From: Clostridia bacterium
GTDB lineage: Bacteria > Bacillota > Clostridia > UBA1381 > UMGS1253
Direction of reading: 5' to 3'
DNA length: 64,000 nt
Assembly: GCA_045578865.1 (NCBI GenBank)
Contig: JAZNLB010000003.1
Span: 559 to 64,558 of the forward strand
In this document: piece by piece, positions 1 to 64,000 of the stretch
Layout of the letters: each line of letters begins with the position of its first letter
Position numbering within the stretch: the first letter of the stretch is position 1
Notes under the pieces: model-generated
Databases searched by the model: none
Seen by the model: only the letters and a program-made list of their open reading frames with translations
Told to the model about the DNA's origin: nothing
Translations under genes and position numbers: made by a program

Positions 1-390
1 TAAAATATCAGCACATAAATCTCCTGTTACTGTAACATAATCTGCAGTCCAGGAGTAACCTGAGGCATTTATGAGGCCTGGGTTTAAGCCTAATATAACA
101 TGTGACTGAATTTCGCCCGCCTGCACATTTGTTGCATCTATGTCATGGCCATTGAGCAAATTAATGGTTTGTGCAATCATTTCCATGTGACCTAGTTCCT
201 CGGCGGCGATATCTAGAAACAAGTCTTTAATTTCGGGATCTTTAATACGAAAACTTTGTGACATGTACTGCATAGCCGCTTTGAGTTCGCCATTTCCGCC
301 ACCGAGTTGTTCCTGGAGCAAAACAGCGTATTGTGGGTTTGCTTTTTCTACTTCTACAGGATGAAAAAGCATTTTTTCGTGTTTAAACAT
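1..390 (-). CDS. Manganese (di-Mn, non-haem) catalase, N-terminal part; gene runs off the left edge
   Basis: Absent from the ORF track because it is truncated. Reverse-strand ATG at 390-388, 8 nt after GGAGG. Translation MFKHEKMLFHPVEVEKANPQYAVLLQEQLGGGNGELKAAMQYMSQSF...FLDIAAEELGHMEMI matches the conserved Mn-catalase N-terminus, including the E-x-x-H ligand motif. Confidence 0.8.
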   Translation of the reverse strand, partial: MFKHEKMLFHPVEVEKANPQYAVLLQEQLGGGNGELKAAMQYMSQSFRIKDPEIKDLFLDIAAEELGHMEMIAQTINLLNGHDIDATNVQAGEIQSHVILGLNPGLINASGYSWTADYVTVTGDLCADIL

Positions 391-566
391 TTTCTTTACC
401 TCCAATTTATATAGTTTTATTTATTTTTGGCAGTTTCAGAAAAGTTATTCATAATGTTGTATAAATGTGGTTTTTGTACAGGCAAATTTTATAAGGAAGA
501 ATCACAATGAAAAGAACTTTAGCATTAGCACTCTGCATTTAGACCATTCTGCTTTTCCATATAGCG

Positions 567-742
567 AATTATTAATATCACCAGAACAACATTAGCGCTG
601 TCAAATTATTGACAAAACTTGATAAAATGAATATAATTGTAGTATTAGAAAGTGAGTATATTACAGATAGCAGTTTAAACGATGCCCATGTCTAGATTAT
701 AATCATACATAACGAGAGAAAAAATGGGAACAGCCTTAGGAT
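567..742. repeat. Copy 1 of a ~175-bp direct repeat (divergent promoter region plus first codons of a GGDEF-type ORF)
   Basis: Aligns almost without gaps (one 1-nt indel), roughly three-quarters identical by eye, with 4861-5038. Shared blocks include attaatatcacc, attgacaa, gtattagaaa..tgagtatattaca, gtttaaac, attataatcatacat and aaaaaatg.gaacagc. Confidence 0.85.
609..637 (+). promoter_or_regulatory. Sigma-A type promoter upstream of galT
   Basis: TTGACA (609-614), 17-nt spacer, TATAAT (632-637): perfect consensus hexamers. Confidence 0.6.
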
Positions 743-851
743 ACAAGTTATGAGGATATACCACTTTTGTGGTATGCTCGTTGGACCTTTGTCGCGCAGT
801 AAAAATATTTTATAAAGCACATTTAGAAATTTGCAGAAAGAGGGGATAGAA

Positions 852-2345
852 ATGATAAATAGAAGAATTGACAAGTTAATATCATACGGATTAATGACGG
901 GGCTTATATATGAAAATGATGTAATATATGTACGCAATAAAATTCTTACAAGACTCGGTTTGGATTCATATGAAGAAACAAACGAAAGCTGTGAATCCAT
1001 TAGTGAAATAAGCGGAATATTAAAGGATATTACAGATTTTGCTGTAGAAAGAGGAATAATTGAAGATAGTATCATATACAGAGATATTTTTGATACTGAG
1101 ATTATGGATATTCTGACACCGTATCCGTCTACGGTTATAAAAACTTTCAATGAAAAGCATGAAAAAAGTCCTAAAGAAGCAACAGATTACTTTTATAGCT
1201 TGTCGTGTGATAGTAATTATATTCGCCGAGACAGAATTAAAAAAGACATAAAATGGAATGTAGAGTCTGAATATGGCGAGATTGAAATAACGATTAATTG
1301 TTCAAAACCGGAAAAAGATCCAAAAGCAATAGCTGCTGCGAAACTTCAAAAACAGTCATCTTATCCCAAATGTCAACTTTGTATTGATAATGAGGGCTAT
1401 GGTGGAAGAGTAAATCATCCTGCGAGACAGAATCATAGGATTATCCCTGTTCAAATATGCGGAGAACAATGGGGATTTCAGTACTCACCTTATGTTTATT
1501 ATAATGAGCACTGCATTCTTCTTAATGCAAAACACACACCTATGATTATTGATAAATCTGTTTTTTCAAAACTGCTTGATTTCATCAGACAGTTTCCCCA
1601 TTACATTGTTGGGTCAAATGCTGATTTGCCTATTGTTGGCGGTTCAATTTTGACACACGAACATTTTCAGGGCGGTAATCATATTTTTGCAATGCACAGA
1701 GCAGAAAGTGAAAAGTTTTATGATATAAAAGGGTTTGAAGATGTTGAAATAAGTCGATTAAAGTGGCCGATGTCGGTTATTAGATTAAAGAGTGATGATA
1801 AAGATAAGGTAATTGAATTATCCGCCAGAATTTTAAATAGTTGGAGAAGTTATTCTGACGAAAGTGCGTTTATCTTTGCCGAAACAGAGGGTGAACCACA
1901 TAATACAATTACGCCTATTGCAAGTATGAGTGATGGTAAATATGTAATGGACTTGGTATTAAGAAATAACATTACAACCGAAGAACACCCATTAGGGGTT
2001 TATCATCCGCATAAAGAACTTCATAATATCAAAAAGGAAAATATTGGCTTGATTGAAGTTATGGGACTGGCGGTTTTGCCATCAAGACTTGTTGAGGAAA
2101 TGAATGCAGTTGCAGATGCTCTTGTAAATGGTTTGGATTTAAGCAAAAACGAAAAGACAAAAGCGCACAAGGAATGGGTTGAGAAATTTAAAAATAATTA
2201 TTCTGAAATAAATAGGGATAATGTGAATGAAATATTAAGACAGGAGATTGGCAAAACTTTTGTTACCGTTCTTGAACACGCAGCTGTGTATAAACGCGAT
2301 AAATCGGGAAAGGATGCATTTGATAAGTTTATAAATCAAATATAA
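852..2345 (+). CDS. galT: Galactose-1-phosphate uridylyltransferase (type 2, Firmicute-like)
   Basis: Track ORF 831-2345. I prefer the ATG at 852, which follows AGAGGGGA. Length is ~497 aa. Has the HIT-like motif LTHEHFQGG, and lies in an operon with galM and galK. Confidence 0.9.
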   Translation: MINRRIDKLISYGLMTGLIYENDVIYVRNKILTRLGLDSYEETNESCESISEISGILKDITDFAVERGIIEDSIIYRDIFDTEIMDILTPYPSTVIKTFNEKHEKSPKEATDYFYSLSCDSNYIRRDRIKKDIKWNVESEYGEIEITINCSKPEKDPKAIAAAKLQKQSSYPKCQLCIDNEGYGGRVNHPARQNHRIIPVQICGEQWGFQYSPYVYYNEHCILLNAKHTPMIIDKSVFSKLLDFIRQFPHYIVGSNADLPIVGGSILTHEHFQGGNHIFAMHRAESEKFYDIKGFEDVEISRLKWPMSVIRLKSDDKDKVIELSARILNSWRSYSDESAFIFAETEGEPHNTITPIASMSDGKYVMDLVLRNNITTEEHPLGVYHPHKELHNIKKENIGLIEVMGLAVLPSRLVEEMNAVADALVNGLDLSKNEKTKAHKEWVEKFKNNYSEINRDNVNEILRQEIGKTFVTVLEHAAVYKRDKSGKDAFDKFINQI

Positions 2346-2355
2346 GTGAGAAGAA

Positions 2356-3381
2356 ATGTATGTAGTTAAGACGAAAATCGGCTATTATAATCATGAGGAT
2401 ATTTGTTTATATACCATCGACAATAAAAAAGGTTTGTCAGCACAGATGCTTAATTATGGTGGTATAATAACTAAGCTCATTTATAATGGAGTAGATGTGG
2501 CGCTGGGGCACAACAATTTAGAGGAATACTTCGGCAATGACGGGTATTTCGGTGCGCTCATTGGCAGAAATGCTAATCGTATTGAAAACGCAGAATTTGA
2601 ACTCAATGGCAAAGTATACAACCTTTTTGCAAACGATGGAAAGAACAATCTGCATGGTGGAAAAGAAGGCTTTGATAAAAAAATATGGGATGTCACAATC
2701 GTTGATGAAGAAGAACCTTCGCTTGTTTTGTCTACTATAAGCAAGGACGGCGAAGAAGGCTTTCCGGGGAATGTGAACATACAGGTAACATATACACTAA
2801 CAAATGATAACTGTCTGAAAATTCATTATGTGGGTGAAAGTGATGCAGATACTGTGCTTAATATGACAAATCACACATATTTTAATCTAAATGGTCATTC
2901 AAGCGGAGTTGTTGATGACCATATGCTCTGGATTGACAGTGATTTTTATACTCCAATTTCAGATAAATGTATTCCAACCGGTGAAGTGCTTAGTGTAAAA
3001 AATACGCCATTTGATTTTTCTGCTGAAGATACCCTAAAAGAAAGATTGAAGTCAGAATACGAACAAATTAAAAAGTTCGGCGGTTTTGATCATAATTTTA
3101 TTCTCAATGGTCGAGGGTATAGAAAGGTTGGTAAATGCACAGGCAATAAGACTGGTATTGTTATGGAGATATATACCGACCAAAGTGGTATGCAGGTATA
3201 TTCAGGGAATGGGATAGATGAAAATCGTGTGTGCAAGGACGGCGTAACCTACGGTAAACATTGCGGAATATGTTTTGAAACTCAAAGCTTTCCAAACAGC
3301 ATGAAGATTACGCACTTCCCAAATGCAATTTTGAGAAAAGGCGAAAAGTACGACACGGTCACAACATATAAATTTATATAA
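2356..3381 (+). CDS. galM: Aldose 1-epimerase (galactose mutarotase)
   Basis: 341 aa with typical mutarotase blocks (GRNANRI, NLHGG..GFDKKIW, NMTNHTYFNL, GFDHNF). Sits between galT and galK. Confidence 0.85.
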   Translation: MYVVKTKIGYYNHEDICLYTIDNKKGLSAQMLNYGGIITKLIYNGVDVALGHNNLEEYFGNDGYFGALIGRNANRIENAEFELNGKVYNLFANDGKNNLHGGKEGFDKKIWDVTIVDEEEPSLVLSTISKDGEEGFPGNVNIQVTYTLTNDNCLKIHYVGESDADTVLNMTNHTYFNLNGHSSGVVDDHMLWIDSDFYTPISDKCIPTGEVLSVKNTPFDFSAEDTLKERLKSEYEQIKKFGGFDHNFILNGRGYRKVGKCTGNKTGIVMEIYTDQSGMQVYSGNGIDENRVCKDGVTYGKHCGICFETQSFPNSMKITHFPNAILRKGEKYDTVTTYKFI

Positions 3382-3406
3382 ATTCTGATATAAGGATGGG
3401 ATTCAT

Positions 3407-4591
3407 ATGACAGTTCAAGATATGAAAAAAATGTTTTTAGAGGTTTATGGTGGTGATGATTTAGAACTTCGTATATTTGAATCGCCGGGCAGAGTGAATC
3501 TTATTGGTGAGCATATTGACTATTGTGGCGGTTGTGTAATGCCGGCGGCACTTACAATGAAAACTACAATTATTGCAAGAAAAAGAAATGACGATGTTAT
3601 TCGTTTGAAAGCAACTGATTTGGATTTGATGGTTGAAACAACTATACCTGAAATGGCGAAACTCAAAGGTAAAATAAAATGGGGAGATTACCAAATAGGT
3701 GTGGCTTTGGAACTCATAAATGCCGGATATGATATTTGTGGTTGTGATTTATTATACGATGACACAGTTCCACATGGCGGCGGGCTTTCGTCATCTGCCG
3801 CAATAGAGGTATCTACTGCACTCATGTTTGCCACCTTTGCAAATGAAAAGACGGGAAGCAATAAAGAAATCGACATGATAGAAATGGCGTTGCTTTCGCA
3901 AAAAGCAGAACATAATTTTATTGATGTAAAATGCGGAATTATGGATCAGTTTGCATCTGCTATGGGAAAAGCAGACCATGCAATATATTTGAACTGTGCC
4001 ACATTGGAGTATGAGCACATACCGCTAAAAATGGACGGATACAAAATTGTGCTTACAAATACCAATGTAAAGCATTCTCTTGGCAGTTCCAAGTATAATG
4101 AAAGACGAAAAGAATGTGAAGAAGGCTTATCTGTATTAAAAACTGCCATGCCGAATATTAATCAGCTTGCTGATGTTTCACCTGAAAAATTTGAATTACA
4201 TAAAGACCTAATAGCAGATTTGATCGTGCAAAAACGCATAAAGCATGTTGTATATGAGTGCGACAGAGTTAAAAAGAGCGCCCAAGCTCTAAAAAACAAT
4301 GAAATTGATAAATTCGGGGAATTCATGAATGCTTCTCATAATTCTTTGCAATATGATTATGAGGTTACATGTCCTGAATTAGATTTTGTCGTACAGGAAG
4401 GAAGACAAATCGAGGGTGTTCTTGGAATAAGAATGACCGGGGCAGGATTTGGCGGCTGTACTGTGGCTATCATAAAGGATGAGAGCATTGATAAGTACAT
4501 TGAAATTGTTGGGACAAAATATAAAGAAAAATTTGGACACGAAGCTACATTTTATGTTACAGAAATAGGAGACGGCGGTAGAGAAATATAA
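3407..4591 (+). CDS. galK: Galactokinase
   Basis: 394 aa. Galactokinase signature GRVNLIGEHIDY and GHMP kinase motif PHGGGLSSSAA. Confidence 0.95.
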   Translation: MTVQDMKKMFLEVYGGDDLELRIFESPGRVNLIGEHIDYCGGCVMPAALTMKTTIIARKRNDDVIRLKATDLDLMVETTIPEMAKLKGKIKWGDYQIGVALELINAGYDICGCDLLYDDTVPHGGGLSSSAAIEVSTALMFATFANEKTGSNKEIDMIEMALLSQKAEHNFIDVKCGIMDQFASAMGKADHAIYLNCATLEYEHIPLKMDGYKIVLTNTNVKHSLGSSKYNERRKECEEGLSVLKTAMPNINQLADVSPEKFELHKDLIADLIVQKRIKHVVYECDRVKKSAQALKNNEIDKFGEFMNASHNSLQYDYEVTCPELDFVVQEGRQIEGVLGIRMTGAGFGGCTVAIIKDESIDKYIEIVGTKYKEKFGHEATFYVTEIGDGGREI

Positions 4592-4627
4592 AACAAAAGA
4601 AACTATAAAAATCATTTGGCTCGACCT

Positions 4628-4677
4628 AAAAGAATAGCACATGATTTGTTCAAAACAATCATGTGCTATTCTTTTTC
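4628..4677. terminator. Bidirectional intrinsic terminator between convergent galK and the XRE gene
   Basis: 16-bp perfect stem: agaatagcacatgatt (4631-4646) pairs with aatcatgtgctattct (4657-4672). Flanked by an A-run and a T-run. Confidence 0.8.
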
Positions 4678-4866
4678 AAACTTAATAATGTCTTCTACTT
4701 TGCAATCAAGTGCATAACAAAGGGCATCAAGAGTTTTGGTGCTGATTGCTTCACCCTTTTTTATTCTGTGGAGAGTGTTTGCAGAAAAACCTTGTTTAAA
4801 TATCAAAAAATATTCAGTTAATCCCTTTTTAAAAAGAGTATTATAAAAAGGTTTGTAACTAATCAT
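4666..4866 (-). CDS. Small XRE/Cro-type helix-turn-helix transcriptional regulator
   Basis: Track ORF 4666-4878. The ATG at 4866 follows GGTGA. Sequence ...FSANTLHRIKKGEAISTKTLDALCYALDCKVEDIIKF is a typical short HTH_XRE protein. Confidence 0.8.
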   Translation of the reverse strand: MISYKPFYNTLFKKGLTEYFLIFKQGFSANTLHRIKKGEAISTKTLDALCYALDCKVEDIIKFEKE

Positions 4867-5038
4867 TAATATCACCAAAACAATATTATCATACTTAAAG
4901 TATTGACAATACTCAACAAAATGAGTATAATCGTTGTATTAGAAAAATGAGTATATTACATTCAACGGTTTAAACTGTACCCATACCTACATTATAATCA
5001 TACATGAAGAGGGGAAAAAATGAGAACAGCATTGGGAT
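4861..5038. repeat. Copy 2 of the ~175-bp direct repeat (functional XRE/GGDEF divergent promoter region)
   Basis: See 567-742. This copy runs from the XRE start codon to the first ~6 codons of the GGDEF gene. Confidence 0.85.
4903..4931 (+). promoter_or_regulatory. Sigma-A type promoter of the GGDEF gene
   Basis: TTGACA (4903-4908), 17 nt, TATAAT (4926-4931). Paralogous to the promoter at 609-637. Confidence 0.6.
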
Positions 5039-5616
5039 TGACAGCGGTCATAACAATATTACTAATGATTATTATATTAAAACTTTTATTAAAAATTCGA
5101 GTTCTTCGCAAAAAAAATAAATATGTTGATGAAGCAAATATGTGGCATAGACTTGCCGTTACAGATGACTTAACAGGGATTTATAATAGAAATGCGTATA
5201 ACATATATATGGAGAGGGCCAAAGTAGACGCGAAACATAAAGAAAGGGGAATTATCCTTTTCGATGTTGATAATTTTAAAATAATCAATGACACACAAGG
5301 TCATCTGGCTGGAGATGCTGTGTTGAAGAATGTGGCGAAAAATCTTACGGAGGTTTTTTTAGAGCCTCAATATAGTGTTTTTCGTATAGGTGGAGATGAA
5401 TTTGCTGTTTTGTCCAAAGGCGTTTCAGAAAAGGAAATGATTGAACGGTTGATTATTTTAAGAAAGATACTCAACGATAATGGCGATATCAGTTTATCAA
5501 TAGGATATTCAATGATTAAAGATACGCAGGAGAAAGCATTTGGGTATGCAGATGATATGCTTTATGCGGATAAACTATCTAAAAAATTGCGAAACTGTCC
5601 TTTGGAGCCCACATGA
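5020..5616 (+). CDS. Membrane-anchored diguanylate cyclase (GGDEF domain)
   Basis: 198 aa. N-terminal hydrophobic helix (LTAVITILLMIIILKLLL), then a GGDEF domain with an intact RIGGDEF active-site motif and DDLTGIYNR. I see no RxxD I-site 5 residues upstream. Confidence 0.9.
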   Translation: MRTALGLTAVITILLMIIILKLLLKIRVLRKKNKYVDEANMWHRLAVTDDLTGIYNRNAYNIYMERAKVDAKHKERGIILFDVDNFKIINDTQGHLAGDAVLKNVAKNLTEVFLEPQYSVFRIGGDEFAVLSKGVSEKEMIERLIILRKILNDNGDISLSIGYSMIKDTQEKAFGYADDMLYADKLSKKLRNCPLEPT

Positions 5617-5695
5617 TTTTCCCATCAGTTTTAGTTAAAGTTTAAAATGTTGTGTCTCCTCAATAGACAAGAGAATAGGAAATTTTGTATGGCGA

Positions 5696-5729
5696 GTAAA
5701 GGCTCTCACAAAGTTGTGAGAGCCTTTAC
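5696..5729. terminator. Strong hairpin downstream of the GGDEF gene (probable terminator; T-tract poor)
   Basis: 15-bp perfect stem gtaaaggctctcaca / tgtgagagcctttac with loop aagt. It is not followed by a clear U-run. Confidence 0.45.
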
Positions 5730-5771
5730 TGTCTTTAACAGAGCAATTATAAAGAAGTGCTTTTTTAAGTT

Positions 5772-5847
5772 ATTTAGATAATTGTCTAAATAGGTGTTGA
5801 CAGGCAAGGGGTTTTGAGGTATACTATATTTAGATAATTATCTAAAT
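5772..5847 (+). promoter_or_regulatory. Promoter flanked by twin 20-bp palindromic operators (probable SdpR/ArsR autoregulatory sites)
   Basis: atttagataattgtctaaat (5772-5791) and atttagataattatctaaat (5828-5847) bracket TTGACA (5797-5802), 17 nt, TATACT (5820-5825). Confidence 0.7.
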
Positions 5848-5868
5848 GCTTTGAGGAGAGGTGGAATT

Positions 5869-6138
5869 ATGGGGATAAATGAAACATTAAAGGCGATTTC
5901 CGACCCGATGCGCCGCGAGATTTTACAGATACTCAGAGACGGAAGAAAATCCGCAGGTGAAATTGCCGAGCGGTTTGATTTAACGGGAGCGACGGTATCA
6001 TACCATTTGGCAAAATTAAAAAGTGCGGATTTGATTGCTGAGCAAAAACACAAAAACTTCATTTATTATGAACTCAATGCATCTGTATTTGAGGAAGTTT
6101 TGAGTTGGATTTATACTTTGGGAGGGAGACTAAAATGA
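5869..6138 (+). CDS. sdpR: ArsR-family autorepressor, SdpR-like
   Basis: Track ORF 5851-6138. ATG at 5869 after GAGGAGAGGTGG. Sequence ISDPMRREILQILRDGRKSAGEIAERFDLTGATVSYHLAKLKSADLI is an ArsR-type winged HTH. ATGA overlap with the downstream SdpI-like gene. Confidence 0.8.
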   Translation: MGINETLKAISDPMRREILQILRDGRKSAGEIAERFDLTGATVSYHLAKLKSADLIAEQKHKNFIYYELNASVFEEVLSWIYTLGGRLK

Positions 6139-6749
6139 AAAAGATTAAATGGAAATATATGATGTTGACCTGTACAATTTGCCTGCTGCCGATTATTTTT
6201 GGCATAATTTTATGGGACAAATTACCGCAGACCATTGCAATACATTTTAATTTATACAATGAGCCGGACGGGTTTACAACCAAAGGCTTTGCAGTATTCG
6301 GGCTGCCTGTTATGATGGCGTTTTTGCAGGCAATCAGCTGCCTGATTAACGATATTAACGCGTTCAAGTATGGCGAGCGCAAGAAATTTGAGCATGCAAC
6401 AAAATGGATTATTCCTATAATGTGTATACTTCTGCAAGCCGCAACGCTTGCGTACGCACTGGGCAGAGCCGTTGATATCCGCAGGGTTGCCTGCGGGATT
6501 GTCGGCGTGATATTTTTGGTAATCGGCAATTATTTGCCGAAACTCGATTATGTTAAAAGCTATGATCTTGATACGCAGAAGTCGAGAAAAATTAACCGTT
6601 TTATCGGTTATGAAAGTTTTGTGCTGGGGCTTTTGTTTATCCTCGGCATTTTTCTGCCGCCGGCATTTAATGTTGCGTGCCTACTGCTTTTAATTCCGTA
6701 TGCGATTGTTTCTGTGGTTTACAGTGTTTGGGTTATAAAAAGAGGATAA
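6135..6749 (+). CDS. sdpI: SdpI/YhfL-family integral membrane (immunity/signal) protein with DUF1648-like N-terminus
   Basis: ATG at 6135 after GGAGGGAG. Multi-pass membrane protein. N-terminus LPIIFGIILWDKLPQTIAIHFNLYNEPDGF is typical of the family. Coupled to an SdpR-like repressor. Confidence 0.7.
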   Translation: MKKIKWKYMMLTCTICLLPIIFGIILWDKLPQTIAIHFNLYNEPDGFTTKGFAVFGLPVMMAFLQAISCLINDINAFKYGERKKFEHATKWIIPIMCILLQAATLAYALGRAVDIRRVACGIVGVIFLVIGNYLPKLDYVKSYDLDTQKSRKINRFIGYESFVLGLLFILGIFLPPAFNVACLLLLIPYAIVSVVYSVWVIKRG

Positions 6750-6810
6750 CTTGCATAATTACATCCGAAGACGGACATACTTTCCGTATTAAAACAAAGG
6801 ATGTGAAAGC

Positions 6811-7245
6811 ATGGTAGAACCAGATACAATTAAACTTTTGCGTGAATGTGATGCGGGTGTGAAGATGGGGGTTTCCTCCATTGAAGAGGTGTTAGATTAT
6901 GTGGACAGTGATTCGCTCAAACAAATTCTCACGAAAAACAAAGAGGAGCATGACAAACTGGATGTGCAGATTCAGGCTCTTTTAGACACATACCGCGATG
7001 AAGGCAAAGAGCCTGCACCGATTGCCAAGGGTATGTCGTGGATGAAAACCAATTTTAAACTTGCGATGGACGAATCGGATGCAACGGTGGCAGATTTGAT
7101 GACAGACGGTTGCAACATGGGCGTAAAGTCGCTTTCCAAGTATTTAAACCAGTATGCGGCGGCGGACGAAAAAAGCAAGGACATCACAAAATCGCTCATT
7201 CATTTGGAAGAACAGTTGGCGGTGTCGCTTCGAGCGTACTTGTAA
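6811..7245 (+). CDS. Hypothetical all-helical protein (family not confidently recognised)
   Basis: 144-aa ORF with an AAAGGA RBS and its own terminator. Charged, helix-prone sequence with no diagnostic motif. Confidence 0.6.
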   Translation: MVEPDTIKLLRECDAGVKMGVSSIEEVLDYVDSDSLKQILTKNKEEHDKLDVQIQALLDTYRDEGKEPAPIAKGMSWMKTNFKLAMDESDATVADLMTDGCNMGVKSLSKYLNQYAAADEKSKDITKSLIHLEEQLAVSLRAYL

Positions 7246-7256
7246 AAAAGAAAAAA

Positions 7257-7290
7257 GCATCTAAGACAAAGGGCTTGGATGTTTTTTTCT
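7257..7290 (+). terminator. Intrinsic terminator
   Basis: Stem catctaag / cttggatg (8 bp including one G-U) followed by TTTTTTT (7282-7288). Confidence 0.6.
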
Positions 7291-7415
7291 TTTTGTGTTC
7301 CGGTCTTTGGGGGTGAATTGACAATCGGGGCATACTGTGATAACATTATACATAGATATTCAAATAATAAGCGAAGTTTAATTGTGCTTCTGCAATTAAG
7401 AAGGAGGACAACGGT

Positions 7416-7994
7416 ATGAATATTTGTGTATACGGAGCATCGAGTAACAGTATTGATAAAATTTATTTGGAGACTGCCTATACATTGGCGTCCAAAATGG
7501 CAAAACGCGGCCATACGCTTATATACGGCGGTGGCGGGAATGGTGTGATGGGCGCTTGTGCGCGCGGAGCAAACGATAATGGCGGCAAGATTGTTGGCAT
7601 TTCACCAAAATTTTTCACGGTGGATGGTGTGCTCTATGACAACTGTACGGAATTTATTTTCACTGAGACCATGCGAGAGAGAAAAAGGATTTTGGAAGAC
7701 CGTTCCGATGCCTTTGTAATTGCACCGGGTGGTATCGGCACCTTTGATGAGTTTTTTGAAATTTTAACGCTCAAACAACTAGAGCGCCATAATAAACCGA
7801 TTGCAATTTTCAATGTAAAGGGCTATTATGACTTGATGATTGAAATGCTCAACAAGACGGCGGAAGGCAAGTTTATGACGAAAAAAAGCTTAGAACTTTT
7901 CGAAGTGTTTGATGAGGCGGAGGACCTGCTCGACTATATTGAAAATTATGATGAAGCGCCGATAGACATCCGTGAGTTGAAGGATATCGGCTGA
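7416..7994 (+). CDS. LOG-family protein (TIGR00730 type; nucleotide 5'-monophosphate N-glycosidase / cytokinin riboside 5'-monophosphate phosphoribohydrolase-like)
   Basis: 192 aa. Signature motifs GGGGNGVMG and PGGIGTFDEFFE. RBS AAGGAGGA. Confidence 0.85.
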   Translation: MNICVYGASSNSIDKIYLETAYTLASKMAKRGHTLIYGGGGNGVMGACARGANDNGGKIVGISPKFFTVDGVLYDNCTEFIFTETMRERKRILEDRSDAFVIAPGGIGTFDEFFEILTLKQLERHNKPIAIFNVKGYYDLMIEMLNKTAEGKFMTKKSLELFEVFDEAEDLLDYIENYDEAPIDIRELKDIG

Positions 7995-8048
7995 TATTGA
8001 CTTTATACAAAGGATACAAATTGCAAACGAATGCGAGGGGGAAGAAAA

Positions 8049-11000
8049 ATGGATATTAAAAAGCAGGTTTCGAATTTTTACAGAAGTTTCAACTGTAATC
8101 CCGTCATTTTATATGTAGGGCAAAACATATCCGTTTCGGATTTGAAGGCGCATATTGTCGGCTTGCCGTGGAGTTGCGTGCTGACCAGCCGTCGGGAACC
8201 GGAATTTGCCGGTTTATTTGCCACGGAATCTCGAGAAGTAAGAGATTGCGCTAAAAAAGAAGATATTCCGGCAAAACCGATTAATAAGCAGATGCTCAAT
8301 GTGTTGCGTTTGTATGGTATCGAAGGCGAGGAAGATGAAAAAAACGAGCTGTTAGCACAGATGTTTTCGGGCAGGGATTCGGGAATTTCTGCAAAACAGA
8401 CGGTTGCGGCAGAAATGTTTCGTGTTTTAAATTCCCTGCTTGATTGTGCCAGTCAGTTGGTGGTAGTTGGTTACGACCAAACCAACGAAGGCGAGCTTTC
8501 GCTTTATGATTTTTGTTCCACATTACTTGGAGACCGCATCCCGAACGGCAGCGTGCATATCTGGGGTATAGATGCCGAGGATGAAAATAACAAGCCGATT
8601 GAGATGCTGGCTGCCGAAAAGAAATTTGAGCTGATTCCTACATCGCTTGCCGAAGCGCTTATCGAGGCAGGTAAAACGGAAGAAGATGTGATGATGCCGA
8701 GTTATATCGAGACGGGCGATGATGTTTTCTATTGCGACAAAGCGCCGATCGGTATATCTCAAGATGACCTTGTGCAGTTTCGCCATATGGCAACATTGTT
8801 GACGGAAAAAACCGTTAATGCGGTGCGCCCGTACGGCAAGTCAATGTATGAAAGATGGTTTTTTAATTTCTTAAATTCAAGTTCAACGGAAGGTCCGCAG
8901 TGGTATGGCTACCTGTCGAAGTTTTATGTAAAGAGAAGTTTTGAAGATCCGCTTGCGGTGCTGGTTCGCAAGATGCTTGACGGTACAATTCCGCTTGAAA
9001 AACGCGGTCCGGTTATTTTGGAAGGCCCGTCCGGCAGCAGTAAGAGTGTAACGCTTGCGGCGCTCGCATATCGCATATTCAACGAAGGTCTTTGTCCGGT
9101 TATCTTTATCAAAAAGGACTCGTTTTTGTTTTATAATGAAAGCGAGGAAATGAATAAACTTGAAGAGTTGATGCGTCTTATTGATGAAAAAACGCAAAAG
9201 CAGATGCGTATTTTGATTGTATGGGACTGTTCGTCTTACCGTTCAGTAGAGGTCAATGCTTTGCGCCTGACCAGACAGCTGCAAAACAAGGGATTTCGCT
9301 TTGTGTTGGTGTGCAGTGCATACGGCCGCCCGTTTGAGAGCGGACAGACCAATGAGTATTTTAGAACAGAAGAGCCGAGCAAGTTGTTTGCCTGCAAAAA
9401 AGAGGAGGCGCAGATTGTCAAGAGCCGTTCCTGCTATTATATCAATGCTTGCCGTGATATGACCAAGCGTGAAATTGTGGATTTGTGGAATCGTATTTCG
9501 GACTATTCAGGATTAAGTCCGGAGACCATCCGCTATTGGAAAAATCGTTTTGAGCAGCAAAATGAAACGAGTATTTTCCAGTACTTTTATCGACTGATTG
9601 CACTTTTGCGACCGAATCTGGAGCGCGGTCTTTCGCGCGAAGAACAAAAAATATGGCAGTATGTGGAAGCGCAGGTGCGCGAGATTTTGGATGCGCCGGA
9701 GGAGGAAAAGCCACTCACGGCAATGGAGCTTGCTTTGCAGCGTGCAGGGCTGGATATCTCAACATTGCATGCAGAGCAGGGAGAAAATGATGCAGAGACG
9801 GACAATATCGACATGGAGGCATTTTGCCTTTGCATTGCGATGTTCAGCCGTTTTAAACTGGAGGTACCATACAACATTGCTTTTCAAAGTTTGACGGGGA
9901 TGAGCAATGCAAATATGGTTTATTCTGCCACGCACAGAAAACTTTTTGAAATAATTACAAAAATTCCGCTCGTTTACTATGGAGAAAGCGAGGCGGACGG
10001 CGATTATGCTTTCCGTTTCAGAAATGCGTTTGAAGCACAATTATTCTTGGAGCGTAAAGACCCGACGGGCGAAAAGCAGTTGAAGCAAATTTTGCAGATT
10101 ATCCGTCTTTACAATGAAGAATATGAGAGAAACCGTTTTGAAGACGAGCGCTTTAAAAAGAGTTTGATTGACTTTTTGCGCCTTATTGGTCCGAACTCGG
10201 ATTATTATAAAGGCAAAGAGCATGAATATGATGTTGACCATTTGTATATCTTGGGCAATCTGGATAAGTTGGTTGCAGAAGTGGAAGCGCTTGATGTGCC
10301 AAATAAGGATGGCGGATTTACTCAGTTGTCGGTTACTTTTATGCGTGAGTTTTTCGGTAAACTTTGGGATGCCAGAAGCACGGAGCGCGGCGTAAAGAAG
10401 TGGGAAGCATGTCCGGACCACTTTAATAAAGAAACCTACGAACTGCGTATCGAACAGTTAAGTAAGGCGCGTCGCTTGGCAGATGAGTGTGTGGAAACGC
10501 TGAAAAATAAGATTGATGACTTGACAATGCATTGGGAAAACAAGCAACGAATGGCGGAAGAAAAGAATTCGTTGGCAGTGGAAACTGCGCTGATTAATGC
10601 GACCATTGAGCGATTGGAAAAAGAATATAGCGAATGTTGCAAGGAAAACGGACAGACACCGGAAGAAAAGTATTGTGTATTGCATACAGAGTATCAGGAA
10701 ACTTTCCGTCAACTTGAAAAGGTGATTTATTACAACCCGCTCAACGGTTATGCCTATAATGCGCTTTTTAGTGCTTTTGAGCAGATGTATAATAAGGAAA
10801 GTGTTTCGCAAGAAAAGAAGCTGCAACATTTAAGTGAGATTATGCCGCTTGTGGACTTGGCGACCAATCCGGATATTGTTAACCGTGGCGAGAGAGAAGA
10901 TGAACTCAGCAAGCATGTGCAAAGAATTTATGATTTCAGTAAAGGCTATGCGATTACAATTGATCGAATTTTAGCGCGTGGCGAGCAAGAAATGGCCGAT

Positions 11001-11783
11001 GAAGCGATGGAGGTATACTTTAAACTTTATGATGCGCTTATGGAGTCGAATAATCCGGCGGCAATCTTGTTTGTTTGTCAAAAGGAACTGGCAGCGGCAC
11101 AGATTTCTTCTGAAACAGTGGATGAACTCAGTACAGCACAGTTGGAGGTTTGTCAAAAGGTACGCAAATTTATGAGCAGTTCCGACAACTACGATTGTGT
11201 TTCCACAAAAGCCAATGCGATGGCGCTTTTGATACGCACCACATGGATGTGTGCAAACAAGCGTCCATTAACGGGTGGTCGTGACCGACAGTTGACATAT
11301 CTGGACGATAGGCAGTGGCGCGAAGTTCAAAGACTTTGCCGCACCTACGAGGAAACGGCAAGCCATATCGGCTATCAGCCGGTTATTATGTTGATTTATG
11401 CGTTGTCCGAAATTCAGGTCAATGCAGATTATCGGGCAGCAAGTGATATTTTACGAAAACTCAGTGAAGGCCGATTCTTTAATTTGTCCAGAATGAGAAC
11501 GCCGTATATGATTTGTAAGAAGGATGGCAGCGGGCAGTTGGAAACCTTTACCGGTCGTGTAAATTACATTCAGGACACCAGAAAAGGCAGTTTCAAGATT
11601 GCAGGAATTCCTGATCGCTTGATTGGCGGAGAGTATGGCGTGCACTTTGTATGTCAGAATCTCGGCATTAAGAGTATGCCGCCGCTGAATAAAAGATATG
11701 ATGACCTTGAACTCGGCCTGGGATATATGGGCTTGACTGCTTATACCGAACAGGGCAGGAAGGAACGAGGTGAGTCGGTATGA
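8049..11783 (+). CDS. Large (1244 aa) uncharacterised P-loop NTPase with a degenerate SIR2-like N-terminal module and a long helical C-terminal region (STAND/NLR-like architecture)
   Basis: Track ORF 8031-11783. I prefer the ATG at 8049 after GAGGGGGAAG. Walker A GPSGSSKS (nt 9024-9047). Walker B-like RILIVWDCS (nt 9207-9233). N-terminal motif order VILYVGQNIS / WSCVLTSRRE / VLRLYG / LVVVGYDQTNE parallels SIR2_2, but the catalytic positions are substituted. The remaining ~800 aa are helix-rich. The family call is from pattern memory only. Confidence 0.85.
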   Translation: MDIKKQVSNFYRSFNCNPVILYVGQNISVSDLKAHIVGLPWSCVLTSRREPEFAGLFATESREVRDCAKKEDIPAKPINKQMLNVLRLYGIEGEEDEKNELLAQMFSGRDSGISAKQTVAAEMFRVLNSLLDCASQLVVVGYDQTNEGELSLYDFCSTLLGDRIPNGSVHIWGIDAEDENNKPIEMLAAEKKFELIPTSLAEALIEAGKTEEDVMMPSYIETGDDVFYCDKAPIGISQDDLVQFRHMATLLTEKTVNAVRPYGKSMYERWFFNFLNSSSTEGPQWYGYLSKFYVKRSFEDPLAVLVRKMLDGTIPLEKRGPVILEGPSGSSKSVTLAALAYRIFNEGLCPVIFIKKDSFLFYNESEEMNKLEELMRLIDEKTQKQMRILIVWDCSSYRSVEVNALRLTRQLQNKGFRFVLVCSAYGRPFESGQTNEYFRTEEPSKLFACKKEEAQIVKSRSCYYINACRDMTKREIVDLWNRISDYSGLSPETIRYWKNRFEQQNETSIFQYFYRLIALLRPNLERGLSREEQKIWQYVEAQVREILDAPEEEKPLTAMELALQRAGLDISTLHAEQGENDAETDNIDMEAFCLCIAMFSRFKLEVPYNIAFQSLTGMSNANMVYSATHRKLFEIITKIPLVYYGESEADGDYAFRFRNAFEAQLFLERKDPTGEKQLKQILQIIRLYNEEYERNRFEDERFKKSLIDFLRLIGPNSDYYKGKEHEYDVDHLYILGNLDKLVAEVEALDVPNKDGGFTQLSVTFMREFFGKLWDARSTERGVKKWEACPDHFNKETYELRIEQLSKARRLADECVETLKNKIDDLTMHWENKQRMAEEKNSLAVETALINATIERLEKEYSECCKENGQTPEEKYCVLHTEYQETFRQLEKVIYYNPLNGYAYNALFSAFEQMYNKESVSQEKKLQHLSEIMPLVDLATNPDIVNRGEREDELSKHVQRIYDFSKGYAITIDRILARGEQEMADEAMEVYFKLYDALMESNNPAAILFVCQKELAAAQISSETVDELSTAQLEVCQKVRKFMSSSDNYDCVSTKANAMALLIRTTWMCANKRPLTGGRDRQLTYLDDRQWREVQRLCRTYEETASHIGYQPVIMLIYALSEIQVNADYRAASDILRKLSEGRFFNLSRMRTPYMICKKDGSGQLETFTGRVNYIQDTRKGSFKIAGIPDRLIGGEYGVHFVCQNLGIKSMPPLNKRYDDLELGLGYMGLTAYTEQGRKERGESV

Positions 11784-12769
11784 GAAATGGTTTGATGGGC
11801 AATCATGTAGAACTGCTCAATTCTGCAGTTCAGACGCAGATTGCCAAGCATCTGTTTCTGGTGTGCAACTATCAGCCGGTGCCGATGGCAGCGCCTCATG
11901 CAAGTACAAGGTTTTTAATTCGAATTCAGGAGCTATATAAAGTAGTCGCGGACTGTGGCGATTTGGTACGCAAGATGAAAAAAATTTTGCCGAAGCATGT
12001 ACTTGAGAAGCATAAAAATCTTGAGGCTATGCTGGAAGAAGAGCTTGAACCAAAGGTTAAACTGGTTGAACTGCTGCGTTTTGTAGTTGATCATAATAAT
12101 GCTGAGGAAAACGGGTATGAGCAACAACAGCAGTTGCAGCAATACGAGATTTGGGTTAAGAAACAGATTTCAAAACCTCAACCGGAAACGGAAGAAGATT
12201 ACGAGGTTTTAGACAGTGCATTGGAAGTGCTTTCCGATGAACTTTGTGCAGTTATTCATCGCGTTATTGTCTATATCGGAGAAATGCAGTATGCCGATAA
12301 AAGCAGTATAATTCGGAAGTGGGAATGGCAAATTCTCGACTGGTATGCGCGGCCGTTCGGCAATTTATATTATGGCTTTCTGGCAATGACATACTTTTCC
12401 AAAGCGCGCAGCAGGGATGGTAAATTTGAGTTCGTAGACGATGCACAAAGAACCGTATGTGTTGAGGAGTGGGTTTCTCGTATGCTTCGTCATGAACTGC
12501 AAACGAAAATCGATGGTACAAAAGCGGCGATTGAAGTTTGCGGACCAATACCGGTTTTGCTTGAACAACTGGAGACGGAGCAGGCAGAACTGGAAGGGTT
12601 GGAAGCTGAAATTCAAAAGGAAAAGGGCGACAGGAGATATTTTTTAAATCGCTTGCCGGAGTGGCTTCGTGAAACGATGAGAGAATGTCACTGCTCGATG
12701 TTGCCGCAGGAATTGATTGATGAGGATATTAAGCGCCGATTTGAGTCTGTGCCGACCGCTGATTTTTAG
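11780..12769 (+). CDS. Hypothetical 329-aa protein, translationally coupled partner of the large NTPase
   Basis: Its ATG overlaps the upstream stop as ATGA (11780-11783). Helical/coiled-coil-looking, with a Q-rich patch (EQQQQLQQ). No recognisable motif. Followed by a strong terminator. Confidence 0.75.
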   Translation: MRNGLMGNHVELLNSAVQTQIAKHLFLVCNYQPVPMAAPHASTRFLIRIQELYKVVADCGDLVRKMKKILPKHVLEKHKNLEAMLEEELEPKVKLVELLRFVVDHNNAEENGYEQQQQLQQYEIWVKKQISKPQPETEEDYEVLDSALEVLSDELCAVIHRVIVYIGEMQYADKSSIIRKWEWQILDWYARPFGNLYYGFLAMTYFSKARSRDGKFEFVDDAQRTVCVEEWVSRMLRHELQTKIDGTKAAIEVCGPIPVLLEQLETEQAELEGLEAEIQKEKGDRRYFLNRLPEWLRETMRECHCSMLPQELIDEDIKRRFESVPTADF

Positions 12770-12776
12770 TGATAAA

Positions 12777-12817
12777 GGGGGTGTAAAACTTGGTTTTTAC
12801 ATTCCCTTTTATTTTTT
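12777..12817 (+). terminator. Intrinsic terminator closing the 8049-12769 operon
   Basis: Stem gggggtgtaaaa / ttttacattccc (12 bp including 2 G-U) with a 6-nt loop, followed by TTTTATTTTTT. Confidence 0.8.
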
Positions 12818-13048
12818 CTGCGTTGCAACGAAAATGCTTTTTGATAGTTTTGCTTAAGCAGGTGCGGGTATAAAACCGAGTTTTCGGCGGGAGTGTTCGT
12901 CAATCGTGCATCCGAAGCAAGTGTTAAAGCGCTTGCGGAGCACGCGATTGGAAAGGGTAACGACCGAAGATGGTGAAATTTTTAATTCATCTTGTAACAC
13001 ATCATTGACAAACCTACAAAAAACGCGAAAGAATGTGCACCAAGTGTA

Positions 13049-13077
13049 TTGACGAGAGTGCGAAAAAATTATATAAT
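13049..13077 (+). promoter_or_regulatory. Sigma-A type promoter of cysE-cysS
   Basis: TTGACG (13049-13054), 17 nt, TATAAT (13072-13077). The leader to the cysE ATG is only ~40 nt. Confidence 0.6.
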
Positions 13078-13117
13078 ATGGTGTGGTGTATAAGGAGAAA
13101 TTGTAAAGGAGACGGGT

Positions 13118-13762
13118 ATGTTTAAAAATATTCGTTACGATATAAAATCTATATTGGAACGCGACCCTGCGGCAAGAAACGGCTTTGAAGTTTTTTTGCT
13201 CTATCCGGGATTTCATGCCCTTTTATATCATCGTGTGGCACATTGGTTTTATAAGCACAACATGAAATTTATGGCACGGTGGGTATCGCAGACAGGTAAA
13301 TTCTGGACGGGAGTTGAAATTCACCCGGGGGCAACGATCGGGCGAGGCCTTTTAATCGACCACGGCGCAGGTGTTGTTATCGGCGAAACTGCTGAAATCG
13401 GCGACAACTGTACTATCTATCAGGGAGTAACGCTCGGCGGAACGGGTAAAGATGTCGGCAAGCGACATCCGACACTCGGCAACAATGTCATGGTCGGTGC
13501 CGGCGCAAAGGTGCTCGGGCCGTTCAAGGTTGGCGACAATGCAAAGATTGCCGCAAATGCGGTTGTTTTGTCCGAGGTAGAGGAAAATTCCACTTGCGTG
13601 GGCGTGCCGGGCAGAATGGTGAAGCGTGCAGGGCAGAGAGTCAGTGCAGACCTTGACCAGATTCACATTCCGGACCCCGTCAGCATGGAACTTTGTAAAG
13701 TGCTTATGCGCGTAGAAAAACTAGAAAAGAAACTTGCTGAGTCAGAGGGAGGCAAACAATGA
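13118..13762 (+). CDS. cysE: Serine O-acetyltransferase
   Basis: 214 aa. N-terminal ERDPAARN block plus left-handed beta-helix hexapeptide repeats (GATIG.., GAGVVIGETAEIG.., GVTLGG..). Confidence 0.9.
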   Translation: MFKNIRYDIKSILERDPAARNGFEVFLLYPGFHALLYHRVAHWFYKHNMKFMARWVSQTGKFWTGVEIHPGATIGRGLLIDHGAGVVIGETAEIGDNCTIYQGVTLGGTGKDVGKRHPTLGNNVMVGAGAKVLGPFKVGDNAKIAANAVVLSEVEENSTCVGVPGRMVKRAGQRVSADLDQIHIPDPVSMELCKVLMRVEKLEKKLAESEGGKQ

Positions 13763-15150
13763 AATTATATAATTCATTAACCAAAACAAAAGAAGAATTT
13801 ATTCCGATTACGCCGGGTGAGGTGAAAATGTACGCCTGCGGCCCGACTGTATACGACTTTTTCCATATCGGAAACGCGCGTCCGTTTATTGTGTTTGACA
13901 CGCTTCGCCGTTATTTTGAGTACAGCGGTTACAAAGTAACCTTTGTGCAGAATTTTACGGATATTGATGACAAGATGATCAACCGTGCCAACAAAGAGGG
14001 CATTACCGTGCGCGAGTTGGCAGACCGCTTTATTGCAGAGTACCGCGTAGATGCAAAGGGCTTAAATATCCGTGAAGCGAGCGTACATCCGCGCGCAACC
14101 GAGCATATTGCGGAGATTATTGAAATCGTAGAAAAACTTATCGCTGAGGGTTATGCTTATGAGGTGGACGGCGATGTTTATTATGCGACCAAGAAATTTA
14201 AAGATTATGGTAAACTTTCGCATCAGCCGCTCGAGGATTTGGAATCCGGCGCACGCATCAGCGTAGACGAGCGCAAGCGCGATCCCATGGATTTTGCGCT
14301 TTGGAAAGCGCAGAAGCCGGGTGAACCTGCATGGGAAAGCCCGTGGGGTATGGGCAGACCGGGCTGGCATATTGAATGTTCTGCGATGTCAACCAAGTAT
14401 CTTGGTAAAACCATTGATATTCATGCCGGCGGTAAGGATTTGATTTTCCCGCACCATGAAAACGAAATTGCACAGAGTGAGGCAGCTAACGGACAGCCGC
14501 TTGCACACTACTGGCTCCACAACGGTTACATCAATGTGGACGGCGTGAAAATGAGCAAATCGCTCGGCAACTTCTTTACCGTTCGAGATATTGTAAAACA
14601 TTTTGATTATTCCGTTATTCGCTTCTTCATGCTCTCTGCACATTACAGAAGTCCGATTAACTTTGCCGATGCACTTTTGCAGCAGGCAAGAGCGGGGCTT
14701 GAGCGCCTTATGAATTGTGTTTCTAGCCTGCGTTTTAAAATTGAACACGCACCGGAGGGTGAAGTGGACAGCGAAACGGCAACGCTCGTTACGGAGCATG
14801 TGGCAAGCTTCAAAGAGGCTATGGATGATGACCTCAATACTGCTGCGGCCATCGGAGTCGTTTTTGAATTGGCAAAAACTGCCAACACTGTCAGCGCAAG
14901 CGAAAATATAACTAAGCAGACACTTTCTCTCCTGCTCTCTGCTCTGACCGAGCTTTGCACTGTTTTGGGCGTGGAAACCGCGCAGGAAGAAGAAACGCTG
15001 GATGCTGAAATCGAAGATTTAATCGCACAGCGTACTGCCGCAAAAAAAGCGAAAGACTTTGCAACTGCCGATGCTATCCGTGCCAAACTTTTGGACATGG
15101 GCATTGTGTTAGAAGACACCAGAGAAGGCGTTAAATGGTCTAAAAAGTAA
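13759..15150 (+). CDS. cysS: Cysteine--tRNA ligase
   Basis: 463 aa. Class I synthetase motifs HIGN and KMSKS. ATGA overlap with cysE. Confidence 0.95.
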   Translation: MKLYNSLTKTKEEFIPITPGEVKMYACGPTVYDFFHIGNARPFIVFDTLRRYFEYSGYKVTFVQNFTDIDDKMINRANKEGITVRELADRFIAEYRVDAKGLNIREASVHPRATEHIAEIIEIVEKLIAEGYAYEVDGDVYYATKKFKDYGKLSHQPLEDLESGARISVDERKRDPMDFALWKAQKPGEPAWESPWGMGRPGWHIECSAMSTKYLGKTIDIHAGGKDLIFPHHENEIAQSEAANGQPLAHYWLHNGYINVDGVKMSKSLGNFFTVRDIVKHFDYSVIRFFMLSAHYRSPINFADALLQQARAGLERLMNCVSSLRFKIEHAPEGEVDSETATLVTEHVASFKEAMDDDLNTAAAIGVVFELAKTANTVSASENITKQTLSLLLSALTELCTVLGVETAQEEETLDAEIEDLIAQRTAAKKAKDFATADAIRAKLLDMGIVLEDTREGVKWSKK

Positions 15151-15271
15151 ATTTCGCACATTGCGTCGTTGCAACCGACGGCTCGTATCCGAGTACTGTG
15201 TCGCCGTTTGCGCCTGGCGCTGTATTGAAAAATCCGTTTTTAAATAAAAACAGGAGAAAAAGGCAATCGTT

Positions 15272-15688
15272 ATGAAATTGATTTCTGAACTGGGGATTGA
15301 AAATCCTCAACTTTATGCACCGCTGACGCTGGCGATTATCGGCGACAGTGTATATGATTTATATGTGCGTACGCGTTTAAGCGAGGGAGGGTCGTTGCCG
15401 ACGAATACTATACATAAAGCGGCGACTTCCTATGTTAAGGCGGCGGCACAGGCAAAAAGCGTCTATGCCATTATGGACGCGCTTTGCGAAGACGAACTGG
15501 CGGTGTTTAAGCGCGGGCGTAATGCACACAGCGCGACGGTACCGAAAAACGCGCGCGTGTCCGATTATCGTGCGGCAACGGGCTTTGAAGCACTTTTGGG
15601 GTATTTGTATTTAAAGGATGCGCCAAAACGACTTAGCGAAATTTTATCTCTGGCATTCGAGGCTGCAGAGGCACAGGAAACAATATAG
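15272..15688 (+). CDS. mrnC: Mini-ribonuclease 3 (Mini-III)
   Basis: 138 aa. LAIIGDSVYDLYVR and the RNase III-like catalytic core. Classic Firmicute cysS-mrnC synteny. Confidence 0.8.
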   Translation: MKLISELGIENPQLYAPLTLAIIGDSVYDLYVRTRLSEGGSLPTNTIHKAATSYVKAAAQAKSVYAIMDALCEDELAVFKRGRNAHSATVPKNARVSDYRAATGFEALLGYLYLKDAPKRLSEILSLAFEAAEAQETI

Positions 15689-15724
15689 TTTTCAAATATA
15701 TACTAAACTGAGGAGGAATCTGGT

Positions 15725-16570
15725 ATGAAACCGGAAAGAGTAAAAGAACTGGCACAAATTGCCAATCGTGTTCGTAAAAGCATCTTAACGGGTGTTTACA
15801 GCGCGAAAAGCGGTCATCCGGGCGGCTCGCTGTCCATTGCAGATGTGCTGACCGTACTGTATTTTGATGAAATGAATGTAGACCCGAAAAATCCGAAGGA
15901 CCCGAAGCGTGACCGCTTCGTGCTTTCGAAGGGTCACTGTGCGCCGGCACTGTACGGGGTGTTGGCAGAGCGTGGATTTTTTGACCCGTCTGAGCTTGTG
16001 AATTTGCGTAAGATGGGGCACTTTTTACAGGGACATCCGGACATGAAGGGTGTTCCGGGTATAGATATGTCCACTGGCTCGCTCGGTCAGGGTGTTGCGG
16101 CAGCAGGCGGTATGGCGAAGGCAGCAAAAATCGATGGCTCTGACTACCGTGTATATGCGGCACTCGGTGACGGTGAAATCGAAGAAGGTGAAGTATGGGA
16201 AGCAGCAATGTTTGCAGCGCACCACAAACTCGATAACCTCACAATTTTTGTGGACAACAACAATTTGCAGATCGACGGTGACATTCGCACTGTAATGAAT
16301 CCGCATCCGATTGATGAAAAGTACAAGGCATTTGGCTTCCATGTAATTTGTATTGACGGTCACGACCTTGAAGCGATTGCAGATGCGATTGCTGAAGCAA
16401 AGACCGTAAAGGGCAAGCCGACAGCGGTTATCTGCTCGACGATAAAGGGCAAGGGCGTTTCCTTTATGGAAAACAACTACGGCTGGCACGGTAAAGCACC
16501 AAGCGAAGACGAGTACAATAAGGCTATGGCTGAATTGGAAGCCATTGATAAAGAATTGGAGGTGCTTTAA
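15725..16570 (+). CDS. Transketolase, N-terminal (TPP-binding) subunit
   Basis: 281 aa. GHPGGSLS and GDGEIEEG TPP-binding motifs. Split transketolase arrangement. Confidence 0.9.
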   Translation: MKPERVKELAQIANRVRKSILTGVYSAKSGHPGGSLSIADVLTVLYFDEMNVDPKNPKDPKRDRFVLSKGHCAPALYGVLAERGFFDPSELVNLRKMGHFLQGHPDMKGVPGIDMSTGSLGQGVAAAGGMAKAAKIDGSDYRVYAALGDGEIEEGEVWEAAMFAAHHKLDNLTIFVDNNNLQIDGDIRTVMNPHPIDEKYKAFGFHVICIDGHDLEAIADAIAEAKTVKGKPTAVICSTIKGKGVSFMENNYGWHGKAPSEDEYNKAMAELEAIDKELEVL

Positions 16571-16572
16571 TC

Positions 16573-17520
16573 ATGGCAGAATTAAAACCGATTGCAACCA
16601 GACTTGCGTTTGGTGAAGAACTTGCCGAGATTGGCGGCAGAGAAGATATTGTAGTTTTGGATGCAGACCTGAGTAAGTCAACGATGACCTACATTTTTAA
16701 AGAAAAGTATCCGGAGCGTTTTGTGAATTGTGGTATTGCAGAAGGCAACATGATGACAACGGCGGCAGGTCTTGCCTCCACAGGCAAAAAAGTATTTGCG
16801 GCTTCTTTTGCGATGTTTTCTACGGGTAGAGCATATGAGCAAATCAGAAACTCTATCGCATACCCGAATTTAGGTGTTTGCGTTGTTGGTTCGCACGCAG
16901 GTCTCACTGTTGGCGAGGACGGCGCATCGCATCAATGTATTGAAGATGTTGCGCTGATGCGTGCAATGCCGAATATGACTGTAATTTCTCCGGCAGACGG
17001 TACGGAAACCAAAGCGGCTCTGCGTGCGATTGCGGACTACAAGGGTCCGGTGTATCTGCGTGTTTGCCGTCTGGCTATGCCGATTTTATTTGATCCGGAC
17101 GAATACGGCACATTTGAAATTGGAAAGGGCAAGGTGTTGCGTGAGGGCAGCGATATTGCAATTATCGGTTCCGGCCTTTTGCTTCATGAGGCTGTAAAGG
17201 CTGCACAGGCGCTTGAAGAGCAAGGTATTAGCGTAAGATTGGTAGATATTGCGACCATTAAACCGCTTGATGAAGAATTGGTAATTGAATCTGCAAAGAA
17301 ATGCGGCGCCGTTTTGGTGTGTGAAGAGCATAATGTGATTGGTGGTCTCGGCGGCGCGGTTGCAGAAACCCTTTCTAAAAACTGCCCAACCATTATGGAT
17401 ATTATCGGCGTAAAGGATACCTTCGGTTGCTCCGGTGATCCAATGCAGTTGTTGGAAAAATTTGAAATGAGTGCTTCGCATATTGAAAAAGCAGCTAAGG
17501 CACTTATTGCAAAGAAATAA
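16573..17520 (+). CDS. Transketolase, C-terminal (pyrimidine-binding) subunit
   Basis: 315 aa. NCGIAEGNM block. Starts 2 nt after the N-terminal subunit gene. Confidence 0.9.
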   Translation: MAELKPIATRLAFGEELAEIGGREDIVVLDADLSKSTMTYIFKEKYPERFVNCGIAEGNMMTTAAGLASTGKKVFAASFAMFSTGRAYEQIRNSIAYPNLGVCVVGSHAGLTVGEDGASHQCIEDVALMRAMPNMTVISPADGTETKAALRAIADYKGPVYLRVCRLAMPILFDPDEYGTFEIGKGKVLREGSDIAIIGSGLLLHEAVKAAQALEEQGISVRLVDIATIKPLDEELVIESAKKCGAVLVCEEHNVIGGLGGAVAETLSKNCPTIMDIIGVKDTFGCSGDPMQLLEKFEMSASHIEKAAKALIAKK

Positions 17521-17531
17521 TTTGAGGAAAC

Positions 17532-17565
17532 AAAAAATCTCTCCACTATGCGGAGAGATTTTTTA
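17532..17565. terminator. Bidirectional intrinsic terminator (transketolase / deacetylase convergent pair)
   Basis: Stem aatctctcc / ggagagatt, with an A-run upstream and a T-run downstream. Confidence 0.75.
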
Positions 17566-17609
17566 ATTGGTTACTTTAATTTTGTCTTTGCCCAATCGGG
17601 CATAACTTT

Positions 17610-18893
17610 TTAAGGCATGTTATAATACACGCTGTCTACATCAAAGAAGGTTTTGTTGATGAAATCCTTTTTAGTACGCATATTGTAGCGGTCGAGGTTC
17701 AAACGCTCTGAGAAGAGTACCCCCTCGTCCGTTTCATAGGTACGCATCGCCGGGCTGACCGGACAAAAGATGTTGTAGCCCATATTTTTCATGTATTGCA
17801 AGCGGTCATCGCCTTCCGGGAGAAAATAGCCGAAAGGACTGATGTAGATATCGGTGTTGTGGATCAAGTCTGCGATGCGCTCTTTAAAGCGGTTTGTATC
17901 ATAGGTTAGGTCTTCCATTTCCACACCGCCGTCGCGAAAATAGTCGTTGTGCGTGTAGCTGTGGCATGCAAGAAGCCAACCGGTATCGAGTAGTTTTTGC
18001 GTGATTTTGAGCGCCTCAGCCTTTGCCTTTTCCTGTTCTTCACCTTCAAGCTTTACGGTGCGGTAGCCAAAAACGCCCTCGTACCCCGTCACGGCAACAA
18101 TGCCTTTTGCTCCCCGCCAAGAAAAGTCGGGGTGTTCGCGCACAAATTCATCGAGAATCGGCATTACATCGCCGTCGTAAGTAACGATAACTTCGCCGCT
18201 CGGCGTGGTTACTTCGCACGCAAGATTTCCTTCGTCATTGATTACAAGTCTGTCTGCAAAGCCGTCGCCTTTCATATATTCGTAGTAGTTTACATCGTCA
18301 ATGGAAATGATGAGGGGTTTTTTCCCCGGCGGCAGTAAAATTTCACCGTCTGCCTTGACTTGGTCGAGCGGAAAGAGTATAAAGTCGCGCTCGTAGAGTT
18401 GCGGCAGCATCGCCTTAAACTCGGAAACGGTGGTCATCCACATATCGTAGCCTTCGTGTTTGTAGTCGCCGTCAAAGGCGAGTTCGGGGTAGATAATCAA
18501 ACTGTGGAAAAAGACATGATAATACTGTCCGTCATAGGGAACAAGAGCCGCCTTTGCCGTTTCGATTTCTTGTTTTAATGTAAGCACTGCCTCTTTTTGT
18601 GCATACTTGGATTCGGAAAGCAGCGTCAGCGCCTCATCGTAAAAATAACTTTTGGAGAGTGCTCTTGCCTCCTCGAGCGTTGTATCGAGTTTGGAGGCAG
18701 ACGACTGACCGCTGTTTTGCATGCAACTTTGTATACCAAGCACGAGACCCGCAATCAGGACAAGCGCGCCGAGTAACAGTATAATTAAGCGCCAGGGCAA
18801 GTGTGTTTTTCGCTTTTTGGGCGGTCTTCCCGGTTGCACTGCGCCGATGGATTCGAGCAAATCTTCTCTGGATATTTCGAGGGAATTGTTCAT
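17610..18893 (-). CDS. Membrane-anchored polysaccharide deacetylase-family protein
   Basis: 427 aa. N-terminal TM helix (WRLIILLLGALVLIAGLVLGI). NodB-like motifs IISIDDV and CHSYTHNDY. Confidence 0.6.
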   Translation of the reverse strand: MNNSLEISREDLLESIGAVQPGRPPKKRKTHLPWRLIILLLGALVLIAGLVLGIQSCMQNSGQSSASKLDTTLEEARALSKSYFYDEALTLLSESKYAQKEAVLTLKQEIETAKAALVPYDGQYYHVFFHSLIIYPELAFDGDYKHEGYDMWMTTVSEFKAMLPQLYERDFILFPLDQVKADGEILLPPGKKPLIISIDDVNYYEYMKGDGFADRLVINDEGNLACEVTTPSGEVIVTYDGDVMPILDEFVREHPDFSWRGAKGIVAVTGYEGVFGYRTVKLEGEEQEKAKAEALKITQKLLDTGWLLACHSYTHNDYFRDGGVEMEDLTYDTNRFKERIADLIHNTDIYISPFGYFLPEGDDRLQYMKNMGYNIFCPVSPAMRTYETDEGVLFSERLNLDRYNMRTKKDFINKTFFDVDSVYYNMP

Positions 18894-19007
18894 AACGGTT
18901 CTCCTTTATAGCAAATCTTAAATTCATTATAAAGGAGAAAATACAATTTGTCGATATAATTCGACAAAATTTGCAAAAAAATATGGCAGAAAAAAGTCAA
19001 CAAACAG

Positions 19008-19036
19008 ATTGAAATTTGCGGCTGAATTGGGTATAA
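19008..19036 (+). promoter_or_regulatory. Sigma-A type promoter of trxB
   Basis: TTGAAA (19008-19013), 17 nt, TATAAT (19031-19036). Confidence 0.55.
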
Positions 19037-19079
19037 TTATAATGTAATTTAAAGTTAGATGTGGAAAAGAGGAACAATC

Positions 19080-19985
19080 ATGTATGATATTTTGATATTC
19101 GGTGCCGGAACGGCGGGACTTACGGCGGCGATTTATGGCGTTCGTGCAGGCAGAAAGGTTGCTGTTTTGGAGGAGGGCGTGTACGGCGGACAGATTGTGA
19201 ATACCTTGGAGATTGAAAACTATCCTGGCATTGCTAAGGTTTCGGGAGTGGATTATGCGACCGGTCTTTTTGAACAGGCAACGAATCTCGGTGCAGAAGT
19301 CATGTTTGATGCCCCGGTGTCGGTAGAAAAAACGGATGGTTTTGTCGTGCAGACCAGACGCGGCAAGACGCTGGAGGCTAAGTCGCTGATTTTGGCGGTC
19401 GGCGCGAAGAACAGACCGCTCGGCGTGGACGGTGAAGAAAAATTTGTGGGGCGCGGCATTTCGTACTGTGCAACATGTGACGGCGCATTTTTCAAAGGCA
19501 AGGATGTGGCGGTGGTCGGTGGCGGTAATACGGCCATTGACGATGCGTTGTTTTTGACGGACTACTGTAATAAGGTGTATTTAATTCATCGCAGACAGGG
19601 CTTTCGTGCCGAGGAAGCAAAACTGGCACTTTTACGAGAAAAGAAGAATCTTGAATTTGTGCTCGACAGTGTGGTTGAAGCCGTGCAGGGTGAAGATAAA
19701 CTGGCGGGTGTCACTATAAAAAACAAGGTGACAGAGGCGGTGGAGCACCTGGCGCTTGACGGCATATTTGTTGCGGTGGGACAGGTTCCGGCAACCAAGA
19801 TTGCCGAAGGGCTTGTGGCGCTGGACGATTATGGTTATATCGTAGCAGGTGAAGATTGCAAGACGAGCGCTGAGGGCATTTTTGCGGCAGGCGACTGTCG
19901 CACAAAGCAGATTCGTCAGTTGGTAACTGCGGCGGCGGATGGTGCGGTGGCGGCGCTTGCGGCTTGCGAGTATATTCGTAAATAA
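19080..19985 (+). CDS. trxB: Thioredoxin-disulfide reductase
   Basis: Track ORF 19059-19985. ATG at 19080 after AAAAGAGGA. FAD motif GAGTAGLTAA, redox-active CATCDG, NADPH motif GGGNTA. Confidence 0.9.
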   Translation: MYDILIFGAGTAGLTAAIYGVRAGRKVAVLEEGVYGGQIVNTLEIENYPGIAKVSGVDYATGLFEQATNLGAEVMFDAPVSVEKTDGFVVQTRRGKTLEAKSLILAVGAKNRPLGVDGEEKFVGRGISYCATCDGAFFKGKDVAVVGGGNTAIDDALFLTDYCNKVYLIHRRQGFRAEEAKLALLREKKNLEFVLDSVVEAVQGEDKLAGVTIKNKVTEAVEHLALDGIFVAVGQVPATKIAEGLVALDDYGYIVAGEDCKTSAEGIFAAGDCRTKQIRQLVTAAADGAVAALAACEYIRK

Positions 19986-19995
19986 CGGGGGCGGC

Positions 19996-20160
19996 ATGGA
20001 CGAGAAATTTTATACGGTAGCAAGAATTGAAGGGGAGTATGCCGTTTTAAAAAACGAGCAGGACGGCGGCGAAGTCTTTATCGCGCTTGCACTTCTGCCG
20101 TTCGGTGCGGATTTGGGTGTGCTCTTAAAATATGCGAATTTTGAATACAGTATATGTTGA
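19996..20160 (+). CDS. Small DUF3006-like protein
   Basis: 54 aa, MDEKFYTVARIEGEYAVLKNEQDGGEVFIALALLPFGADLGVLL... This resembles the DUF3006 pattern (xRIEGdyAVle..dg....p...LP..a..G). The in-frame ATG at 19996 lies within track ORF 19939-20160. Confidence 0.5.
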   Translation: MDEKFYTVARIEGEYAVLKNEQDGGEVFIALALLPFGADLGVLLKYANFEYSIC

Positions 20161-20162
20161 AG

Positions 20163-20196
20163 GAAGCGGTGATTTTTAATTCACCGCTTCTTTTTG
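20163..20196. terminator. Bidirectional terminator overlapping the 3' end of the spoVB-like gene
   Basis: Stem gaagcggtga / tcaccgcttc (10 bp) followed by TTTTT. Confidence 0.7.
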
Positions 20197-21722
20197 ATTT
20201 GTCGCAGCAGGGCTATGTCCGATGCCGTGACCGTGCCGCTGAGCACGGCAAACAGACAAAAGACGGCTGAAAAAATCAAAATGCCGCCAAACAGCGCATA
20301 CGGACCTGCAAAAAATTGCTTATAGACTTGCAGACAAAGCATGGCAAGGGCACAGGACAGAATCGGCATAGAGATTTGGCGTGCGCGGATTCGGATGCCG
20401 CTCACCTGCACAAGGCGGCGCAGGCAAGCAAGCGAAGTATACAGGTTGCTTACAATCATAATCCATAAAAAGCCATCAAGACCGTAGCGCGGAACAAAAA
20501 ACCATACGGCGACGATGCGAAGGACAGAATTGGCTAAATTGTAGCGCAGTGTGGACATTTGCTGACCGAGGCCGTGTAGAAGACCGGTAGCAATGCTCTC
20601 TAAATACATCAGCGGCAAAATCGGGGCGAGGAAAGCGAGCAGATAGCCTACATGCTCGTCTTTATAGAGTAGGTTTGCAATTTCGTTCGGGTAAGTCATA
20701 AACACGCCGGCAATCAAAAGCGAGGAAACAAAAGTGATGCGTAGTGCAAAGTGCGAGGAGCGAACAATGCCGGTTTTTTGTTTTTTTGCATCAAATTCCG
20801 AAAGTTCGGGGACTAAGAGTGTCGAAAGTGCGTTTAAAAAAGAAGCCGGGAAAAACAGAGCAGGCAGAGCCATCCCTTTGAGCATACCGAATTGTGCAAT
20901 AGCGTGCGTATTATCGCCGGAGAAACTTGTCAGCGCTTGCGGTACAAGCAAGTTTTCCGCTGTATGCAAGGCAGTGTTGATGTGTCCTGTGAAAGCGATG
21001 GGCAAAAACACAGCGAGCAGGCGGGGAAAAACAGAAGTGATTTTGTGTGTGGAGGGCATGAGGTTTTTTTCGTCCTTTTTATAGAAGGCTGCCAGATAAA
21101 TGCAGGCGGCAACTTCGCTGACTGCATTGCCGAGCACAATGGCGACGCAGGCATAGCCCAGACCGTGCTTTGCCATCGGGCGAAGTAAAAGCCATACGGC
21201 AAGAATCCGAATGATTTGTTCAAGTAGTTGGGAATCTGATGGTGTTTTGGCATTGCGTCTGGCCATAAAGTAGCCTTTAAAGCAAGCGCTGACAGACATA
21301 AACGGCAGACCAAGCGATAAAATCCGCAAAGAAAGTGCGGTGCGGCTATCGGAGAGCCAATGCAGGGCGAGTGTGTCTGCAAACAGATACAGACACAGGC
21401 AAGCGCCGCAACCGAGAGTCAGCGCAAGCGGCAGAGCCTTTTTTAAAATGGTTTGGACTGCCTCTTTGCCGCCCATGGGGGCATCTTGTGCAATCAGTCG
21501 CGTAACCGCAAGGCTGAGGCCGGCGGTTGCAAGGGCACCGGCAAAAGTATAGACGGAGAAAATCAATGCGTGCAGTCCCATACCTTCAGCACCGATTTGA
21601 CTTGCGATATATATACGCATGCCCATGCCTGCTGTACGCAAAAGCAGGGAGGTTATGGTTAAAATGGCTGCGTTTTTGACGAATGTTCGTTTCTGCATAC
21701 GGACTTTGCTCCTTTGGGTCAT
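20181..21722 (-). CDS. spoVB: MOP-superfamily flippase, stage V sporulation protein B-like / polysaccharide biosynthesis protein
   Basis: 513 aa with ~14 predicted TM segments. N-terminus FVKNAAILTITSLLLRTAGMGMRIYIASQIGAEGMG is typical of the SpoVB/MurJ-like family. Confidence 0.6.
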   Translation of the reverse strand: MTQRSKVRMQKRTFVKNAAILTITSLLLRTAGMGMRIYIASQIGAEGMGLHALIFSVYTFAGALATAGLSLAVTRLIAQDAPMGGKEAVQTILKKALPLALTLGCGACLCLYLFADTLALHWLSDSRTALSLRILSLGLPFMSVSACFKGYFMARRNAKTPSDSQLLEQIIRILAVWLLLRPMAKHGLGYACVAIVLGNAVSEVAACIYLAAFYKKDEKNLMPSTHKITSVFPRLLAVFLPIAFTGHINTALHTAENLLVPQALTSFSGDNTHAIAQFGMLKGMALPALFFPASFLNALSTLLVPELSEFDAKKQKTGIVRSSHFALRITFVSSLLIAGVFMTYPNEIANLLYKDEHVGYLLAFLAPILPLMYLESIATGLLHGLGQQMSTLRYNLANSVLRIVAVWFFVPRYGLDGFLWIMIVSNLYTSLACLRRLVQVSGIRIRARQISMPILSCALAMLCLQVYKQFFAGPYALFGGILIFSAVFCLFAVLSGTVTASDIALLRQIKKKR

Positions 21723-21847
21723 AGTACTAAACTATATGGATTTTCACATAAGAATATCCGTCAAATTGTTAAAATAATAACTATGGTTGCCTAAACAAGA
21801 AGAGTGTGATAAGATTATATAATAACAGAAAAAAGGGGGCGTACAAT

Positions 21848-23173
21848 ATGGCATTAACCTTTAAAGGCGGTGTGCATCCGGCGGACAACAAGCAACAGTC
21901 CAATAAAATTCCGATCCGCAATATCGGTGGCTGTGGCGAGCATATCTATCCGGTGCAACAGCATATTGGTGCACCGCTGACGCCGACGGTGGCTGAGGGT
22001 GACCGTGTGTATGTCGGCACGAAAATTGCAGATGCTGAAAGTTTTGTATCTGCACCGATTCACAGTTCAGTTTCAGGAACGGTGAAAGCGATTGAACCGA
22101 GACTGCACCCGAACGGCAGCAGGATATTAAGTATTATCGTGGAAAATGATTTTGAGTATGAACTCGATGAGAATATTGAACCCAAGGGTGAAATAGAGGA
22201 TTTAAGTCCGAAGGAGATTATAGAAATTGTGCGTGAGGCAGGTATTGTCGGCATGGGCGGCGCAGGCTTTCCGACGCATGTAAAACTTTCGCCTCCTCCA
22301 GACAAAAAGATTACACATGTGATTGTCAACGGGGCCGAGTGTGAGCCGTATTTAACGAGCGACCATCGTGCCATGGTAGAGCGCCCGGACCAGATCATTT
22401 ACGGCCTGCGTGCGGTGATGCACATTTTCGGTTTAAAAAACGGTTATGTGGCGATTGAAAACAATAAGCCGGATGCCATTCGCGCGGTGCGCGCGGCAGC
22501 AGGAGACGGCATTGAGGTTAAGGTATTAAAGAAAAAGTATCCGCAAGGTTCTGAAAAGCATATTATTTATGCGGTAACAGGACGCGAAGTGCCGTCGGGC
22601 GGTTTGCCTGCAGATGTGGGTGTGGTTGTGCTCAATGTGGATACGGTGACCAGCATCGGTATTGCACTAATGACGGGTATGCCGGCCATTCGCAGAATTG
22701 TAACGGTTTCGGGTGATGCCATGAAGAAAACCGCCAATTTTGAAGTGCGTACAGGCACACCGTTTCGTCATGTGTTTGCCGAGGCAGGTGGCTTTGCCGT
22801 TGAACCTGTAAAGATTTTGCAGGGCGGTCCGATGATGGGTATTGCACAGTCGAGCCTGGATGTACCGGTTACGAAGGCCACATCGGCACTCTTGGCGCTT
22901 GCACGCAGTGAAGCGGTATATGATGACACACAGGCTTGCATCCGTTGCGGTCGATGTGTAAAGGCTTGCCCGATGCACCTGGTACCGATGATGCTTAATA
23001 ACTACGCAAAGGAAAATGACTTGGAGATGTGCGACAAACTCCATGTCACAGATTGTATCGAGTGCGGCAGTTGTGCATATATCTGCCCTGCAAGAAAGCA
23101 TCTTGTTTCTAATATCCGCGTAGCAAAACAGGCTGTGCTTGCAAAGCGCAGAGCGCAAGCGGCGAAAAAATAA
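21848..23173 (+). CDS. rnfC: Rnf electron transport complex subunit C
   Basis: Track ORF 21806-23173. ATG at 21848 after AAAAGGGGG. MALTFKGGVHP start, GMGGAGFPTHVK, and two 4Fe-4S motifs (CIRCGRCVKACP, CIECGSCAYICP). Confidence 0.9.
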   Translation: MALTFKGGVHPADNKQQSNKIPIRNIGGCGEHIYPVQQHIGAPLTPTVAEGDRVYVGTKIADAESFVSAPIHSSVSGTVKAIEPRLHPNGSRILSIIVENDFEYELDENIEPKGEIEDLSPKEIIEIVREAGIVGMGGAGFPTHVKLSPPPDKKITHVIVNGAECEPYLTSDHRAMVERPDQIIYGLRAVMHIFGLKNGYVAIENNKPDAIRAVRAAAGDGIEVKVLKKKYPQGSEKHIIYAVTGREVPSGGLPADVGVVVLNVDTVTSIGIALMTGMPAIRRIVTVSGDAMKKTANFEVRTGTPFRHVFAEAGGFAVEPVKILQGGPMMGIAQSSLDVPVTKATSALLALARSEAVYDDTQACIRCGRCVKACPMHLVPMMLNNYAKENDLEMCDKLHVTDCIECGSCAYICPARKHLVSNIRVAKQAVLAKRRAQAAKK

Positions 23174-23192
23174 GTTGAGGGGAAAAGTGTAT

Positions 23193-24224
23193 ATGACAAA
23201 CGAAAAATTTGTAGTTTCGGCATCGCCGCATATCGTCAGTGAAAATACGACACAGCGTGCTATGCTGGATGTAATTATAGCGTTGATGCCTGCGTTGCTT
23301 GCCGGTTGGTATATCTTCGGTCTTAGGGCGCTTTTGGTTGCGGTTGTTTGTGTGTGCACAAGTGTGGTTGCGGAATTTGTTTATCAGTGGCTCTATTTTG
23401 GTGTACAAATTAAAAACGAGCAAGGCATGGCGTTTGGGAAAGCGCTTTCGCTTGCGGGAAAGAAAAGCACGATCGGCGATTTATCCGCTGCAGTAACCGG
23501 CCTGTTACTGGCATTGAATATGCCGCCGAGCATTCCTTTGTGGATGGTCATGATTGGCTGTGTGTTTGCCATCGTGCTTGTAAAGCAACTTTTCGGCGGT
23601 CTTGGGCATAACTTTGTCAATCCGGCATTGGCGGCGAGAGCATTTATGCTTTCGGCGTGGCCTGTGCAGATGACATCGTTTTCTGGCCCGGTTGGCAGTT
23701 TTGCAAAATTCAGCGTAGATGCGGTATCAAGCGCAACGCCGCTTTCGGCACTGAAACAGACGGGCAATGCGGCTGCAACGCTGCAGGATGCTTTCTTTGG
23801 AAACATCGGCGGTTGTATCGGCGAGGTGTGTGCTCTGGCAATTTTAATCGGTGCGATTTACCTTTTGATGCGCGGCGTGATTGATTTGCGTATTCCGCTG
23901 ATGTTTCTTGGTACTTTTGCCGTGCTGACCTTCTTTTTCGGTACATACAAATATGATTTGCAGTTTGTACTTTTAAGTCTTTGCTCGGGCGGAATCATGC
24001 TCGGTGCATGGTTTATGGCAACGGACTATGTCACTACGCCTGTCACGAAGGGCGGGCATTGGATTTTCGGTTTGGGTTGCGGTATTATTACCTTCGCCAT
24101 CCGTCGCTTCGGTGGTTATCCGGAGGGTGTAACCTATGCTATCCTTCTTATGAATATTGCATCACCGCTTATAGACAAACTGGTGCATCCGCGAGTGTTC
24201 GGGGAGGTGAAAAAGCGTGGCTAA
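23193..24224 (+). CDS. rnfD: Rnf complex subunit D
   Basis: Track ORF 23139-24224. ATG at 23193 after GAGGGGAAAAG. NqrB/RnfD-type membrane protein (SASPHI.., SSATPL FMN-attachment region). Confidence 0.9.
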   Translation: MTNEKFVVSASPHIVSENTTQRAMLDVIIALMPALLAGWYIFGLRALLVAVVCVCTSVVAEFVYQWLYFGVQIKNEQGMAFGKALSLAGKKSTIGDLSAAVTGLLLALNMPPSIPLWMVMIGCVFAIVLVKQLFGGLGHNFVNPALAARAFMLSAWPVQMTSFSGPVGSFAKFSVDAVSSATPLSALKQTGNAAATLQDAFFGNIGGCIGEVCALAILIGAIYLLMRGVIDLRIPLMFLGTFAVLTFFFGTYKYDLQFVLLSLCSGGIMLGAWFMATDYVTTPVTKGGHWIFGLGCGIITFAIRRFGGYPEGVTYAILLMNIASPLIDKLVHPRVFGEVKKRG

Positions 24225-24816
24225 TGTAAAGGAAATCATAAAAAACGCCGTTGTATTGTTTTTGATTACGGCAGTCGTGGCGGCGCTTTTGGCCGGAGCA
24301 AACCTTTTAACGAAAGATAAGATTGCTAAAAACAGTCTCTTGGCTGAACAAGAGGCGCTTGCAGAGGTTATAGATGCCGACGACTTTGAAGTGACGCAGG
24401 ATTTGGCGCTTCTGGAAACGGCGGAGCCGATTACGGCGGCGTATGTTGCACAAAAAGATGGTGCACCGGCTGGCTGGTGTTTTAAGGTAGCACCGTCCGG
24501 CTACGGCGGCGAGATGGAACTGATTTTCGGGGTGGATAATAATTTGGTGATTACCGGTGTCAGCGTGCTTTCGCACGGCGAGACCGCCGGCCTCGGTGCC
24601 AATATGACCAAACCGGAATTCCGCAGCCGTTTTGTAGGTAAAAAGGAAATTGCCGGTGTGGTAAAATCGGGCGCAAAAGACAATGAAATTCAGGCGCTTT
24701 CCGGCGCGACCATATCTTCAAAAGCTGTGGCGCGCGGCGCGCAGACAGCTTTGGATGCAGCGAATTTTTTGGCGCACACACCGGGCGTGGATTTTGAAAA
24801 GGAGGCGGCAAAATGA
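24217..24816 (+). CDS. rnfG: Rnf complex subunit G
   Basis: 199 aa, GTG start overlapping the rnfD end. FMN-binding motif SGATISS. Confidence 0.85.
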   Translation: MANVKEIIKNAVVLFLITAVVAALLAGANLLTKDKIAKNSLLAEQEALAEVIDADDFEVTQDLALLETAEPITAAYVAQKDGAPAGWCFKVAPSGYGGEMELIFGVDNNLVITGVSVLSHGETAGLGANMTKPEFRSRFVGKKEIAGVVKSGAKDNEIQALSGATISSKAVARGAQTALDAANFLAHTPGVDFEKEAAK

Positions 24817-25433
24817 AAGCAAATAAAGCAGTAAATACATTTACCGCCGGTCTTGTAGAGAATAATCCGACCTTTGTACAACTCATCGGTATGTGCCCGA
24901 CATTGGCGACCACAACCTCGCTTCAAAACGGTTTTATGATGGGCCTTGCGGCAACTGCGGTTTTAACGGCATCCAATGTGGTGATTTCTCTTTTGCGTAA
25001 ATGTATTCCCGACAAAATCCGTATTGCGGCGTATGTTGTTGTTATTGCGGGCTTTGTAACGATGATTGAAATGCTGATGAAGGCGTTTTTGCCGGAACTT
25101 TCGGAAAGTTTGGGCATTTTCATTCCGCTTATTGTTGTAAATTGTATTATTTTGGCGCGTGCAGAGGCATTTGCATCGAAAAACAGCATAGGTCTTTCGG
25201 CACTCGACGGACTGGGCATGGGTTTTGGTTTTACGCTGGCCCTGTCTTTGATTTCCGCCGTGCGTGAACTTTTGGGCGCAGGCTCGATTTGGGGCATGCA
25301 GATTCTAGGCGCGCCGTATGAGCCGATGCTCGTGTTTATTTTGGCGCCGGGTGGATTTATTGTCCTTGGTCTGCTGATTGCAATTATTCAGATGATTCGC
25401 AATAAAAACAAGAAGAAAGGCGGTGCGGCATAA
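24813..25433 (+). CDS. rnfE: Rnf complex subunit E
   Basis: 206 aa, NPTFVQLIGMCPTLA block. ATGA overlap with rnfG. Confidence 0.9.
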   Translation: MKANKAVNTFTAGLVENNPTFVQLIGMCPTLATTTSLQNGFMMGLAATAVLTASNVVISLLRKCIPDKIRIAAYVVVIAGFVTMIEMLMKAFLPELSESLGIFIPLIVVNCIILARAEAFASKNSIGLSALDGLGMGFGFTLALSLISAVRELLGAGSIWGMQILGAPYEPMLVFILAPGGFIVLGLLIAIIQMIRNKNKKKGGAA

Positions 25434-26017
25434 TGGATTTTTCCGGATTTATCAACATCGTACTGACCGCTATCTTGATTGAAAATTTCGTATTGGTAAA
25501 GTTTTTGGGTATATGCCCGTTTTTGGGTGTTTCCAAAAAGGTGGATACCGCCGTGGGCATGGGTGGTGCGGTAGCCTTTGTTATGACGCTTGCCAGTGCG
25601 CTGACCTACCTTGCGTGGACCTACATTCTCATACCGCTCGGTTTAGAGTATTTGCAGACGATTGCATTTATCTTAATTATTGCCGTACTGGTGCAGTTTG
25701 TGGAAATGGTACTCAAAAAACTTTTGCCGGCACTCTACAATGCGCTTGGCATTTATCTGCCATTGATTACGACGAACTGTGCGGTGCTTGGAGCGGCAAT
25801 TTTGAATGTGCAAAACGGCTATAATTTTATACAGTCTGTTTTGTTCGGGCTTTGTTCGGCGCTCGGATTTACGCTGGCGATTGTTCTGTTTGCGGGCGTG
25901 CGTGAGCGCACGCAGTTTTCCAAACCGCCCAAGTGCATGGAAGGTTTTCCGATTGCCTTGGTATCCGCAGGTCTGATGGCGTTGGCATTTGGCGGATTTT
26001 CCGGTTTTTCGATTTAA
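25433..26017 (+). CDS. rnfA: Rnf complex subunit A
   Basis: 194 aa, ENFVLVKFLGICPFLGVS block. 1-nt overlap with rnfE. Confidence 0.9.
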   Translation: MDFSGFINIVLTAILIENFVLVKFLGICPFLGVSKKVDTAVGMGGAVAFVMTLASALTYLAWTYILIPLGLEYLQTIAFILIIAVLVQFVEMVLKKLLPALYNALGIYLPLITTNCAVLGAAILNVQNGYNFIQSVLFGLCSALGFTLAIVLFAGVRERTQFSKPPKCMEGFPIALVSAGLMALAFGGFSGFSI

Positions 26018-26039
26018 GTAAGAAAGGAGTACACGGGTG

Positions 26040-26819
26040 ATGCAGATTTTAACAGCAGTAGGAGTGCTTGGTGGCCTCGGTATTCTTTTCGGGGCGATTT
26101 TAGGCATAGCATCTCTTTTGTTTTATGTAAAAGAAGATCCGCGCGTGGCGCAGATTACCGAACTTTTGCCCGGTGCGAACTGCGGCGGTTGTGGCTTTGC
26201 CGGTTGTGCAAATCTTGCGGCGGCGATTGCTAAAGGGGAAGCACCGATTACGGCTTGTCCGGGGTGCAGCGCAGAAAACACGGCAAAAATTGCTGAAATT
26301 ATGGGAAGCGGCGCCGTGGAAAAGAAACGCATGGTTGCTTTTGTAAAGTGCAGCGGCGCTAAAGATACCGTTGCGGAAAAATATATTTACAGCGGTGTCG
26401 AGGATTGTTTGGTTGCGGCAAGACTGGGCGGAGGCATGAAAGTGTGCTCGGCGGCGTGTCTTGGCTTGGGCAGTTGCGTAAAGGCGTGCCCGTTTGATGC
26501 AATACATATCCAAAACGGCGTTGCCGTGGTGGATGAAAATAAATGTACCGCTTGCGGCAAGTGTGTCCAAACCTGCCCGAAGGGCGTTATTGAAATCGTA
26601 GCGGCAGATACCCCTGTCAAGGTGGCGTGCAACAACAACGAAAAAGGCGTTATGGTTAATAAGTTTTGCTCGGCAGGTTGTATCCGGTGCAAACTTTGTG
26701 AAAAGGCGTGTCCGGTGCAGGCGATCCGTGTAGACGCCGCCAGCGCAGTGATTGATTACAATAAATGTATCGGTTGCGGTGCTTGTAAAGAAAAATGCCC
26801 GAGAAAAGTTATTGTCTGA
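26040..26819 (+). CDS. rnfB: Rnf complex subunit B (ferredoxin-like)
   Basis: N-terminal anchor, CGGCGFAGC cluster motif and several CxxCxxCxxxCP ferredoxin motifs. Confidence 0.85.
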   Translation: MQILTAVGVLGGLGILFGAILGIASLLFYVKEDPRVAQITELLPGANCGGCGFAGCANLAAAIAKGEAPITACPGCSAENTAKIAEIMGSGAVEKKRMVAFVKCSGAKDTVAEKYIYSGVEDCLVAARLGGGMKVCSAACLGLGSCVKACPFDAIHIQNGVAVVDENKCTACGKCVQTCPKGVIEIVAADTPVKVACNNNEKGVMVNKFCSAGCIRCKLCEKACPVQAIRVDAASAVIDYNKCIGCGACKEKCPRKVIV

Positions 26820-26826
26820 CTCGTAT

Positions 26827-26860
26827 AAATCCGCACAATCAACCAGTTGTGCGGATTTTG
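26827..26860 (+). terminator. Intrinsic terminator of the rnf operon
   Basis: Stem aaatccgcacaa / ttgtgcggattt followed by T residues. Confidence 0.75.
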
Positions 26861-26935
26861 CATGCTTTCGCAGATTGACAAAATACAAATTATGGCATAC
26901 AATGGTGCTATATGGGTTAATAAGGGGAGAGTCAG

Positions 26936-28465
26936 ATGGGATTTTGGCCAAGAAAGGTACTTAGAGAGATAACGCATGCTTTGGGAAATGGCGCATACAA
27001 GAAAAAAGCAAAAAAATATCCGGAACTGTTTTTTACATTGAGAGAACTTTGCGTGCGCGCAGGATTGAACATGGAAAACACCGATGGGAATGTGCAGGCA
27101 AAACTGGACAAAACCGTTTCGTATGTATGCCGTTGGGGTGACAGATTTACAAAAGATTGCATCTGTGTGCAACTCTATGGAGACAGCGATGCGGAGATGA
27201 AACTGGCTACACAAAGCGGCGCTTTGGTTTGTGTGACCGACCATGGCATCGACGGGGTGGACTGTATTGTAGTTGAGCATCCGGAGATTGTTTATGCAGA
27301 TTTGTGTGCCATCCTTCGTGAAAATGCGAAGACGGAAGCCACAGTTGTTGTGGGTAGTATTGGTAAGACAACGACGAAGAAAATGATTGAATCGGTATAC
27401 CGCCAAGCGTTTTATACGATGTGCGATTCGGGAAATGATAATATATTAGATAGCGTGGGCTCAATTTGTCAGCACTTGCCGCGTAAGGCAAAGCAATATA
27501 TTGCGGAACTTTCCGAAGATACGCCCGGTTTGATTGAACAAATGTCGAAGATTACAAAACCGAGCATTGCCGTGATTGCAACGATTGATAAATCTCATAT
27601 TGAGCATTATGGCAGTGAAGAGAATATTTTCAACGAGTTTCGTTCCGTGACAAAATATATGCCTGAAGACGGAGTATGCATCATCGGTCTGGACCAACCG
27701 AATGCGAAGGCGTTGATTACGGACAAGCGTGTGATTTATGTTTCTGATAAAAATTCGGAGGCGGATTTTTGGGCATCCGATATTGCAGTAACGCCGTCAG
27801 GTCTTACATTTCATGTGCACGAAAAGGCAACCGGAAATGTCTATCCGGTAGAATTAATCAATGCATTTGCACACCATAATGTATCTACGGCACTTTTGGC
27901 ATTTGCCGCAGGCGTGGCAGCCGGTGTCGGTTATAAGCAAATCGTGGCCGGTTTGAAAACATACCGTGCGACGGGTATTCGCCAGAATGTATATAAGGCG
28001 GGCAGCAAAGTTGTTTATGCCGATTGCTATAATGCAGTTGCAAAATCCATTCGCTCTGCGATTTCAGGTGCACAGCAAATCCCGGTGCGTGGCAAGAAAA
28101 TTGCTGTGCTCGGTGATGTTGCTGAAGCAGGGGATTATACGGAATCGACACATATGGAAATTGCTGAAATTATCAATGCGTCCGATTTTGATGTTGTGAT
28201 GACTTTCGGTACGGAACTTAAAAAGGCATTGACAAAAACAAAGATGCGTGATGGTTTGCTGGTTTTGACCTTTGAAAAGCAAAAGGTAATGAACCGCGCG
28301 CTGAAAGCACAGGTGAAAAGCGGTGACCTCGTTTTGTTCAAAGCGAGTCACAGCGGGCATTTAAACAAATCGATTGCGGCAGTTTTTCCGTTTGCCTATA
28401 TGTATCAGGCAATCAAATATTATACCCCGCGTTTGATGTGGCATTTTAAGGTTATTTTAAACTAA
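26936..28465 (+). CDS. murF: Mur ligase family protein, MurF-like (UDP-MurNAc-tripeptide--D-Ala-D-Ala ligase)
   Basis: 509 aa, RBS AGGGGAG. ATP-binding P-loop VVGSIGKTTTKKM. Adjacent to ddl, as in other Firmicutes. The N-terminal ~100 aa are atypical. Confidence 0.6.
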   Translation: MGFWPRKVLREITHALGNGAYKKKAKKYPELFFTLRELCVRAGLNMENTDGNVQAKLDKTVSYVCRWGDRFTKDCICVQLYGDSDAEMKLATQSGALVCVTDHGIDGVDCIVVEHPEIVYADLCAILRENAKTEATVVVGSIGKTTTKKMIESVYRQAFYTMCDSGNDNILDSVGSICQHLPRKAKQYIAELSEDTPGLIEQMSKITKPSIAVIATIDKSHIEHYGSEENIFNEFRSVTKYMPEDGVCIIGLDQPNAKALITDKRVIYVSDKNSEADFWASDIAVTPSGLTFHVHEKATGNVYPVELINAFAHHNVSTALLAFAAGVAAGVGYKQIVAGLKTYRATGIRQNVYKAGSKVVYADCYNAVAKSIRSAISGAQQIPVRGKKIAVLGDVAEAGDYTESTHMEIAEIINASDFDVVMTFGTELKKALTKTKMRDGLLVLTFEKQKVMNRALKAQVKSGDLVLFKASHSGHLNKSIAAVFPFAYMYQAIKYYTPRLMWHFKVILN

Positions 28466-28480
28466 TATAGGGGAGAGAAA

Positions 28481-29407
28481 ATGAAAGAAAAGAAAATACT
28501 GGTGGTTATGGGCGGTTGTTCTTCAGAGCGCGAGGTTTCGCTGCGTAGCGGAGAAGCGATTTACAATGCGCTTGTTTCCATGGGCTATAATGCGAAAAAA
28601 TTTATACTTGATGAAAACAATGCCTGCAAAATTGCCGAGGAGGCACCGGATTTGTGCGTTCTTGTTTTGCACGGAAAAGGCGGTGAGGACGGCACCATTC
28701 AGGGCATGCTTGAACTGATGGGCATTCGCTATACAGGGTCGGGAGTTGCCGCAAGTGCAAACTGCATGAATAAAATCCTTGCAAAGCAGGTGCTTTCTTT
28801 TGAAAATATTCCGACGCCGGAGTTTTCGGTTATCCGTAAAGGTGAGGATGCAACACCGTTTGTGGAAAGTGTAGTTTCTCGATTCGGTTTTCCGCTCGTT
28901 GTCAAAGCGCCGTGTCAGGGTTCAAGCGTAGGTGTGGAAATTGTTCACACACGCGAGGATTTGCTGGGCGCGATTGAAAAAAATATTGTGTATGACGGCG
29001 AGATTTTGATAGAGCGATTTATTTGCGGTATGGAATTAACCGTGCCGGTGATGCAGGATGGGGATAAAACGATTGTATTTCCAATTGTGGAGATTGTTTC
29101 GGAAAATGCTTTTTATGATTTTGAATCAAAGTATACTGTTGGAATGAGCCGTCATATTATTCCGGCGCGCATTCCACCGGAGACTGCAAAAGAGATTGAA
29201 GTGTGTGCAGTAAAGGCCTATAAAGCTTTGGGATGCAAAGGCATTGCTCGGATTGATTTCTTTGTGGATGCTGACCTTGCGCCGTATGTGATTGAAATCA
29301 ACACCATCCCGGGCATGACAGCGACTTCGCTTGTGCCGGATTCTGCCAAGGCGGCGGGGATATCCTTTGAAGCGCTGGTAGAAAAAATGGTTTTACAGGT
29401 TTTATAA
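28481..29407 (+). CDS. ddl: D-alanine--D-alanine ligase
   Basis: 308 aa, ATP-grasp. GGCSSEREVSLRSG, HGKGGEDGTIQG, EINTIPGMT. Confidence 0.9.
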   Translation: MKEKKILVVMGGCSSEREVSLRSGEAIYNALVSMGYNAKKFILDENNACKIAEEAPDLCVLVLHGKGGEDGTIQGMLELMGIRYTGSGVAASANCMNKILAKQVLSFENIPTPEFSVIRKGEDATPFVESVVSRFGFPLVVKAPCQGSSVGVEIVHTREDLLGAIEKNIVYDGEILIERFICGMELTVPVMQDGDKTIVFPIVEIVSENAFYDFESKYTVGMSRHIIPARIPPETAKEIEVCAVKAYKALGCKGIARIDFFVDADLAPYVIEINTIPGMTATSLVPDSAKAAGISFEALVEKMVLQVL

Positions 29408-29416
29408 CATAAAAAT

Positions 29417-29450
29417 ACTTGCGGTGCATTGTTGCCGCAAGTGTTTTTTA
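29417..29450. terminator. Intrinsic terminator after ddl
   Basis: Stem acttgcgg / ccgcaagt followed by TTTTTTATTTT. Confidence 0.7.
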
Positions 29451-29762
29451 TTTTCCGTCCCACAAATATTTATTTAAATCCACGCAGCCGTCTTTTACCT
29501 CGATTCCCTCGTTTTGCAAAAGGCGGATTTGTTCGTTTTCGCCGCCGAATACAAAGGCGGGGGATACCGCACCGAAGCGGTTGACGACACGATAGCACTT
29601 AATGTTTTTCGGGTCCGGATTTGCATGTAGTGCATAGCCGACCACCTGCGACCAGTGCGGATTGCCTGCAAGGCGCGCAACCAAACCGTAAGTCGCTACT
29701 TTTCCGCGCGGTATGCGACGAACGATGTTATAAATTTTTTCAAAAGTATTTTGTTTTTCCAT
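29448..29762 (-). CDS. MGMT-family (methylated-DNA--protein-cysteine methyltransferase DNA-binding domain) protein
   Basis: Track ORF 29448-29924. I prefer the ATG at 29762 (MEKQNTFEKIYNIVRRIPRGKVATYGLVARLAG.. onward, 104 aa). The active-site region reads KCYRVV instead of the canonical PCHRV. Confidence 0.7.
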   Translation of the reverse strand: MEKQNTFEKIYNIVRRIPRGKVATYGLVARLAGNPHWSQVVGYALHANPDPKNIKCYRVVNRFGAVSPAFVFGGENEQIRLLQNEGIEVKDGCVDLNKYLWDGK

Positions 29763-29883
29763 AAAGTTCACCCTATTTAGTGTAGCACAAATGTATTCTT
29801 CTATGCAAGAGCGTAGGTTATTGAAGCGATGAAAAACAAAAAAACAAGGAAAAATACTCACTTGCGATGAAGTGAGTATTTTT

Positions 29884-31152
29884 TTATCTGATTTTTTCTG
29901 TCTTGTCCACCATGAGCTCTGCAAATATGCCGTAGCCTCGGGCGGGGTCGTTTACAAAGACATGCGTGATTGCACCGATGAGTTTGCCGTTTTGAAGTAT
30001 CGGACTGCCACTCATGCCTTGCACAATACCGCCGGTCAACTCCAGAAGTTCCGGGTCGGTCACGCGCAGCACCATCCCTTTTTCATCGCTTGCGGCGGTG
30101 AGCACGCGTTCGATGCACACATCAAATTCTTTTGCGTTTTTTCCGTCCGGTGCAAACCTTAACTTTGCTTCGCCTTCGCGGATTTCAAAGCGGCTTGCGA
30201 CAGAAACGGGAGAGGTTGCCGGTAAATTTTTGCTGTTCCAGATACCGTAAATACCTGCAGCGGAATTGGAAAGCACGCTGCCGTAATTGCCCGGTAAAAA
30301 TGTGCCGCAAAGTTGACCGGGGCTTCCTTTCTGGCCGCGTGTGACGGCGGTGACCTCGCAAGGGGAAACCGAACCGTCAAGCACGCTCATCAGTTGAGCG
30401 GTGTCGATGTCGGCGATACCATGCCCGAGTGCTGCATACACGCCCTTATCCGGCCGGACGAATGTGAGCGTGCCAAGACCTGCCGTGCTGTCACGCACCC
30501 AGGCGCCGATTTTGATGCCGCTGTGTGTATGCGCGGGAACGATGCTAAGGTTGTTTTTTTCACCAGCGCGCACATACTCGAGTGTAACTTCGGCAGAGCC
30601 GATTTGTCCGAGCAGTTCAGAAAAATGATCTGCATCCACAATTTTTTGACCGTTTAAACTTAAAAGCACATCACCGGTTTGCAGACCTGCAGCCTTGGCG
30701 GGAGAGGCGCTTTTTCCGTTTGTGTCCGTAATATCGGTAAGCGCAACTACCAAAACGCCGTCGGTATAAATGCGGATGCCCAGACTTTCGCCACCGGGAA
30801 TAACTGTGCATGTATCATACACGCTGACCGCTACTTTTTTCAAGGGCAGAAAACCGAACAGTTTTACATCGAGATTGTACTCGCCGACGGTACTTGTATC
30901 CAATACGATTCCCTTGTTTTGCGCGGCAGATAATGAGTTATAAACGGCGGAAATTTTATCCGGCTGCCTGTTTGCCGTAAGCGGCAAAGCCATGGATGCG
31001 TCTTTGGAAACGCAAATTCTGTCAGGGAGTGTGCGATACACGCACAGCGCGCCGAGGGCAAACGGCGACAAAAGCAGAGCAACTGCACATAGGCAGGACA
31101 AAAGGCGTTTAAAACGCAATTCTATCACATCCCGAACAGAAAATTGAAGCAA
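29884..31152 (-). CDS. spoIVB: SpoIVB peptidase (stage IV sporulation protein B, S55)
   Basis: 422 aa. N-terminal anchor, PDZ region (GLQTGDVLLSLNG), and catalytic His (AALGHGI) and Ser (GMSGSPI) blocks. Confidence 0.85.
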   Translation of the reverse strand: MLQFSVRDVIELRFKRLLSCLCAVALLLSPFALGALCVYRTLPDRICVSKDASMALPLTANRQPDKISAVYNSLSAAQNKGIVLDTSTVGEYNLDVKLFGFLPLKKVAVSVYDTCTVIPGGESLGIRIYTDGVLVVALTDITDTNGKSASPAKAAGLQTGDVLLSLNGQKIVDADHFSELLGQIGSAEVTLEYVRAGEKNNLSIVPAHTHSGIKIGAWVRDSTAGLGTLTFVRPDKGVYAALGHGIADIDTAQLMSVLDGSVSPCEVTAVTRGQKGSPGQLCGTFLPGNYGSVLSNSAAGIYGIWNSKNLPATSPVSVASRFEIREGEAKLRFAPDGKNAKEFDVCIERVLTAASDEKGMVLRVTDPELLELTGGIVQGMSGSPILQNGKLIGAITHVFVNDPARGYGIFAELMVDKTEKIR

Positions 31153-31251
31153 TCAGACTTCGTTTTTAATGTAACCGTCGGTGGCGTGTTTATGTGTTAT
31201 AAAACCATACAAAATTCCTAAAAAATGCTAACTGGTATTTGTCATGCTACC

Positions 31252-31280
31252 TTGACAAAGTTTAAAAATTTGTATATAAT
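31252..31280 (+). promoter_or_regulatory. Sigma-A type promoter driving the FMN riboswitch / ribU
   Basis: TTGACA (31252-31257), 17 nt, TATAAT (31275-31280). Confidence 0.65.
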
Positions 31281-31292
31281 AAATATAGAGAA

Positions 31293-31425
31293 ATCTTCAG
31301 GGTTGGGTGCAATTCCCTACCGGCGGTAAAAATTGGTTTTTTAAAAATCAGTTCAAGCCCGCGAGTCGAAAGACTGACTCGGTGTGATTCCGAGGCCGAC
31401 GGTAAAGTCCGGATGAAAGAAGATA
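31293..31425 (+). promoter_or_regulatory. FMN riboswitch (RFN element)
   Basis: Conserved RFN blocks: tcttcagggttgggtgcaattccctaccggcggta ... agcccgcgag ... tcggtgtgattccgaggccgacggtaaagtccggatgaaagaaga. P1 pairs tcttc with gaaga. Followed by a T-rich tract and a weak hairpin, ccctg..caggg plus T-run (31447-31471). Confidence 0.9.
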
Positions 31426-31513
31426 TGTTTTTTCTTTTTTTGTGTGCCCTGTGATTTTTCAGGGTTTTTTTAAATTTTTCGCATCAGCGAAAGCAACGGA
31501 GGGAGAAAAAACA

Positions 31514-32101
31514 ATGAAAAAAATCACAGTAAGAACAATTACGGTGGTAGCGATGCTGTCTGCGGTGTCGGCGGTGCTTATGATGTTGCAAATAAAGTTT
31601 CCGTTTATGCCATCGTTCATTTCATTTGATGTTTCGGATATGCCGCCGCTTTTGGCGAGTTTCGCACTCGGTCCGATATGGGGCGTTGTGGTATGTCTGA
31701 TTAAAAATGTTCTGCATGCTTTGTCGTCTAGCACGGGCGGCGTGGGTGAGCTTTCGAATTTCATTATCAGCAGCGCTTTTGTTTTCGTGGCAGGTTGGAT
31801 TTATGATCGGATAAAAACGCGGAAGGGCGCAATCGTCAGTTCCGTAATCGGTGCGTTGGCATCTGCGGTGCTGTGCGTATTTTCAAATTATTTTATTATT
31901 TACCCGTTGTTTGGATTGATTGGTTGGAAACAGGAAATAATCTTGGGTGCGTATCAAATGATTTTGCCGTGGGTCAGCAATATGTGGCAGGCACTTTTCA
32001 TTTTTAATTTGCCGTTTACTTTTGTCAAAGGGCTTTGTTGTGCATTGATTGCGTTTGCAATTTATAAACCGCTTTCGCCGGTGATGAAAGGCAGAAGGTA
32101 G
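31514..32101 (+). CDS. ribU: Riboflavin transporter, ECF S-component
   Basis: Track ORF 31442-32101. ATG at 31514 after GGAGGGAG. MKKITVRTITVVAMLSAVSAVLMMLQIKFPF.. with a multi-TM ECF-S pattern. Located downstream of the FMN riboswitch. Confidence 0.85.
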   Translation: MKKITVRTITVVAMLSAVSAVLMMLQIKFPFMPSFISFDVSDMPPLLASFALGPIWGVVVCLIKNVLHALSSSTGGVGELSNFIISSAFVFVAGWIYDRIKTRKGAIVSSVIGALASAVLCVFSNYFIIYPLFGLIGWKQEIILGAYQMILPWVSNMWQALFIFNLPFTFVKGLCCALIAFAIYKPLSPVMKGRR

Positions 32102-32139
32102 TAGGTTACATAGTTAGTATAGCCGAAGGGGGAAAAGAT

Positions 32140-33147
32140 ATGAGAATTATTGTAGATGCCATGGGCGGTGACGCATCGCCGAAAGCACAACTGGAGGGTG
32201 CACTTCGCGCCGTTCGTGAGCTTGGATTGGAAGTGGCTTTGGTGGGCGATAGCGACTTGATTGACGGCTATATGACAGCGATGGGAGAAGAAAAACCGGA
32301 AGGGCTTACATTGGTGCATGCCTCTGAAGTGATTACCAATGATGAAGATCCGGCATTTGCGCTCAGAAGAAAAAAGGATGCCTCTATTGTGGTGGCGGCA
32401 AATATGCTTAAAAACGGCGAGGGTGATGCGTTGGTTTCTACCGGCTCTACCGGCGGCGTGTTGTGTGCAGGGCTTTTAATCGTCGGCAGAATTCCGGGCG
32501 TGCAACGACCGGCGCTTGCGCCGGTGTATCCGACGCAGCGTGGCTATGGAGTGCTGATAGATTGCGGTGCCAATGCGGATTGTAAGCCGCAGTATTTAGC
32601 GCAATTCGGTGTGATGGGCAGCATCTATGCCGCAGCTGTTTTGGGAAAAAAGGATGCAAAAGTTGCGCTGATTAACAACGGCACGGAGGAGCATAAGGGC
32701 AGCACGCTTTATAAAGAAGCGCATGCGCTTTTAAAGCGGGCGCCGATTCATTTTATCGGCAACATGGAGGGCCGAGATGTGATGAGTGGCGAAGCTGATG
32801 TTTTGGTGTGCGACGGCTTTACGGGAAATGTCATTTTAAAGGTCATTGAAGGTGTGTCATCTACACTTTTAAAGAATGTTAAGAGTGCGATGATGAGTAC
32901 ACTTAAAACTAAAATCGGTGCGCTTTTGGCAAAAGATGCTTTTAAGAGTTTGAAAAAAAAGATGGATTATTCCGAGCACGGCGGTGCGCTGTTGCTCGGC
33001 ACAAAGTATCCGATTGTAAAAGGACACGGCGCGTCTGATGCAAAAGCTGTTTTTAGTGCAATTCGTCAGGCAGCGCGTATTGTGGAAGCGGATATCGTGC
33101 GTAAAATTGCAGCAGAAATCGAAAAAATGGCGGAAACGAATGCTTAA
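32140..33147 (+). CDS. plsX: Phosphate acyltransferase
   Basis: 335 aa. MRIIVDAMGGD start and GFTGNV block. Confidence 0.9.
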   Translation: MRIIVDAMGGDASPKAQLEGALRAVRELGLEVALVGDSDLIDGYMTAMGEEKPEGLTLVHASEVITNDEDPAFALRRKKDASIVVAANMLKNGEGDALVSTGSTGGVLCAGLLIVGRIPGVQRPALAPVYPTQRGYGVLIDCGANADCKPQYLAQFGVMGSIYAAAVLGKKDAKVALINNGTEEHKGSTLYKEAHALLKRAPIHFIGNMEGRDVMSGEADVLVCDGFTGNVILKVIEGVSSTLLKNVKSAMMSTLKTKIGALLAKDAFKSLKKKMDYSEHGGALLLGTKYPIVKGHGASDAKAVFSAIRQAARIVEADIVRKIAAEIEKMAETNA

Positions 33148-33258
33148 TTTTCTATGAAAATCTTAAAAAAACTTGACAAAAAGCTCCATATTTGGTATAT
33201 ACATTAAATAAGGTATGATATTTGTACCGATTCAGCAGGAAAATGGAGGGAAAACCAA

Positions 33259-33480
33259 ATGACATTTGAAAAAATTAGAGGAATTATTGCTGAACAACTT
33301 GGCATAGATGCAGAAACGATTACGATGGAATCTTCCTTTGTAGATGACTTGGGCGCAGACTCGCTCGATATTGTCAGCTTGATTATGGCAATGGAAGAGG
33401 AGTTCGGCATTGAATTTGCCGAGGAAGATACGGATAAAATCAGAACAGTGGGCGATGCTGTGAACTACATTGCTGATTAA
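33259..33480 (+). CDS. acpP: Acyl carrier protein
   Basis: 73 aa with the phosphopantetheine attachment motif DLGADSLD. Confidence 0.9.
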
Positions 33481-33491
33481 GTTGCGTTGAG

Positions 33492-33518
33492 AGCAAAGGG
33501 TTTCCCCTTTGCTTTTTA
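33492..33518 (+). terminator. Intrinsic terminator/attenuating hairpin after acpP
   Basis: Stem agcaaaggg / ccctttgct with loop tttc, followed by TTTTT. Confidence 0.65.
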
Positions 33519-33534
33519 CTTTATGGAGGAAAAA

Positions 33535-34227
33535 ATGGAAAAAACAAAGATTGCGGCTTTTGAAAAAGAAATCGGCTATACATTTAAAGACAAAAAGTTG
33601 CTTGTTTTGGCACTGACACACTCGTCGTATGCCAATGAGAACGGCCTTGCAAAAACAATGTGCAATGAGCGATTGGAATTTTTGGGCGATGCCATTGCGG
33701 ATATGGTGGCAAGTGATTGCCTGTTTCGCAAAATGCCGGGCAGTCAAGAGGGCGTGCTGACGAAAACGCGTGCCCGTGTGGTTTGTGAGGCATCTTTTGC
33801 CAAACTGGCAAGCGAGATGGGTTTTGGAGAGTATATCTTGCTTGGCCGTGGCGAGCAGGCGAGCGGCGGGAACAAGCGTGCTTCGGTGTTGGCGGACTGC
33901 TTTGAGGCAGTGGTGGCGGCAATTTATCTCGATGGCGGCATAGAGTGTGCGTTCGCGTGGACGAAGGCGCGCTTGGAGCCGATGCTGATTTTGGCAAGCG
34001 AAGGCAAAGCAGGTAAGGATTTTAAAACGCTTTTGCAGGAAACTACGCAAAAGGGCAAGAGCGGCAAAGTGACTTACCGTCTGATAGACGAGCATGGCCC
34101 CGATCATGCAAAGGTTTTTACGGTGCAGGTGTGTGTAGACGATCGGTGTGTTGCCGAAGGTAGGGGCACCAGCAAAAAAGATGCCGAGCAGGCAGCTGCC
34201 GCAGCGGCATTGAAGCTGTATGAGTAA
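33535..34227 (+). CDS. rnc: Ribonuclease III
   Basis: Track ORF 33487-34227. ATG at 33535 after GGAGGA. RNase III signature NERLEFLGDA and a C-terminal dsRBD. Confidence 0.9.
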   Translation: MEKTKIAAFEKEIGYTFKDKKLLVLALTHSSYANENGLAKTMCNERLEFLGDAIADMVASDCLFRKMPGSQEGVLTKTRARVVCEASFAKLASEMGFGEYILLGRGEQASGGNKRASVLADCFEAVVAAIYLDGGIECAFAWTKARLEPMLILASEGKAGKDFKTLLQETTQKGKSGKVTYRLIDEHGPDHAKVFTVQVCVDDRCVAEGRGTSKKDAEQAAAAAALKLYE

Positions 34228-35224
34228 GGGAAAAAGAAAAGTAAATATTCCTATTTTTGTGCCACATCAGGGATGTAGGCATCAATGCAGTTTTTGTAAT
34301 CAAAAAGCGATTACGGGCGTACAAGAAACGGTGACGGCGCAGTCAGTGTGTGAATGTATTGAAAAAGCGCTTGGAAGCATTACAAGGGAAAATACGCACG
34401 CAGAGGTCGCCTTTTTCGGTGGGAGTTTTACGGCGATTGATGCTTGCTTGCAAGAAGAATTGCTCGGTGCGGCATTGCCTTTTTTGTCTGCAAGGCAAAT
34501 AGACGGAATTCGCATATCCACTCGACCGGACTGTATAGACACGCAGGTGGTTAATCGCCTTTTGCGCTACGGTGTAACGAGCGTGGAACTCGGCGCACAG
34601 TCGTCGTCCGATGTAGTTTTGGAAAAAAACAGGCGCGGACACACCTTTGCGGATGTGCGTGCAGGTACGGCGCTTTTGCGCGACGCCGGGTTTGAGGTTG
34701 GTTTGCAGATGATGCTTGGCTTACCCGGGTCGGACGCACAAACAGATTTGCAGACGGCGCGTGATTTGGCGGCGCTTATGCCGGATACAACGCGAATTTA
34801 TCCGACGGTGGTGCTTCGCAACAGTGCGCTGTGTGACTTGTATGAAAGTGGTCGGTACATACCGCTTGAACTGGAGGATGCGGTAACGCGAGCGGCGCAG
34901 GCATATATGGTGTTTAAGCAAGGGGGCGTGCGTGTGCTGCGTATGGGGTTGATGGCTTCGGAGTCCTTCTTTCAAAACGCTGTGGCGGGCATTGTACATC
35001 CGGCATTCGGCGAATTGGTATTTTCCAGATTATATCTTTGGAAAATGCAAGAGGTGCTTGCCGGAAAAACCGGCGGAGAAATCACATTTTATGTGCATCC
35101 GGGCGAAGTGTCGAAGGCGCTGGGCAACAAGAAGGAAAACAAAAAACGCATTTTCAGTGAACAAGGTGTAAACATTCGAATAAAAGAGAATGAAACAGTT
35201 GAATCCGGCGAGATTTTATGGTAG
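34220..35224 (+). CDS. Radical SAM protein (ELP3/MiaB-like family, function unassigned)
   Basis: 334 aa. CxxxCxxC cluster motif in [16 protein letters not shown]. Conserved position between rnc and smc. Confidence 0.75.
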
Positions 35225-35270
35225 AATATACTTATGATATTCTACCATTTTTTTGGCAGATAAGGGGAGA

Positions 35271-38200
35271 ATGGCTTTGTATTTAAAAAGCATAGAACTT
35301 GTGGGATTTAAGTCTTTTGCAGACAAGACAATTTTAAATTTTGAGCCGGGTGTAACGGGCGTTGTAGGTCCGAACGGCAGCGGTAAAAGTAACATTTCCG
35401 ATGCAATTCGTTGGGTTATGGGCGAAATGAGCGCCAAGGCTCTGCGCGGCGGCAATATGCAAGATGTTATTTTTAACGGCACGGAAAAGCGAAAGCCGCT
35501 CGGCTATGCACAGGTGAGTCTGACTCTGGATAATAGCAATCGTGCTTTCTGTGTGGATTTTGATGAGGTTTGCGTTTCCAGGCGCGTATATCGCTCCGGA
35601 GAAAGTGAATACTATATTAATGGCGCACAATGCCGTTTAAAAGACATCCATGAACTGTTTATGGATACAGGCCTCGGCCGTGAAGGATATTCCATCATCG
35701 GACAGGGCAAGGTCAGCGAGATTGTGTCGGGCAAGAACGAGGAACGCCGAATTATGTTAGATGAGGCCTCCGGCATTTCCAAATACCGTCACCGCAAAGA
35801 AGAGGCACAGCGTAAATTGGGGCATACAGAAGAAAACCTTGTGCGTATCCGCGATATTGTGACAGAGCTGGAAACGCAGGTAGAACCGCTGTTTAAGCAG
35901 AGCGAAAAGGCGAAAAAATATCTCAACTTGCGTGAATCTCTTAAAAAAATTGACCTCAATTTATTCATCCGTTCGACAGACCGCCTAAAAAAAGACGGGG
36001 ACGAAACGGACAAGAATTTTATTATCGTGACAGAGCAACTGACGCAGGCGCAGGGTGCTTATTCCGAAACGGAACGAAAAATTGAAGAAGAAAATACAAA
36101 GGCAGATGCACAGGAGCACCTTGCCTTGCAGTTGCATACGCAAAGCACGGATACGGAGGTTGTCATCCGAGAGTATTTGGGCGAAATCGAAGTTTTGCGC
36201 CAGAAAGTTGAATCGGGTAAGACTGCTTCGGGCAGAAGTGCGGCGGATGTGCAGAATTTAAAGACACGCTTGCAGGCGGCGCAGGAAAATCATGCGGGCA
36301 TTGAGGGTGAACGCCGTGCGCTGGAAGAGCAGCTTGATGCAAAGAAAAAAGAACTTGCGGATTTAGAGCAGGAGAGCAGAGCGGCGGCACAGCAGTATGA
36401 AACGCATGTGCGCTCCATCAATGATGCCAAAAGCGATATGATTGAAAAACTAAATGCGATTGCAGAACTCAAGGCGAAACTGAGTTCTTACGAGGCGTTT
36501 AAGACGGGCTTTGCAGAGCGCAAACAGGCGCTTTTGCAGACGCAGGCAGTGGGAGAACAGACAATAGCGGCGCTCCGGGAAAAGAAGGAACGGGCGGAGA
36601 CTCTGTTACTCAAAAAGCAAGAAGAAATTGTAGAAATGGAAAAGGAAATTTCCGTTCTGGAGCGTGATATTCTGATTCGTGACGGCGAATTTGCGGCGGC
36701 GGAATTTGCGCGCATTGGAGCAACGGAGACGCTCGGGAAAAAGGCATCCCGCTTGTCGATGCTGCGTGAAATGGAAAAGGATTTTGAAGGCTTTAATCGC
36801 AGCGTAAAAGGTGTGCTGGAAGCATACGGCCGCGGCGAATTAAAGCAGGTGAGTCTGCACGGGGCACTTTCTGCTTTGATTGAAGTGGAACCCAAAGCGG
36901 TGATTGCGATTGAAACCGTGCTCGGTGCGGCGGCGCAAAACATCGTCGTAGAAACCGAAGAAGATGCCAAAGCAGCCATTGCTTATTTAAAGCAAAACAA
37001 ACTCGGCAGAGTAACATTTTTGCCTGTATCTTCGGTAAAGGGGATGCAGCTAGAGGAAGAAAAAGAAGTAAAGAACATGCGTGGTTTTGTGGCGATGGCA
37101 GATGCTATGGTGAGCACCGATGTTCACTTTAAACAGATTATTTCGCATTTGCTCGGAAAAACCGTTGTAGTGGACAGTATGGATAATGCGATTGCCATCA
37201 GCCGCAAATTCGGGTATCGTTTCCGCATAGTTACGCTTGAAGGCGAAGTGCTCAATGCCGGCGGTGCGATTACGGGCGGCAGTGTAAATAAGCACACGGG
37301 ACTTTTAAGCCGTGCAGGTGAAATTAAGACTTTGGAAAAAGAAGCTGCTGAGTTTCAAAAGAAAGTCGATGCGGCGGACGAACAGATGAAGGTAATAAAA
37401 GCGGCGATTGCTTCGCTTGAGGAAAACAAGGCGGAAAAAGCGCAGGCGATTAATCTTGCCCGCCAGGAAAGCGTGCGTCTGAGGGCGGATGCCGATTATG
37501 CGGCGCAGGAGCTGGATAGCGGTGAAAATGCAGTAGCAGCGGCAGAACTCGAAAAAGAACAAATCGAATTGCAGATGAAACAGACCAACGACAACATTGC
37601 GCTGGTTATCAATCAGATTACCTCCAATGAGTTTGCGGTAGAAGCCACCAATAAAACCATCACCGAGATGGAGGCCGGTCTTGCGGATTGTGAGGCGGCG
37701 CGCGCTTTGGCCGGCGAGGCGGTAGCGGACAAACAAATTGAAATTACGAGCATCGGTCGTGATGTTTTTGCGCTCAGACAGCGTGCGGCGGATGTGCTTA
37801 TGCAAATCGGCGAGGTTGCACGGGATATTGAAAGCCGTGAGGCTGATATTCGTGCAAACGACGATGCGGCGGTTCAAATGCTTGGTCAAATTGAGCAAAA
37901 ACAGGCGCTTGTAGAAGAAACGAAGAAGAAGTCCGAGCAGATTTATGCAGACATTGATGCGGCAAACAAAGCGCGTGCGGCAGCGAAGGCGGCGGCAGCG
38001 CAACTTATGGAGGATAGCAAGGAGGCGCGCGAAAAGATTTTTGCGCTTCGCGAAGAGCAAAACCGAATCAATGCGCGCCGCATAAAGATTTCCGAAGAAT
38101 TGGAAACACTTTCCGAACGCATCTGGGAGGAATACGAACTGACCTATTCCGCTGCACTCGAATATAAGGCGGAAATCGGCACGGTGACCGAGGCACAAAA

Positions 38201-38846
38201 GGAACTTGCATCCCTGCGCGGTCAAATTCGAGCACTGGGCAATGTTAATGTGGATGCCATTGAGGAGTATAAGGCGGTTAAGGAAAGATTTGACTTTTTG
38301 TCGGAGCAGCTCAGCGACCTTACCGAAGCCAAGGTGGATTTGGAAAAACTGATTGCTTCCATCCAAGAAAAGATGAAGGAGCAGTTTAAGGAGCAGTTTG
38401 CGGTTATTAACAAGCATTTTTCAGAGACATTTACGGCACTGTTCGGCGGCGGCCGCGCGGAGCTGAAATTGGTAGACCCGGACAATGTGCTTGAAAGCAG
38501 TATTGAAATTGAGGCACAGCCACCGGGCAAGAAACTGCAAAACTTGAGTCTGCTTTCGGGCGGCGAGATGGCATTTACGGCGATTGCGCTGTTGTTTGCA
38601 ATTTTGAAGGTGCGTCCGACTCCGTTTTGCGTGCTTGACGAAATTGAGGCGGCGCTCGATGAATCGAATGTATACCGCTTTGCAGACTATGTGCGTGATT
38701 ACAGCAAAAAGACGCAGTTTATTTTGGTTACGCATCGTCGCGGTACGATGGAGGCGGCAGACCTGCTTTATGGTGTAACCATGCAGGAAAAGGGCGTATC
38801 CAAGCTTTTGGCATTGCGTCTTGATGAAGCACAGAATTTAGAATAG
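35271..38846 (+). CDS. smc: Chromosome partition protein Smc
   Basis: Track ORF 35253-38846. ATG at 35271 after AAGGGGAGA. Walker [10 protein letters not shown], long coiled coils plus hinge, signature LSGGE, Walker [12 protein letters not shown]. Confidence 0.95.
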
Positions 38847-38848
38847 GA

Positions 38849-39769
38849 ATGAAGGAAATGAGATTTTTAGATAAGCTCAAAAGCGGGATTGCAAAGACAA
38901 GAGATGCCTTTTCGGAAAAGGTAAGCATCATCTTTTCTGCATTTACACATGTGGATGAAGAATTGTTTGAAGAACTGGAAGAGGCGCTCATTACGGCGGA
39001 TGTGGGATTTGAAACATCCATGGAAATTATTGAAAATCTGCGTGAGCGTGTAAAACGAGAGCGTACGCAAGAACCGCAACAGGTTCAAACGATGCTCGGC
39101 GAGGTTATTTCCGAAATGCTTACCGAAACGCAGACGCCGTTTTTACATGACGATAAGCCGGCGGTGTTGCTTGTCATCGGTGTCAACGGGGTGGGTAAAA
39201 CTACGAGCATCGGTAAATTGGCAATGCATTTTAAAAATCAGGGAAAGAAAGTGATGCTTGCGGCGGCAGATACATTCCGTGCGGCAGCTATAGACCAACT
39301 CGACATCTGGGCGCAGCGCAGCAGTTGCGAAATTATCAAACACGCCGAAGGAGCAGACCCCGGGGCTGTGGTGTTTGATGCGCTTGCGGCGGCAAAGGCG
39401 AGGGGTTGCGACCTTTTGATTTGTGATACGGCAGGCAGACTGCACAACAAAAAGAATTTGATGGATGAACTTGGCAAGATTTCGCGCATCATTGACCGTG
39501 AAGCACCGAATTTTCAAAAACAGGTCCTGCTTGTTTTAGATGCGACAACGGGGCAAAATGCCATCAGCCAGGCAAAACTTTTCTCGGAAAGTGCCGGCAT
39601 TGACGGCATCATTTTGACAAAACTTGACGGAACGGCAAAAGGCGGCGTTGTGATTGGCATTTGCCGTGAGCAGAGTATACCGGTACGGTTTGTCGGGATT
39701 GGAGAAGGGATAAATGATTTGCAGCCGTTTGACGCTGCGGATTTTGCAAAAGCATTATTGGAACAGTAA
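38849..39769 (+). CDS. ftsY: Signal recognition particle receptor FtsY
   Basis: 306 aa. SRP GTPase motifs [19 protein letters not shown]. Confidence 0.9.
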
Positions 39770-39799
39770 AGGATTTTGTTTTCGAAAGGATGTGAAACA

Positions 39800-42586
39800 G
39801 TGGCTTTTAACGAAAAAGATTTTCAAAATGCGAAGACGGTAAATACCAAACACCCTAGAGAAAAACGCCTTTTAACGATCTGGATTGTACTTGGTTTGCT
39901 TGGCGTATTGTTGGTGGCGGCTTTGACGATGTATGTTCGTTATATCCGCATTTACGAAGTCGGCGCACAGTTTACCGAAGTGTACTGGACGAACTTGCGT
40001 ACGAGCATTGTTGCACAAATTGCGAGTTTTCTTGTTGTGTTCGTGCTCTTTACGGTCAACAACCTCGTTATCCGAAAGATTGTGTGGAGAGAACATAGCG
40101 ATTTAAAAGTAATTTCGAATTTGCTGCCGATGCTTTTGGTCACTGCGGTCATTGCGTTTGTCGCCAGTCGTTTTATCAGCGAAAGTGTCTATACGCGTTT
40201 TCTGGAATTTGCCAATGCAACGAGTTTCGGATTGACGGATCCGCTTTTGGGGCAGGATATCGGCTATTATATGTTCCAAAGACCGTTTATCATGTCTGTG
40301 GTGGATAGTGCAAAAGTGATTTTGATTATTCAGGCGGCTTATACGGTTATTGCATATTGCATTTTATATGCGCGTATGGGTGTGGATAGTTTTGGAGATA
40401 TCTTTAAAAGCCGTCCGGTGCTGGTGCATTGTTTCGTAGATGTTTTTCTGATTTTTCTTTGCATTGCGCTCACCTTTAAATTTAATTCGGAAAATTTGCT
40501 TTATGGCGCCTTTGGCAACAACTTAAACGGCGCAGGTTATACGGACACTTATGTATGGCAGGCATATTATAAGTGTGCGCCGATTGTTCTTTTGCTTTCG
40601 GTTGCCGTTACGGTATTTATGCTGATGCGCGGTAAAATCAAGGGCGCAATCGGTGGCGTACTGTTGTTTCCGGCAGCTTGGGTTTTAACGGCAGTGATTT
40701 CGCTTGGCGTGCAAACGCTTGTGGTTGCACCTAATGACATTGCCATTGAGTCGGACAATATCTGCAACAATATCCTTATGACGCGCAGTGCCTACGGTTT
40801 GGACAAAATCAGAGAAATTGCGCTTCCGATTAACAATACGCTGACCCAAAGTGATTTGGATGCAAATCAAGAAACGATAGACAACATTCGAGTGCTGGAT
40901 TACAATTCAACGGTGACGGCTTTTAACAAGCTGCAGGGCATCAAACCGTATTACACATTTAAAAATACGGATGTATCTGCCTATACGATGAATGGCAGAA
41001 AAACTACGCTTGCCATCGGTGCAAGAGAACTGGATTACGAAAAACTTGCAACGGATGCAAACGACAGTTATGTAAACAAAACCTATAAATATACACATGG
41101 TTACGGTGTTGCGGTAAGCCCGATGCACCGTGCGACGGCCGAGGGGCAGCCGGATTTTGTGGCAAAGGATATTCCGCAGGAAACGATTGAGGGCTTTCCG
41201 AACATCACACAGCCGCGTATCTATTATGGTGAGTATACAAATAGCCATGTGATTGTAAATACCAAACTCAGGGAAATTGACTATTCCGAAGGTCAGACCA
41301 ATGTGGAGTTTTCCTACGATGGTGCAGGTGGTATTGCGCTTGACGGATTTAACCGCATATTGTTTGCTTTTTTAGAAGGCGACTACAAGATGCTTATGTC
41401 CGGTCAGGTGACCAATCAGTCTCGCATTTTAACCAATCGCAATGTGCGCGAACGCGTACGCAGTGTAGCGCCATTTTTTGTCTATGACGAAAATCCGTAT
41501 CTGGTAGTTACGGCGGATGGAAAACTCAAGTGGATTATAGATGCCTATACCGTGTCGGACCAGTTTCCGTATGCTCAGACATATTCGGCGGGCTTTAACT
41601 ATATCCGAAATTCCATCAAAGTGGTTGTAGATGCCTATGATGGAACGGTGCATTTTTATATTGCCGATACAACCGATCCGATTGCGCTGACCTATCAAAA
41701 AATTTATCCGTCTTTGTTTGAAGACGGTGCGATTCCGGAGGATATCCGCGCCCATGTGCGCTATCCGGAATATCTGTTTAATGTGCAGGCACAGATGTAT
41801 AAAAAGTATCATATCACAGACCCGCATGTATTTTATAACAGCAGTGATATCTGGGATATCGCCAAGGAAAAGTCCGGAGATAAGGACGCGCAGTATATTG
41901 TACCGTACTACAACATGATGCGCCTTTACGGACTTGAGCAAAATGGTTTGAGCTTGTATCTGACGATGCCGTTTACGATTTTAAACAAGGACTACATCAG
42001 CAGTTATTTTGTTGCCGGTTCGGATGGTGACAGTTACGGTCAACTTGTGAGTTACAGGTTTATTAACGCTGAAAAGAATGCCTACGGCACGATGCAGATG
42101 GAAAATCGCATTGATAACGACCCGGAGATTTCCGGTCAGATGACATTGTGGGGACAGGGCGGCTCCAATGTAGTGCGAGGCAACATGATTATTGTACCTG
42201 TCAAGGATTCGCTTCTGTATGTAGAGCCGGTGTATATCACTACCAACAATGCGGCTTCCTTCCCGGAATTGAAGCGCGTTATTGTAGGGTATAAGGAAAA
42301 TATTGTGATGGAGACAACTTTGCAGGCCTGTCTTGCAAAATTGTTTGGAGATGGCGGTATAGTACAAGCGCAGACACCACCGTTGCAGCAGGAGACCGAG
42401 GTGCTTTTGCCGGACGAGAGCGAAACGCAAGTACCGCCGATTGCACAACAGGATGTATTGGAGAAGGTGCGACAGTTGTATGCAACTTATAAGCAATACA
42501 ACGCCGCCGGAGATTTTGAAAATGCCGGCAAGGCATTGGCGGAACTGGACAGACTTTTAACGGATAGTGCAGGCATCGTTCAATAA
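39800..42586 (+). CDS. UPF0182-family large integral membrane protein
   Basis: Track ORF 39776-42586 (TTG). I prefer the GTG at 39800, 9 nt after AAAGGA; the start remains uncertain. ~7 N-terminal TM helices followed by a large extracytoplasmic region, as in the UPF0182 family. Confidence 0.6.
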   Translation: MAFNEKDFQNAKTVNTKHPREKRLLTIWIVLGLLGVLLVAALTMYVRYIRIYEVGAQFTEVYWTNLRTSIVAQIASFLVVFVLFTVNNLVIRKIVWREHSDLKVISNLLPMLLVTAVIAFVASRFISESVYTRFLEFANATSFGLTDPLLGQDIGYYMFQRPFIMSVVDSAKVILIIQAAYTVIAYCILYARMGVDSFGDIFKSRPVLVHCFVDVFLIFLCIALTFKFNSENLLYGAFGNNLNGAGYTDTYVWQAYYKCAPIVLLLSVAVTVFMLMRGKIKGAIGGVLLFPAAWVLTAVISLGVQTLVVAPNDIAIESDNICNNILMTRSAYGLDKIREIALPINNTLTQSDLDANQETIDNIRVLDYNSTVTAFNKLQGIKPYYTFKNTDVSAYTMNGRKTTLAIGARELDYEKLATDANDSYVNKTYKYTHGYGVAVSPMHRATAEGQPDFVAKDIPQETIEGFPNITQPRIYYGEYTNSHVIVNTKLREIDYSEGQTNVEFSYDGAGGIALDGFNRILFAFLEGDYKMLMSGQVTNQSRILTNRNVRERVRSVAPFFVYDENPYLVVTADGKLKWIIDAYTVSDQFPYAQTYSAGFNYIRNSIKVVVDAYDGTVHFYIADTTDPIALTYQKIYPSLFEDGAIPEDIRAHVRYPEYLFNVQAQMYKKYHITDPHVFYNSSDIWDIAKEKSGDKDAQYIVPYYNMMRLYGLEQNGLSLYLTMPFTILNKDYISSYFVAGSDGDSYGQLVSYRFINAEKNAYGTMQMENRIDNDPEISGQMTLWGQGGSNVVRGNMIIVPVKDSLLYVEPVYITTNNAASFPELKRVIVGYKENIVMETTLQACLAKLFGDGGIVQAQTPPLQQETEVLLPDESETQVPPIAQQDVLEKVRQLYATYKQYNAAGDFENAGKALAELDRLLTDSAGIVQ

Positions 42587-42590
42587 AAAA

Positions 42591-42631
42591 CAAAAATTGC
42601 ATCCCATAAAAAATATGGGATGCAATTTTTT
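42591..42631 (+). terminator. Intrinsic terminator
   Basis: 14-bp perfect stem aattgcatcccata / tatgggatgcaatt followed by TTTTTT. Confidence 0.85.
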
Positions 42632-42792
42632 AATATCGTTTTAATTCCTGAGCAGTGCGGTTTTGAATAAAGAGGCATACAACTGATAGCCGGAGGCATT
42701 CAAGAGTGCACTGTCTTTAAAAACAGGAAGCGCCGCAAAATGACAAGTATAAAAAGCATGGTGATTGCAAAAAATATATCAGGTGATTTTTT

Positions 42793-43629
42793 ATGTGGAA
42801 ACGCTATTTTGTGGAGTATGCTTGCGTTGCGCTGGGTGCGCTGACTCTGGCGTTGGGGCTTAATGTCTTTTTAGTGCCGATGCAGCTGTCGGTCGGCGGT
42901 GTCGGCTCGATCGGTACGGTTCTTTTGTATCTTATAAACCTGCCTCTTTCGGTGACCAATCTCGTTATAAATGCAGGGCTGTTTGTTGTAGGATATAAGT
43001 ATCTTGGCAAGGCGATGCTTGTAAAAACAGTGGCGGGTATTTTGTTTTTGTCCTTGTTTTTATCGCTTACAGAAAAGCTGCCTGCCTTTACGGACGATGT
43101 TTTACTGGCAGCACTGTTCGGCGGTTTATTGTGTGGGGCAGGCGTTGGTATCGTTGTGCGCTTTGAAGGCTCTACGGGTGGAAGCGATTTTGCGGCGGTG
43201 ATTTTGCATCATATATTTGCACATCTGTCGGTGCCGATTTTGCTTTTGCTTTTGGATTTGGCAGTTGTGTTTGTCAGCGGATTTATATTTGAAAGTGTGG
43301 CGGTGACGCTTTATTCTGTGTTGGCGCTTGCGGTTGCAGCTAAGACGGCGGATATGATTTTGACCATGGGTGATATGGCAAAATCCGTATTCGTTCTGTC
43401 CGAAAAAGCAGATGAAATTGCAGGATATATCCATGAAAAAATAGAGCGCGGCGTAACGGGAGTGCATAGTCGCGGCATGTATACAAAAAAAGACAGGTTG
43501 ATGCTTTTGTGTGCAGTCAGCCCCAAACAACTGCCCATGCTTGTGCACGGAATAAAACAAATTGATAAAACGGCTTTTATCATTATTACAGATGCACATC
43601 GGGTGGTGGGCGAGGGCTTTAAAAAATAA
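42793..43629 (+). CDS. YitT-family membrane protein (DUF161/DUF2179)
   Basis: 278 aa. Typical N-terminus ALGLNVFLVPMQLSVGGVGSIG, multi-TM, and a C-terminal DUF2179-like soluble domain. Confidence 0.8.
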   Translation: MWKRYFVEYACVALGALTLALGLNVFLVPMQLSVGGVGSIGTVLLYLINLPLSVTNLVINAGLFVVGYKYLGKAMLVKTVAGILFLSLFLSLTEKLPAFTDDVLLAALFGGLLCGAGVGIVVRFEGSTGGSDFAAVILHHIFAHLSVPILLLLLDLAVVFVSGFIFESVAVTLYSVLALAVAAKTADMILTMGDMAKSVFVLSEKADEIAGYIHEKIERGVTGVHSRGMYTKKDRLMLLCAVSPKQLPMLVHGIKQIDKTAFIIITDAHRVVGEGFKK

Positions 43630-43725
43630 ATAAACCGTATTCCCCTCGGCTTATGAACGAATACTACGGCGAAGGCTTGACAGCACAAAGGCCATAAGGT
43701 ACAATGAGCAAAAGGAGTGAATGCT

Positions 43726-44415
43726 ATGCAGATTTGCAGTTTAATTAAACTATCCTTAAACGATTACCCGGGCAAGATGGCGTGCACATTGTTTACCGGT
43801 GGATGCAATTTGCGTTGCCCGTTTTGTCATAATGGACCGCTTGTACTGGAGGAGCCGATAGCGGAAGTAGCACAAGAGGAGTTTTTTGCTTTTTTACAAA
43901 AACGCAAGGGAATTTTAGATGGCGTATGCATCAGTGGCGGCGAGCCTCTTTTGCAACCGGATATTGAACCATTTATCCGCAAAATCAAGGCACTTGATTA
44001 CAGCGTGAAGCTTGACACCAATGGCACGATGCCCGACAAACTGATAGCGCTTTGCGAGCAGGAGCTTATAGATTATGTGGCGATGGACATCAAAAACAGC
44101 AAAGAAAAGTATGCACTTACCGTCGGCGTCGAAAATTTTGATATAGCAAAAATCGAAAAAAGTGTGGATTATTTGCTTTCGGGTAAGGTGGAATATGAGT
44201 TTCGGACTACCCTTGTAGCGGAATTTCACACACCACAAGATATTGTGGATATAGGAAAATGGATTTCGGGGGCAAAACGCTACTATATGGCAGTGTTTCG
44301 CGATGGAGAAACCGTGATACATAGTGGCTTGCACGCCCCGAAAAGTGCGGATTTACAGGCGTTTGAAGCTGCTGTAACGCCTTTTGTCGGGGAAGTGCAT
44401 TTGCGTGGCATATAA
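43726..44415 (+). CDS. nrdG: Anaerobic ribonucleoside-triphosphate reductase activating protein (radical SAM)
   Basis: Track ORF 43717-44415. ATG at 43726 after AAGGAG. DYPGKMACTLFTGGCNLRCPFCHN cluster motif. Confidence 0.85.
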   Translation: MQICSLIKLSLNDYPGKMACTLFTGGCNLRCPFCHNGPLVLEEPIAEVAQEEFFAFLQKRKGILDGVCISGGEPLLQPDIEPFIRKIKALDYSVKLDTNGTMPDKLIALCEQELIDYVAMDIKNSKEKYALTVGVENFDIAKIEKSVDYLLSGKVEYEFRTTLVAEFHTPQDIVDIGKWISGAKRYYMAVFRDGETVIHSGLHAPKSADLQAFEAAVTPFVGEVHLRGI

Positions 44416-44444
44416 CAAAATGTTGTGGTTTAAAAAATTTTTTT

Positions 44445-44483
44445 ACACAATATATTGACAACAAAATATAGTAGTGTTATAAT
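44445..44483 (+). promoter_or_regulatory. nrdD promoter overlapped by two NrdR-box-like palindromes
   Basis: acacaatatattgaca (44445-44460) and acaaaatatagtagtgt (44461-44477) resemble the NrdR box (acaCwAtATaTwgtgt). TTGACA (44455-44460), 17 nt, TATAAT (44478-44483). Confidence 0.6.
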
Positions 44484-44600
44484 GGGTACAATCCCGCTTT
44501 TTCCGATAAGAGAAGTGGGAGAGTACTCATTTTTATTTTAAGTCATAATCGCTGATCGGAGCGAAAATCCGAAAAATTGAGAAAGTGGGGGGTATACAAG

Positions 44601-46961
44601 ATGTATCAGGTAATGAAACGCGACGGCGAGCTTGTGGAGTTCGATATTTCGAAAATCAGTGCAGCCATCACAAAAGCCTTTGATGCACAGGGCAAGCAGT
44701 ATCATCCGAGCGTAATTGATTTGCTTGCGCTTAAAGTGACGGCAGAATTTGAGCCGAAAATCAAAAATGATGTTATTAAAGTGGAGGACATTCAGGATAG
44801 CGTGGAGTCCGTGCTCATTTTGGGCGGTTATGCCGATGTTGCAAAGGCATATATTCTTTATCGTCGTCAGCGCGAAAAGGTGCGCGCAACGAAAGCAACC
44901 TTATTAAACTATAAAGACCTCGTAAACAGTTATGTTAAGGTAACGGACTGGCGTGTAAAGGAGAACTCAACGGTTACATATTCTGTAGGCGGTTTGATTT
45001 TGTCCAACTCCGGTGCGATTACCGCAAACTACTGGTTATCCGAAATCTACGATGACGATATTGCAAACGCACATCGTCGCGCAGACATTCACATTCACGA
45101 CCTTTCGATGTTGACAGGATATTGTGCGGGTTGGTCTTTAAAACAACTCATTCAGGAAGGTCTTGGCGGCGTCAACGGAAAGATTACCTCCAAACCGGCA
45201 AGCCATTTATCCACACTGTGCAATCAAATGGTGAACTTCCTCGGTATCATGCAGAACGAGTGGGCAGGCGCGCAGGCGTTTTCTTCATTTGATACCTACC
45301 TTGCACCATTCGTAAAGGTGGACAACCTTTCTTATTACGAAGTGAAAAAGTGCATTGAGTCCTTCGTGTTCGGTGTAAATATCCCGAGCCGTTGGGGTAC
45401 ACAGGCACCGTTTTCCAATATCACTCTCGATTGGACCGTTCCGGCCGACCTTGCGGAGCAGAACTGTATCGTAGGCGGCAAGGAAGTAGACTTTAAGTAC
45501 AAAGACTGTAAGGCCGAGATGGATATGATTAACAAGGCCTTCATCGAAATCATGATTGAGGGTGATGCAAATGGTCGCGGATTCCAGTATCCGATTCCGA
45601 CCTATTCCATCACACGCGATTTTGACTGGTCCGAATCCGAAAACAACAAGTTGCTCTTTGAGATGACCTCCAAATACGGCACACCGTACTTCTCTAACTA
45701 CATCAACAGCGATATGGAGCCGAGTGATGTACGCAGTATGTGCTGCCGTCTGCGTCTGGATTTAAGAGAACTGCGTAAAAAGTCCGGTGGTTTCTTCGGT
45801 AGTGGTGAAAGTACCGGTAGCGTCGGTGTTGTAACGATCAATATGCCGCGTATTGCGTATATGTCTGAAAACGAGCAGGAGTTCTATGCGCGTTTGGACA
45901 ACTTAATGGATATTTCCGCGCGATCTTTGAAAATCAAGCGCACGGTTATCACAAAACTGTTAAACGAAGGCTTGTATCCGTACACAAAGCGTTACCTCGG
46001 CTCGTTTGAAAACCACTTTTCGACCATTGGTTTGGTGGGTATGAACGAAGCGGGTTTGAATGCAAAGTGGCTCAAAGCGGATATGACGAGCGAAAAGACA
46101 CAGAAGTTTACGCAGAATGTTTTAAATCATATGCGTGAAAGACTTTCCGATTATCAGGAAAAGTACGGTGATTTGTACAACTTGGAAGCAACACCGGCCG
46201 AGTCGACTTCTTATCGTCTTGCAAAGCATGATGTAGAGCAGTTCGGTGACATTGTTACCGCAAACGAAAATGGTACGCCGTACTACACCAACTCGTCGCA
46301 TTTGCCGGTTGGTTACACCGACGATATTTTTGAAGCACTCTCCATTCAGGATGATTTGCAGACCTTGTATACTTCGGGGACTGTATTTCATGCCTTCCTT
46401 GGCGAGAAGTTGCCGGATTGGAAAGCCGCAGCAACATTGGTTCGCAAGATTGCACAAAACCATCGCTTGCCGTATTACACACTTTCGCCGACCTACTCCG
46501 TATGTAAAAATCATGGTTACCTAAGCGGTGAGGTTTATACCTGCCCGCAGTGCGGCGAAAAGACAGAGGTTTACAGCCGTATCACAGGCTATTATCGTCC
46601 GGTACAAAACTGGAATGATGGTAAGAGTCAGGAATTTAAGGACAGAAAGGTTTACGATATAGAAAAATCCGATTTGCGTGCACCGGCAACCCCGATTCGC
46701 GCAGAGGATGCTCCGGTAAGTGCCCCGGCAGTAGAAAAGACCTTGTTGTTTACAACAAAGACCTGCCCGAACTGTAAGATTGCGGCAACCATGCTCGGTA
46801 GTGCCGGCATCGAGTATACCAAGGTGGATGCCCAAGAGGTGGCCGATCTTACAAAATCGCTTGGCATCACGCAGGCACCGACGCTTGTTGTAAGAGAAGG
46901 CGATAGCCAGAAAATTTACAGCGGTATTGGTGATATCACCAAGTATTTGCAAAATAACTAA
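44601..46961 (+). CDS. nrdD: Anaerobic (class III) ribonucleoside-triphosphate reductase with a C-terminal glutaredoxin/NrdH-like domain
   Basis: Track ORF 44577-46961. ATG at 44601 after GTGGGGGG. N-terminal ATP-cone, Zn-ribbon CKNHGY..CPQCG, glycyl-radical motif SRITGYYRP (Gly codon 46587-46589). A ~95-aa extension follows, containing FTTKTCPNCK (Cys codons 46764-46775). Confidence 0.9.
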   Translation: MYQVMKRDGELVEFDISKISAAITKAFDAQGKQYHPSVIDLLALKVTAEFEPKIKNDVIKVEDIQDSVESVLILGGYADVAKAYILYRRQREKVRATKATLLNYKDLVNSYVKVTDWRVKENSTVTYSVGGLILSNSGAITANYWLSEIYDDDIANAHRRADIHIHDLSMLTGYCAGWSLKQLIQEGLGGVNGKITSKPASHLSTLCNQMVNFLGIMQNEWAGAQAFSSFDTYLAPFVKVDNLSYYEVKKCIESFVFGVNIPSRWGTQAPFSNITLDWTVPADLAEQNCIVGGKEVDFKYKDCKAEMDMINKAFIEIMIEGDANGRGFQYPIPTYSITRDFDWSESENNKLLFEMTSKYGTPYFSNYINSDMEPSDVRSMCCRLRLDLRELRKKSGGFFGSGESTGSVGVVTINMPRIAYMSENEQEFYARLDNLMDISARSLKIKRTVITKLLNEGLYPYTKRYLGSFENHFSTIGLVGMNEAGLNAKWLKADMTSEKTQKFTQNVLNHMRERLSDYQEKYGDLYNLEATPAESTSYRLAKHDVEQFGDIVTANENGTPYYTNSSHLPVGYTDDIFEALSIQDDLQTLYTSGTVFHAFLGEKLPDWKAAATLVRKIAQNHRLPYYTLSPTYSVCKNHGYLSGEVYTCPQCGEKTEVYSRITGYYRPVQNWNDGKSQEFKDRKVYDIEKSDLRAPATPIRAEDAPVSAPAVEKTLLFTTKTCPNCKIAATMLGSAGIEYTKVDAQEVADLTKSLGITQAPTLVVREGDSQKIYSGIGDITKYLQNN

Positions 46962-46970
46962 GATACAATA

Positions 46971-46997
46971 AAAAAGCACCCGCAGGGTGCTTTTTTA
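46971..46997 (+). terminator. Intrinsic terminator after nrdD
   Basis: aaaaagcaccc gca gggtgcttttttatt. Confidence 0.85.
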
Positions 46998-47261
46998 TTG
47001 CGGATAATTACTTTTCTTCTTCAATGTTTTCCAATGCCACTTTTACCGCCTTCACTACAAAAGAGATAAAGGGGCATGCTTTTCCGTCGATTGCTTTTTC
47101 AAAGGATATTCTACGCTTTGCAAAAGTAATGTTTTTGATAAATTAAAAGTGGTATTGGGTTTGATTCGTGGATACCGATTGTAAGTAAAAATTTGTGCCT
47201 AAACGCAGCTTGGTTGACAAAACTTGTAGAATTGTGTAAAATATAAAAGAGGTGAAAGCAG

Positions 47262-47792
47262 ATGAAAAAGGTTTTGGTGGTTGTCGATTTTCAAAACGAT
47301 TTTATTACCGGCGCATTGGGGTTTTTGAAAGCAAAACAGTTGGAACGCCCGATTTATAACCGCATTGCCGAGGCGCTTCGTGACGGATATGAGATATTTT
47401 TTACTTTAGACATTCACGATGATGCGTATTTAAATACGCGCGAAGGAAAGCATTTGCCCGTCATGCATTGCCGCAAGGGCAGCGAGGGAGCAAAGATTTC
47501 CGGAATGATGAATGATTATTTAAAGTTGCCGCAGGTACATACGGTCAGCAAGACAAGTTTCGGTTCTAGAGATTTGCCGATTGTGATTAAAGAGCATTGT
47601 GGCATGGTTGATGAAATTGAACTGTGCGGTGTAGTTACCAATTTGTGTGTGCTTTCCAATGCGGTCATTTTGCAAAATCACTTTAAGAATGCGACGATTA
47701 AAATTAACGCCGAACTTTGTGCGTCCAACGATGAAACGATGCACGAAAAGGCGCTGGATGTAATGAAAAGCATGCAGTTTGAAATTATATAA
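47262..47792 (+). CDS. Isochorismatase-family cysteine hydrolase (nicotinamidase-like)
   Basis: 176 aa. VLVVVDFQNDF start and catalytic Cys block GVVTNLCV. Confidence 0.75.
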   Translation: MKKVLVVVDFQNDFITGALGFLKAKQLERPIYNRIAEALRDGYEIFFTLDIHDDAYLNTREGKHLPVMHCRKGSEGAKISGMMNDYLKLPQVHTVSKTSFGSRDLPIVIKEHCGMVDEIELCGVVTNLCVLSNAVILQNHFKNATIKINAELCASNDETMHEKALDVMKSMQFEII

Positions 47793-47795
47793 AAA

Positions 47796-47838
47796 CAAAA
47801 AAACCTCCTCAGGTAATAGCCTGAGGAGATATTTTTTA
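47796..47838. terminator. Bidirectional terminator between convergent genes
   Basis: Stem ctcctcagg / cctgaggag, with an A-run upstream and a T-run downstream. Confidence 0.75.
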
Positions 47839-48900
47839 TTATGAAAGCTTGTCCTCTATCCACGCCGTGCCTTTGCAAATGCCGTATTTAAACAGGTAGT
47901 GACGCGGCAGGTCGAGGATGCTGCAGCCTATATGTAGGCATAAGGCAATCAGAAAAACGCCGCCAACCATCTGTGCAGGTGTTTTCTGTGCTAAAAAAGC
48001 ACAAGAATTCCATAAATAATTGCCAAACAGCAGAGGGTGCGTGTGAATTAAAAATACGGAAAAGGAGAGCGGAGCAAAAAAGCGAATCAGTCCTTTGCCG
48101 AAACGCACCTTCATTTTCGCAAACATCAAAAAAAGCGAAATTGCCGCACCTGTCACCAACGGGGCGGGGTAGGTTAAAATCAGATAGTCCCAGTCCGGAT
48201 TATAGGGAGTCTGAAGCAGTTTGTAATCTATGCCGAGTTTGATTGCCCAAGACAAAAGCGTGCAGAGCACAAAGACAAGCAGACACCATAAGGTATGCGC
48301 CTTGGTTTCGATGGCGTGCACTTTGATGTAAGCGCCGATGCAGTACAGATACAAAAGCCAAAGCACACTGTATCCCTGCATCGTGGAGAAAATATCCTTC
48401 TTAAACAGCAGGGGCAAAACAGTCAGGGAGACAAACAGTACCGCAAGTAAACTGCGCGATTTTTCCTTCGGTAATGCCAAAATGCCGGCGTTTAAAAATG
48501 GGGCAAAGAAATAGAGCAGAAAGTATGCGGTAAAGTACCAGTACTGTCCCATCGAAACGGGGAAAATCGCTTTGAGTTGCACTTCTTCGTTTATCAAACC
48601 GGGGCGCAGGTTGCAGACAAGTATCGTGATGAGCAAGGAGTAAAAAAACACCTGCAGCCATAAATTGACAATGCCGGAATATCTGTGTTTGGCATATACG
48701 CCCACATAACCGGAGATGATTGCATAGCAGTTTACGGCGCAAAAAGTCAGCGTTTCAAGAAGCCAGGCGGTATTGTAATGTGCAGAAAATGGTTTAGTTG
48801 CGCCAAGAACGCCACCTGCGCCGAGTACATGCAATATGCATACCATAAACATCGACACTATTCTTAATAAGTCTACACCGTAATTTCGTTTATCTGTCAT
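47839..48900 (-). CDS. Acyltransferase family 3 (OatA-like) membrane protein
   Basis: 353 aa, ~10 TM segments. N-terminus YGVDLLRIVSMFMVCILHVLG is typical of Acyl_transf_3. Confidence 0.8.
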   Translation of the reverse strand: MTDKRNYGVDLLRIVSMFMVCILHVLGAGGVLGATKPFSAHYNTAWLLETLTFCAVNCYAIISGYVGVYAKHRYSGIVNLWLQVFFYSLLITILVCNLRPGLINEEVQLKAIFPVSMGQYWYFTAYFLLYFFAPFLNAGILALPKEKSRSLLAVLFVSLTVLPLLFKKDIFSTMQGYSVLWLLYLYCIGAYIKVHAIETKAHTLWCLLVFVLCTLLSWAIKLGIDYKLLQTPYNPDWDYLILTYPAPLVTGAAISLFLMFAKMKVRFGKGLIRFFAPLSFSVFLIHTHPLLFGNYLWNSCAFLAQKTPAQMVGGVFLIALCLHIGCSILDLPRHYLFKYGICKGTAWIEDKLS

Positions 48901-49251
48901 GCTTTATCAACTCCTGTCGCCATTATACCATAAGTAAAAATGCTTGCTTGCAAGGGCATTTTTACGCAGCCGTCAATATTACAGAATGTACGAAGTACAT
49001 TTGCGACGAAGTCGCAAAGCCTTGCCACGCAAGGCTTGTTGTATTTATTATACCATAAAACACAGATATTTCAATAATGAAATCTTATAAAACAAAAACA
49101 TCCGAATGAATGATAAACAGTTTTAGGGAAGGAAGAAAAAGAAGAAAGAGGATTCGCCTTGCTGCGGCAAGGCCCGGTCGCGGCTCTGACTGTCCACCGG
49201 ACAGTCATTTGTTACCGCTCCCCTTCGAATCCATCCTCGAAGATAAATCAA

Positions 49252-49283
49252 ATAAAATAGGACATCCAAATGGATGTCCTATT
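49252..49283. terminator. Terminator downstream of the tRNA pair (minus-strand direction)
   Basis: 14-bp perfect stem aaaataggacatcc / ggatgtcctatttt with loop aaat. Confidence 0.75.
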
Positions 49284-49288
49284 TTATT

Positions 49289-49373
49289 TGGTGGAAGAGG
49301 ATGGATTCGAACCATCGAAGCTGAAAGCAACAGATTTACAGTCTGCCCCCTTTGGCCACTCGGGAACTCTTCC
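49289..49373 (-). tRNA. tRNA-Tyr (anticodon GTA), CCA encoded
   Basis: Reverse complement is GGAAGAGTTCCCGAGTGGCCAAAGGGGGCAGACTGTAAATCTGTTGCTTTCAGCTTCGATGGTTCGAATCCATCCTCTTCCACCA. It has a 7-bp acceptor stem, anticodon loop CTGTAAA, a long variable arm and a GGTTCGAATCC T-arm. Confidence 0.9.
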
Positions 49374-49376
49374 GTA

Positions 49377-49452
49377 TGGAGCTGGTGATGGGACTCGAAC
49401 CCGCAACCTGCTGATTACAAATCAGCTGCTCTGCCAATTGAGCTACACCAGC
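49377..49452 (-). tRNA. tRNA-Thr (anticodon TGT), CCA encoded
   Basis: Reverse complement is GCTGGTGTAGCTCAATTGGCAGAGCAGCTGATTTGTAATCAGCAGGTTGCGGGTTCGAGTCCCATCACCAGCTCCA. It has anticodon stem-loop GCTGA-TTTGTAA-TCAGC and a GGGTTCGAGTCCC T-arm. Confidence 0.9.
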
Positions 49453-49506
49453 ATATTTTCAATTGCGTTTGCATTTAACGGGTTTGTCCTCAAATGCGAC
49501 TTTTAA

Positions 49507-49535
49507 AGTATAGCACATAAGTTTTTCTCTGTCAA
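49507..49535 (-). promoter_or_regulatory. Sigma-A type promoter of the tRNA-Thr/tRNA-Tyr unit
   Basis: On the reverse strand: TTGACA (49535-49530), 17 nt, TATACT (49512-49507). Confidence 0.6.
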
Positions 49536-49684
49536 GCACTTTTTTAAAAAACTTTTTAACGGGCTATATGGGTTGAAATAGGTGTCGGCTTGTAGTATAA
49601 TTGTAGCGAATAAAGCGCACTCGCTGTTAAAGGTTGCGCTTTGCGGGCAGGAAGTGTCGGGGAAAGAAAAAAGAGGGTAATACA

Positions 49685-50386
49685 ATGAAATTTACATATG
49701 GATTAAAGCGTGGTTTACCGATTGCGCTCGGCTATTTGTCCGTGTCTTTTGGTTTCGGTATTTCTGCGGTTGCGATGGGACTTGCACCGTGGCAGGCGGT
49801 GCTCATTTCACTGATGAATGTTACCTCGGCAGGCCAGCAGGCGGGTGTTGCCGTAATGGCGGCGGGCGGTGCGGCATTTGAAATGATGCTTACGCAGTTG
49901 GTTATCAATATTCGTTATTCGCTGATGGGCATTGCACTTACGCAAAAACTCGGCGATAAATTTACATTTATACACAGACTTTTTTGTGCGTTCGGCATTA
50001 CGGATGAAGTGTTTGTAATGGCGGCGGATGAAAAGGTAAAACTTACGCCGGTTTATATGTACGGTTTAATTTTACTGCCTGTTCTGGGATGGACACTCGG
50101 TACAGCGCTCGGTGCATATGCGGGGCAGATTTTGCCGTCTGCACTTTGTGCGGCGCTCGGGCTTGCCATTTATGCGATGTTTGTCGCCATTGTAGTGCCA
50201 CCGGCAAAGGAAAACCGAGGGGTGCTTTCTACGGTGCTTGTATCGGTGGCGCTCAGTTGTATTTTATACTATGTGCCGTTTCTGAAAGTGCACATCTCAC
50301 AAGGCTTTGCCATTATCCTTTGTGCGGTGATTTCTTCTGCGTTGATGGCGTGGTTGATGCCGCGAAAGGAGGCAAACGATGCGTAA
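49685..50386 (+). CDS. azlC: AzlC-family branched-chain amino acid transport protein
   Basis: Track ORF 49634-50386. ATG at 49685 after AAGAGGG. GLPIALGYLSVSFGFG block. Confidence 0.85.
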   Translation: MKFTYGLKRGLPIALGYLSVSFGFGISAVAMGLAPWQAVLISLMNVTSAGQQAGVAVMAAGGAAFEMMLTQLVINIRYSLMGIALTQKLGDKFTFIHRLFCAFGITDEVFVMAADEKVKLTPVYMYGLILLPVLGWTLGTALGAYAGQILPSALCAALGLAIYAMFVAIVVPPAKENRGVLSTVLVSVALSCILYYVPFLKVHISQGFAIILCAVISSALMAWLMPRKEANDA

Positions 50387-50681
50387 TTATTGGGTTTTGC
50401 TTGTTGTTATGGCACTGACGACTTATTTCATTCGTATGATTCCGTTTGCGTTGTTTCGTTTTCGCATCCGAAGTCGTTTTGTGCAGGACTTTTTGTATTA
50501 TGTACCTTATGCGGTGCTTGGTGCGATGACGGTGCCGTATATCTTTTATGCGACGGGCAATGTTTATACCGCCGTTTGCGGCTTTGTTGTTGCCTTGTTG
50601 CTGGCGTTTCGCGGTATGTCGCTTTTGCCGGTGGCGGCGCTTTCGTGCCTTGCGGCTTATTTAGTTGGATTTTTCTTTTAA
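50379..50681 (+). CDS. azlD: AzlD-family branched-chain amino acid transport protein
   Basis: 100 aa with 3-4 TM segments. 8-nt overlap with azlC. Typical azlCD pairing. Confidence 0.8.
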   Translation: MRNYWVLLVVMALTTYFIRMIPFALFRFRIRSRFVQDFLYYVPYAVLGAMTVPYIFYATGNVYTAVCGFVVALLLAFRGMSLLPVAALSCLAAYLVGFFF

Positions 50682-50703
50682 AATACGGTAATGTAGGGTT
50701 GCA

Positions 50704-50731
50704 AACAAAAAGGAGTAGCGGAGCTACTCCT
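50704..50731 (-). terminator. Terminator of the minus-strand 52766-50777 cassette
   Basis: Reverse strand reads aggagtagc tcc gctactcct followed by TTTTTGTTT. Confidence 0.65.
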
Positions 50732-50776
50732 CTATAGTGAAAGGACCTAAAAATGTACATCATGTTTTTTATAATT

Positions 50777-51364
50777 CTATTTTGCCATAGAACGCCCAAA
50801 CTCCTTTAAAAAACTTTTTGGTATTGTATCTTTTGGAAGAACAAAAATATCATAAATATCAAATTCAGGAAACTCGGCCAAATTTGTATCATAACTTGCT
50901 TCAAAACAATAGGACGCCTCGTCACCCTGCGCGTGTTTTTCAGCAGTTTCTTCTTTGGCCAAATACAGCGGTCCTATCCAAAGTTCATGTTCTGCATCAA
51001 ATTTATAAATATACGGTCCGGCCTCCGGCGTGTCAAAAAACAAGTCATAACTGCAAATGCCCCATGAGATTTCATTCATCTCCCTATCCCTAAAAAACCT
51101 GGACAAGGTTTGTTTGCGAACTGCTGTATGCATGGGATCACTCAAGTCGTATACATTTAAAGTACAGGATAATTTTTTTGGCGAACTCAATTGTAAGTAT
51201 CCGTATTTTCCGTCATAACACTCCGTATATTCTTCTTTTGGAAAAACTGACGATAAATAAACCCGCGGAAAATAAGTAAAAAATAAAGCTATGCTCACAG
51301 AAAGCAAAACAATAATTGCAGTCACAAAGACAATGCATTTAACCTTTTTGGTGTTGTTATTCAT
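50777..51364 (-). CDS. Hypothetical membrane-anchored protein
   Basis: 195 aa. One N-terminal TM helix (CIVFVTAIIVLLSVSIALFFTYF), and the rest has no recognisable motif. Its start overlaps the upstream ORF's end by 8 nt (ATGAATAA). Confidence 0.65.
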   Translation of the reverse strand: MNNNTKKVKCIVFVTAIIVLLSVSIALFFTYFPRVYLSSVFPKEEYTECYDGKYGYLQLSSPKKLSCTLNVYDLSDPMHTAVRKQTLSRFFRDREMNEISWGICSYDLFFDTPEAGPYIYKFDAEHELWIGPLYLAKEETAEKHAQGDEASYCFEASYDTNLAEFPEFDIYDIFVLPKDTIPKSFLKEFGRSMAK

Positions 51365-52766
51365 ATACGATACCCTCCCTGTCGGAATATGTAAATGTTG
51401 CGATTCCGGAAATTCTTAAAACATAGTCTTTGCCACTTACTCCAAGAAAGTCCGCAGCCTTACTGTAGTACCTGTCCGTTCTATACTCTTCATTTGGGTC
51501 AATGATGTCATTAAATATGTACGCAATCGTGACACTGTATTTATCGTTTTCTCTTGGCTCGATCTTCCCCTTCATCTTAAAGTTGCCTACATCCGCATTG
51601 GAACCATTAATCAATTCATACCCTGTTTTATATCCACCTTCACCATCTAACGTTACGGAGATGGTGGCTTCAAATGTTTTTTGTCCCGCGCGAATAGACT
51701 GCTTGGTTTGTTCTGAAAATTTTTGCTTTATTACGGGATTATTCTTCATATAATTATTCCATCTTTTTCCGGACACTTTGACTTCGCTGCCATCTCCGAA
51801 CAACCATGTTCGAAGGACGAATTTTCCAAAATCGTCTTTAATTTCATCGTACATAGATTTTGCAAAACTGTATGTTGGCGCATATATTATGTTATTCAAA
51901 TGCAGGTCATCTGTATACATTACACCATTTTTAATGAAAGTGCCATACTCATCGCCAACATACAGTTCTTCTGTATAACCATTGATTTTTATTGTGGCTT
52001 TTTTGTTTTCAGAGTCCCAATCTACAGAACCGCCGGCATTTTCAACATTTGCTCTGACCGCTTTTGGAGCAGGTTCAGTTACTTTCCAAGCGTTTCCTTC
52101 TCGGTTTAACTCACCGCGTGGTTGGGATTGCCCTGTCGTACTGTCCGCGTACAACGCAGCAGAATTCTTGTGTGGGAATGCAAAATCATTATACGAACGA
52201 TCATTAGCACTCGCCAACGCCTTGTTGCTTTCGGGGTACTGCGCGAGATGATACGCTTTTTCCGGTTCGATTTTGGATGAGCTTTTGTACATGTTTGCCG
52301 AAAAGGTATTGCCAGCGCTTTTTGAGGTAGGTGATATTTCACGGATGGATGTACTCTGCCTTAAAATACTTTCAAACGGCGAGCCTTGGAAGGCATTATA
52401 CATATCGCTCTGTCTTTGGCTTGCATCGGATAGCATTTTGTAATATGCTCGGTCGCCTTCTTCGTCTCCGTATATACCTTGTAAAAATCCATGGTCGAGT
52501 TTGGTAACATTGGGATTTAATGTGTTGTTCGCTGTGCTTTTCAGCAAAGCTCGGATTTGTTTTTGTTCTTGCGCTGCACCATACAACTGTTGATTTTGCG
52601 CTCGTTGCTGCGCCGTTGGAAATCCGTTGCTTTTAAGAAAGTCTTGCGTTTTTATTTTGTTTGCATCGTTGTAGAGATAACTAAGCGCAGAATCTGCAAT
52701 GTCGTCCTCATCGAAAATACTTCCTTTTTTCTCATTATACGCTTTTCTCGCATTTTTGTCCAGCAT
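51357..52766 (-). CDS. Hypothetical 469-aa protein: Q/N/S-rich N-terminal half, central copper-amine-oxidase-N-terminal-like (stalk) motif, unknown C-terminal domain
   Basis: Long ORF in a locally AT-richer segment. aa ~236-290 (VRANVENAGGSVDWDSENKKATIKINGYTEELYVG...) resembles the Cu_amine_oxidN1 repeat; this is a weak call from memory. No signal peptide seen. The ATG has no RBS of its own but overlaps the stop of an RBS-preceded mini-ORF. Confidence 0.65.
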   Translation of the reverse strand: MLDKNARKAYNEKKGSIFDEDDIADSALSYLYNDANKIKTQDFLKSNGFPTAQQRAQNQQLYGAAQEQKQIRALLKSTANNTLNPNVTKLDHGFLQGIYGDEEGDRAYYKMLSDASQRQSDMYNAFQGSPFESILRQSTSIREISPTSKSAGNTFSANMYKSSSKIEPEKAYHLAQYPESNKALASANDRSYNDFAFPHKNSAALYADSTTGQSQPRGELNREGNAWKVTEPAPKAVRANVENAGGSVDWDSENKKATIKINGYTEELYVGDEYGTFIKNGVMYTDDLHLNNIIYAPTYSFAKSMYDEIKDDFGKFVLRTWLFGDGSEVKVSGKRWNNYMKNNPVIKQKFSEQTKQSIRAGQKTFEATISVTLDGEGGYKTGYELINGSNADVGNFKMKGKIEPRENDKYSVTIAYIFNDIIDPNEEYRTDRYYSKAADFLGVSGKDYVLRISGIATFTYSDREGIVYE

Positions 52767-52943
52767 TAGCCGCGTTTTTGCGGATTCGGTAAATAATTTT
52801 TCTGATACATAATTGTACCTCCCGTTAATATAAATTTTCGCTTTTGCGAATGTTTATATTATACCAAGGAAAAAAGGGCTACGACTATCAACTTTTCGTA
52901 AGCGACACATAGGTCGCTTGTTGCGACAAGTGAATTGCCCTGT

Positions 52944-52972
52944 GGCATGTGATTTGAAACCTGCGGTTTCAT
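52944..52972. repeat. Hairpin repeat, copy 1 (ggcatgtgatttgaaacctgcggtttcat)
   Basis: Near-identical to 53123-53149. Contains hairpin tgaaacc-tgc-ggtttca (52955-52971). Confidence 0.8.
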
Positions 52973-53122
52973 ACAAACGCAACCATTTTATTCCGCCGGA
53001 CGGAAGGGGATATGTACTTTTGTGACCAAAAGCACCAAAAGTCCCGGGGGTTCCGATTCCCCCGGGCCCCTAAAACGGCTTGGGAGGGATTGCATCCCCC
53101 CAAGACCCCCTTGCTGCCTTGC

Positions 53123-53149
53123 GGCATGATTTGAAACCTGCGGTTTCAT
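53123..53149. repeat. Hairpin repeat, copy 2 (ggcatgatttgaaacctgcggtttcat)
   Basis: Near-identical to 52944-52972. Hairpin at 53132-53148. Confidence 0.8.
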
Positions 53150-53475
53150 GATTTGCGCCGGTGGCGCATGAATTGTTTGTATATGCAAATGTAAATGTAA
53201 ATGCATTGAGAATGCAATTCGTTTTTATGAAGGGCAATGATTTATCATTGCCAATAATTTCGCTTGTGCCGATTTTTGAAATTGTCCTTAGCGCAGTTGC
53301 AATTTGGGAAGGTGCAAGGAGAACAAGAGGGTTCTTCCGCAAGACAACATAATGCAAAGTCGCAATTATCACAGCGGCATTCGTTTTTGGCAAATTGCCG
53401 TTGAACGGATAAGGAAAACTTTGTTTCCCGGTATATAGCCTGGTTTATTATGTTTCATGAAAAATCACCATATTA

Positions 53476-53497
53476 TCAAATAATAATTATTATTTGA
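53476..53497. promoter_or_regulatory. Perfect 22-bp AT-rich palindrome upstream of an XRE gene (candidate operator)
   Basis: tcaaataataa|ttattatttga is a perfect inverted repeat, ~75 nt upstream of the XRE start. Confidence 0.45.
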
Positions 53498-53571
53498 ATA
53501 GTAATAAATATTGCAATTATATCATATAATTTATTTTGCGTCAATGCGTTAAAATATATATGGTGATGCAT

Positions 53572-53805
53572 ATGAAGGCAGAATACAGAGAACGCTATAT
53601 CAAAATAGGGTTGAAAGTGTCTTATTATCGAAAACTGAAATCTATGACACAAGAGCAGTTGGCGGAAAAGATGAATTGCGATATTTCCTTTATCGGGCAA
53701 ATTGAAGCACCGAATATTTATAAGGCAATATCTATGGATACATTATTTCGCATTGCGGATGCATTGGAAATTGATGCGTACAAACTTTTGAAAGCGGAAG
53801 ATTAA
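53572..53805 (+). CDS. XRE-family helix-turn-helix transcriptional regulator
   Basis: Track ORF 53536-53805. ATG at 53572 after GGTGA. ...LKSMTQEQLAEKMNCDISFIGQIE.. is a classic HTH_3 core. Confidence 0.8.
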   Translation: MKAEYRERYIKIGLKVSYYRKLKSMTQEQLAEKMNCDISFIGQIEAPNIYKAISMDTLFRIADALEIDAYKLLKAED

Positions 53806-53808
53806 ACT

Positions 53809-53848
53809 AAAAGAGGATGCTGAAAATTAGTTTTTGGCATCCTCTTTT
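53809..53848. terminator. Bidirectional terminator between XRE and the Toprim gene
   Basis: 12-bp stem aaaagaggatgc / gcatcctctttt. The right arm lies within the 3' end of the minus-strand gene. Confidence 0.7.
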
Positions 53849-54438
53849 AATTCCTGAGTTATTTTTTTATAGTTTTCCTTATCCGTAATCTGATTGATGA
53901 CCTCGCACAAAAGATTGGTGCTCATGCGCCTCGGCAAACCGAGCCGGGCAAGTAAAGCCCTGCGTTTTTCGGCGCTGCCTGCGCCGCCCGTATACCCATC
54001 GTTATACAAATCCATGCGTGTAATCGGGTTGCGGATTTCCTGCACGGTGGCATCTTCGCCGAGGATGGTTGCTCCGGCTTTTCGAAGTGCAGCACATAAA
54101 AGAGCGCCGTCTATACCTTCTACGCCGAGTTTTCCTTCTTTGGAAGGCACGGTTTTGCGCCGCTCCTTGCCGAAAATATCGGGGATGTAGGCGTGTCGGA
54201 TTTTTTCTTTGTCAATGCCTTGCTTTACAAAATTACGGATGGCAAAACCTGCCGCATCCGAATCGGTAAGCACCACAAGACCGGTTGTATCTGCCATTTT
54301 TCGCAGAAATGCAAGTTTTTGCTTGTCTTTAAAAATCGTAAATCCATTGGTGGCAACGATGACCGCATCCACAACGCTTTCTAAACGGATTTTGTCGTAC
54401 ACGCCTTCCACCACAATGGTTTCTTTTATCTTAATCAC
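53827..54438 (-). CDS. rnmV: Toprim-domain protein, ribonuclease M5-like (DUF4093 type)
   Basis: 203 aa, GTG start overlapping the kinase stop (GTGA). IKIKETIVVEGVYDKIRL...LTDSDAAG is the Toprim E / DxD pattern seen in RNase M5. Confidence 0.6.
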   Translation of the reverse strand: MIKIKETIVVEGVYDKIRLESVVDAVIVATNGFTIFKDKQKLAFLRKMADTTGLVVLTDSDAAGFAIRNFVKQGIDKEKIRHAYIPDIFGKERRKTVPSKEGKLGVEGIDGALLCAALRKAGATILGEDATVQEIRNPITRMDLYNDGYTGGAGSAEKRRALLARLGLPRRMSTNLLCEVINQITDKENYKKITQELKEDAKN

Positions 54439-56282
54439 GCTTGATTTTCCTCTGCTTCTTTTTTCTTTCTGGATGCCCTGCGTTTTGCCGGCAAGGTCAG
54501 CATTACTTCAGTACCTTCGTTTAATTCGGAGGTAATCTGAATTTTGCCGCCGTGCGCTTCAACGATTTCTTTTGCAATGGCGAGGCCCAAACCCGTACCG
54601 CCGGCGGCGCGGGTGCGCGCCTTATCCACGCGATAGAAACGCTCGAAAATACGGGCGATATCCTTTTTGGGAATACCGATACCGTTGTCTTTGACCTTGA
54701 CATACAGTTCGTTGTATAAGTGTCCTGCAAACACCTCAATTACACCGCCGTCCGGCGTGTACTTGATTGCATTGGAAATGAGGTTTGTCAGCACACGCTC
54801 AATCTGGTCGCGGTCGCCGGTAACCGGTGGCAACTCCGTTGTTGCCACGAAGGTGAGTTTGTGCCCTTGCTTTTGCGCGCTCATGGCCATTTTCTCCACA
54901 ACATTTTCAAGCATCTCGCGCATATCAATTTTTGTCTTTTTGACGGTATCTTTGTTATGGTCGAGTTTGGAGAGGGTCAAAAGGTCTTTGATGATACGCG
55001 TCATGCGGTCGGCCTCGGAATTGATGGTTGCAAGGAAGTGGGCATCCATATCGCCCTCTTCTTTGCTGTCGAGCATCGTTTCGGCGTAGGTTTTGATGGT
55101 AGTAATCGGTGTACGCAACTCATGCGATACATTCGCCACAAATTCACGGCGTGCATCATCGAGTCGTTGCAGTTTTGTGATATCCTGCAAAGCAACCACG
55201 ATACCGCCGACCTTCTTGGTTGTTTTTTCTACGGTTTGCGTAAAAGTTGCAAAGAAGGCCTTGATAACATGACTGTGCAGGGTGATGGTATGTTCAAGTG
55301 TCTGCTTTTTCTTTACATATAAAATATCGCCGAGTTTTAAGTTGATACCGACATCATTCATCAGCGTATCAAAATCCACCAAAGACGGTTCTGCAATAGA
55401 GAGCATCTTTGCTGCTACCGGATTGATGTGCAAAATTTTGCCGTCGGTATCAAAGGCGATAACGCCGTCGGTTAAGTTTTCCAAAATGGCGCCGAGTTTC
55501 GTTTTTTCGCCGTCCATTTCGCGGATGGTTTTCATCAGTTCGCCGGACATATATGAAAATGTATCGGCCAAAATTCCAATTTCGTCATCCGGCTTTTTTA
55601 TGCCGGTGCTCATTACCAAGGCGTTTTCTTCGCCGGAAGCAAGTTTTTCGGCGCGACGCGTTAATTCCACAATGGGTTGTGTAATGGTGCGGGAAATGAA
55701 GAAGCCGAGAACGAGCGAAATCATCACGCCCCACAAAAGCGCTTGAAACACAACGGCAATGATACTTTGCGATACATCGGTAACTTCGTCTTTGTTGTCT
55801 GTGATATAGACCACATAGCGCACGGTATTTTCAAAATGTATGGGGTAGGCATAATCCATAATGGAACTGTGACTGCCCACTTTTTTGCCGACTTTACCGT
55901 TCATGGCAGACAGCAGATTTTCCGTTTTCAGTACGGTGTCGCCCGAAAAGTTGCTCGAACCGTCCAGACATATACCGGTTGCGGCATCAAAAATAAAGTA
56001 ATTTCTGTTTTGGGTGATACCGAGGCGGCCGGCATCGGCATAGGCCTCAATGATGTCGGCGATGCGGCGGGGGGCGTTCTCGGCCGCAGCGGCGTCCGAT
56101 AAATCTTTCGCAACCATCGCATCGGCAAACACGGCATCCATATTGTCTGCAAATCGCTGTGCGTAAAAACTGCCCAGAGAGGATACGGAAACTGTACCCG
56201 TAATGATCATGACGGAAAGTACCAACAGCACAAACATTGCAATTATTTTCCATTGCAGGCTTTTAAACAATGCGCTCACCAC
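54435..56282 (-). CDS. Sensor histidine kinase (WalK/VicK/PhoR-like: TM-HAMP-PAS-HisKA-HATPase)
   Basis: 615 aa (GTG start at 56282; exact start uncertain). H-box SHELRTPIT, N-box LISNAIKYT, G-boxes DNGIGIP and GGTGLGLAI. Confidence 0.9.
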   Translation of the reverse strand: MVSALFKSLQWKIIAMFVLLVLSVMIITGTVSVSSLGSFYAQRFADNMDAVFADAMVAKDLSDAAAAENAPRRIADIIEAYADAGRLGITQNRNYFIFDAATGICLDGSSNFSGDTVLKTENLLSAMNGKVGKKVGSHSSIMDYAYPIHFENTVRYVVYITDNKDEVTDVSQSIIAVVFQALLWGVMISLVLGFFISRTITQPIVELTRRAEKLASGEENALVMSTGIKKPDDEIGILADTFSYMSGELMKTIREMDGEKTKLGAILENLTDGVIAFDTDGKILHINPVAAKMLSIAEPSLVDFDTLMNDVGINLKLGDILYVKKKQTLEHTITLHSHVIKAFFATFTQTVEKTTKKVGGIVVALQDITKLQRLDDARREFVANVSHELRTPITTIKTYAETMLDSKEEGDMDAHFLATINSEADRMTRIIKDLLTLSKLDHNKDTVKKTKIDMREMLENVVEKMAMSAQKQGHKLTFVATTELPPVTGDRDQIERVLTNLISNAIKYTPDGGVIEVFAGHLYNELYVKVKDNGIGIPKKDIARIFERFYRVDKARTRAAGGTGLGLAIAKEIVEAHGGKIQITSELNEGTEVMLTLPAKRRASRKKKEAEENQA

Positions 56283-56345
56283 CCAAAAGAAAGTCTAAAA
56301 GAAAATCGGGCGCGATGGTGTATCGCACCCGGAAAAAATACCTGT

Positions 56346-57059
56346 TTATTTAATGTTGTCTTTGTTAAAACAATAACCCACGCCGCGCTTGGTCAAAACG
56401 AAGCTCGGTATGCTCGGGTCATCTTCAATCTTTTCACGCAGGCGACGAATGGTGACATCGACGGTACGAACATCGCCGTAGTATTCGTAGCCCCAGACTT
56501 TTTCTAACAGCATCTCACGCGTAAACACCTTGTCCGGTTGCAGGGCGAGAAACTTCAAAAGTTCAAATTCGCGCAAAGTCAAATCCACCGGTGCATCGTC
56601 GCGACGCACTTCATAACGATCTAAGTTTAATACAATACGGCCTGCATTGATGATGCTGCCGTCATTTGCGCTTTTTTCTTCTGCGCCTTCCGTTACCGTG
56701 CGGCGCAGGTTTGCCTTTACGCGCGCCATCAACTCGCGTACGGAAAAGGGCTTTGTGATATAGTCATCTGCACCGAGTTCCAGACCGAGCACTTTGTCGA
56801 CTTCTTCGTCACGAGCGGTCAGCATCAGAATCGGCGTAGCCATCTTGTTTTCGCGGATTTTACGGCAGACTTCAAAACCGTCCATCTTCGGCAGCATCAC
56901 ATCGAGCAAAATGGCATCCGGATTTTCTGAAAGTGCCAAATCGAGCGCGGTCTGACCATCGTGGGCAACCATTGTGGTATAGCCTTCTTTTTCCAAATTG
57001 ATTTTCAAAATTTCCGCAATCGGAATTTCGTCATCTACGATTAAAATGCGCTTATCCAT
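56346..57059 (-). CDS. OmpR-family response regulator (WalR/PhoP-like)
   Basis: 237 aa. Receiver domain (ILIVDDE, phospho-acceptor LLDVMLP, conserved K) plus a winged-helix output (LTLREFELLKFL). Confidence 0.9.
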   Translation of the reverse strand: MDKRILIVDDEIPIAEILKINLEKEGYTTMVAHDGQTALDLALSENPDAILLDVMLPKMDGFEVCRKIRENKMATPILMLTARDEEVDKVLGLELGADDYITKPFSVRELMARVKANLRRTVTEGAEEKSANDGSIINAGRIVLNLDRYEVRRDDAPVDLTLREFELLKFLALQPDKVFTREMLLEKVWGYEYYGDVRTVDVTIRRLREKIEDDPSIPSFVLTKRGVGYCFNKDNIK

Positions 57060-57359
57060 TCACTTACGCCTCCTCGGCTTACAATTTCATCTTTATTTTA
57101 ACAAACTTATACAAAACTTGCAAGGGAATTTGTATATTTTTATTGAATTTCTTTTTTTGTAAGCTGGAAATTCCGGTAAATTAGGCATTTACATCTATAC
57201 AAAGATATATCGGAAAGGAAATAAGATTATGCACATGAAAAAAGGGGACTTTGCCTGCGGCCGGCGATGGGGTTCGGGTCGCTTCAAACCTTGAAGGTAT
57301 CTGCATTTTCCCGTTTGCAGATGCGGCAATTTTAATTTATAATTATCTGTTCAGAAAAG

Positions 57360-57388
57360 TTGACAAGGTTGATACAATATGATATAAT
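57360..57388 (+). promoter_or_regulatory. Sigma-A type promoter of the pyr operon
   Basis: TTGACA (57360-57365), 17 nt, TATAAT (57383-57388). Confidence 0.65.
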
Positions 57389-57450
57389 TTACAAAAATCT
57401 GAGTATCGGCAGACGGCCAAAAGAGAATAAAACACTTAGTGTTTATGACG

Positions 57451-57483
57451 AAAAAAGCTCCTGCCGGTGGCAGGATTTTTTTA
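57451..57483 (+). terminator. Leader terminator (attenuator) between the pyr promoter and pyrC
   Basis: aaaaaagc tcctgcc ggt ggcagga ttttttt: 7-bp GC-rich stem plus a 7-T run, ~30 nt before the pyrC ATG. Upstream cggcag (57407-57412) could pair with ctgccg of the left arm as an antiterminator. Confidence 0.65.
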
Positions 57484-57514
57484 TGAGAAAATGTGAATTT
57501 TTTTGGAGGATATT

Positions 57515-58738
57515 ATGAAATACAGTTTCGTAAATACGCCGATATACCAAAATGCGCCAATGACCAAGGGGTGCGTGTTTTCTGATGGCGGAAACGATAC
57601 CGGTATTTGTGTGGATTTAAGTCGATATGCTGTTTTACCCGGTTTTGCAGATGTGCATGTGCACTTGCGTGAGCCGGGTTTTTCTTATAAAGAAACGATT
57701 GCGAGCGGCACACGCGCCTGCGCGCGCGGCGGTTATACGCAGGTGTGCAGTATGCCGAATTTAAATCCGGTGCCGGATTCGTATGAAAATTTGAAATTAC
57801 AACTGGATATTATTGAGAAAGATGCTTGTATTGCCGTACAGCCTTATGGCGCAATTACCGTAGGCGAAAAGGGAGAAGCATTGGCAGATTTGGAAGCGAT
57901 GGCGCCGTATGTTTGCAGTTTTTCGGATGACGGTCGCGGCGTCGCAAATGAGGATTTGATGCGTCAGGCAATGCAAAAGGCTAAGGCGCTGGGGAAAATG
58001 ATTGTGGCGCATTGTGAGGACATGACGCTGGTAAACGGCGGTTATATTCATGACGGCGACTATGCCAGAGCGCACGGTCACAAGGGGATTTGTTCAAAGA
58101 GTGAGTATGCGCCGATTGCAAGAGATTTGAAGTTGGCAGAAGAAATCGGTGTGCGCTACCATGTGTGCCACATTTCGACCAAGGAGAGTGTAGAGATTAT
58201 CCGCCAGGCAAAAGCCAAAGGTATTGATGTGACTTGTGAGACAGGTCCGCATTATTTAACACTTTGCGATGCGGATTTGCAGGAGGACGGCAGATTTAAA
58301 ATGAATCCGCCGCTACGCAGTGCGGCAGACCGTGATGCGCTCATCGAGGGCATCTTGGACGGCACGATTGACATGATTGCCACCGACCATGCGCCGCACA
58401 GCGCCGAAGAAAAGGCAAAGGGGCTTGCAGGCAGTGCGATGGGTGTTGTCGGCATTGAAACGGCGTTTCCGGTTTTATATACTGCATTTGTAAAAACGGG
58501 GAAACTGTCTTTGGAAAAATTGCTTGACTTGATGGCATATGCACCGCGCCGCCGTTTCGGATTTGAAGAAAACGGCTTTAGCGTATGGGATTTGGAGGCA
58601 AAGTACACCGTAAATCCGGAGGATTTTGTTTCGCTTGGCAAGAGCACGCCTTTTGCAGGGCGCGAGGTTTACGGCAAATGCCTTTTGACCGTTGCGGGTG
58701 ACAAAGTGGTTTGGGCAGACAAGGAGATATTGGGATGA
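57515..58738 (+). CDS. pyrC: Dihydroorotase
   Basis: Track ORF 57503-58738. ATG at 57515 after GGAGGA. Metal-binding DVHVHLREPG, HVCHIST, ATDHAPH. Confidence 0.9.
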   Translation: MKYSFVNTPIYQNAPMTKGCVFSDGGNDTGICVDLSRYAVLPGFADVHVHLREPGFSYKETIASGTRACARGGYTQVCSMPNLNPVPDSYENLKLQLDIIEKDACIAVQPYGAITVGEKGEALADLEAMAPYVCSFSDDGRGVANEDLMRQAMQKAKALGKMIVAHCEDMTLVNGGYIHDGDYARAHGHKGICSKSEYAPIARDLKLAEEIGVRYHVCHISTKESVEIIRQAKAKGIDVTCETGPHYLTLCDADLQEDGRFKMNPPLRSAADRDALIEGILDGTIDMIATDHAPHSAEEKAKGLAGSAMGVVGIETAFPVLYTAFVKTGKLSLEKLLDLMAYAPRRRFGFEENGFSVWDLEAKYTVNPEDFVSLGKSTPFAGREVYGKCLLTVAGDKVVWADKEILG

Positions 58739-59466
58739 TACAGACGATTTTTGAAATCAAGAGTAACAGGCAAATTGCGAAAAATACTTTTGAAATGGTG
58801 CTTTCGGGCGATACAAGTGCGCTGACGGCGCCGGGGCAGTTTGTCAATATTGCGTTGGACGGATACTTTTTGCGCCGTCCGATTTCGGTGTGTGATTACA
58901 ATTCGAGCGAACTTGTGCTCATTTATAAAGCGGTCGGCAAAGGTACGGAGAAAATGAGCAAAATGGCAGCAGGGGAAACGCTCGATATTTTGGTCGGCCT
59001 CGGCAACGGCTTTGATACGGCAAAAAGCGGAGATGCGCCGGTTTTGCTTGGTGGTGGTGCCGGCGTTCCGCCGATGTACCAGCTTTGCAAAAAATTGCTT
59101 GGCGAAGGAAAGAAAGTGATGGTAATTCTTGGCTTTAACGGCGAAGATGAAGTGTTTTACGAAGAGAAATTTACGGCGCTTGGTGCTAAGGTAATTGTAA
59201 CGACGGCTGACGGCAGCCATGGCACAAAAGGTTTTGTAACCGATGCGCTTAAAACGCTTACATATTCTTATTTTTACGCCTGCGGTCCGGAGCCGATGCT
59301 CAAAGCGATTGATGCGTGTGCTTCTGCGAGCGGACAACTCAGTTTTGAAGAAAGAATGGGTTGCGGTTTCGGTGCGTGCATGGGTTGCACTTGCGAAACC
59401 AAGTACGGCAACAAGAGAATTTGCAAAGACGGACCGGTGCTGGAGCGGGAGGAAATTATATGGTAA
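58735..59466 (+). CDS. pyrK: Dihydroorotate dehydrogenase B electron-transfer subunit
   Basis: ATG at 58735 in ATGA overlap with pyrC. FAD/NAD-binding fold and C-terminal 2Fe-2S motif [11 protein letters not shown]. Confidence 0.85.
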
Positions 59467-60371
59467 ATACAAAAGTAGAACTCAGCGGTATCACGCTTGA
59501 CAATCCGGTGATACCGGCAAGCGGAACCTTTGGTTTTGGCCGTGAATTTGCTGAAATTTATGATATTAACTGTTTGGGTACATTTTCCTTTAAGGGAACA
59601 ACATTAAATCCTCGCTACGGCAATGCGACACCGCGCATCGCAGAAACGGGCGGCGGTATGCTCAACGCAGTCGGTCTGCAAAATCCGGGCGTAGACAAGG
59701 TGATTGCGTTAGAATTGCCCGAACTTGCGAAGGTTTTTCACAAGCCGGTCATGGCAAATGTCAGCGGTTTTTCCGAAGAAGAGTATGTTACCGTTGTGGA
59801 GCGCATGGACGGTGTAGAGCAGGTGGGTTGGATTGAGGTAAATATTTCCTGCCCAAATGTACACGGCGGCGGTCTGAGTTTCGGAACAAGTCCCGAAAGT
59901 GCGGCGCAAATCACAAAAGCGGTGCGCGCAGCAACGAAAAAACCGCTCTTTATCAAACTTTCGCCGAATGTGACAGATATTGCTTCGATTGCAAAAGCCT
60001 GCGAGGCGGCAGGGGCAGACGGCATCAGTCTGATTAACACCCTTTTGGGTATGCAAATTGATTTAAAAAAGAAAAAACCGCTTTTGGCAAATAAGACGGG
60101 CGGTTTGTCGGGTCCGGCGGTGAAGCCGGTGGCGGTACGCATGGTATATCAGGTATACGAAGCCGTAAACATTCCGATTATCGGTATGGGCGGTGTTATG
60201 AGCGCAGAAGATGTACTTGAGTTTATGCTCGCAGGTGCAACGGCGGTGCAGGTCGGCGCAGCAAATCTGGTCAATCCGTTTGCTTGTCGTGATATTGTAA
60301 ACGCTTTGCCGGAAACGATGGAAAAATACGGCATTGAAAGCCTGTCCGAAATTATCGGCGCAGCGCACTAA
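59460..60371 (+). CDS. pyrD: Dihydroorotate dehydrogenase B catalytic subunit
   Basis: The ATG at 59460 overlaps the pyrK end (track ORF 59361-60371 starts too early). [27 protein letters not shown] blocks. Confidence 0.9.
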
Positions 60372-60402
60372 TACAGGATTATAATTGTAGGGAGAGATAA
60401 AA

Positions 60403-61101
60403 ATGGGTAAAGATGTAATTATTGCATGTGACTTTGCAAGCCGCGAAGAGGTACTTGCATTCTTAGACAAATTTACGGGCAGGAAGCCGTTTGTAAAAAT
60501 CGGTATGGAACTGTTTTATGCGGCAGGTCCGGAAATTGTGCGTGAAATTAAGGCACGCGGACATAAAATCTTTTTGGATTTAAAACTTCACGATATTCCG
60601 AACACCGTCAAAAAGAGTATGGCTGTGCTTTCCAAATTGGATGTCGATATGACCAATCTGCATGCGGCAGGCGCAAGTGCGATGATGAAGGCGGCTTTGG
60701 AGGGGTTAACCCGTCCGGACGGCACGCGTCCTCTGCTCATCGCGGTAACGCAACTTACGAGCACGAGCGAAGAAGCGATGCGCGAGGAACTTTTAATTGA
60801 AAAGAGTATGCCTCAAACCGTAATGCACTATGCAAAAAATGCAGCGGCATCGGGACTGGATGGTGTAGTATGCTCTCCGTTAGAGGCAAAAGTCGTGCAT
60901 GACAGTTGCGGCGAGAAGTTTTTGACCGTAACACCGGGCATCCGTTTTGCCGATTCCGAAGTGGGCGACCAAGTGCGCGTAATGACGCCGGCAAAGGCAA
61001 AAGAAATCGGCTCAGATTACATCGTAGTCGGCAGACCGGTTACCGCAGCGGCAGACCCGGTTGCCGCATACGAGCGTTGCGTAGCGGAATTTGTAGGTTA
61101 A
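60403..61101 (+). CDS. pyrF: Orotidine 5'-phosphate decarboxylase
   Basis: 232 aa. [10 protein letters not shown] and the VVGRPV phosphate-binding end. Confidence 0.9.
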
Positions 61102-61129
61102 TGTTGCAAATAGAGGGGAGAAAAGAAAA

Positions 61130-61762
61130 ATGGAAAAGAAAATTGCAAAACACTTATTAAGAATAAAGGCTGTATTTTTAAGTCCGAACGACCCGTTTAC
61201 ATGGGCGAGCGGCATCAAAAGTCCGATTTACTGTGACAACCGCCTGACCTTAACGGATGTAGAGGCGCGCGATGCAGTGGAAAACGGTTTGGCAGAACTG
61301 ATTAAGGCGCACTATCCGGAGGCAGAAGTGCTGATGGGTACATCGACGGCAGGTATTGCACATGCGGCAATCACGGGCCACCTTTTGAAGATGCCGATGG
61401 GTTATGTGCGCTCCGGTGCAAAGGACCACGGTAGACAAAACCAGATTGAAGGCAGACTCGAAAAGGGGCAGAAAGTCGTTGTGGTAGAGGATTTGATTTC
61501 CACGGGCGGCAGTTGTATTGAAGTGGTAAATGTACTGCGTGAAGCCGGTGCGGAGGTACTTGGTATTGTCAGCATCTTTACTTACGGTATGCAAAAGGGA
61601 CTCGACCGTTTGGCAGCGGCAAATGTAAAGAATGTCAGCCTGTCGAATTTCGATGCAGTTGTTGAAGCGGCGGCAGAGGAAGGCTATATCAAGGCGGAGG
61701 ACAAGGCAAGACTGATTGCGTTTAGAAACAATCCGTCCGACGAAAGTTGGATTTCCAAATAA
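61130..61762 (+). CDS. pyrE: Orotate phosphoribosyltransferase
   Basis: 210 aa. PRPP-binding motif [13 protein letters not shown]. Confidence 0.9.
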
Positions 61763-61787
61763 AATATTCGAAAAGGAATGATTGACT

Positions 61788-62705
61788 ATGGAGCATTTGA
61801 TAGATATCGCTGAGCTTTCTACGAAGGAAGTAAGCGAACTGATTGCGAAAGCTGAAGATATTAAAGCCAATCCGCAAAAGTATGCGGAGGTGTGTCGAGG
61901 CAAGATTTTAGCAACACTGTTTTTTGAGCCGTCAACGAGAACGCGCCTGAGTTTTGAATCTGCAATGTTCGGTCTTGGCGGCAATGTACTCGGTTTTTCC
62001 GAGGCGCAAAGCTCATCTGCTTCTAAAGGAGAAAGTGTGGCAGATACGGCAAAGACGGTTTCCTGCTATGCAGATATTATTGCGATGCGTCATCCGAAGG
62101 AAGGTGCACCGCTTGTAGCTTCCATGGCAGCAAGCGTACCGGTAATTAACGCAGGTGACGGCGGTCATAACCATCCGACACAGACGCTTACGGACCTTTT
62201 AACTATCCATAGCGAAAAGGGTAGACTTGATAACTTAACCATCGGTTTTTGCGGCGACCTTAAGTTTGGCAGAACGGTACATTCGTTAATTACAGCACTT
62301 TCGCGCTATAAAAACATCCGCGTGGTTTTGGTTTCTCCGGAGGAACTGAAATTGCCCAGTTACATTAAAAAGGACATTTTGCAGAAAAACAACATCGAAT
62401 ATGTGCAGACAACGGATTTAGAGTCCGTGATGCCCGAACTGGATGTTTTGTATATGACACGCGTACAGCGCGAGCGTTTCTTTAACGAAGAAGATTATCT
62501 GCGTTTAAAGGACAGTTATATTCTTACAACGGAAAAACTGGCGAATGCGAAGAGCGATATGTCGATTTTGCATCCGCTGCCGCGCGTAAACGAAATCAGC
62601 GTAGCCATTGACCAAGATCCGCGTGCTTGCTATTTTAAGCAGGTAAAGAACGGAAAATATGTCCGCATGGCGCTGATTATGAAACTTTTGGGAGTGGAGG
62701 CGTAA
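61788..62705 (+). CDS. pyrB: Aspartate carbamoyltransferase catalytic subunit
   Basis: Track ORF 61782-62705. I prefer the ATG at 61788. [17 protein letters not shown] and HPLPR motifs. Confidence 0.9.
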
Positions 62706-62709
62706 GGCT

Positions 62710-63135
62710 ATGAATATAGATTCGATTAAAAACGGCATTGTAATTGACCATATTACGGCAGGTAAGGGGATGCGTATTTACCACTTACTCGGACTGGACA
62801 ATCTGGATTGCTCGGTGGCCATCATCAAAAATGTGCAGAGCCGTAAAATGGGCAAAAAGGATATCATTAAAATTGATGCAGATATTCAAATCAACATGGA
62901 TATTTTAGGCTATGTAGACCCGGGTGTAACGGTGGATATTATCCGTGACAGTCAACTCGTGGAGAAGCGCTCGATTGCACTTCCGGAGCAACTTACCAAT
63001 GTGCTTAAGTGCAAAAATCCGCGTTGCATTACCACGACGGAGCAGGAGCTAGACCACATTTTCCGTTTAACGGATAAGGACAACCGCATTTACAGATGTA
63101 TTTACTGTGAAGCCAAGGCGTCTGACCACAACTGA
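62710..63135 (+). CDS. pyrI: Aspartate carbamoyltransferase regulatory subunit
   Basis: 141 aa. GIVIDHI block and Zn-binding CKNPRC...CIYCE. Confidence 0.9.
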   Translation: MNIDSIKNGIVIDHITAGKGMRIYHLLGLDNLDCSVAIIKNVQSRKMGKKDIIKIDADIQINMDILGYVDPGVTVDIIRDSQLVEKRSIALPEQLTNVLKCKNPRCITTTEQELDHIFRLTDKDNRIYRCIYCEAKASDHN

Positions 63136-63150
63136 TATGGAGAAAGAAAC

Positions 63151-64000
63151 ATGGAAAAGAAAAACAAGGCGCTGCTCGGTGTTGTTTTAACACTTGTCAG
63201 CGGAATATTTTGGGGCTTTTCCGGCACATGCGGTCAGTATTTAATGCAAAACTGTCAAATGGACACCACTTTTCTGGTGTCCGTTCGCCTTTTGGTCTCA
63301 GGCGTGATGCTGAGTATCTATGGTTTTATAAAAGACAGAAAGGAAATGTGCTCTGTCTGGAAAAGCAAAAAATCGATTGTGCAGCTCATTGTATTTGCCA
63401 TATTCGGTCTGGCATTCTGCCAGTACACTTATTTAGAAGCCATCCGGCATACAAATGCAGGAACGGCAACGGTATTGCAATATACCTCGCCTGTGATGAT
63501 TATGGCTTATGTGTGCTTTGCGACGCATCGCGCGCCGATGAAGAAAGAGATGCTTTGCGTGTTGCTCGCTATAGGGGGTACATATATTTTGGCAACACAC
63601 GGCAACCCGTATGCGATGGCAATCACACCTGCCGGACTGATTTGGGGGCTTGTATCCGCCGTGGCGATGACGACTTATTCACTTTTGCCGGTACAACTGA
63701 CAAAAAAGTACAGCAGCATCACCGTAACTGCATGGGGTATGCTGGTGGCAGGCACGGTGTTTGCGCTGGCAACACAGAGTTGGACTAAAGTGCCTGTGCT
63801 CGATGTGGGCGGCGTGCTTGCGCTTGCGGCGATGTGTCTGTTTGGCACGGCACTTTCATACACGATGTATCTTTGCGGTGTGCAGATGATTGGCGCAGTA
63901 CGCACAAGTATGCTTGCGAGCATTGAGCCGGTGGCGGCAACGGTATTTGCAATTCTATGGATGAAAACACCGTTTGTCTGGGTAGATATTTTTGGTTTTA
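63151..64000 (+). CDS. EamA/DMT-family transporter (partial; continues past the right edge)
   Basis: Absent from the ORF track (open at the window end). ATG at 63151: MEKKNKALLGVVLTLVSGIFWGFSGTCGQYLMQ... with repeated hydrophobic TM segments typical of EamA. Track ORF 63210-63788 is the wrong frame over the same DNA. Confidence 0.8.
   Translation, partial: MEKKNKALLGVVLTLVSGIFWGFSGTCGQYLMQNCQMDTTFLVSVRLLVSGVMLSIYGFIKDRKEMCSVWKSKKSIVQLIVFAIFGLAFCQYTYLEAIRHTNAGTATVLQYTSPVMIMAYVCFATHRAPMKKEMLCVLLAIGGTYILATHGNPYAMAITPAGLIWGLVSAVAMTTYSLLPVQLTKKYSSITVTAWGMLVAGTVFALATQSWTKVPVLDVGGVLALAAMCLFGTALSYTMYLCGVQMIGAVRTSMLASIEPVAATVFAILWMKTPFVWVDIFGF

Follow-up and report, generated by a model that had tools for sequence, protein, structure and literature searches.

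The 64,000-nt stretch of Clostridia bacterium DNA analysed here (hereafter the window) contains two overlapping genes, A and B, which a first-pass annotation read as a STAND/NLR-type unit. The question raised by this locus is whether the pair is a conflict system and, if so, which of its two proteins acts as the effector. Taken as a whole, the two-gene unit is borne out by its reading frames, motifs, signals and homologues. The interpretation placed upon it survives in part: the architecture, the STAND-like NTPase and the coupling of the genes stand, but the N-terminal effector domain and the repeat arm proposed for A are not supported.

The gene pair and its expression signals

The features of the locus, all on the forward strand, are as follows.

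8036..8045, +, GAGGGGGAAG, Shine-Dalgarno-like sequence 6-7 nt before the gene A ATG at 8049 (read from the sequence)
8049..11783, +, gene A, 1244 aa (ORF and translation)
8049..8693, +, A aa 1-215, SIR2-like Rossmann domain of variant type, canonical Asn/His dyad absent (AF2, Foldseek, alignment)
8694..8894, +, A aa 216-282, linker or pre-NTPase segment, LLTE..I..IRP.GR.....WF.NFL (conserved columns)
8895..9338, +, A aa 283-430, P-loop NTPase core (nSTAND_NTPase5 match, column counts)
9339..11468, +, A aa 431-1140, presumed helical sensor or arm (no family match)
11469..11780, +, A aa 1141-1244, Gly/beta module, RMRTP..C.., G.V, GFI.V, GVRF, LELGIGY.G (conserved columns)
11780..11783, +, ATGA stop/start overlap of A and B, translational coupling (sequence)
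11780..12769, +, gene B, 329 aa, stand-alone helical partner of an uncatalogued family
11780..12475, +, B aa 1-232, conserved helical domain (alignment of 128 members, AF2)
12077..12097, +, putative active site of B, R100-x4-H105-N106, with N14, Y53 and D58 (column conservation)
12476..12688, +, B aa 233-303, coiled-coil-like spacer, variable in length and poorly conserved (alignment, model)
12689..12766, +, B aa 304-329, conserved C-terminal tail, [ST][LM]LPQ[DE]..Q..I...F..V (alignment)
12774..12817, +, intrinsic terminator closing the A-B unit (15-bp stem at 12774-12809 and TATTTTTT T-tract)

The reading frame of A is open over 8031-11783, and 8049 is its likely start because GAGGGGGAAG lies upstream and homologues begin at the equivalent methionine with the same MD.KK, which confirms the 1244-aa ORF of the first pass. 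Both ORFs have full-length homologues (17-73% identity) and so represent real genes. Homologues of A form ~64 full-length clusters (26-73% identity) among 5.8 billion sequences, every one unnamed, and the equally unnamed B family comprises 223 representatives in 1.84 billion proteins, nearly all of 300-370 aa. That neither protein could be assigned to a named family agrees with Pfam, NCBIfam, PADLOC and the PDB, none of which places A or matches B; B also matches no known fold.

The ATGA overlap described earlier is real, and a GAGGTG inside A lies 8 nt upstream of the start of B. Elsewhere, B is found directly 3' of A at all loci examined, the junction overlaps in 17 of 18 loci (by 4 nt at 12 loci, by 8 nt at 2 and by 1 nt at 3), and an SD-like GGAGG/GAGGTG internal to A recurs at other junctions. 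The distance matrices of A and B are strongly correlated (r = 0.92, Mantel 0/5000), and A and B are each other's only recurring neighbours, with nothing else co-travelling. The obligatory coupling originally suggested for the pair is therefore upheld by the presence of B at every locus, the mostly 4-nt overlap and co-evolution. The strong terminator reported after B likewise withstands scrutiny (dG -17 kcal/mol, z -3.36 against shuffles). Directly upstream of A lies a LOG/SLOG protein gene (7416-7994) that the first pass had not listed; since the 54-nt gap between them contains neither a terminator nor a promoter-like site, transcription of A-B may begin upstream of this gene.

Domain architecture of protein A

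Protein A consists of a SIR2-fold domain, a P-loop NTPase, a long presumed-helical region and a small beta module, and it shares the order of SIR2 fold, STAND-type P-loop and C-terminal sensor with Avs5 (AVAST type 5, e.g. EfAvs5). A potential explanation is that A alone is a complete, Avs5-like SIR2-STAND protein whose divergent SIR2 domain still degrades NAD+ or processes another nucleotide through non-canonical residues, with B as an accessory that keeps A off (an inhibitor or antitoxin), a chaperone or a specificity factor. At the level of fold, the SIR2-like module previously placed at aa ~15-170 is well supported: the AF2 model of the N-domain has a pLDDT of 85.8 (core >90), its nearest folds in the PDB by Foldseek are the active NADases KomC (3.9e-6), ThsA (9e-6) and DSR2 (9.5e-5), with SAMD9 at 2.9e-4, and all matches at E <= 0.001 are defence SIR2 domains or SAMD9. 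Moreover, conservation extends to G24 in the Gly-rich loop and to T46 and G141 in the nucleotide-binding Rossmann core, and B evolves fast (mean identity 0.26), as is often true of regulators and antitoxins.

However, the catalytic residues expected of an NADase are missing. With SIR2 catalytic positions mapped by motif order and model strand positions rather than by superposition, position 89 (the His of KLHG) is F, Y, C, L, M or Q and is His in 0/56 members, while position 48 (the Asn of TTNYD) is R in 39, S in 8, C in 3 and N in only 4, so that Asn is missing in 52/56. Polar residues conserved in at least 90% of members are limited in aa 1-215 to S42 and T46, and few parts of A are less conserved or evolve faster than this domain (mean pairwise identity 0.285). 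The Pfam SIR2 profiles that had been proposed as a check match none of 39 members, and no PADLOC Avs/AVAST model matches any member. Avs5 is also a single gene of ~850 aa, mostly from Gram-negatives, whose NADase pocket is active (T140, N141, Y142 and further residues), whereas A, from Clostridia, is 1244 aa long, is invariably accompanied by a second gene and is missing the catalytic Asn and His. Furthermore, a pure regulator would hardly be expected to hold just an R-x4-H motif invariant in 128 sequences, as B does, and we consider it unlikely that A acts alone.

The absence of the canonical His and Asn, together with low conservation, suggests instead that the N-domain probably serves as a scaffold and not as an NADase, and the effector role first given to it finds no support in these columns. 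It resembles the Sir2-like scaffold of SAMD9/9L, which is non-catalytic, more than the Avs5 NADase; similarity between A and SAMD9 was not detected at the sequence level. In the literature, the Sir2-like domain of SAMD9L is described as having a scaffolding function, the effector being separate, and the Avs5 sensor is reported to cluster with SAMD9.

Following a linker with conserved L250, L251, T252, P261, G263, F274 and L275 (modelled as two strands plus helices at moderate pLDDT), the NTPase core shows the highest conservation within A (0.48 identity). Its Walker A (GPSGSSKS, 9024-9047) and Walker B (RILIVWDCS, 9207-9233) lie where the first pass put them, the former preceded by GPQWYGY and R296-x-x-E299, and the Walker residues K332 and D393 are invariant among 56 homologues. 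A single sequence family, Pfam nSTAND_NTPase5 (PF25199), matches this core recurrently; it covers aa 283-422 of the window's A at E 7e-4 and 19.8 bits, below the gathering cut-off of 34, and gives sub-threshold matches in 33/39 members (best E 1.3e-6). Few relatives have this family as their precomputed annotation, and the papers searched gave no description of partners for this clade. The P-loop thus appears weakly nSTAND5-like on sequence grounds, in line with the STAND-like NTPase recognised earlier. ATPases of this kind are used by both bacteria and animals as infection sensors. As the Walker B of A is without a second acidic residue, A may also be hydrolysis-deficient by analogy with the nucleotide-binding module (NOD) of EfAvs5, which binds ATP and is deficient in its hydrolysis.

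The region that follows (aa 431-1140) gives no match in Pfam, PADLOC or the PDB and is patchily conserved (0.27-0.39); no TPR or HEAT profile matches it to support the repeat arm described earlier. The C-terminal Gly/beta module noted at the same time is present and conserved across homologues (R1148, P1152, C1156, G1162, G1169, G1180, F1200, E1221 and G1223). It is a possible OB/cold-shock-like barrel; in hhalign it aligns in register with the cold-shock OB proteins CspA/CspB, but not significantly (probability 1.4%, P 0.036).

Protein B and its invariant residues

No motif had been recognised in B, and it is true that no family matches it: its model finds nothing among solved and viral structures in Foldseek, and PDB searches with its spacer return only coiled-coil noise. 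Overlooked, however, was an invariant R-x4-H. R100 and H105 are the sole invariant columns among 128 members, with N14, Y53, D58 and N106 conserved in at least 90% (D58 in 126/128). In the AF2 model, which was built from 4 sequences and is of moderate confidence only (pLDDT 67.5), R100 and H105 close helix 79-105, ahead of a loop to helix 113-130, while D58 ends helix 41-58 and long helices occupy 228-281. The stretch from W231 to P309 spans 43-129 residues across members. Beyond it, the tail is conserved (P309 in 125/128, L308 and F321 in 104 each) and disordered in the model (pLDDT <50), and could possibly be a docking peptide.

The placement of the motif at a helix end, the acidic residue in the preceding helix (helix 2), the insert between helices and the all-alpha composition of B fit the published description of the HEPN superfamily (PMC3710099). 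HEPN domains often serve as effectors, both in STAND systems and elsewhere in defence, and STAND systems with HEPN effectors are on record. On the other hand, HEPN profiles in Pfam give a significant match in 0/128 members, no HEPN structure matches and hhalign against DUF4145 yields no signal; the residue after R100 is T, S or A in B and typically N, D or H in HEPN, and B has ~200 further residues (a helical extension, the coiled coil and the conserved tail). Given the invariant R-x4-H, B is nonetheless a better putative effector candidate than the N-domain of A.

Alternatively, B might be a sensor, adaptor or guardee that binds the trigger or is modified by it and signals to A, whose oligomer would then be toxic, for example because its SIR2-like domain binds a nucleotide or ligand or because its unannotated 700 aa hold an unrecognised activity. 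B has no recognisable enzyme fold, it evolves faster than A and its spacer varies in length, as if exposed to phage antagonists, and there are literature precedents for host-factor-assisted STAND sensing. We nevertheless find this account distinctly unlikely: the only invariant residues of B are a catalytic-type R/H pair rather than a binding surface, A already holds ~800 aa of sensor-like sequence, and beyond the P-loop no nameable candidate active site was found among the conserved columns of A.

Genomic context and a model for the pair

Another possibility is that the pair has no part in conflict and comprises a large regulatory ATPase and its partner, serving Clostridia in housekeeping or signalling. 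The flanks in the window, which are housekeeping or regulatory rather than defensive, count in its favour and against a defence reading: the neighbours listed in the first pass are indeed XRE-type HTH, GGDEF and ArsR/SdpR-like plus DUF1648 genes and an unknown helical ORF, and LOG, cysE/cysS, htpG and metA flank the pair in the window and at one other locus (L007). Yet in several other genomes the flanks are of a different kind, and the defence-island setting suggested as a check is seen there but not in the window. RADAR RdrA/RdrB and TIR genes, complete type I R-M systems, a DUF4062 protein gene, and a Tn916-type integrase and serine recombinase have been found beside A-B, and RADAR, type I R-M, TIR genes and integrases adjoin it repeatedly. 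The pair is sparse and patchy, as the small size of both families indicates, being carried by gut Clostridia and one Coriobacteriaceae (an actinobacterium); its position differs even between copies that are 73% identical; copies decay, with B frameshifted at one locus (L010) and A split at another (L022); and its architecture is common to immune STANDs. A housekeeping role is consequently very improbable.

Least probable of all, to the point of being scarcely credible, is that B is a Fido (Fic/Doc)-type rather than a HEPN effector, since its Fic-like H105-N-x-S-[ED]-x-N111-G112 resembles the Fic core HxFx[DE]GNG in column counts (E/D109 71/128, N111 94/128, G112 96/128) and in its position at a helix end before a loop and helix, but the two arginines that follow GNG in Fic are missing (at position 113 most members have a gap), Fic has nothing equivalent to the invariant R100, Pfam Fic matches 0/128 members and Fic/Doc structures are absent from the Foldseek matches.

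The reading we favour, to which we would give about an even chance, is that A-B is a self-contained two-gene STAND/NLR-like conflict module with A as sensor-switch and B as effector in trans. SAMD9/SAMD9L and the bacterial 'Avs9'/'Avs6' proteins resemble A in having a variant, apparently non-catalytic Sir2-like domain before a STAND P-loop, followed by a helical or TPR region (presumed helical in A) and a small C-terminal beta domain, and resemble A-B in that the effector is a separate module. They differ in that SAMD9 and Avs9 carry an N-terminally fused AlbA_2 tRNase effector, whereas A is devoid of AlbA_2 and the candidate effector, B, is encoded apart from it and is of another kind. Multi-gene systems such as Avs2-trypsin-MBL and the two-gene nSTAND2 systems similarly couple a STAND NTPase genetically to a partner or effector with a gene of its own, but their NTPase clades, partners and effector chemistries are different and none has a B-like protein.

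We infer the following course of events. The helical region and C-terminal beta module of A would recognise an infection cue, and its P-loop, with the invariant Walker Lys and Asp and no second acidic residue, would serve mainly as an NTP-binding switch driving oligomerisation, while the SIR2-fold domain would offer an assembly or scaffold surface rather than NADase activity, as proposed for SAMD9L. Translational coupling would set a fixed A:B stoichiometry, and the conserved tail of B, beyond the variable coiled-coil spacer, could dock B onto A. Activation of A would then release or assemble B, whose R-x4-H pair appears to be placed as in the metal-independent HEPN RNases, and active B would cut RNA and so stop the growth of the infected cell. 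A-B probably provides gut Clostridia with an antiphage system not described before.

Gene anatomy and surroundings of the A-B pair

The first-pass annotation proposed a two-gene unit, in which a SIR2-like/STAND candidate protein (A) is coupled to a partner protein (B). We find that this unit exists and that most of its description holds, but two points need correcting: the effector is probably not the SIR2-like domain of A, and it is B that has the best candidate active site. The reading frames concerned are as follows.

Reading frames of the A-B unit and of the gene preceding it, in window coordinates
7416-7994, forward strand, LOG/SLOG-family gene (Lysine_decarbox, LDcluster4), ending 54 nt before A
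8031-11783, forward strand, open frame of A, 1250 codons
8049-11783, forward strand, gene A as read here, 1244 aa
11780-12769, forward strand, frame of B, 329 codons

The 1244-aa product is the likely reading of A, because a Shine-Dalgarno-like site (GAGGGGGAAG) lies 6-7 nt upstream of the ATG at 8049 and homologues possess an equivalent Met start. The A stop codon and the B start codon share an ATGA, as previously noted, and the terminator said to close the unit is recovered as a 15-bp hairpin (12774-12809) followed by a T-tract (dG -17 kcal/mol, z -3.4). The neighbours named in the first-pass annotation are also borne out (an XRE-type HTH, GGDEF, ArsR/SdpR-like plus DUF1648, and an unknown helical ORF), while the LOG/SLOG gene had been omitted. 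The 54-nt gap between this gene and A contains neither a terminator nor a promoter-like site, and consequently the A-B pair may be co-transcribed with the LOG gene here; the nearest promoter-like site before A (7318-7346, TTGACA-17-TAACAT with TG) lies upstream of the LOG gene. We considered the LOG/SLOG gene as a third component and dropped it, since it is missing beside A-B in all other loci.

Downstream of the pair lie cysE, cysS, and the genes for mini-RNase III and transketolase. A 120-aa antisense ORF without Pfam match (12854-13216, reverse strand) overlaps the cysE start region, and two strong promoter-like sites are located just 5' of cysE (13005-13034 and 13049-13077, the latter matching at 11/12). 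A T-box in the cysE leader was rejected, given that Rfam returned no match across 12817-13117. Elsewhere, the first 6000 nt of the window (galT, galM, galK, XRE, GGDEF) have a G+C content of 34-37%, against 44-50% in most of the remaining window, and this segment may differ from the remainder in origin. Further features include a 427-aa ORF without Pfam match lying amid housekeeping genes on the opposite strand (17610-18893, reverse), an FMN riboswitch (31289-31428, forward, 118 bits) and two adjacent tRNA genes (49292-49452, reverse). Around 50-56 kb the GC skew is flat and the AT skew goes negative, and the coding strand apparently switches.

Distribution and genomic context

Homologues of A form 64 clusters in 5.8 billion proteins, none of which bears a functional name. 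With the exception of two shorter entries (838 and 1056 aa) they are 1208-1302 aa long, and most can be aligned end to end, with identities of 26-73%. Loci were collected in long metagenomic contigs as well as in 185,579 species genomes, and in these the family is found in gut Clostridia (Pseudoflavonifractor capillosus ATCC 29799, Oscillospiraceae, Lachnospiraceae, Lachnoanaerobaculum and Ruminococcus), with a single copy outside this class, in a Coriobacteriaceae MAG. No relatives of A were detected by tblastn in phage and plasmid collections. A word-seeded search for B homologues recovered only 2-3 proteins and an exhaustive profile search was needed, yielding 223 representatives among 1.84 billion proteins. 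Nearly all of these are stand-alone proteins of 300-370 aa, and none is a fusion.

The coupling of the two genes is a constant feature, with a B-homologous ORF (290-376 aa) found 3' of A in every locus read. The stop/start overlap measures 4 nt at 12 of 18 junctions, 8 nt at two and 1 nt at three, with a 2-nt gap at one, and GGAGG or GAGGTG lies within the 3' end of A at these junctions. When all neighbouring ORFs were clustered, only A and B emerged as recurrent. Moreover, the two genes are conserved together and co-evolve, their pairwise identities being correlated at r = 0.92 across 17 loci (Mantel 0/5000), and B is the faster-evolving partner (mean identity 0.26, versus 0.37 for A, over the same loci). 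Two of the loci from other genomes hold decayed copies: in L010 (13738-14750) B is frameshifted into two frames, and in L022 (10001-14267) A is split and lacks approximately 140 aa, and B can hardly be recognised. These could represent pseudogenisation or MAG assembly errors.

The flanks of A-B vary between genomes. Ordinary housekeeping genes flank the window copy and a 73%-identical copy. In two loci a RADAR-like three-gene cluster lies directly upstream of the pair (L001, 3172-9781; L005, 2969-9565), encoding a TPR-like protein (418-438 aa), a KAP/RdrA-like ATPase (811-829 aa) and an RdrB-like adenosine deaminase (940 aa). The A proteins of these two lineages are only 46% identical to each other, and one of the lineages also has TIR genes near A-B. 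The recurrence of this arrangement may mean that the linkage is a lasting one or that the island is composite; we dropped the idea that RADAR is an obligate partner, as it is adjacent in only two lineages. In Lachnoanaerobaculum the genes immediately before A-B form a complete type I R-M system. About 9 kb downstream of the pair (L024 and L025, 19873-21014) a bpMoxR/AAA_5 ATPase precedes a DUF5682 protein, in one island with the R-M system and a shufflon-type integrase. Two other loci (L003, 7029-9218; L004, 1120-3297) have, upstream of A-B, a protein of 725-729 aa that contains DUF4062 and weakly matches a GajA-like ATPase; DUF4062 is common in defence-type proteins. A Tn916-type integrase and a serine recombinase occur among the flanks elsewhere. 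An ADP-ribosylglycohydrolase, a curious neighbour for a SIR2-fold protein, sits between priA and A in only two related Lachnospiraceae loci (L015, 8270-9829; L019, an ORF of 519-523 aa directly upstream of A). As a whole, the patchy spread, the changing genomic position, the decay of some copies and the frequent presence of defence or mobile genes nearby would fit a conflict module that moves horizontally.

Domain architecture of protein A

The model, the alignment and the profile matches uphold the tripartite STAND layout first proposed for A, with an N-terminal module, a central NTPase and a long C-terminal region. An AlphaFold2 model of aa 1-292, built from 56 sequences (mean pLDDT 85.8, core > 90), retrieves in Foldseek at E <= 0.001 exclusively defence-type SIR2 domains and human SAMD9: KomC/HAM-SIR2 (E 3.9e-6), ThsA (E 9e-6), DSR2 (E 9.5e-5) and SAMD9 (E 2.9e-4; chains 9zjw and 9zjv, 3e-4 to 6e-4). 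SIR2-HerA matches more weakly (E 5.5e-3), and for KomC, ThsA, DSR2 and SIR2-HerA the Foldseek probability is 1.00 and TM 0.42-0.48. The suggested SIR2_2-like identity of this domain therefore holds at the level of the fold but not at that of the profile, as none of 39 members matches Pfam SIR2 or SIR2_2 at E <= 0.1.

The His and the Asn on which ThsA, DSR2 and sirtuins depend for activity are not kept in this domain. With the sites placed via motif order and model strands, without superposition, position 89, corresponding to the His of KLHG, is F in 33 of 56 members, Y in 13, C in 4, L in 3, M in 2 and Q in 1, never His (motif [RQK]L[FYCLMQ]G), and position 48, corresponding to the Asn of TTNYD and preceded by T-[ST], is R in 39, S in 8, N in 4 and C in 3. 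Within aa 1-215 only L21, G24, W41, S42, T46, G141 and L200 are kept at >= 90%, and the SIR2-like domain ranks with the least conserved regions of A (0.285), the NTPase core being the most conserved (0.48). A conserved His at the KLHG site matters for the activity of sirtuins and ThsA (PMC12700824), and it is because A lacks this residue that we read its N-terminal domain, on alignment and model, as a non-catalytic SIR2 fold. Its earlier designation as the effector is thus probably incorrect, given a catalytic His in 0/56 members, the Asn in 4/56 and low conservation.

Both Walker motifs had been placed at their exact coordinates. In Walker A (GxxxxGK[ST]) G326 and K332 are invariant and S333 is present in 53/56 members; in Walker B (hhhhD) D393 is invariant after hhhhW, and position 394 is S in 31, C in 18, G in 6 and I in 1, with no second acidic residue. 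The segment KRSYED, which precedes Walker A by approximately 30 aa, holds an invariant R296 and, in 52/56 members, E299, giving R296-x-x-E299; STAND proteins reportedly carry an Arg/Glu motif, hhGRExE, upstream of the P-loop. In STAND proteins a sensor-1 Arg also comes after strand 4, and helical and winged-helix domains follow the core; in A, no Arg follows the strand VLVCSSY. The nearest NTPase family is Pfam nSTAND_NTPase5, which matches the window protein below threshold (aa 283-422, E 7e-4, 19.8 bits, cut-off 34) and 33 of 39 members (best E 1.3e-6), matches to nSTAND3, AAA_16 and NACHT being sporadic. The features of the P-loop region (the Walker motifs, R-x-x-E, the missing second acidic residue and the missing Arg) suggest a switch that binds NTP and hydrolyses it weakly or not at all, as has been reported for EfAvs5 and SAMD9L.

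Other searches with A were less informative. Pfam, NCBIfam and PADLOC gave only sub-threshold P-loop matches for the window protein, the PADLOC 2.0.0 AVAST/Avs models matched none of 39 members (a weak P-loop match to mad8 being the only one), and phmmer and the family profile retrieved only P-loop noise (RFC, FlhF, FtsY) from PDB sequences. The 700 aa following the NTPase core had no match, and Pfam gave no TPR, CSD or S1 match in A. A conserved Gly/beta module makes up the last ~100 aa; hhalign aligns it in register with the cold-shock OB proteins CspA/CspB at a probability of 1.4%, which is not significant.

Protein B, possible mechanism and relationship to known systems

Protein B carries the best candidate active site of the pair. 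Across 128 members, 17-36% identical to the query, R100 and H105 are the only invariant columns (128/128), while N14, L25, Y31, Y53, D58, N106, Y189 and P309 are kept at >= 90%. The AlphaFold2 model, built from four sequences (pLDDT 67.5; aa 79-190 at 87-92), is all-helical: R100 and H105 lie at the C-terminal end of helix 79-105, whose last residue is H105, with a loop (106-112) and helix 113-130 coming next, D58 (126/128) ends helix 41-58, and short helices (61-77) lie between helices 41-58 and 79-105. Beyond this core, a variable spacer of 43-129 aa has coiled-coil character, and a conserved C-terminal tail ([ST][LM]LPQ[DE]..Q..I...F..V), disordered in the model, could serve as a docking peptide.

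The R-x4-H of B conforms to the Rx4-6H motif of HEPN domains (PMC3710099), and in the model (pLDDT 67.5) the helix placement of R100/H105 and of D58 fits the HEPN description. However, the residue after R100 (T in 51, S in 35, A in 28, G in 4, H in 3, F in 2, N in 2) does not follow the N/D/H of HEPN, and no HEPN profile or structure was matched by B (128 members in Pfam; PDB and BFVD). Nor did B match anything in Pfam, NCBIfam, PADLOC or the PDB (the window protein, with 17 and 128 members scanned individually). Foldseek of the model against PDB and BFVD returned nothing at E < 0.3, profile and phmmer searches of PDB sequences retrieved coiled-coil noise only, and hhalign of the N-terminal profile with the DUF4145 HEPN of neighbouring HsdR genes, a template of two near-identical sequences, gave no signal.

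In the reading that we favour, about as likely as not, A would be an Avs/NLR-like sensor-switch and B its effector in trans: the C-terminal helical and beta region of A would sense a cue, NTP binding would drive assembly of A, and the dead SIR2 fold would provide the assembly platform, with B supplied in a fixed ratio through translational coupling and held to A by its tail. On activation B would be released or assembled and would cut RNA via R100/H105, arresting the infected cell. For SAMD9L, dimerisation runs through the Sir2-like domain, which also contacts the OB domain, and the effector is a separate AlbA domain. Of this scheme, the data show the gene anatomy, its conservation, the co-evolution and the missing SIR2 catalytic residues, and we infer sensing, assembly, contact between A and B, RNase activity and defence. 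A bolder version, less likely than not, is a split SAMD9-like receptor: a STAND sensor that keeps a dead SIR2 fold purely for assembly would license a separate R-x4-H RNase, either a very divergent HEPN or a new fold, tethered by its conserved tail.

Several alternative hypotheses may be considered. Rather unlikely in our estimation is that A is a self-sufficient, non-canonical NADase and B its regulator; the fold of the A N-domain is shared with ThsA, and its catalytic His is lost in all members aligned. Somewhat more doubtful is B as sensor or adaptor: it evolves faster than A, and R100 and H105 are invariant. A non-defence role for the pair appears improbable, with housekeeping flanks at two copies and frequent defence or mobile neighbours at others. 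The least credible alternative, a Fido-like B with H105-N-x-S-[ED]-x-N-G as a Fic-like motif, suffers from the absence of the Fic arginines and of any profile or fold support.

A invites comparison with two known systems. It shares its SIR2-STAND layout with Avs5, yet Avs5 is a single gene with an active SIR2 NADase, whereas A has no match to Avs/AVAST HMMs, lacks the catalytic dyad and has an obligate partner. It also resembles the SAMD9/‘Avs9’ core of Sir2-like, STAND, TPR/helical and OB parts, having a variant Sir2-like domain immediately before the P-loop; however, A has no AlbA_2, its helical region is presumed and its OB a candidate only, and the A family profile, run against the PDB at E <= 10, shows no sequence homology to SAMD9. 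STAND systems with separate or HEPN effectors provide precedents, though a B-like protein occurs in none of them. The clade of A may be listed, unnamed, in a 2026 catalogue of at least 90 families and 589 STAND clades. On present sequence and model evidence, A-B is probably an NLR-like antiphage-type system whose partner protein belongs to an uncatalogued family.

Prokaryotic immunity relies to a large extent on STAND/NLR-like receptors, and to our knowledge those characterised are almost all Proteobacterial, with the effector in cis. A-B comes from strict gut anaerobes, whose defence systems are poorly explored, and its sensor and putative effector are separate polypeptides, so that the activation step, A acting on B, is genetically and biochemically separable. 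The dead SIR2 fold of A parallels the enigmatic Sir2-like domain of human SAMD9/9L, mutations in which cause MIRAGE and ataxia-pancytopenia syndromes, and a tractable bacterial analogue could reveal the role of this domain. Should B prove to be an RNase, it would represent a new effector family overlooked by Pfam and the PADLOC 2.0 HMMs, and the split SAMD9-like reading, if true, would mean a new Avs-type family as well as a new family of effectors, largely of gut Clostridia.

What the first reader, a model, noticed from the sequence alone, without database searches (positions are those of the whole stretch)
8049..8560. The SIR2-like module has its signature catalytic positions substituted
The motif order parallels SIR2_2, but each signature position is changed:
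- beta1-Gly-rich loop: VILYVGQNIS where SIR2_2 has GAGxS
- WSCVLTSRRE where TTNYD is expected
- VLRLYG where the catalytic-His motif lHG is expected
- LVVVGYDQTNE where fvGySl.D is expected

The GAG, the Asn/Asp and the His are therefore all replaced. If the fold assignment is right, this is probably not an NADase. It could be a pseudo-enzyme used for ligand sensing or oligomerisation. That would differ from the known SIR2-effector defence proteins (ThsA, DSR, SIR2-HerA, SIR2-bearing Avs).
Basis: inference. Interest (0 to 1): 0.6.

Follow-up and report, generated by a model that had tools for sequence, protein, structure and literature searches.

The report
Lidless, catalytically dead SIR2 domain on STAND
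The first 200 residues of a 1244-residue bacterial immune-type ATPase keep the fold of an NAD-destroying SIR2 enzyme but have lost its catalytic residues and NAD-covering lid, so the domain probably serves assembly or regulation, as in human SAMD9, and the killing function probably lies in a conserved partner gene of unknown function.

Summary
All four peptide strings are in the sequence, in one gene (8049..11783, +, 1244 aa). They align in register with SIR2 motifs in a family-profile match to the KomC SIR2 NADase (E 5e-4). An AlphaFold model (pLDDT 88.5) has solved SIR2 domains as its 38 best matches: KomC, ThsA, DSR2 and human SAMD9.

The degeneration is family-wide. Among 113 full-length homologues and 121 wider representatives, none combines GAG, the catalytic Asn and His/Asn-Gly.

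Two corrections: the Asp of TTNxD survives (Glu here, Asp in 58% of homologues), and the Gly-Tyr of motif 4 is kept.

The rest of the protein is an nSTAND5-type STAND NTPase with intact Walker A Lys and Walker B Asp, helical repeats and a C-terminal beta-barrel. Its best fold match is Avs5. A fast-evolving partner gene of about 330 aa (11780..12769, ATGA overlap, invariant Rx4H) follows in all 13 loci examined, often next to defence genes.

Best reading: a two-gene Avs-like system in which a dead SIR2 acts as an assembly or regulatory module. It is a new variant of a known kind; SAMD9 is the precedent.

The parts
8049..11783 (+). Gene A: a 1244-aa protein made of a SIR2-like domain, an nSTAND5-type STAND NTPase, helical repeats and a C-terminal beta-barrel.
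   Evidence: ORF. The start at 8049 is supported by the upstream GAGGGGG and by the homologue N-termini. There are 120 homologues at 24-73% identity, all unnamed.
8049..8669 (+). SIR2-fold Rossmann core (residues 1-207), without a lid and without catalytic residues.
   Evidence: The model has pLDDT 88.5 and six parallel-type strands. Foldseek ranks 1-38 are SIR2 domains. The family profile hits KomC at E 5e-4.
8103..8132 (+). Strand 1 and Gly loop, VILYVGQNIS (SIR2: GAGxS).
   Evidence: G24 is invariant; positions 25 and 26 are variable and bulky. Aligned to KomC VILFVGAGVS.
8133..8168 (+). Single short helix in the position of the SIR2 small (lid) domain.
   Evidence: The model shows only helix 29-36 between b1 and b2. 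KomC residues 23-84 are unmatched. G24-to-T46 spacing is 21-23 residues in 113/113 homologues.
8169..8198 (+). WSCVLTSRRE (SIR2: TTNxD), with Arg in place of the catalytic Asn and the acidic residue kept as Glu.
   Evidence: T46 is invariant. Position 48 is R66/S18/C10/N8. Position 50 is D65/E16.
8301..8318 (+). VLRLYG (SIR2: xxxxHG), with Tyr in place of the catalytic His.
   Evidence: Position 89 is F53/Y34/L9/C7, with H only once; G90 occurs in 100/113. Aligned to KomC IIKFHG, where the H is H146.
8457..8489 (+). LVVVGYDQTNE (SIR2_2: fvGySl.D); this is the best-kept motif.
   Evidence: G141 is invariant; Y142 occurs in 69/113; an acidic residue is at 147 in 67/113.
8670..8903 (+). Linker sub-domain (residues 208-285): a beta-hairpin plus helices, ending in the highly conserved LLTE...RP.G...F.NFL..S..GPQW.
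   Evidence: Model; conservation. It occupies the same position as the region between SIR2 and the NOD in SAMD9 (the 'delta domain', PMC13600222); that correspondence is an inference.
8904..9458 (+). P-loop NTPase domain, with Walker A GPSGSSKS (9024-9047) and Walker B ILIVWD (9210-9227).
   Evidence: Pfam nSTAND_NTPase5 scores E 7.4e-4 in the window protein, and hits 34/39 family members (best 6.8e-12). K332 and D393 are invariant.
9459..11498 (+). Helical and winged-helix region followed by long TPR-like helical repeats (presumed sensor).
   Evidence: Model pLDDT 85.7. Foldseek hits are the Avs5 filament 9nc9 (E 1e-4, prob 1.0), ORC/Cdc6 and TPR proteins.
11499..11744 (+). C-terminal small beta-barrel (residues about 1151-1232).
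   Evidence: Strands at model residues 881-947. Conserved R1148, P1152, C1156, G1162, G1169 and G1223. The fold class was not identified.
11780..12769 (+). Gene B: a 329-aa conserved partner of unknown family. Its start overlaps the stop of gene A (ATGA).
   Evidence: A homologous ORF lies directly downstream of gene A in all 13 loci examined. There is no significant Pfam, PADLOC or PDB hit.
12074..12115 (+). Invariant motif L-R-x4-H-N-x-S-x3-G in gene B (LRFVVDHNNAEENG).
   Evidence: Alignment A4: L99, R100, H105 and G112 are invariant; N106 and S108 are at least 90% conserved. The spacing matches the HEPN Rx4-6H motif. This is a lead only.
12774..12809 (+). Terminator-like hairpin with a T-run, ending the two-gene operon.
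   Evidence: Stem of 15 pairs followed by TATTTTTT, starting 5 nt after the stop of gene B.

Best explanation
Genes A and B form a two-gene, Avs-like (antiviral STAND) module. Gene A encodes an NTP-dependent switch. Its C-terminal helical repeats and beta-barrel presumably sense a trigger, and its nSTAND5-type NTPase drives oligomerisation.

Its N-terminal domain descends from a SIR2 NADase but no longer cleaves NAD. It has lost the GAG pyrophosphate loop, the catalytic Asn and His, and the lid that closes the NAD pocket. What remains is the Rossmann 'large domain'. Its former active-site face is still among the most conserved surfaces of the domain.

I infer that this face now works as a protein-protein surface. 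It could hold the resting state and, after activation, make SIR2-SIR2 or SIR2-partner contacts, as the lidless SIR2-like domain of SAMD9 does.

Gene A has no recognisable effector of its own. The translationally coupled, fast-evolving gene B, which has many invariant polar residues including Rx4H, is therefore the best candidate for the toxic effector, possibly a HEPN-like RNase.

Shown:
- the SIR2 fold, the loss of the motifs and the loss of the lid;
- the intact NTPase motifs;
- the strict A-B linkage and the defence-island neighbourhoods.

Inferred:
- the defence role;
- the scaffold or regulatory function of the domain;
- the effector role of gene B.
For: SIR2 fold: Foldseek ranks 1-38 are KomC, ThsA, DSR2 and SAMD9 (best E 3.9e-6), and the family profile hits KomC at E 5e-4 in register.

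Loss of chemistry: column counts come from 113 homologues. In a census of 121 representatives of the wider family, none carries GAG, Asn, Asp and His/Asn-Gly together. That wider family comprises 464 clusters at 50% identity.

Loss of the lid: KomC residues 23-84 are unmatched, the model has one helix there, and the spacing is 19-24 residues in all the aligned representatives.

Descent from a real SIR2: relic TTN (14 representatives) and NG (about 13) occur in some members. A subclade still has a 56-residue insert at the lid position.

The domain is not decaying. T46 and G141 are invariant, S/T47 occurs in 110/113 and G90 in 100/113. Mean column identity of the N-terminal 285 residues (33%) equals that of the whole protein (35%).

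STAND module: nSTAND_NTPase5 hits 34/39 members, K332 and D393 are invariant, and the Avs5 filament is the best specific fold match.

Partner: present in 13/13 loci, with a 4-nt overlap in the window, L001 and L004.

Defence context: JetC, a RADAR-like pair plus a TIR protein, ThsA_Macro, a DrmD-like helicase, an Nhi/AbiO-like helicase and integrases lie nearby.

Against: - There is no experimental datum for any member of the family.
- PADLOC and NCBIfam do not recognise either gene.
- In the window itself the neighbours are housekeeping genes.
- SAMD9 is not among the top 50 fold matches of the NTPase-to-C-terminus model. No sequence link to SAMD9 or Avs was found. The SAMD9 parallel therefore concerns the N-domain only.
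- Gene B has no significant match to HEPN or any other family, and I could not model its structure.
- I could not superpose coordinates, so statements about the pocket rest on alignment and secondary structure.
- Avs5 shows that His can be replaced (by Asn) without loss of activity (PMC12931631), so non-canonical chemistry cannot be excluded absolutely.
Confidence: 0.6

Rival explanations
1. The domain is a ligand-sensing pseudo-enzyme. The remnant Rossmann crossover binds a nucleotide or an NAD-derived signal (ADPR, cyclic ADPR isomers or similar), and this gates the STAND switch.
For: The former active-site face is conserved and gains basic residues: R48 in 66/113, R/K49 in 54/113 and R87 in 69/113. 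An ADP-ribosylglycohydrolase gene lies directly upstream in L017, and a ThsA_Macro gene lies nearby in L006.
Against: The pyrophosphate-binding GAG loop is replaced by bulky, variable residues, and the lid is gone. The neighbouring ADPR-related genes are not conserved across loci. No signal-producing enzyme is linked to the operon.
Confidence: 0.15
2. The domain is still an NADase, or another NAD-consuming enzyme, using non-canonical residues. An active site might be completed in trans by a neighbouring protomer or by gene B.
For: Avs5 works with NG instead of HG (PMC12931631). D/E50, T46 and the G-Y-D motif are retained. SIR2 effectors are typically activated by oligomerisation.
Against: The Asn that Avs5 needs (N110A abolishes immunity, PMC12931631) is Arg here. 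The His/Asn position is Tyr or Phe. GAG is lost, and the whole lid is absent. None of 113 homologues and 121 wider representatives has the full motif set.
Confidence: 0.07
3. The domain is not SIR2-derived. It would then be a generic three-layer Rossmann-like domain whose motif order resembles SIR2 by chance.
For: Pfam SIR2_2 does not reach significance (0 hits for the window protein; 3/47 members, best E 0.011). TM-scores are only 0.38-0.44 and sequence identity about 10%.
Against: The top 38 Foldseek hits are exclusively SIR2 domains at probability of about 1.0, and the first non-SIR2 hit has probability 0.23. Three collinear motif blocks align to KomC at E 5e-4. Relic TTN and NG motifs and a lid-bearing subclade exist.
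Confidence: 0.05
4. The operon is a housekeeping signalling module rather than an immune system, and the dead SIR2 is simply a structural relic.
For: In the window it sits between LOG and cysE-cysS, with no mobile-element genes and no GC anomaly. Three of the nine other contexts showed no recognised defence neighbour among the proteins tested.
Against: Distribution is patchy across Oscillospiraceae, Lachnospiraceae and Coriobacteriaceae. Six of nine other contexts carry defence or mobile-element genes. Two loci lie on IMG/VR contigs. The partner evolves fast (21-36% identity, against 24-44% for gene A at the same loci). The architecture is typical of Avs proteins.
Confidence: 0.1

Closest known systems
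SAMD9/SAMD9L SIR2-like domain (and the SAMD9-like bacterial Avs9/Avs6 proteins)
   Same: Both have a SIR2 large-domain fold without the NAD lid, placed directly N-terminal to a STAND NTPase and followed by helical repeats and a small C-terminal beta-domain. In SAMD9 the domain is non-catalytic and serves autoinhibition and SIR2/SIR2 and OB/SIR2 contacts (PMC13600222). SAMD9 structures are among the fold matches of the N-domain (E 2.4e-4).
   Different: There is no AlbA_2 tRNase or other effector N-terminal to the SIR2-like domain. The Walker A Lys is intact here, whereas SAMD9 has GG[TS] (PMC5445408). SAMD9 is absent from the top 50 matches of the rest of the protein, and no sequence link was found. 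A conserved second gene is present here.
Avs5 (AVAST type 5; SIR2-STAND)
   Same: The domain order is the same: SIR2, then STAND NTPase, then C-terminal helical repeats. The Avs5 filament (9nc9) is the best specific fold match of residues 286-1244 (E 1e-4, prob 1.0). A few family members keep the Avs5-type NG motif.
   Different: Avs5 has GAGXS, TTNXD and HG/NG and depletes NAD+, and N110A and D112A abolish immunity (PMC12931631). Here these motifs and the lid are lost. The NTPase matches nSTAND5 far better than nSTAND3. Avs5 is described as a SIR2-STAND protein (PMC12931631), and from my own knowledge it is a single-gene system; this family always has a partner gene.
KomC (Kongming), ThsA (Thoeris), DSR2: stand-alone or fused SIR2 NADase effectors
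   Same: These are the closest solved folds and the only sequence-profile match (KomC E 5e-4; Foldseek E 3.9e-6 to 1e-3). They share strand order and motif positions.
   Different: All of them carry the lid and the catalytic Asn and His and are NADases. None is fused to an nSTAND5 NTPase.

Membership tests
SIR2 / SIR2_2 NADase domain | Three-layer Rossmann 'large domain' fold with the SIR2 strand order | tested here: met
   The model has pLDDT 88.5. Foldseek ranks 1-38 are all SIR2 domains.
SIR2 / SIR2_2 NADase domain | GAGxS loop after strand 1 (binds the NAD pyrophosphate) | tested here: not met
   The window has G-Q-N-I-S. Only G24 is conserved. G[AGS]G occurs in 5 of 121 representatives.
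SIR2 / SIR2_2 NADase domain | TTNxD with the catalytic Asn | tested here: not met
   The window has T-S-R-R-E. The Asn position is R in 66, S in 18, C in 10 and N in 8 of 113. The acidic residue is retained.
SIR2 / SIR2_2 NADase domain | HG motif (or NG as in Avs5) | tested here: not met
   The window has Y-G. The family has F53/Y34, with H once among 113. NG occurs in about 13 of 121 wider representatives, never together with the full motif set.
SIR2 / SIR2_2 NADase domain | Small (lid) domain inserted between the Gly loop and strand 2 | tested here: not met
   There are 21-23 residues (one helix) here against about 83 in KomC. A 56-residue insert is present only in the distant subclade P0236/P0245/P0250/P0251.
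SIR2 / SIR2_2 NADase domain | Pfam PF13289 match at the gathering score | tested here: not met
   No hit for the window protein. Sub-threshold hits in 3/47 members, best E 0.011.
STAND NTPase (Pfam nSTAND_NTPase5 clade) | Walker A Lys and Walker B Asp | tested here: met
   GPSGSSKS with K332 invariant; hhhhWD with D393 invariant. The Gly before the Lys is Ser, and there is no second acidic residue after D393.
STAND NTPase (Pfam nSTAND_NTPase5 clade) | Profile match to PF25199 | tested here: inconclusive
   The window protein scores 19.8 bits against a cut-off of 34 (E 7.4e-4). However, 34 of 39 family members match, with best E 6.8e-12.
STAND NTPase (Pfam nSTAND_NTPase5 clade) | NBD followed by helical and winged-helix modules, then repeat sensor | tested here: met
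   The model shows an alpha/beta NBD, helices with a beta-hairpin, then long helical repeats. Foldseek matches Avs5, ORC/Cdc6 and TPR proteins.
Avs5 | Catalytically competent SIR2 effector that depletes NAD+ | tested here: not met
   The motifs and the lid are lost. Enzymatic activity itself is not testable with these tools.
SAMD9 / Avs9 family | Lidless SIR2-like domain N-terminal to the NOD | tested here: met
   compared with the description in PMC13600222.
SAMD9 / Avs9 family | AlbA_2 nuclease effector N-terminal to the SIR2-like domain | tested here: not met
   The SIR2-like domain starts at residue 1 in the window protein and in nearly all of the 150 best representatives.
SAMD9 / Avs9 family | Sequence or fold similarity across NOD, TPR and OB; GG[TS] Walker A | tested here: not met
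   There is no SAMD9 hit by profile, and SAMD9 is not in the top 50 fold matches of residues 286-1244. Walker A keeps its Lys. The fold class of the C-terminal beta-barrel was not identified.
HEPN RNase (for gene B) | Rx4-6H motif | tested here: met
   R100-x4-H105 is invariant in 10 diverse partners. The residue after R is not the usual polar one.
HEPN RNase (for gene B) | Profile or structure match to a HEPN family; four-helix-bundle fold | tested here: not met
   There is no Pfam, PADLOC or PDB profile hit. One member scored 0.051 against Csx1/Csm6, which is not significant.

The most novel reading that the evidence does not exclude
This is an undescribed two-gene antiviral STAND system of gut Firmicutes. 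A SIR2 NADase effector has been converted into a non-catalytic assembly platform, and the killing function has moved to a new trans-acting protein family (gene B, with an invariant Rx4H and about ten invariant polar residues). The dead SIR2 would recruit or release gene B on oligomerisation. If so, it is a bacterial counterpart of the SAMD9 'SIR2 as switch' mechanism that arose independently.
Probability: 0.3. Interest if true: 0.7.

Novelty: new variant of a known kind. Interest (0 to 1): 0.5.

Why it matters
SIR2 domains in prokaryotic immunity are read almost automatically as NAD-depleting effectors. This family spans at least 464 clusters at 50% identity, mostly from gut Clostridia. It shows that the fold has also been kept after complete loss of its chemistry and of its lid, in the same position relative to a STAND NTPase as in human SAMD9/9L.

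It offers a small, genetically tractable bacterial system in which to ask what a lidless SIR2 does in a STAND switch (autoinhibition, filament contacts or partner recruitment). It also points to an uncharacterised partner protein family as a candidate new effector. Finally, it is a caution for automated annotation: a call of 'SIR2-STAND = Avs5-like NADase' would be wrong here.

Tried and rejected
- Direct family scans of the window protein (Pfam, PADLOC, NCBIfam) gave no SIR2 hit, only weak nSTAND5 and P-loop hits.
- Single-sequence phmmer of residues 1-290 (numbered from the ATG at 8031) against the PDB found nothing. Only the family profile reached KomC.
- The full-length family profile against the PDB gave no SAMD9 or Avs hit. 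I therefore rejected filing the protein as a SAMD9/Avs9 family member.
- The exact look-up of P0001's contig failed.
- Gene B: two sequence searches found only 2 and 5 relatives, all without annotation. Pfam, PADLOC and PDB-profile searches were negative. The HEPN idea therefore remains a motif-level lead only.
- The upstream LOG/SLOG gene (7416..7994) was considered as part of the system. I rejected this because it is absent next to homologues in the loci whose genes were annotated.
- Rfam found no RNA element in 5000-15500.
- tblastn of gene A found nothing in the phage or plasmid collections.
- There is no compositional anomaly around the operon.
Full report
**The gene and the observation**

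The finding lies at the 5' end of one long ORF (8031..11783, +). The likely start is the ATG at 8049. It is preceded by GAGGGGG at the right distance, and the 1244-aa database copy (P0001) and all homologues begin there.

- VILYVGQNIS, residues 19-28, nt 8103-8132
- WSCVLTSRRE, residues 41-50, nt 8169-8198
- VLRLYG, residues 85-90, nt 8301-8318
- LVVVGYDQTNE, residues 137-147, nt 8457-8489

**Whether the fold is SIR2**

Direct scans of the protein against Pfam, PADLOC and NCBIfam give no SIR2 hit. A single-sequence search of the PDB is also empty. The protein does have at least 113 full-length homologues at 24-73% identity.

A profile of 47 diverse N-termini (alignment A1) hits the KomC SIR2 NADase of the Kongming system at E 5e-4.
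- viLfvGqnvs on VILFVGAGVS
- pWScViTsrrde on FPIIYTTNYDRW
- ilrLfG on IIKFHGDFD, where the H is the catalytic H146 of KomC (the PDB entry 9xvc is the H146N mutant)

An AlphaFold2 model of residues 1-285 built on A1 is confident (pLDDT 88.5, pTM 0.77). It puts each motif at the C-terminal end of the expected strand. Foldseek against the PDB returns only SIR2 domains in ranks 1-38: KomC, ThsA, DSR2 and human SAMD9. The best E is 3.9e-6 and probability is about 1.0; the first unrelated hit has probability 0.23. SIR2-HerA and SPARSA follow lower in the list. The fold assignment and the registration are therefore confirmed by two independent methods.

**How degenerate the domain is**

Column counts over 113 homologues:
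- G24 is invariant, but the next two positions are Q/R/K and N/S/G/D instead of A-G.
- T46 is invariant and S/T47 nearly so. The catalytic Asn position is R in 66, S in 18, C in 10 and N in 8.
- The following acidic residue is kept (D in 65, E in 16; E in the window).
- The His position is F in 53, Y in 34, L in 9 and C in 7, with H once, in a member where the next Gly is lost.
- G90 occurs in 100/113. G141 is invariant, followed mostly by Y and D/N.

The Asp of TTNxD and the G-Y of motif 4 survive. His main point holds for the whole family, not just this protein.

One more loss went unnoticed. KomC residues 23-84, between the Gly loop and strand 2, have no counterpart here. The model has a single helix (29-36) in that place. 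The G24-to-T46 distance is 21-23 residues in all 113 homologues. That segment is the SIR2 small domain, which forms the NAD lid (PMC13600222).

**The wider family and its descent**

A profile search of 1.84 billion cluster representatives finds 464 clusters at E ≤ 1e-3 and 251 at E ≤ 1e-10. In the 150 listed, the domain is at the N-terminus of proteins of about 1100-1300 aa.

Of 121 representatives that could be scored, none combines G[AGS]G, the Asn, the Asp and His/Asn-Gly. Relics are scattered:
- Asn is kept in 14.
- 'NG' sits at the His position in about 13. This is the variant that is active in Avs5 (PMC12931631).
- G[AGS]G occurs in 5.

A small distant subclade (P0236, P0245, P0250, P0251) still carries a 56-residue insert at the lid position. 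It already has GQx, TS[AS][IF]D and YL[YF]G. This pattern fits descent from a genuine SIR2, with loss of chemistry independent of, and probably earlier than, loss of the lid.

The domain is not decaying. Mean column identity over the N-terminal 285 residues (33%) equals that of the whole protein (35%). The former active-site positions are among its most conserved.

**The rest of gene A**

Pfam nSTAND_NTPase5 matches residues 283-422 weakly in the window protein (E 7.4e-4, below the cut-off). It matches 34 of 39 diverse family members (best E 6.8e-12), whereas nSTAND3, the Avs5 type, matches only 8.

Walker A is GPSGSSKS, with K332 invariant and Ser in place of the usual Gly before Lys. Walker B is hhhhWD, with D393 invariant.

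A model of residues 286-1244 (pLDDT 85.7) shows:
- an alpha/beta NTPase;
- helical and winged-helix-like modules;
- about 650 residues of helical repeats;
- a small C-terminal beta-barrel.

Its Foldseek matches are the Avs5 filament (9nc9, E 1e-4, prob 1.0), ORC/Cdc6-type AAA+ proteins and TPR proteins. SAMD9 is not in the top 50. The full-length profile finds no SAMD9 or Avs sequence in the PDB. No nuclease, protease, TIR or other effector domain is recognisable anywhere in gene A.

**The partner gene**

Gene B (11780..12769, 329 aa) starts inside the stop codon of gene A (GTATGA). A strong terminator-like hairpin follows it at 12774-12809.

A homologous ORF of 328-360 aa lies directly downstream of the gene A homologue in every locus examined:
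- three loci from exact-protein look-ups;
- ten from a genome scan.

The same 4-nt overlap occurs in L001 and L004. The copy in L011 is split into two ORFs, and the copy in L016 lacks its N-terminus.

Gene B diverges faster than gene A: 21-36% identity against 24-44% at the same loci. It nevertheless keeps many invariant polar residues, including L99-R100-x4-H105-N106-x-S108-x3-G112. The Rx4H spacing is that of HEPN RNases.

No Pfam, PADLOC or PDB-profile match supports HEPN or any other family. This is a lead, not a finding.

**Genomic context**

In the window the operon sits among housekeeping genes: the gal operon, a GGDEF protein, LOG, cysE-cysS and transketolase. There is no GC anomaly.

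Elsewhere the cassette is found in Pseudoflavonifractor capillosus ATCC 29799, Faecalibacterium prausnitzii ATCC 27768, and Oscillospiraceae, Lachnospiraceae and Coriobacteriaceae MAGs. Neighbours there are:
- tyrosine integrases (L001);
- a KAP-NTPase plus adenosine-deaminase pair and a TIR protein (L004);
- a serine recombinase, ThsA_Macro and DUF4062 (L006);
- a DrmD-like helicase (L013);
- an Nhi/AbiO-like SLFN-helicase-GIY-YIG protein (L015);
- Wadjet JetC (L016, PADLOC E = 0).

Two relatives lie on IMG/VR contigs. None is in the phage or plasmid collections. The patchy distribution and these neighbourhoods point to a mobile defence cassette. This is inference, not proof.

**Mechanism**

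I conclude that the N-domain is a SIR2-derived pseudo-enzyme. The fold is retained, while three of the four NAD-contacting motifs and the whole lid are lost.

The closest functional precedent is human SAMD9. [quoted passage not shown] It contributes to autoinhibition and to the SIR2/SIR2 and OB/SIR2 contacts needed for activation (PMC13600222). SAMD9-like bacterial STAND proteins (Avs9, Avs6) and the similarity of Avs5 to SAMD9 have been described (PMC12680541, PMC12931631, PMC12803255).

The solved active SIR2 effectors closest to this domain (KomC, ThsA, Avs5) were determined as helical assemblies or filaments (titles of 8zsf, 8btp and 9nc9). A dead SIR2 could therefore keep the assembly function alone.

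I propose the following sequence:
1. The C-terminal repeats and barrel sense a trigger.
2. The nSTAND5 NTPase oligomerises.
3. The conserved former active-site face of the dead SIR2 mediates intra- and intermolecular contacts.
4. Gene B is the effector that is recruited or released.

Every step after 'non-catalytic SIR2 fold on an intact STAND NTPase with an obligate partner' is inferred.

**Rival explanations**

- A ligand-sensing pseudo-enzyme is possible because basic residues have accumulated at the old pocket. It is weakened by the loss of the pyrophosphate loop and the lid.
- A cryptic NADase is unlikely. The Asn that Avs5 needs is Arg, and no member has a full motif set.
- A non-SIR2 Rossmann fold is contradicted by the fold search, the profile hit and the relic motifs.
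- A non-immune role cannot be excluded from the window alone, but it fits the other loci poorly.

**Verdict**

The family belongs neither to the SIR2 NADases (defining features tested and not met) nor, on present evidence, to the SAMD9/Avs9 or Avs5 families. It works most like the former in its N-domain and looks most like the latter in its body. It is a new variant of a known kind, of moderate interest. The open questions are what the lidless SIR2 surface binds and what gene B does.

Noticed in passing
window 7416..7994 (+): A LOG-family gene (Pfam Lysine_decarbox E 6.7e-39; SLOG cluster 4) ends 54 nt before the start of gene A. SLOG domains occur in conflict systems (from my own knowledge), but this gene is absent next to the homologues in L001, L004 and L006. 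It is probably an unrelated housekeeping neighbour.
   Followed up: partly
window 9024..9047 and 9210..9236: The Walker A motif is GxxGSSKS, with Ser instead of the canonical Gly before Lys; SSKS is found in 110 long family members. Walker B is WD[SC]SS, without a second acidic residue. The NTPase may bind nucleotide but hydrolyse it slowly.
   Followed up: partly
proteins P0236, P0245, P0250, P0251: A distant subclade of about 1130-aa relatives keeps a 56-residue insert at the SIR2 lid position but already lacks GAG, Asn and His. These may be evolutionary intermediates between active SIR2-STAND proteins and the lidless form.
   Followed up: partly
L004 2507..7781 and 17169..19792: In a Lachnospiraceae MAG, an 811-aa KAP-NTPase-like gene and a 940-aa adenosine-deaminase-like gene lie directly upstream of the gene A homologue; this pairing resembles RADAR (from my own knowledge). 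A 1240-aa TIR_2 beta-propeller protein lies downstream.
   Followed up: no
L016 665..4045 and 10834..11580: In Faecalibacterium prausnitzii ATCC 27768, a Wadjet JetC gene (PADLOC 1286 bits) lies upstream of the cassette. The gene B homologue appears N-terminally truncated (248 aa, lacking the LFLxCNYxP region). In L011 gene B is split into two ORFs (169 + 221 aa). These may reflect decay of the partner or assembly errors.
   Followed up: no
L017 4206..5774: A 523-aa ADP-ribosylglycohydrolase gene (Pfam E 2.3e-39) ends 74 nt before the gene A homologue in a Lachnospiraceae MAG. This is intriguing next to a SIR2 relic, but it is not conserved in other loci.
   Followed up: no
L007/L008 17928..18803: A metallo-beta-lactamase-fold gene annotated with the Anti-Pycsar Apyc1 family lies about 6 kb downstream of the cassette on two metagenome scaffolds.
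   Followed up: no
L019 and L020 (IMG/VR contigs): Two relatives of gene A (33% and 25% identity) lie on contigs classed as viral in IMG/VR. None is found in the GenBank phage or PLSDB plasmid collections.
   Followed up: no
window 8031 vs 8049: The mechanical ORF starts at the ATG at 8031 (MRGGRK...). The Shine-Dalgarno-like GAGGGGG lies inside those six codons, and all homologues start at the second ATG (8049).
   Followed up: yes

Follow-up and report, generated by a model that had tools for sequence, protein, structure and literature searches.

A class III ribonucleotide reductase gene carrying a C-terminal thioredoxin-like domain on a flexible tether in Clostridia

The window, a stretch of 64,000 nt from contig JAZNLB010000003.1 of Clostridia bacterium (assembly GCA_045578865.1), contains a class III ribonucleotide reductase (RNR) gene in which a thioredoxin-like domain is attached C-terminally by a flexible tether, all within a single continuous ORF of 786 aa. 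The domain order is ATP-cone, NrdD barrel, glycyl-radical domain, linker and redoxin. The features of the locus are given below; conservation counts refer to 184 full-length fused relatives that were aligned.

19059..19985, + strand: canonical low-Mr thioredoxin reductase (TrxR), with CATCDG and HRRQGFR (TIGR01292 346.6 bits, cut-off 343.45)
43717..44415, + strand: nrdG, radical-SAM activase of class III RNR (TIGR02495 NrdG2 200.2 bits, cut-off 131.15)
44455..44483, + strand: sigma-70-type promoter-like site before nrdD, TTGACA-17-TATAAT, 12/12 by consensus match only
44601..46961, + strand: nrdD::redoxin ORF, 786 aa plus stop (NF006126 1137 bits, cut-off 548)
44607..44876, + strand: ATP-cone, residues 3-92 (PF03477 81.5 bits, cut-off 25.8)
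45123..45125, + strand: C175, beta-A active-site cysteine, aligned with Thermotoga maritima C125 (184/184)
45738..45749, + strand: finger loop M380-C381-C382-R383, aligned with T. maritima S328-C-C-R331 (184/184)
46185..46187, + strand: E529, NrdD2-type active-site glutamate, aligned with T. maritima E495 (184/184)
46503..46553, + strand: Cys3His zinc ribbon C635, H638, C648 and C651, as read from the sequence (183-184/184)
46587..46589, + strand: G663, glycyl-radical site in RITGYYRP (183/184)
46680..46742, + strand: linker, residues 694-714, APATPIRAEDAPVSAPAVEKT, Pro/Ala-rich, Cys-free, ~21 aa
46743..46958, + strand: thioredoxin-fold redoxin domain, residues 715-786 (72 aa), by Pfam, AlphaFold2 (AF2) and Foldseek
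46764..46775, + strand: CPNC redox motif, C722/C725 (184/184)
46875..46883, + strand: A759-P760-T761, cis-proline loop before beta-3 (P760 184/184)
46970..46999, + strand: intrinsic-terminator-like hairpin just past the stop codon, GCACCC-GCA-GGGTGC + T6

The frame is also open from 44577, and the ATG at 44601 is the start of a 100%-identical 786-aa database protein (P0121). Matches to the NRDD catalytic domain (PF13597 632.4 bits, cut-off 26.2; NF006126 1137.1, cut-off 548; TIGR02487 516.7, cut-off 326.35), the glycyl-radical motif, the zinc ribbon and the neighboring nrdG, whose product also matches Pfam Radical_SAM and Fer4_12, identify the protein as an NrdD on sequence grounds. Its zinc ribbon and glycyl-radical motif align with the C-termini of the T. 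maritima and P. copri NrdDs; past the radical glycine there are 123 residues here versus 30 in T. maritima NrdD (G621/651) and 32 in P. copri NrdD (G711/743). The codons that a previous sequence-only reading had assigned to G663 (46587-46589), CPNC (46764-46775) and APT (46875-46883) were all placed correctly.

Downstream of the glycyl-radical domain, column conservation drops to 3-45% in the linker, whose identity to relatives is ~10% versus 86% for the core, and the AF2 model of the tail gives it a pLDDT below 50, i.e., disorder. The same model exceeds pLDDT 90 across a beta-alpha-beta-alpha-beta-beta-alpha core, with CPNC between E24-29 and H34-46 and the APT loop ahead of strand E72-77, P760 being probably in cis geometry. 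Searched alone, the tail matches PF00085 Thioredoxin at 25.9 bits (cut-off 23.5) and PF00462 Glutaredoxin at 25.7 (22.9); within the full-length protein the two models score 21.5 and 22.1, slightly under those cut-offs. In the PDB, Foldseek matched the tail with probability 1.00 to thioredoxins, PDI a-domains and Grx2, and the closest solved sequence to the redoxin domain is desulfothioredoxin 2L6C (E = 5e-5).

Pfam, AF2 and Foldseek thus bear out the thioredoxin fold proposed for the tail. The accompanying label, 'glutaredoxin/NrdH-like', describes the fold but not the family, as the domain scores under the NrdH, YruB and Grx3 cut-offs. TIGR02194 (NrdH-redoxin) gives 23.1 bits against a cut-off of 85.75, the motif being CPNC and not CVQC; TIGR02196 (YruB family), the best NCBIfam match, gives 28.7 against 88.55; and the classical glutaredoxin models TIGR02181 and NF007923 give 20.1 against 90 and 16.4 against 129. 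On these profile scores the domain can be placed neither with NrdH nor with the classical glutaredoxins. CPNC is the sole CxxC of the tail in 117/120 best full-length database matches and in 74/80 loci, and the remaining tails (3/120 and 6/80) have CPNC plus an additional linker motif.

That the fusion is an artefact, with nrdD and an independent redoxin gene brought together by a sequencing frameshift or an assembly chimera, is, in our estimate, vanishingly improbable. One uninterrupted ORF of this kind was seen in 120/120 best full-length matches and in 80/80 species genomes fetched, among which are one HiFi chromosome and isolates such as Pseudoflavonifractor phocaeensis, [Eubacterium] hominis and Acutalibacteraceae SVS042, so that redoxin and RNR occur reproducibly in one polypeptide. 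Short, apparently stand-alone CPNC proteins do occur in databases and were considered as possible evidence of a split ancestor; the ones looked at, P0086, P0119 and P0056, proved to be pieces of nrdD, cut off at contig ends or left by broken genes. No bona fide stand-alone CPNC redoxin was found among the short Met-starting database proteins examined. The tail is moreover under purifying selection, dN/dS against the closest relative (96% identical) being ~0.12 in the redoxin domain, 0.017 in the core and 0.30 in the linker. The proposal of a class III RNR fused to a C-terminal CPNC redoxin is therefore confirmed as one ORF with a thioredoxin-fold tail conserved across relatives, and the frame is stop-free in hundreds of independent assemblies, as a fusion rather than a sequencing frameshift.

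The 184 full-length fused relatives form one clade with cores ~86% identical. Given that CPNC and the cis-proline are invariant in all of them, and given the dN/dS of the redoxin domain, the tail pattern is far above chance; since all 184 belong to one clade, its co-occurrence with the NrdD2 signature described below probably reflects a single evolutionary event and not an association that arose repeatedly. For the genome scan a trimmed tail alignment (A2) was used, as the version with overhanging fragments (A1) was too unconserved. Fused NrdDs were present in the genomes returned from Oscillospiraceae, Acutalibacteraceae, Christensenellales and Lachnospiraceae, including one Faecalibacterium prausnitzii genome, and this survey indicates that the fusion is common in gut Clostridia. 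A plasmid search gave no match.

The active-site alignment yielded the NrdD2 pattern that the sequence-only reading had predicted, with C175, E529 and the C381-C382 pair, the latter aligned with T. maritima C329-C330. The position aligned with E529 is L or Y in the other three NrdD structures (P. copri 8p23, 9d3x and phage T4), and the P. copri enzyme (8p23) was shown to require formate. Redoxin-dependent NrdD2 (Wei et al. 2014, as summarised in PMC4493059) is defined by a third active-site Cys and a Glu (PMC4493059, PMC9669993); NrdD of Neisseria bacilliformis is thioredoxin-dependent (PMC4493059, PMC9669993), and the finger-loop motif classes are set out in PMC9669993. The residue signature supports a redoxin-dependent NrdD2 type for the fused enzyme. 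The 'thioredoxin-only' subclades of Burnim et al. 2022 (PMC9669993) have the Glu and lack the finger-loop Met; the fused enzyme keeps Met380, invariant in 184/184, and falls in the MCCR+Glu group. MCCR enzymes carry components for either formate or thioredoxin according to the same work. Because Met380 is needed in formate chemistry and is retained, the fusion is no proof of exclusive thiol dependence.

The promoter-like site before nrdD has TG ahead of its -10 hexamer. A search for NrdR boxes returned only 3-mismatch sites, two versus 0.81 expected, which is near chance, and Rfam gave no match in the nrd region. Among the 75 related loci with enough flank, 56 have a TrxR-like gene directly downstream of the fused gene at a median gap of 23 nt, for example in the Faecalibacterium and Acutalibacteraceae loci L022 and L009; L084 and L085 show this arrangement as well, and most of these operon-linked genes lack the HRRxxxR NADPH 2'-phosphate motif. 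In the window's own lineage no reductase gene adjoins the fused gene; the operon ends at the terminator-like hairpin, with no trxB next. The canonical TrxR of the window lies 25 kb upstream, and this lack of linkage leaves its partnership with the fused redoxin to inference. Two identities were considered for the operon TrxR paralogues. That they are Desulfovibrio TR3/'dcTR1', with the tail as the 'missing' Trx3, was raised by 2L6C being the closest solved sequence to the redoxin domain, and was discarded since the diagnostic His before CxxC is absent (ISF/VSY). That they are clostridial ferredoxin-dependent FFTR is not supported, the paralogues scoring 254 bits to canonical TrxRs versus 128 to FFTR 6GNA.

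From the domain architecture, fold, residue conservation and purifying selection that were observed, and from the operon linkage seen among relatives, we consider it probable that this is a redoxin-dependent class III RNR with its disulfide reductant covalently attached, re-reducing the active-site disulfide at each turnover. NrdG would put the radical on G663, from which it would move to a finger-loop cysteine (C381/C382); nucleotide reduction would then leave a disulfide of C175 and the second finger-loop Cys, with E529 as the putative proton donor. The CPNC domain would swing on its disordered ~21-residue linker directly to the active site, either that of the same subunit or that of the partner, and there reduce the disulfide by thiol-disulfide exchange. 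Electrons would reach the oxidised CPNC from a TrxR-type flavoprotein, probably the canonical NADPH-type TrxR (19059-19985) in the window's genome and, in most relatives, the dedicated paralogue encoded immediately downstream. That the fused domain would serve as the holoenzyme's reductant has indirect support from the CPNC motif, which never varies, from the NrdD2 signature and from the TrxR-like gene linked to it in relatives. Against a tethered reductant count the target disulfide, deep in the barrel with the glycyl-radical domain inserted; Met380 of the formate-dependent thiosulfuranyl-radical route, which is invariant in 184/184; the membership of all 184 sequences in one clade; and the missing adjacent reductase gene in the window's lineage. 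The earlier idea that the fused redoxin supports thiol-dependent chemistry thus gains from the NrdD2 signature and the TrxR linkage, but not as far as exclusive thiol use is concerned, Met380 being retained, and formate may be an alternative donor.

The domain could instead serve maintenance or activation. By holding either C635, C648 and C651 or the two finger-loop cysteines in the reduced state, e.g., after transient oxidation, it would allow NrdG to install the radical, with formate as the turnover reductant via Met380/C175. Met380 is indeed invariant, MCCR enzymes are judged formate-competent, and only ~70 residues separate the redoxin domain from the zinc ribbon. For E. coli NrdD, Padovani, Mulliez and Fontecave (J Biol Chem 2001) reportedly found that activation depends on the reduction of C-terminal cysteines by thioredoxin or DTT. 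A Zn-bound Cys3His site, however, should need no reductant, and E529 and the second finger-loop Cys, both marks of formate-independent reduction, are invariant. The TrxR-like gene in the operon of ~75% of relatives also speaks against maintenance, as a dedicated reductase suggests stoichiometric electron flux and not occasional repair, and we find a maintenance role improbable. Similarly low is the probability we give to a dual-reductant enzyme, whose cycle would be completed by formate (via Met380) or by the tethered redoxin according to donor availability. Met380, the Cys pair and Glu529 do occur together in 184/184 members, but no MCCR+Glu enzyme using both donors is reported in the literature accessible to us, and the keeping of a fused domain, often with a dedicated reductase too, argues for the thiol route as the main one.

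An extension of the tethered-reductant reading, which we would call doubtful, is that the family and the TrxR-like gene form a self-contained electron-delivery module serving anaerobic synthesis of DNA precursors in gut Clostridia. A non-NADPH flavoprotein (using NADH, ferredoxin or another donor) would feed the redoxin, which would enter the active site directly, via an extra linker Cys pair in a quarter of members, and loss of the dedicated reductase would have given rise to the variant found in the window. If true, this would add a fourth class III reductant scheme to the three based on formate, on Trx/NADPH and on NrdH/ferredoxin:disulfide reductase.

The NrdD2 enzymes of N. bacilliformis and T. 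maritima (PDB 4COI/4U3E) share with the fused enzyme the beta-A Cys, the double-Cys finger loop, the active-site Glu, the glycyl-radical domain, the Cys/His zinc ribbon and the NrdG partner. Reduction through disulfide chemistry by a protein of thioredoxin fold was shown for the N. bacilliformis enzyme, was indicated for that of T. maritima (PMC4493059), and is predicted here. The fused enzyme resembles T. maritima NrdD modestly in sequence (136 bits); both known enzymes have a separate redoxin and an SCCR loop without Met, whereas here an MCCR loop is combined with a redoxin fused past the glycyl-radical domain. In Methanosarcina barkeri NrdD3 the redoxin is reportedly a free-standing protein, and the reductase is reportedly of the Fe-S kind rather than a flavoprotein of the TrxR type. 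This class III RNR likewise has a small glutaredoxin-like redoxin in the nrd operon and a dedicated reductase (cited in PMC5704485 and PMC9176816), the two being an NrdH-like redoxin (PMC9176816) and a ferredoxin:disulfide reductase. Unlike the fused enzyme, NrdD3 has no Glu and a QCCR/A loop (PMC4493059, PMC9669993).

Outside class III, Facklamia ignava Grx-ATP-cone-NrdB (class I) also joins a CxxC redoxin to an RNR subunit, and its fused Grx was experimentally shown to be the holoenzyme's reductant (PMC6187632). It sets a precedent for a working reductant built into an RNR subunit as a fused redoxin, although the Facklamia domain is GrxC-type and glutathione-dependent and its target is the NrdA C-terminal Cys pair rather than the active site of a class III enzyme. 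Class I/II RNR tails are similarly flexible C-terminal appendages, delivering a redox-active pair of cysteines into the active site (PMC5704485, PMC9669993). They consist of a short disordered peptide or a Zn-finger domain and are themselves reduced by free Trx/Grx, whereas in the fused NrdD the appendage is the thioredoxin-fold protein itself.

We know of no C-terminal shuttle cysteines in class III RNRs, which makes the electron route from a thioredoxin-type protein into a buried glycyl-radical active site a puzzle. As a natural single polypeptide whose CPNC is invariant and sits on a short tether, the fused enzyme is convenient for trapping the mixed-disulfide intermediate, for asking whether reduction occurs within one subunit or across the dimer, and for asking whether MCCR+Glu enzymes run on formate, thiols or both. 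As the fused NrdD is the form seen in the gut Clostridia genomes returned, it also bears on the coupling of DNA synthesis to redox metabolism in dominant gut anaerobes.

A redoxin:NrdD fusion was already listed in 2018 (PMC6187632), so the window's enzyme is a further member and not the first. Table S1 of Rozman Grinberg et al. 2018 (PMC6187632) gives, as its single RefSeq case, a 'Glutaredoxin:NrdD' of subclass NrdDd from Lachnospiraceae bacterium TWA4 (WP_082039398.1), which, as described there, combines a Pfam-Glutaredoxin domain and NrdD in one polypeptide of a Clostridia genome. It may belong to the same fused family. In that table it is listed only, whereas the family of the window's enzyme is large; a full-length domain score right at the Pfam cut-off (22.1 vs. 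22.9 bits) may explain the single case. Fused proteins are publicly annotated as plain 'ribonucleoside triphosphate reductase', and with one lone case in the survey table the scale of the fusion seems under-appreciated.

The class III ribonucleotide reductase (RNR) of the window, nrdD::redoxin, joins an ATP-cone, the NrdD body, the glycyl-radical domain, a linker and a CPNC redoxin in one polypeptide of 786 residues, numbered here from ATG 44601 because a 100% identical database protein uses that start. The features located are listed below, the last two being unrelated to the fusion.

43717-44415, + strand: nrdG, radical-SAM activase, just upstream of nrdD (TIGR02495, 200 bits, cut-off 131)
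44445-44483, + strand: promoter-like site between nrdG and nrdD (44455-44483), a perfect TTGACA-17-TATAAT with a TG extension, and an overlapping NrdR-box-like palindrome
44577 (TTG) or 44601 (ATG) through stop codon 46959-46961, + strand: nrdD::redoxin, a single continuous ORF
46503-46553, + strand: NrdD zinc ribbon C635, H638, C648, C651, Cys3His and not Cys4
46587-46589, + strand: radical glycine G663 of RITGYYRP
46764-46775, + strand: CPNC cysteines C722/C725
46875-46883, + strand: A-P-T loop
46970-46999: terminator-like hairpin following nrdD
31289-31428, + strand: FMN riboswitch (118 bits, gathering score 66)
49292-49452, - strand: two adjacent tRNA genes

The positions that the sequence-only reading had assigned to G663, CPNC and A-P-T proved exact, and its claim of an extension beyond the normal NrdD end holds: 123 residues follow the radical glycine, whereas T. 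maritima NrdD has 30 (G621 of 651) and P. copri NrdD 32 (G711 of 743). The protein matches the Pfam ATP-cone (81.5 bits), the NRDD domain (632 bits) and the NCBIfam equivalog NF006126 (1137 bits, cut-off 548). Of 184 relatives, 183-184 conserve the zinc-ribbon residues, and a His also occurs in this segment of T. maritima NrdD. The promoter-like site suggests that nrdD may have its own promoter. Its -35 hexamer is overlapped by ACACAATATATTGACA, a palindrome resembling an NrdR box with 3 mismatches to the consensus; in the window, matches this loose turn up about as often as expected by chance.

Conservation scored column by column across 209 C-termini divides the extension into a nearly invariant stretch that closes the glycyl-radical domain (up to residue ~693), an unconserved linker of variable length (residues 694-714, APATPIRAEDAPVSAPAVEKT) and a domain where conservation returns (residues 715-786), with L716, F717, T721, C722, P723, C725, L732, A759 and P760 at 100%. 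Taken alone, the tail scores above the Pfam gathering thresholds of Thioredoxin (25.9 vs 23.5) and Glutaredoxin (25.7 vs 22.9); both matches slip just under them in the full-length protein. Its AlphaFold2 model (input alignment of 130 sequences) has a beta-alpha-beta-alpha-beta-beta-alpha core with pLDDT >90 and a linker <50, and Foldseek pairs it with thioredoxins, PDI a-domains and Grx2 in the PDB at probability 1.00. The thioredoxin fold read from the sequence is thus borne out. The accompanying glutaredoxin/NrdH-like label agrees with the Pfam Glutaredoxin match but not with the NCBIfam families, where the domain falls under every cut-off (YruB 28.7 vs 88.6, NrdH 23.1 vs 85.8, Grx3 20.1 vs 90). 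In sequence, desulfothioredoxin 2L6C ranks first among solved proteins (E = 5e-5), ahead of glutaredoxins and NrdH-redoxins. The most fitting description of the domain is a small redoxin with a thioredoxin fold that forms a family of its own, with the hallmark LFTTKTCPNC...QAPTL.

A frameshift joining two genes, the alternative raised beforehand, is contradicted by the spread of the architecture. Among the best 120 full-length matches (about 80-100% identical, 784-950 aa), a recognisable RITGY motif precedes the tail in 119; the last, P0225 (800 aa), has CPNC, although the motif search did not detect RITGY. A tail-only search returned 192 clusters, nearly all annotated with NRDD plus a redoxin Pfam domain. 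Scanning one genome per GTDB species matched at least 600 stretches and confirmed at least 595 relatives, some of which may match the glycyl-radical segment alone; all 80 loci retrieved from the scan hold a single ~800-codon ORF bearing the CPNC tail. Cultured strains are among them (Pseudoflavonifractor phocaeensis, [Eubacterium] hominis, Acutalibacteraceae SVS042), as are a Faecalibacterium prausnitzii genome and a chromosome assembled from HiFi reads. The gene is under purifying selection, redoxin domain included: measured against a 96%-identical relative, the Nei-Gojobori dN/dS of the core is 0.017, that of the linker 0.30 and that of the redoxin domain 0.12, values that are approximate because dS is near saturation. 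Short 'stand-alone' CPNC proteins were considered as separate redoxins; those examined are contig-end or broken-gene fragments. Two close homologues exceed the usual 785-800 aa, P0122 (826 aa) through a start called 40 residues upstream and P0123 (950 aa) through 160 extra residues.

Thioredoxin-dependent class III RNRs are established, and in the class I NrdB of Facklamia ignava a fused redoxin was shown to work as RNR reductant (PMC6187632). The RefSeq survey of that study gives one 'Glutaredoxin:NrdD' fusion, from Lachnospiraceae bacterium TWA4 (subclass NrdDd); the searchable literature yielded no further accounts. A redoxin Pfam score at threshold, with the precomputed redoxin match absent in 24 of the best 120 close homologues, plausibly explains this single case. 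The architecture is genuine and common, its reductant role is predicted, and its main value is as an experimental handle.

The Cys pair and Glu sought in the active site are both present. In a HMMER alignment to T. maritima NrdD, C175 aligns with C125 (beta-A), M380-C381-C382-R383 with S328-C329-C330-R331 (finger loop) and E529 with E495. A third Cys plus Glu defines the NrdD2 subtype, which includes the thioredoxin-using N. bacilliformis enzyme (PMC4493059). By contrast, Leu or Tyr takes the E529 position in the three other solved NrdDs, those of P. copri, for which a formate requirement was demonstrated experimentally, of 9d3x and of phage T4. Across 184 aligned fused proteins, C175, M380, C381, C382, R383, N527 and E529 are invariant, as are C722, P723, N724, C725 and P760 of the tail. 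All form one clade (core ~86% identical), so the co-occurrence of tail and NrdD2 signature amounts to roughly one evolutionary observation.

In our judgement the tethered CPNC domain probably serves as the per-turnover reductant, re-reducing the C175-C381/382 disulfide that would form each cycle and being itself recycled by a TrxR-type flavoprotein. Architecture, fold, conserved residues, purifying selection and, in relatives, operon linkage are established; electron flow in this direction is our inference, formate may also serve, and the interpretation of the sequence-only reading is supported. On geometry, the ~21-residue linker (~75 Å extended) could give physical access to either active site of the dimer. 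Double-Cys NrdDs that retain the Met have the components for formate or thioredoxin, either (PMC9669993), and M380 is such a residue; genuine dual-donor use is improbable in our estimate. That the redoxin serves activation or repair while formate is the turnover reductant we likewise hold unlikely, with E529 in place and a reductase gene often alongside.

That gene is a TrxR-like ORF (~300-310 aa; CAVCDG, GxGxxG), downstream of nrdD::redoxin on the same strand in 58 of 80 loci (56 of the 75 whose downstream sequence extends 1.1 kb or more) and starting a median of 23 nt past the stop.

about 4380-5350 in locus coordinates, loci L001-L080: TrxR-like gene directly downstream of the match
358-1281 in L084 and 3278-4168 in L085: TrxR-like gene, same arrangement
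19059-19985 in the window, + strand: canonical stand-alone TrxR (CATCDG, HRRQGFR; TIGR01292, 346.6 bits, cut-off 343.45)

The NADPH 2'-phosphate motif HRRxxxR is kept in 16 of the 58 ORFs, with VQNLxxLTGE instead in 42; one representative of each type scores under the TIGR01292 cut-off (305.8 and 334.6 vs 343.45). FFTR orthology is not supported for a representative of the VQNL type, which lies nearer canonical low-Mr TrxRs than clostridial FFTR; TR3/dcTR1 membership was rejected, the His signature being absent in 58 of 58. In the window's lineage no TrxR-like gene follows nrdD, either in the window, where an unrelated 176-aa ORF lies beyond the hairpin, or in L081 (96%) and L082 (80%). No thioredoxin gene adjoins the stand-alone TrxR, the candidate partner reductase in this genome, which shares 40-54% identity with the operon-linked paralogues found in relatives.

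Of 272 homologous tails, 70 contain at least two Cys in the equivalent of the linker (window 46680-46742), mostly arranged as CxC, CC or CxxC (e.g., EEVCACAG, GGCCTP, DECCCECAG); the window's linker has none. Such cysteines could act as a second shuttle pair, in the manner of class I/II RNR C-terminal tails. Four representative-library proteins arrange the CPNC domain unusually (P0276, P0277, P0295, P0241): three join an N-terminal TrxR part directly to the redoxin, and one, of 309 aa, has two CPNC domains split by repeated DACDGTRILGTAKAEP units. Either assembly chimeras or true rearrangements at the nrdD-trxB junction may account for them.
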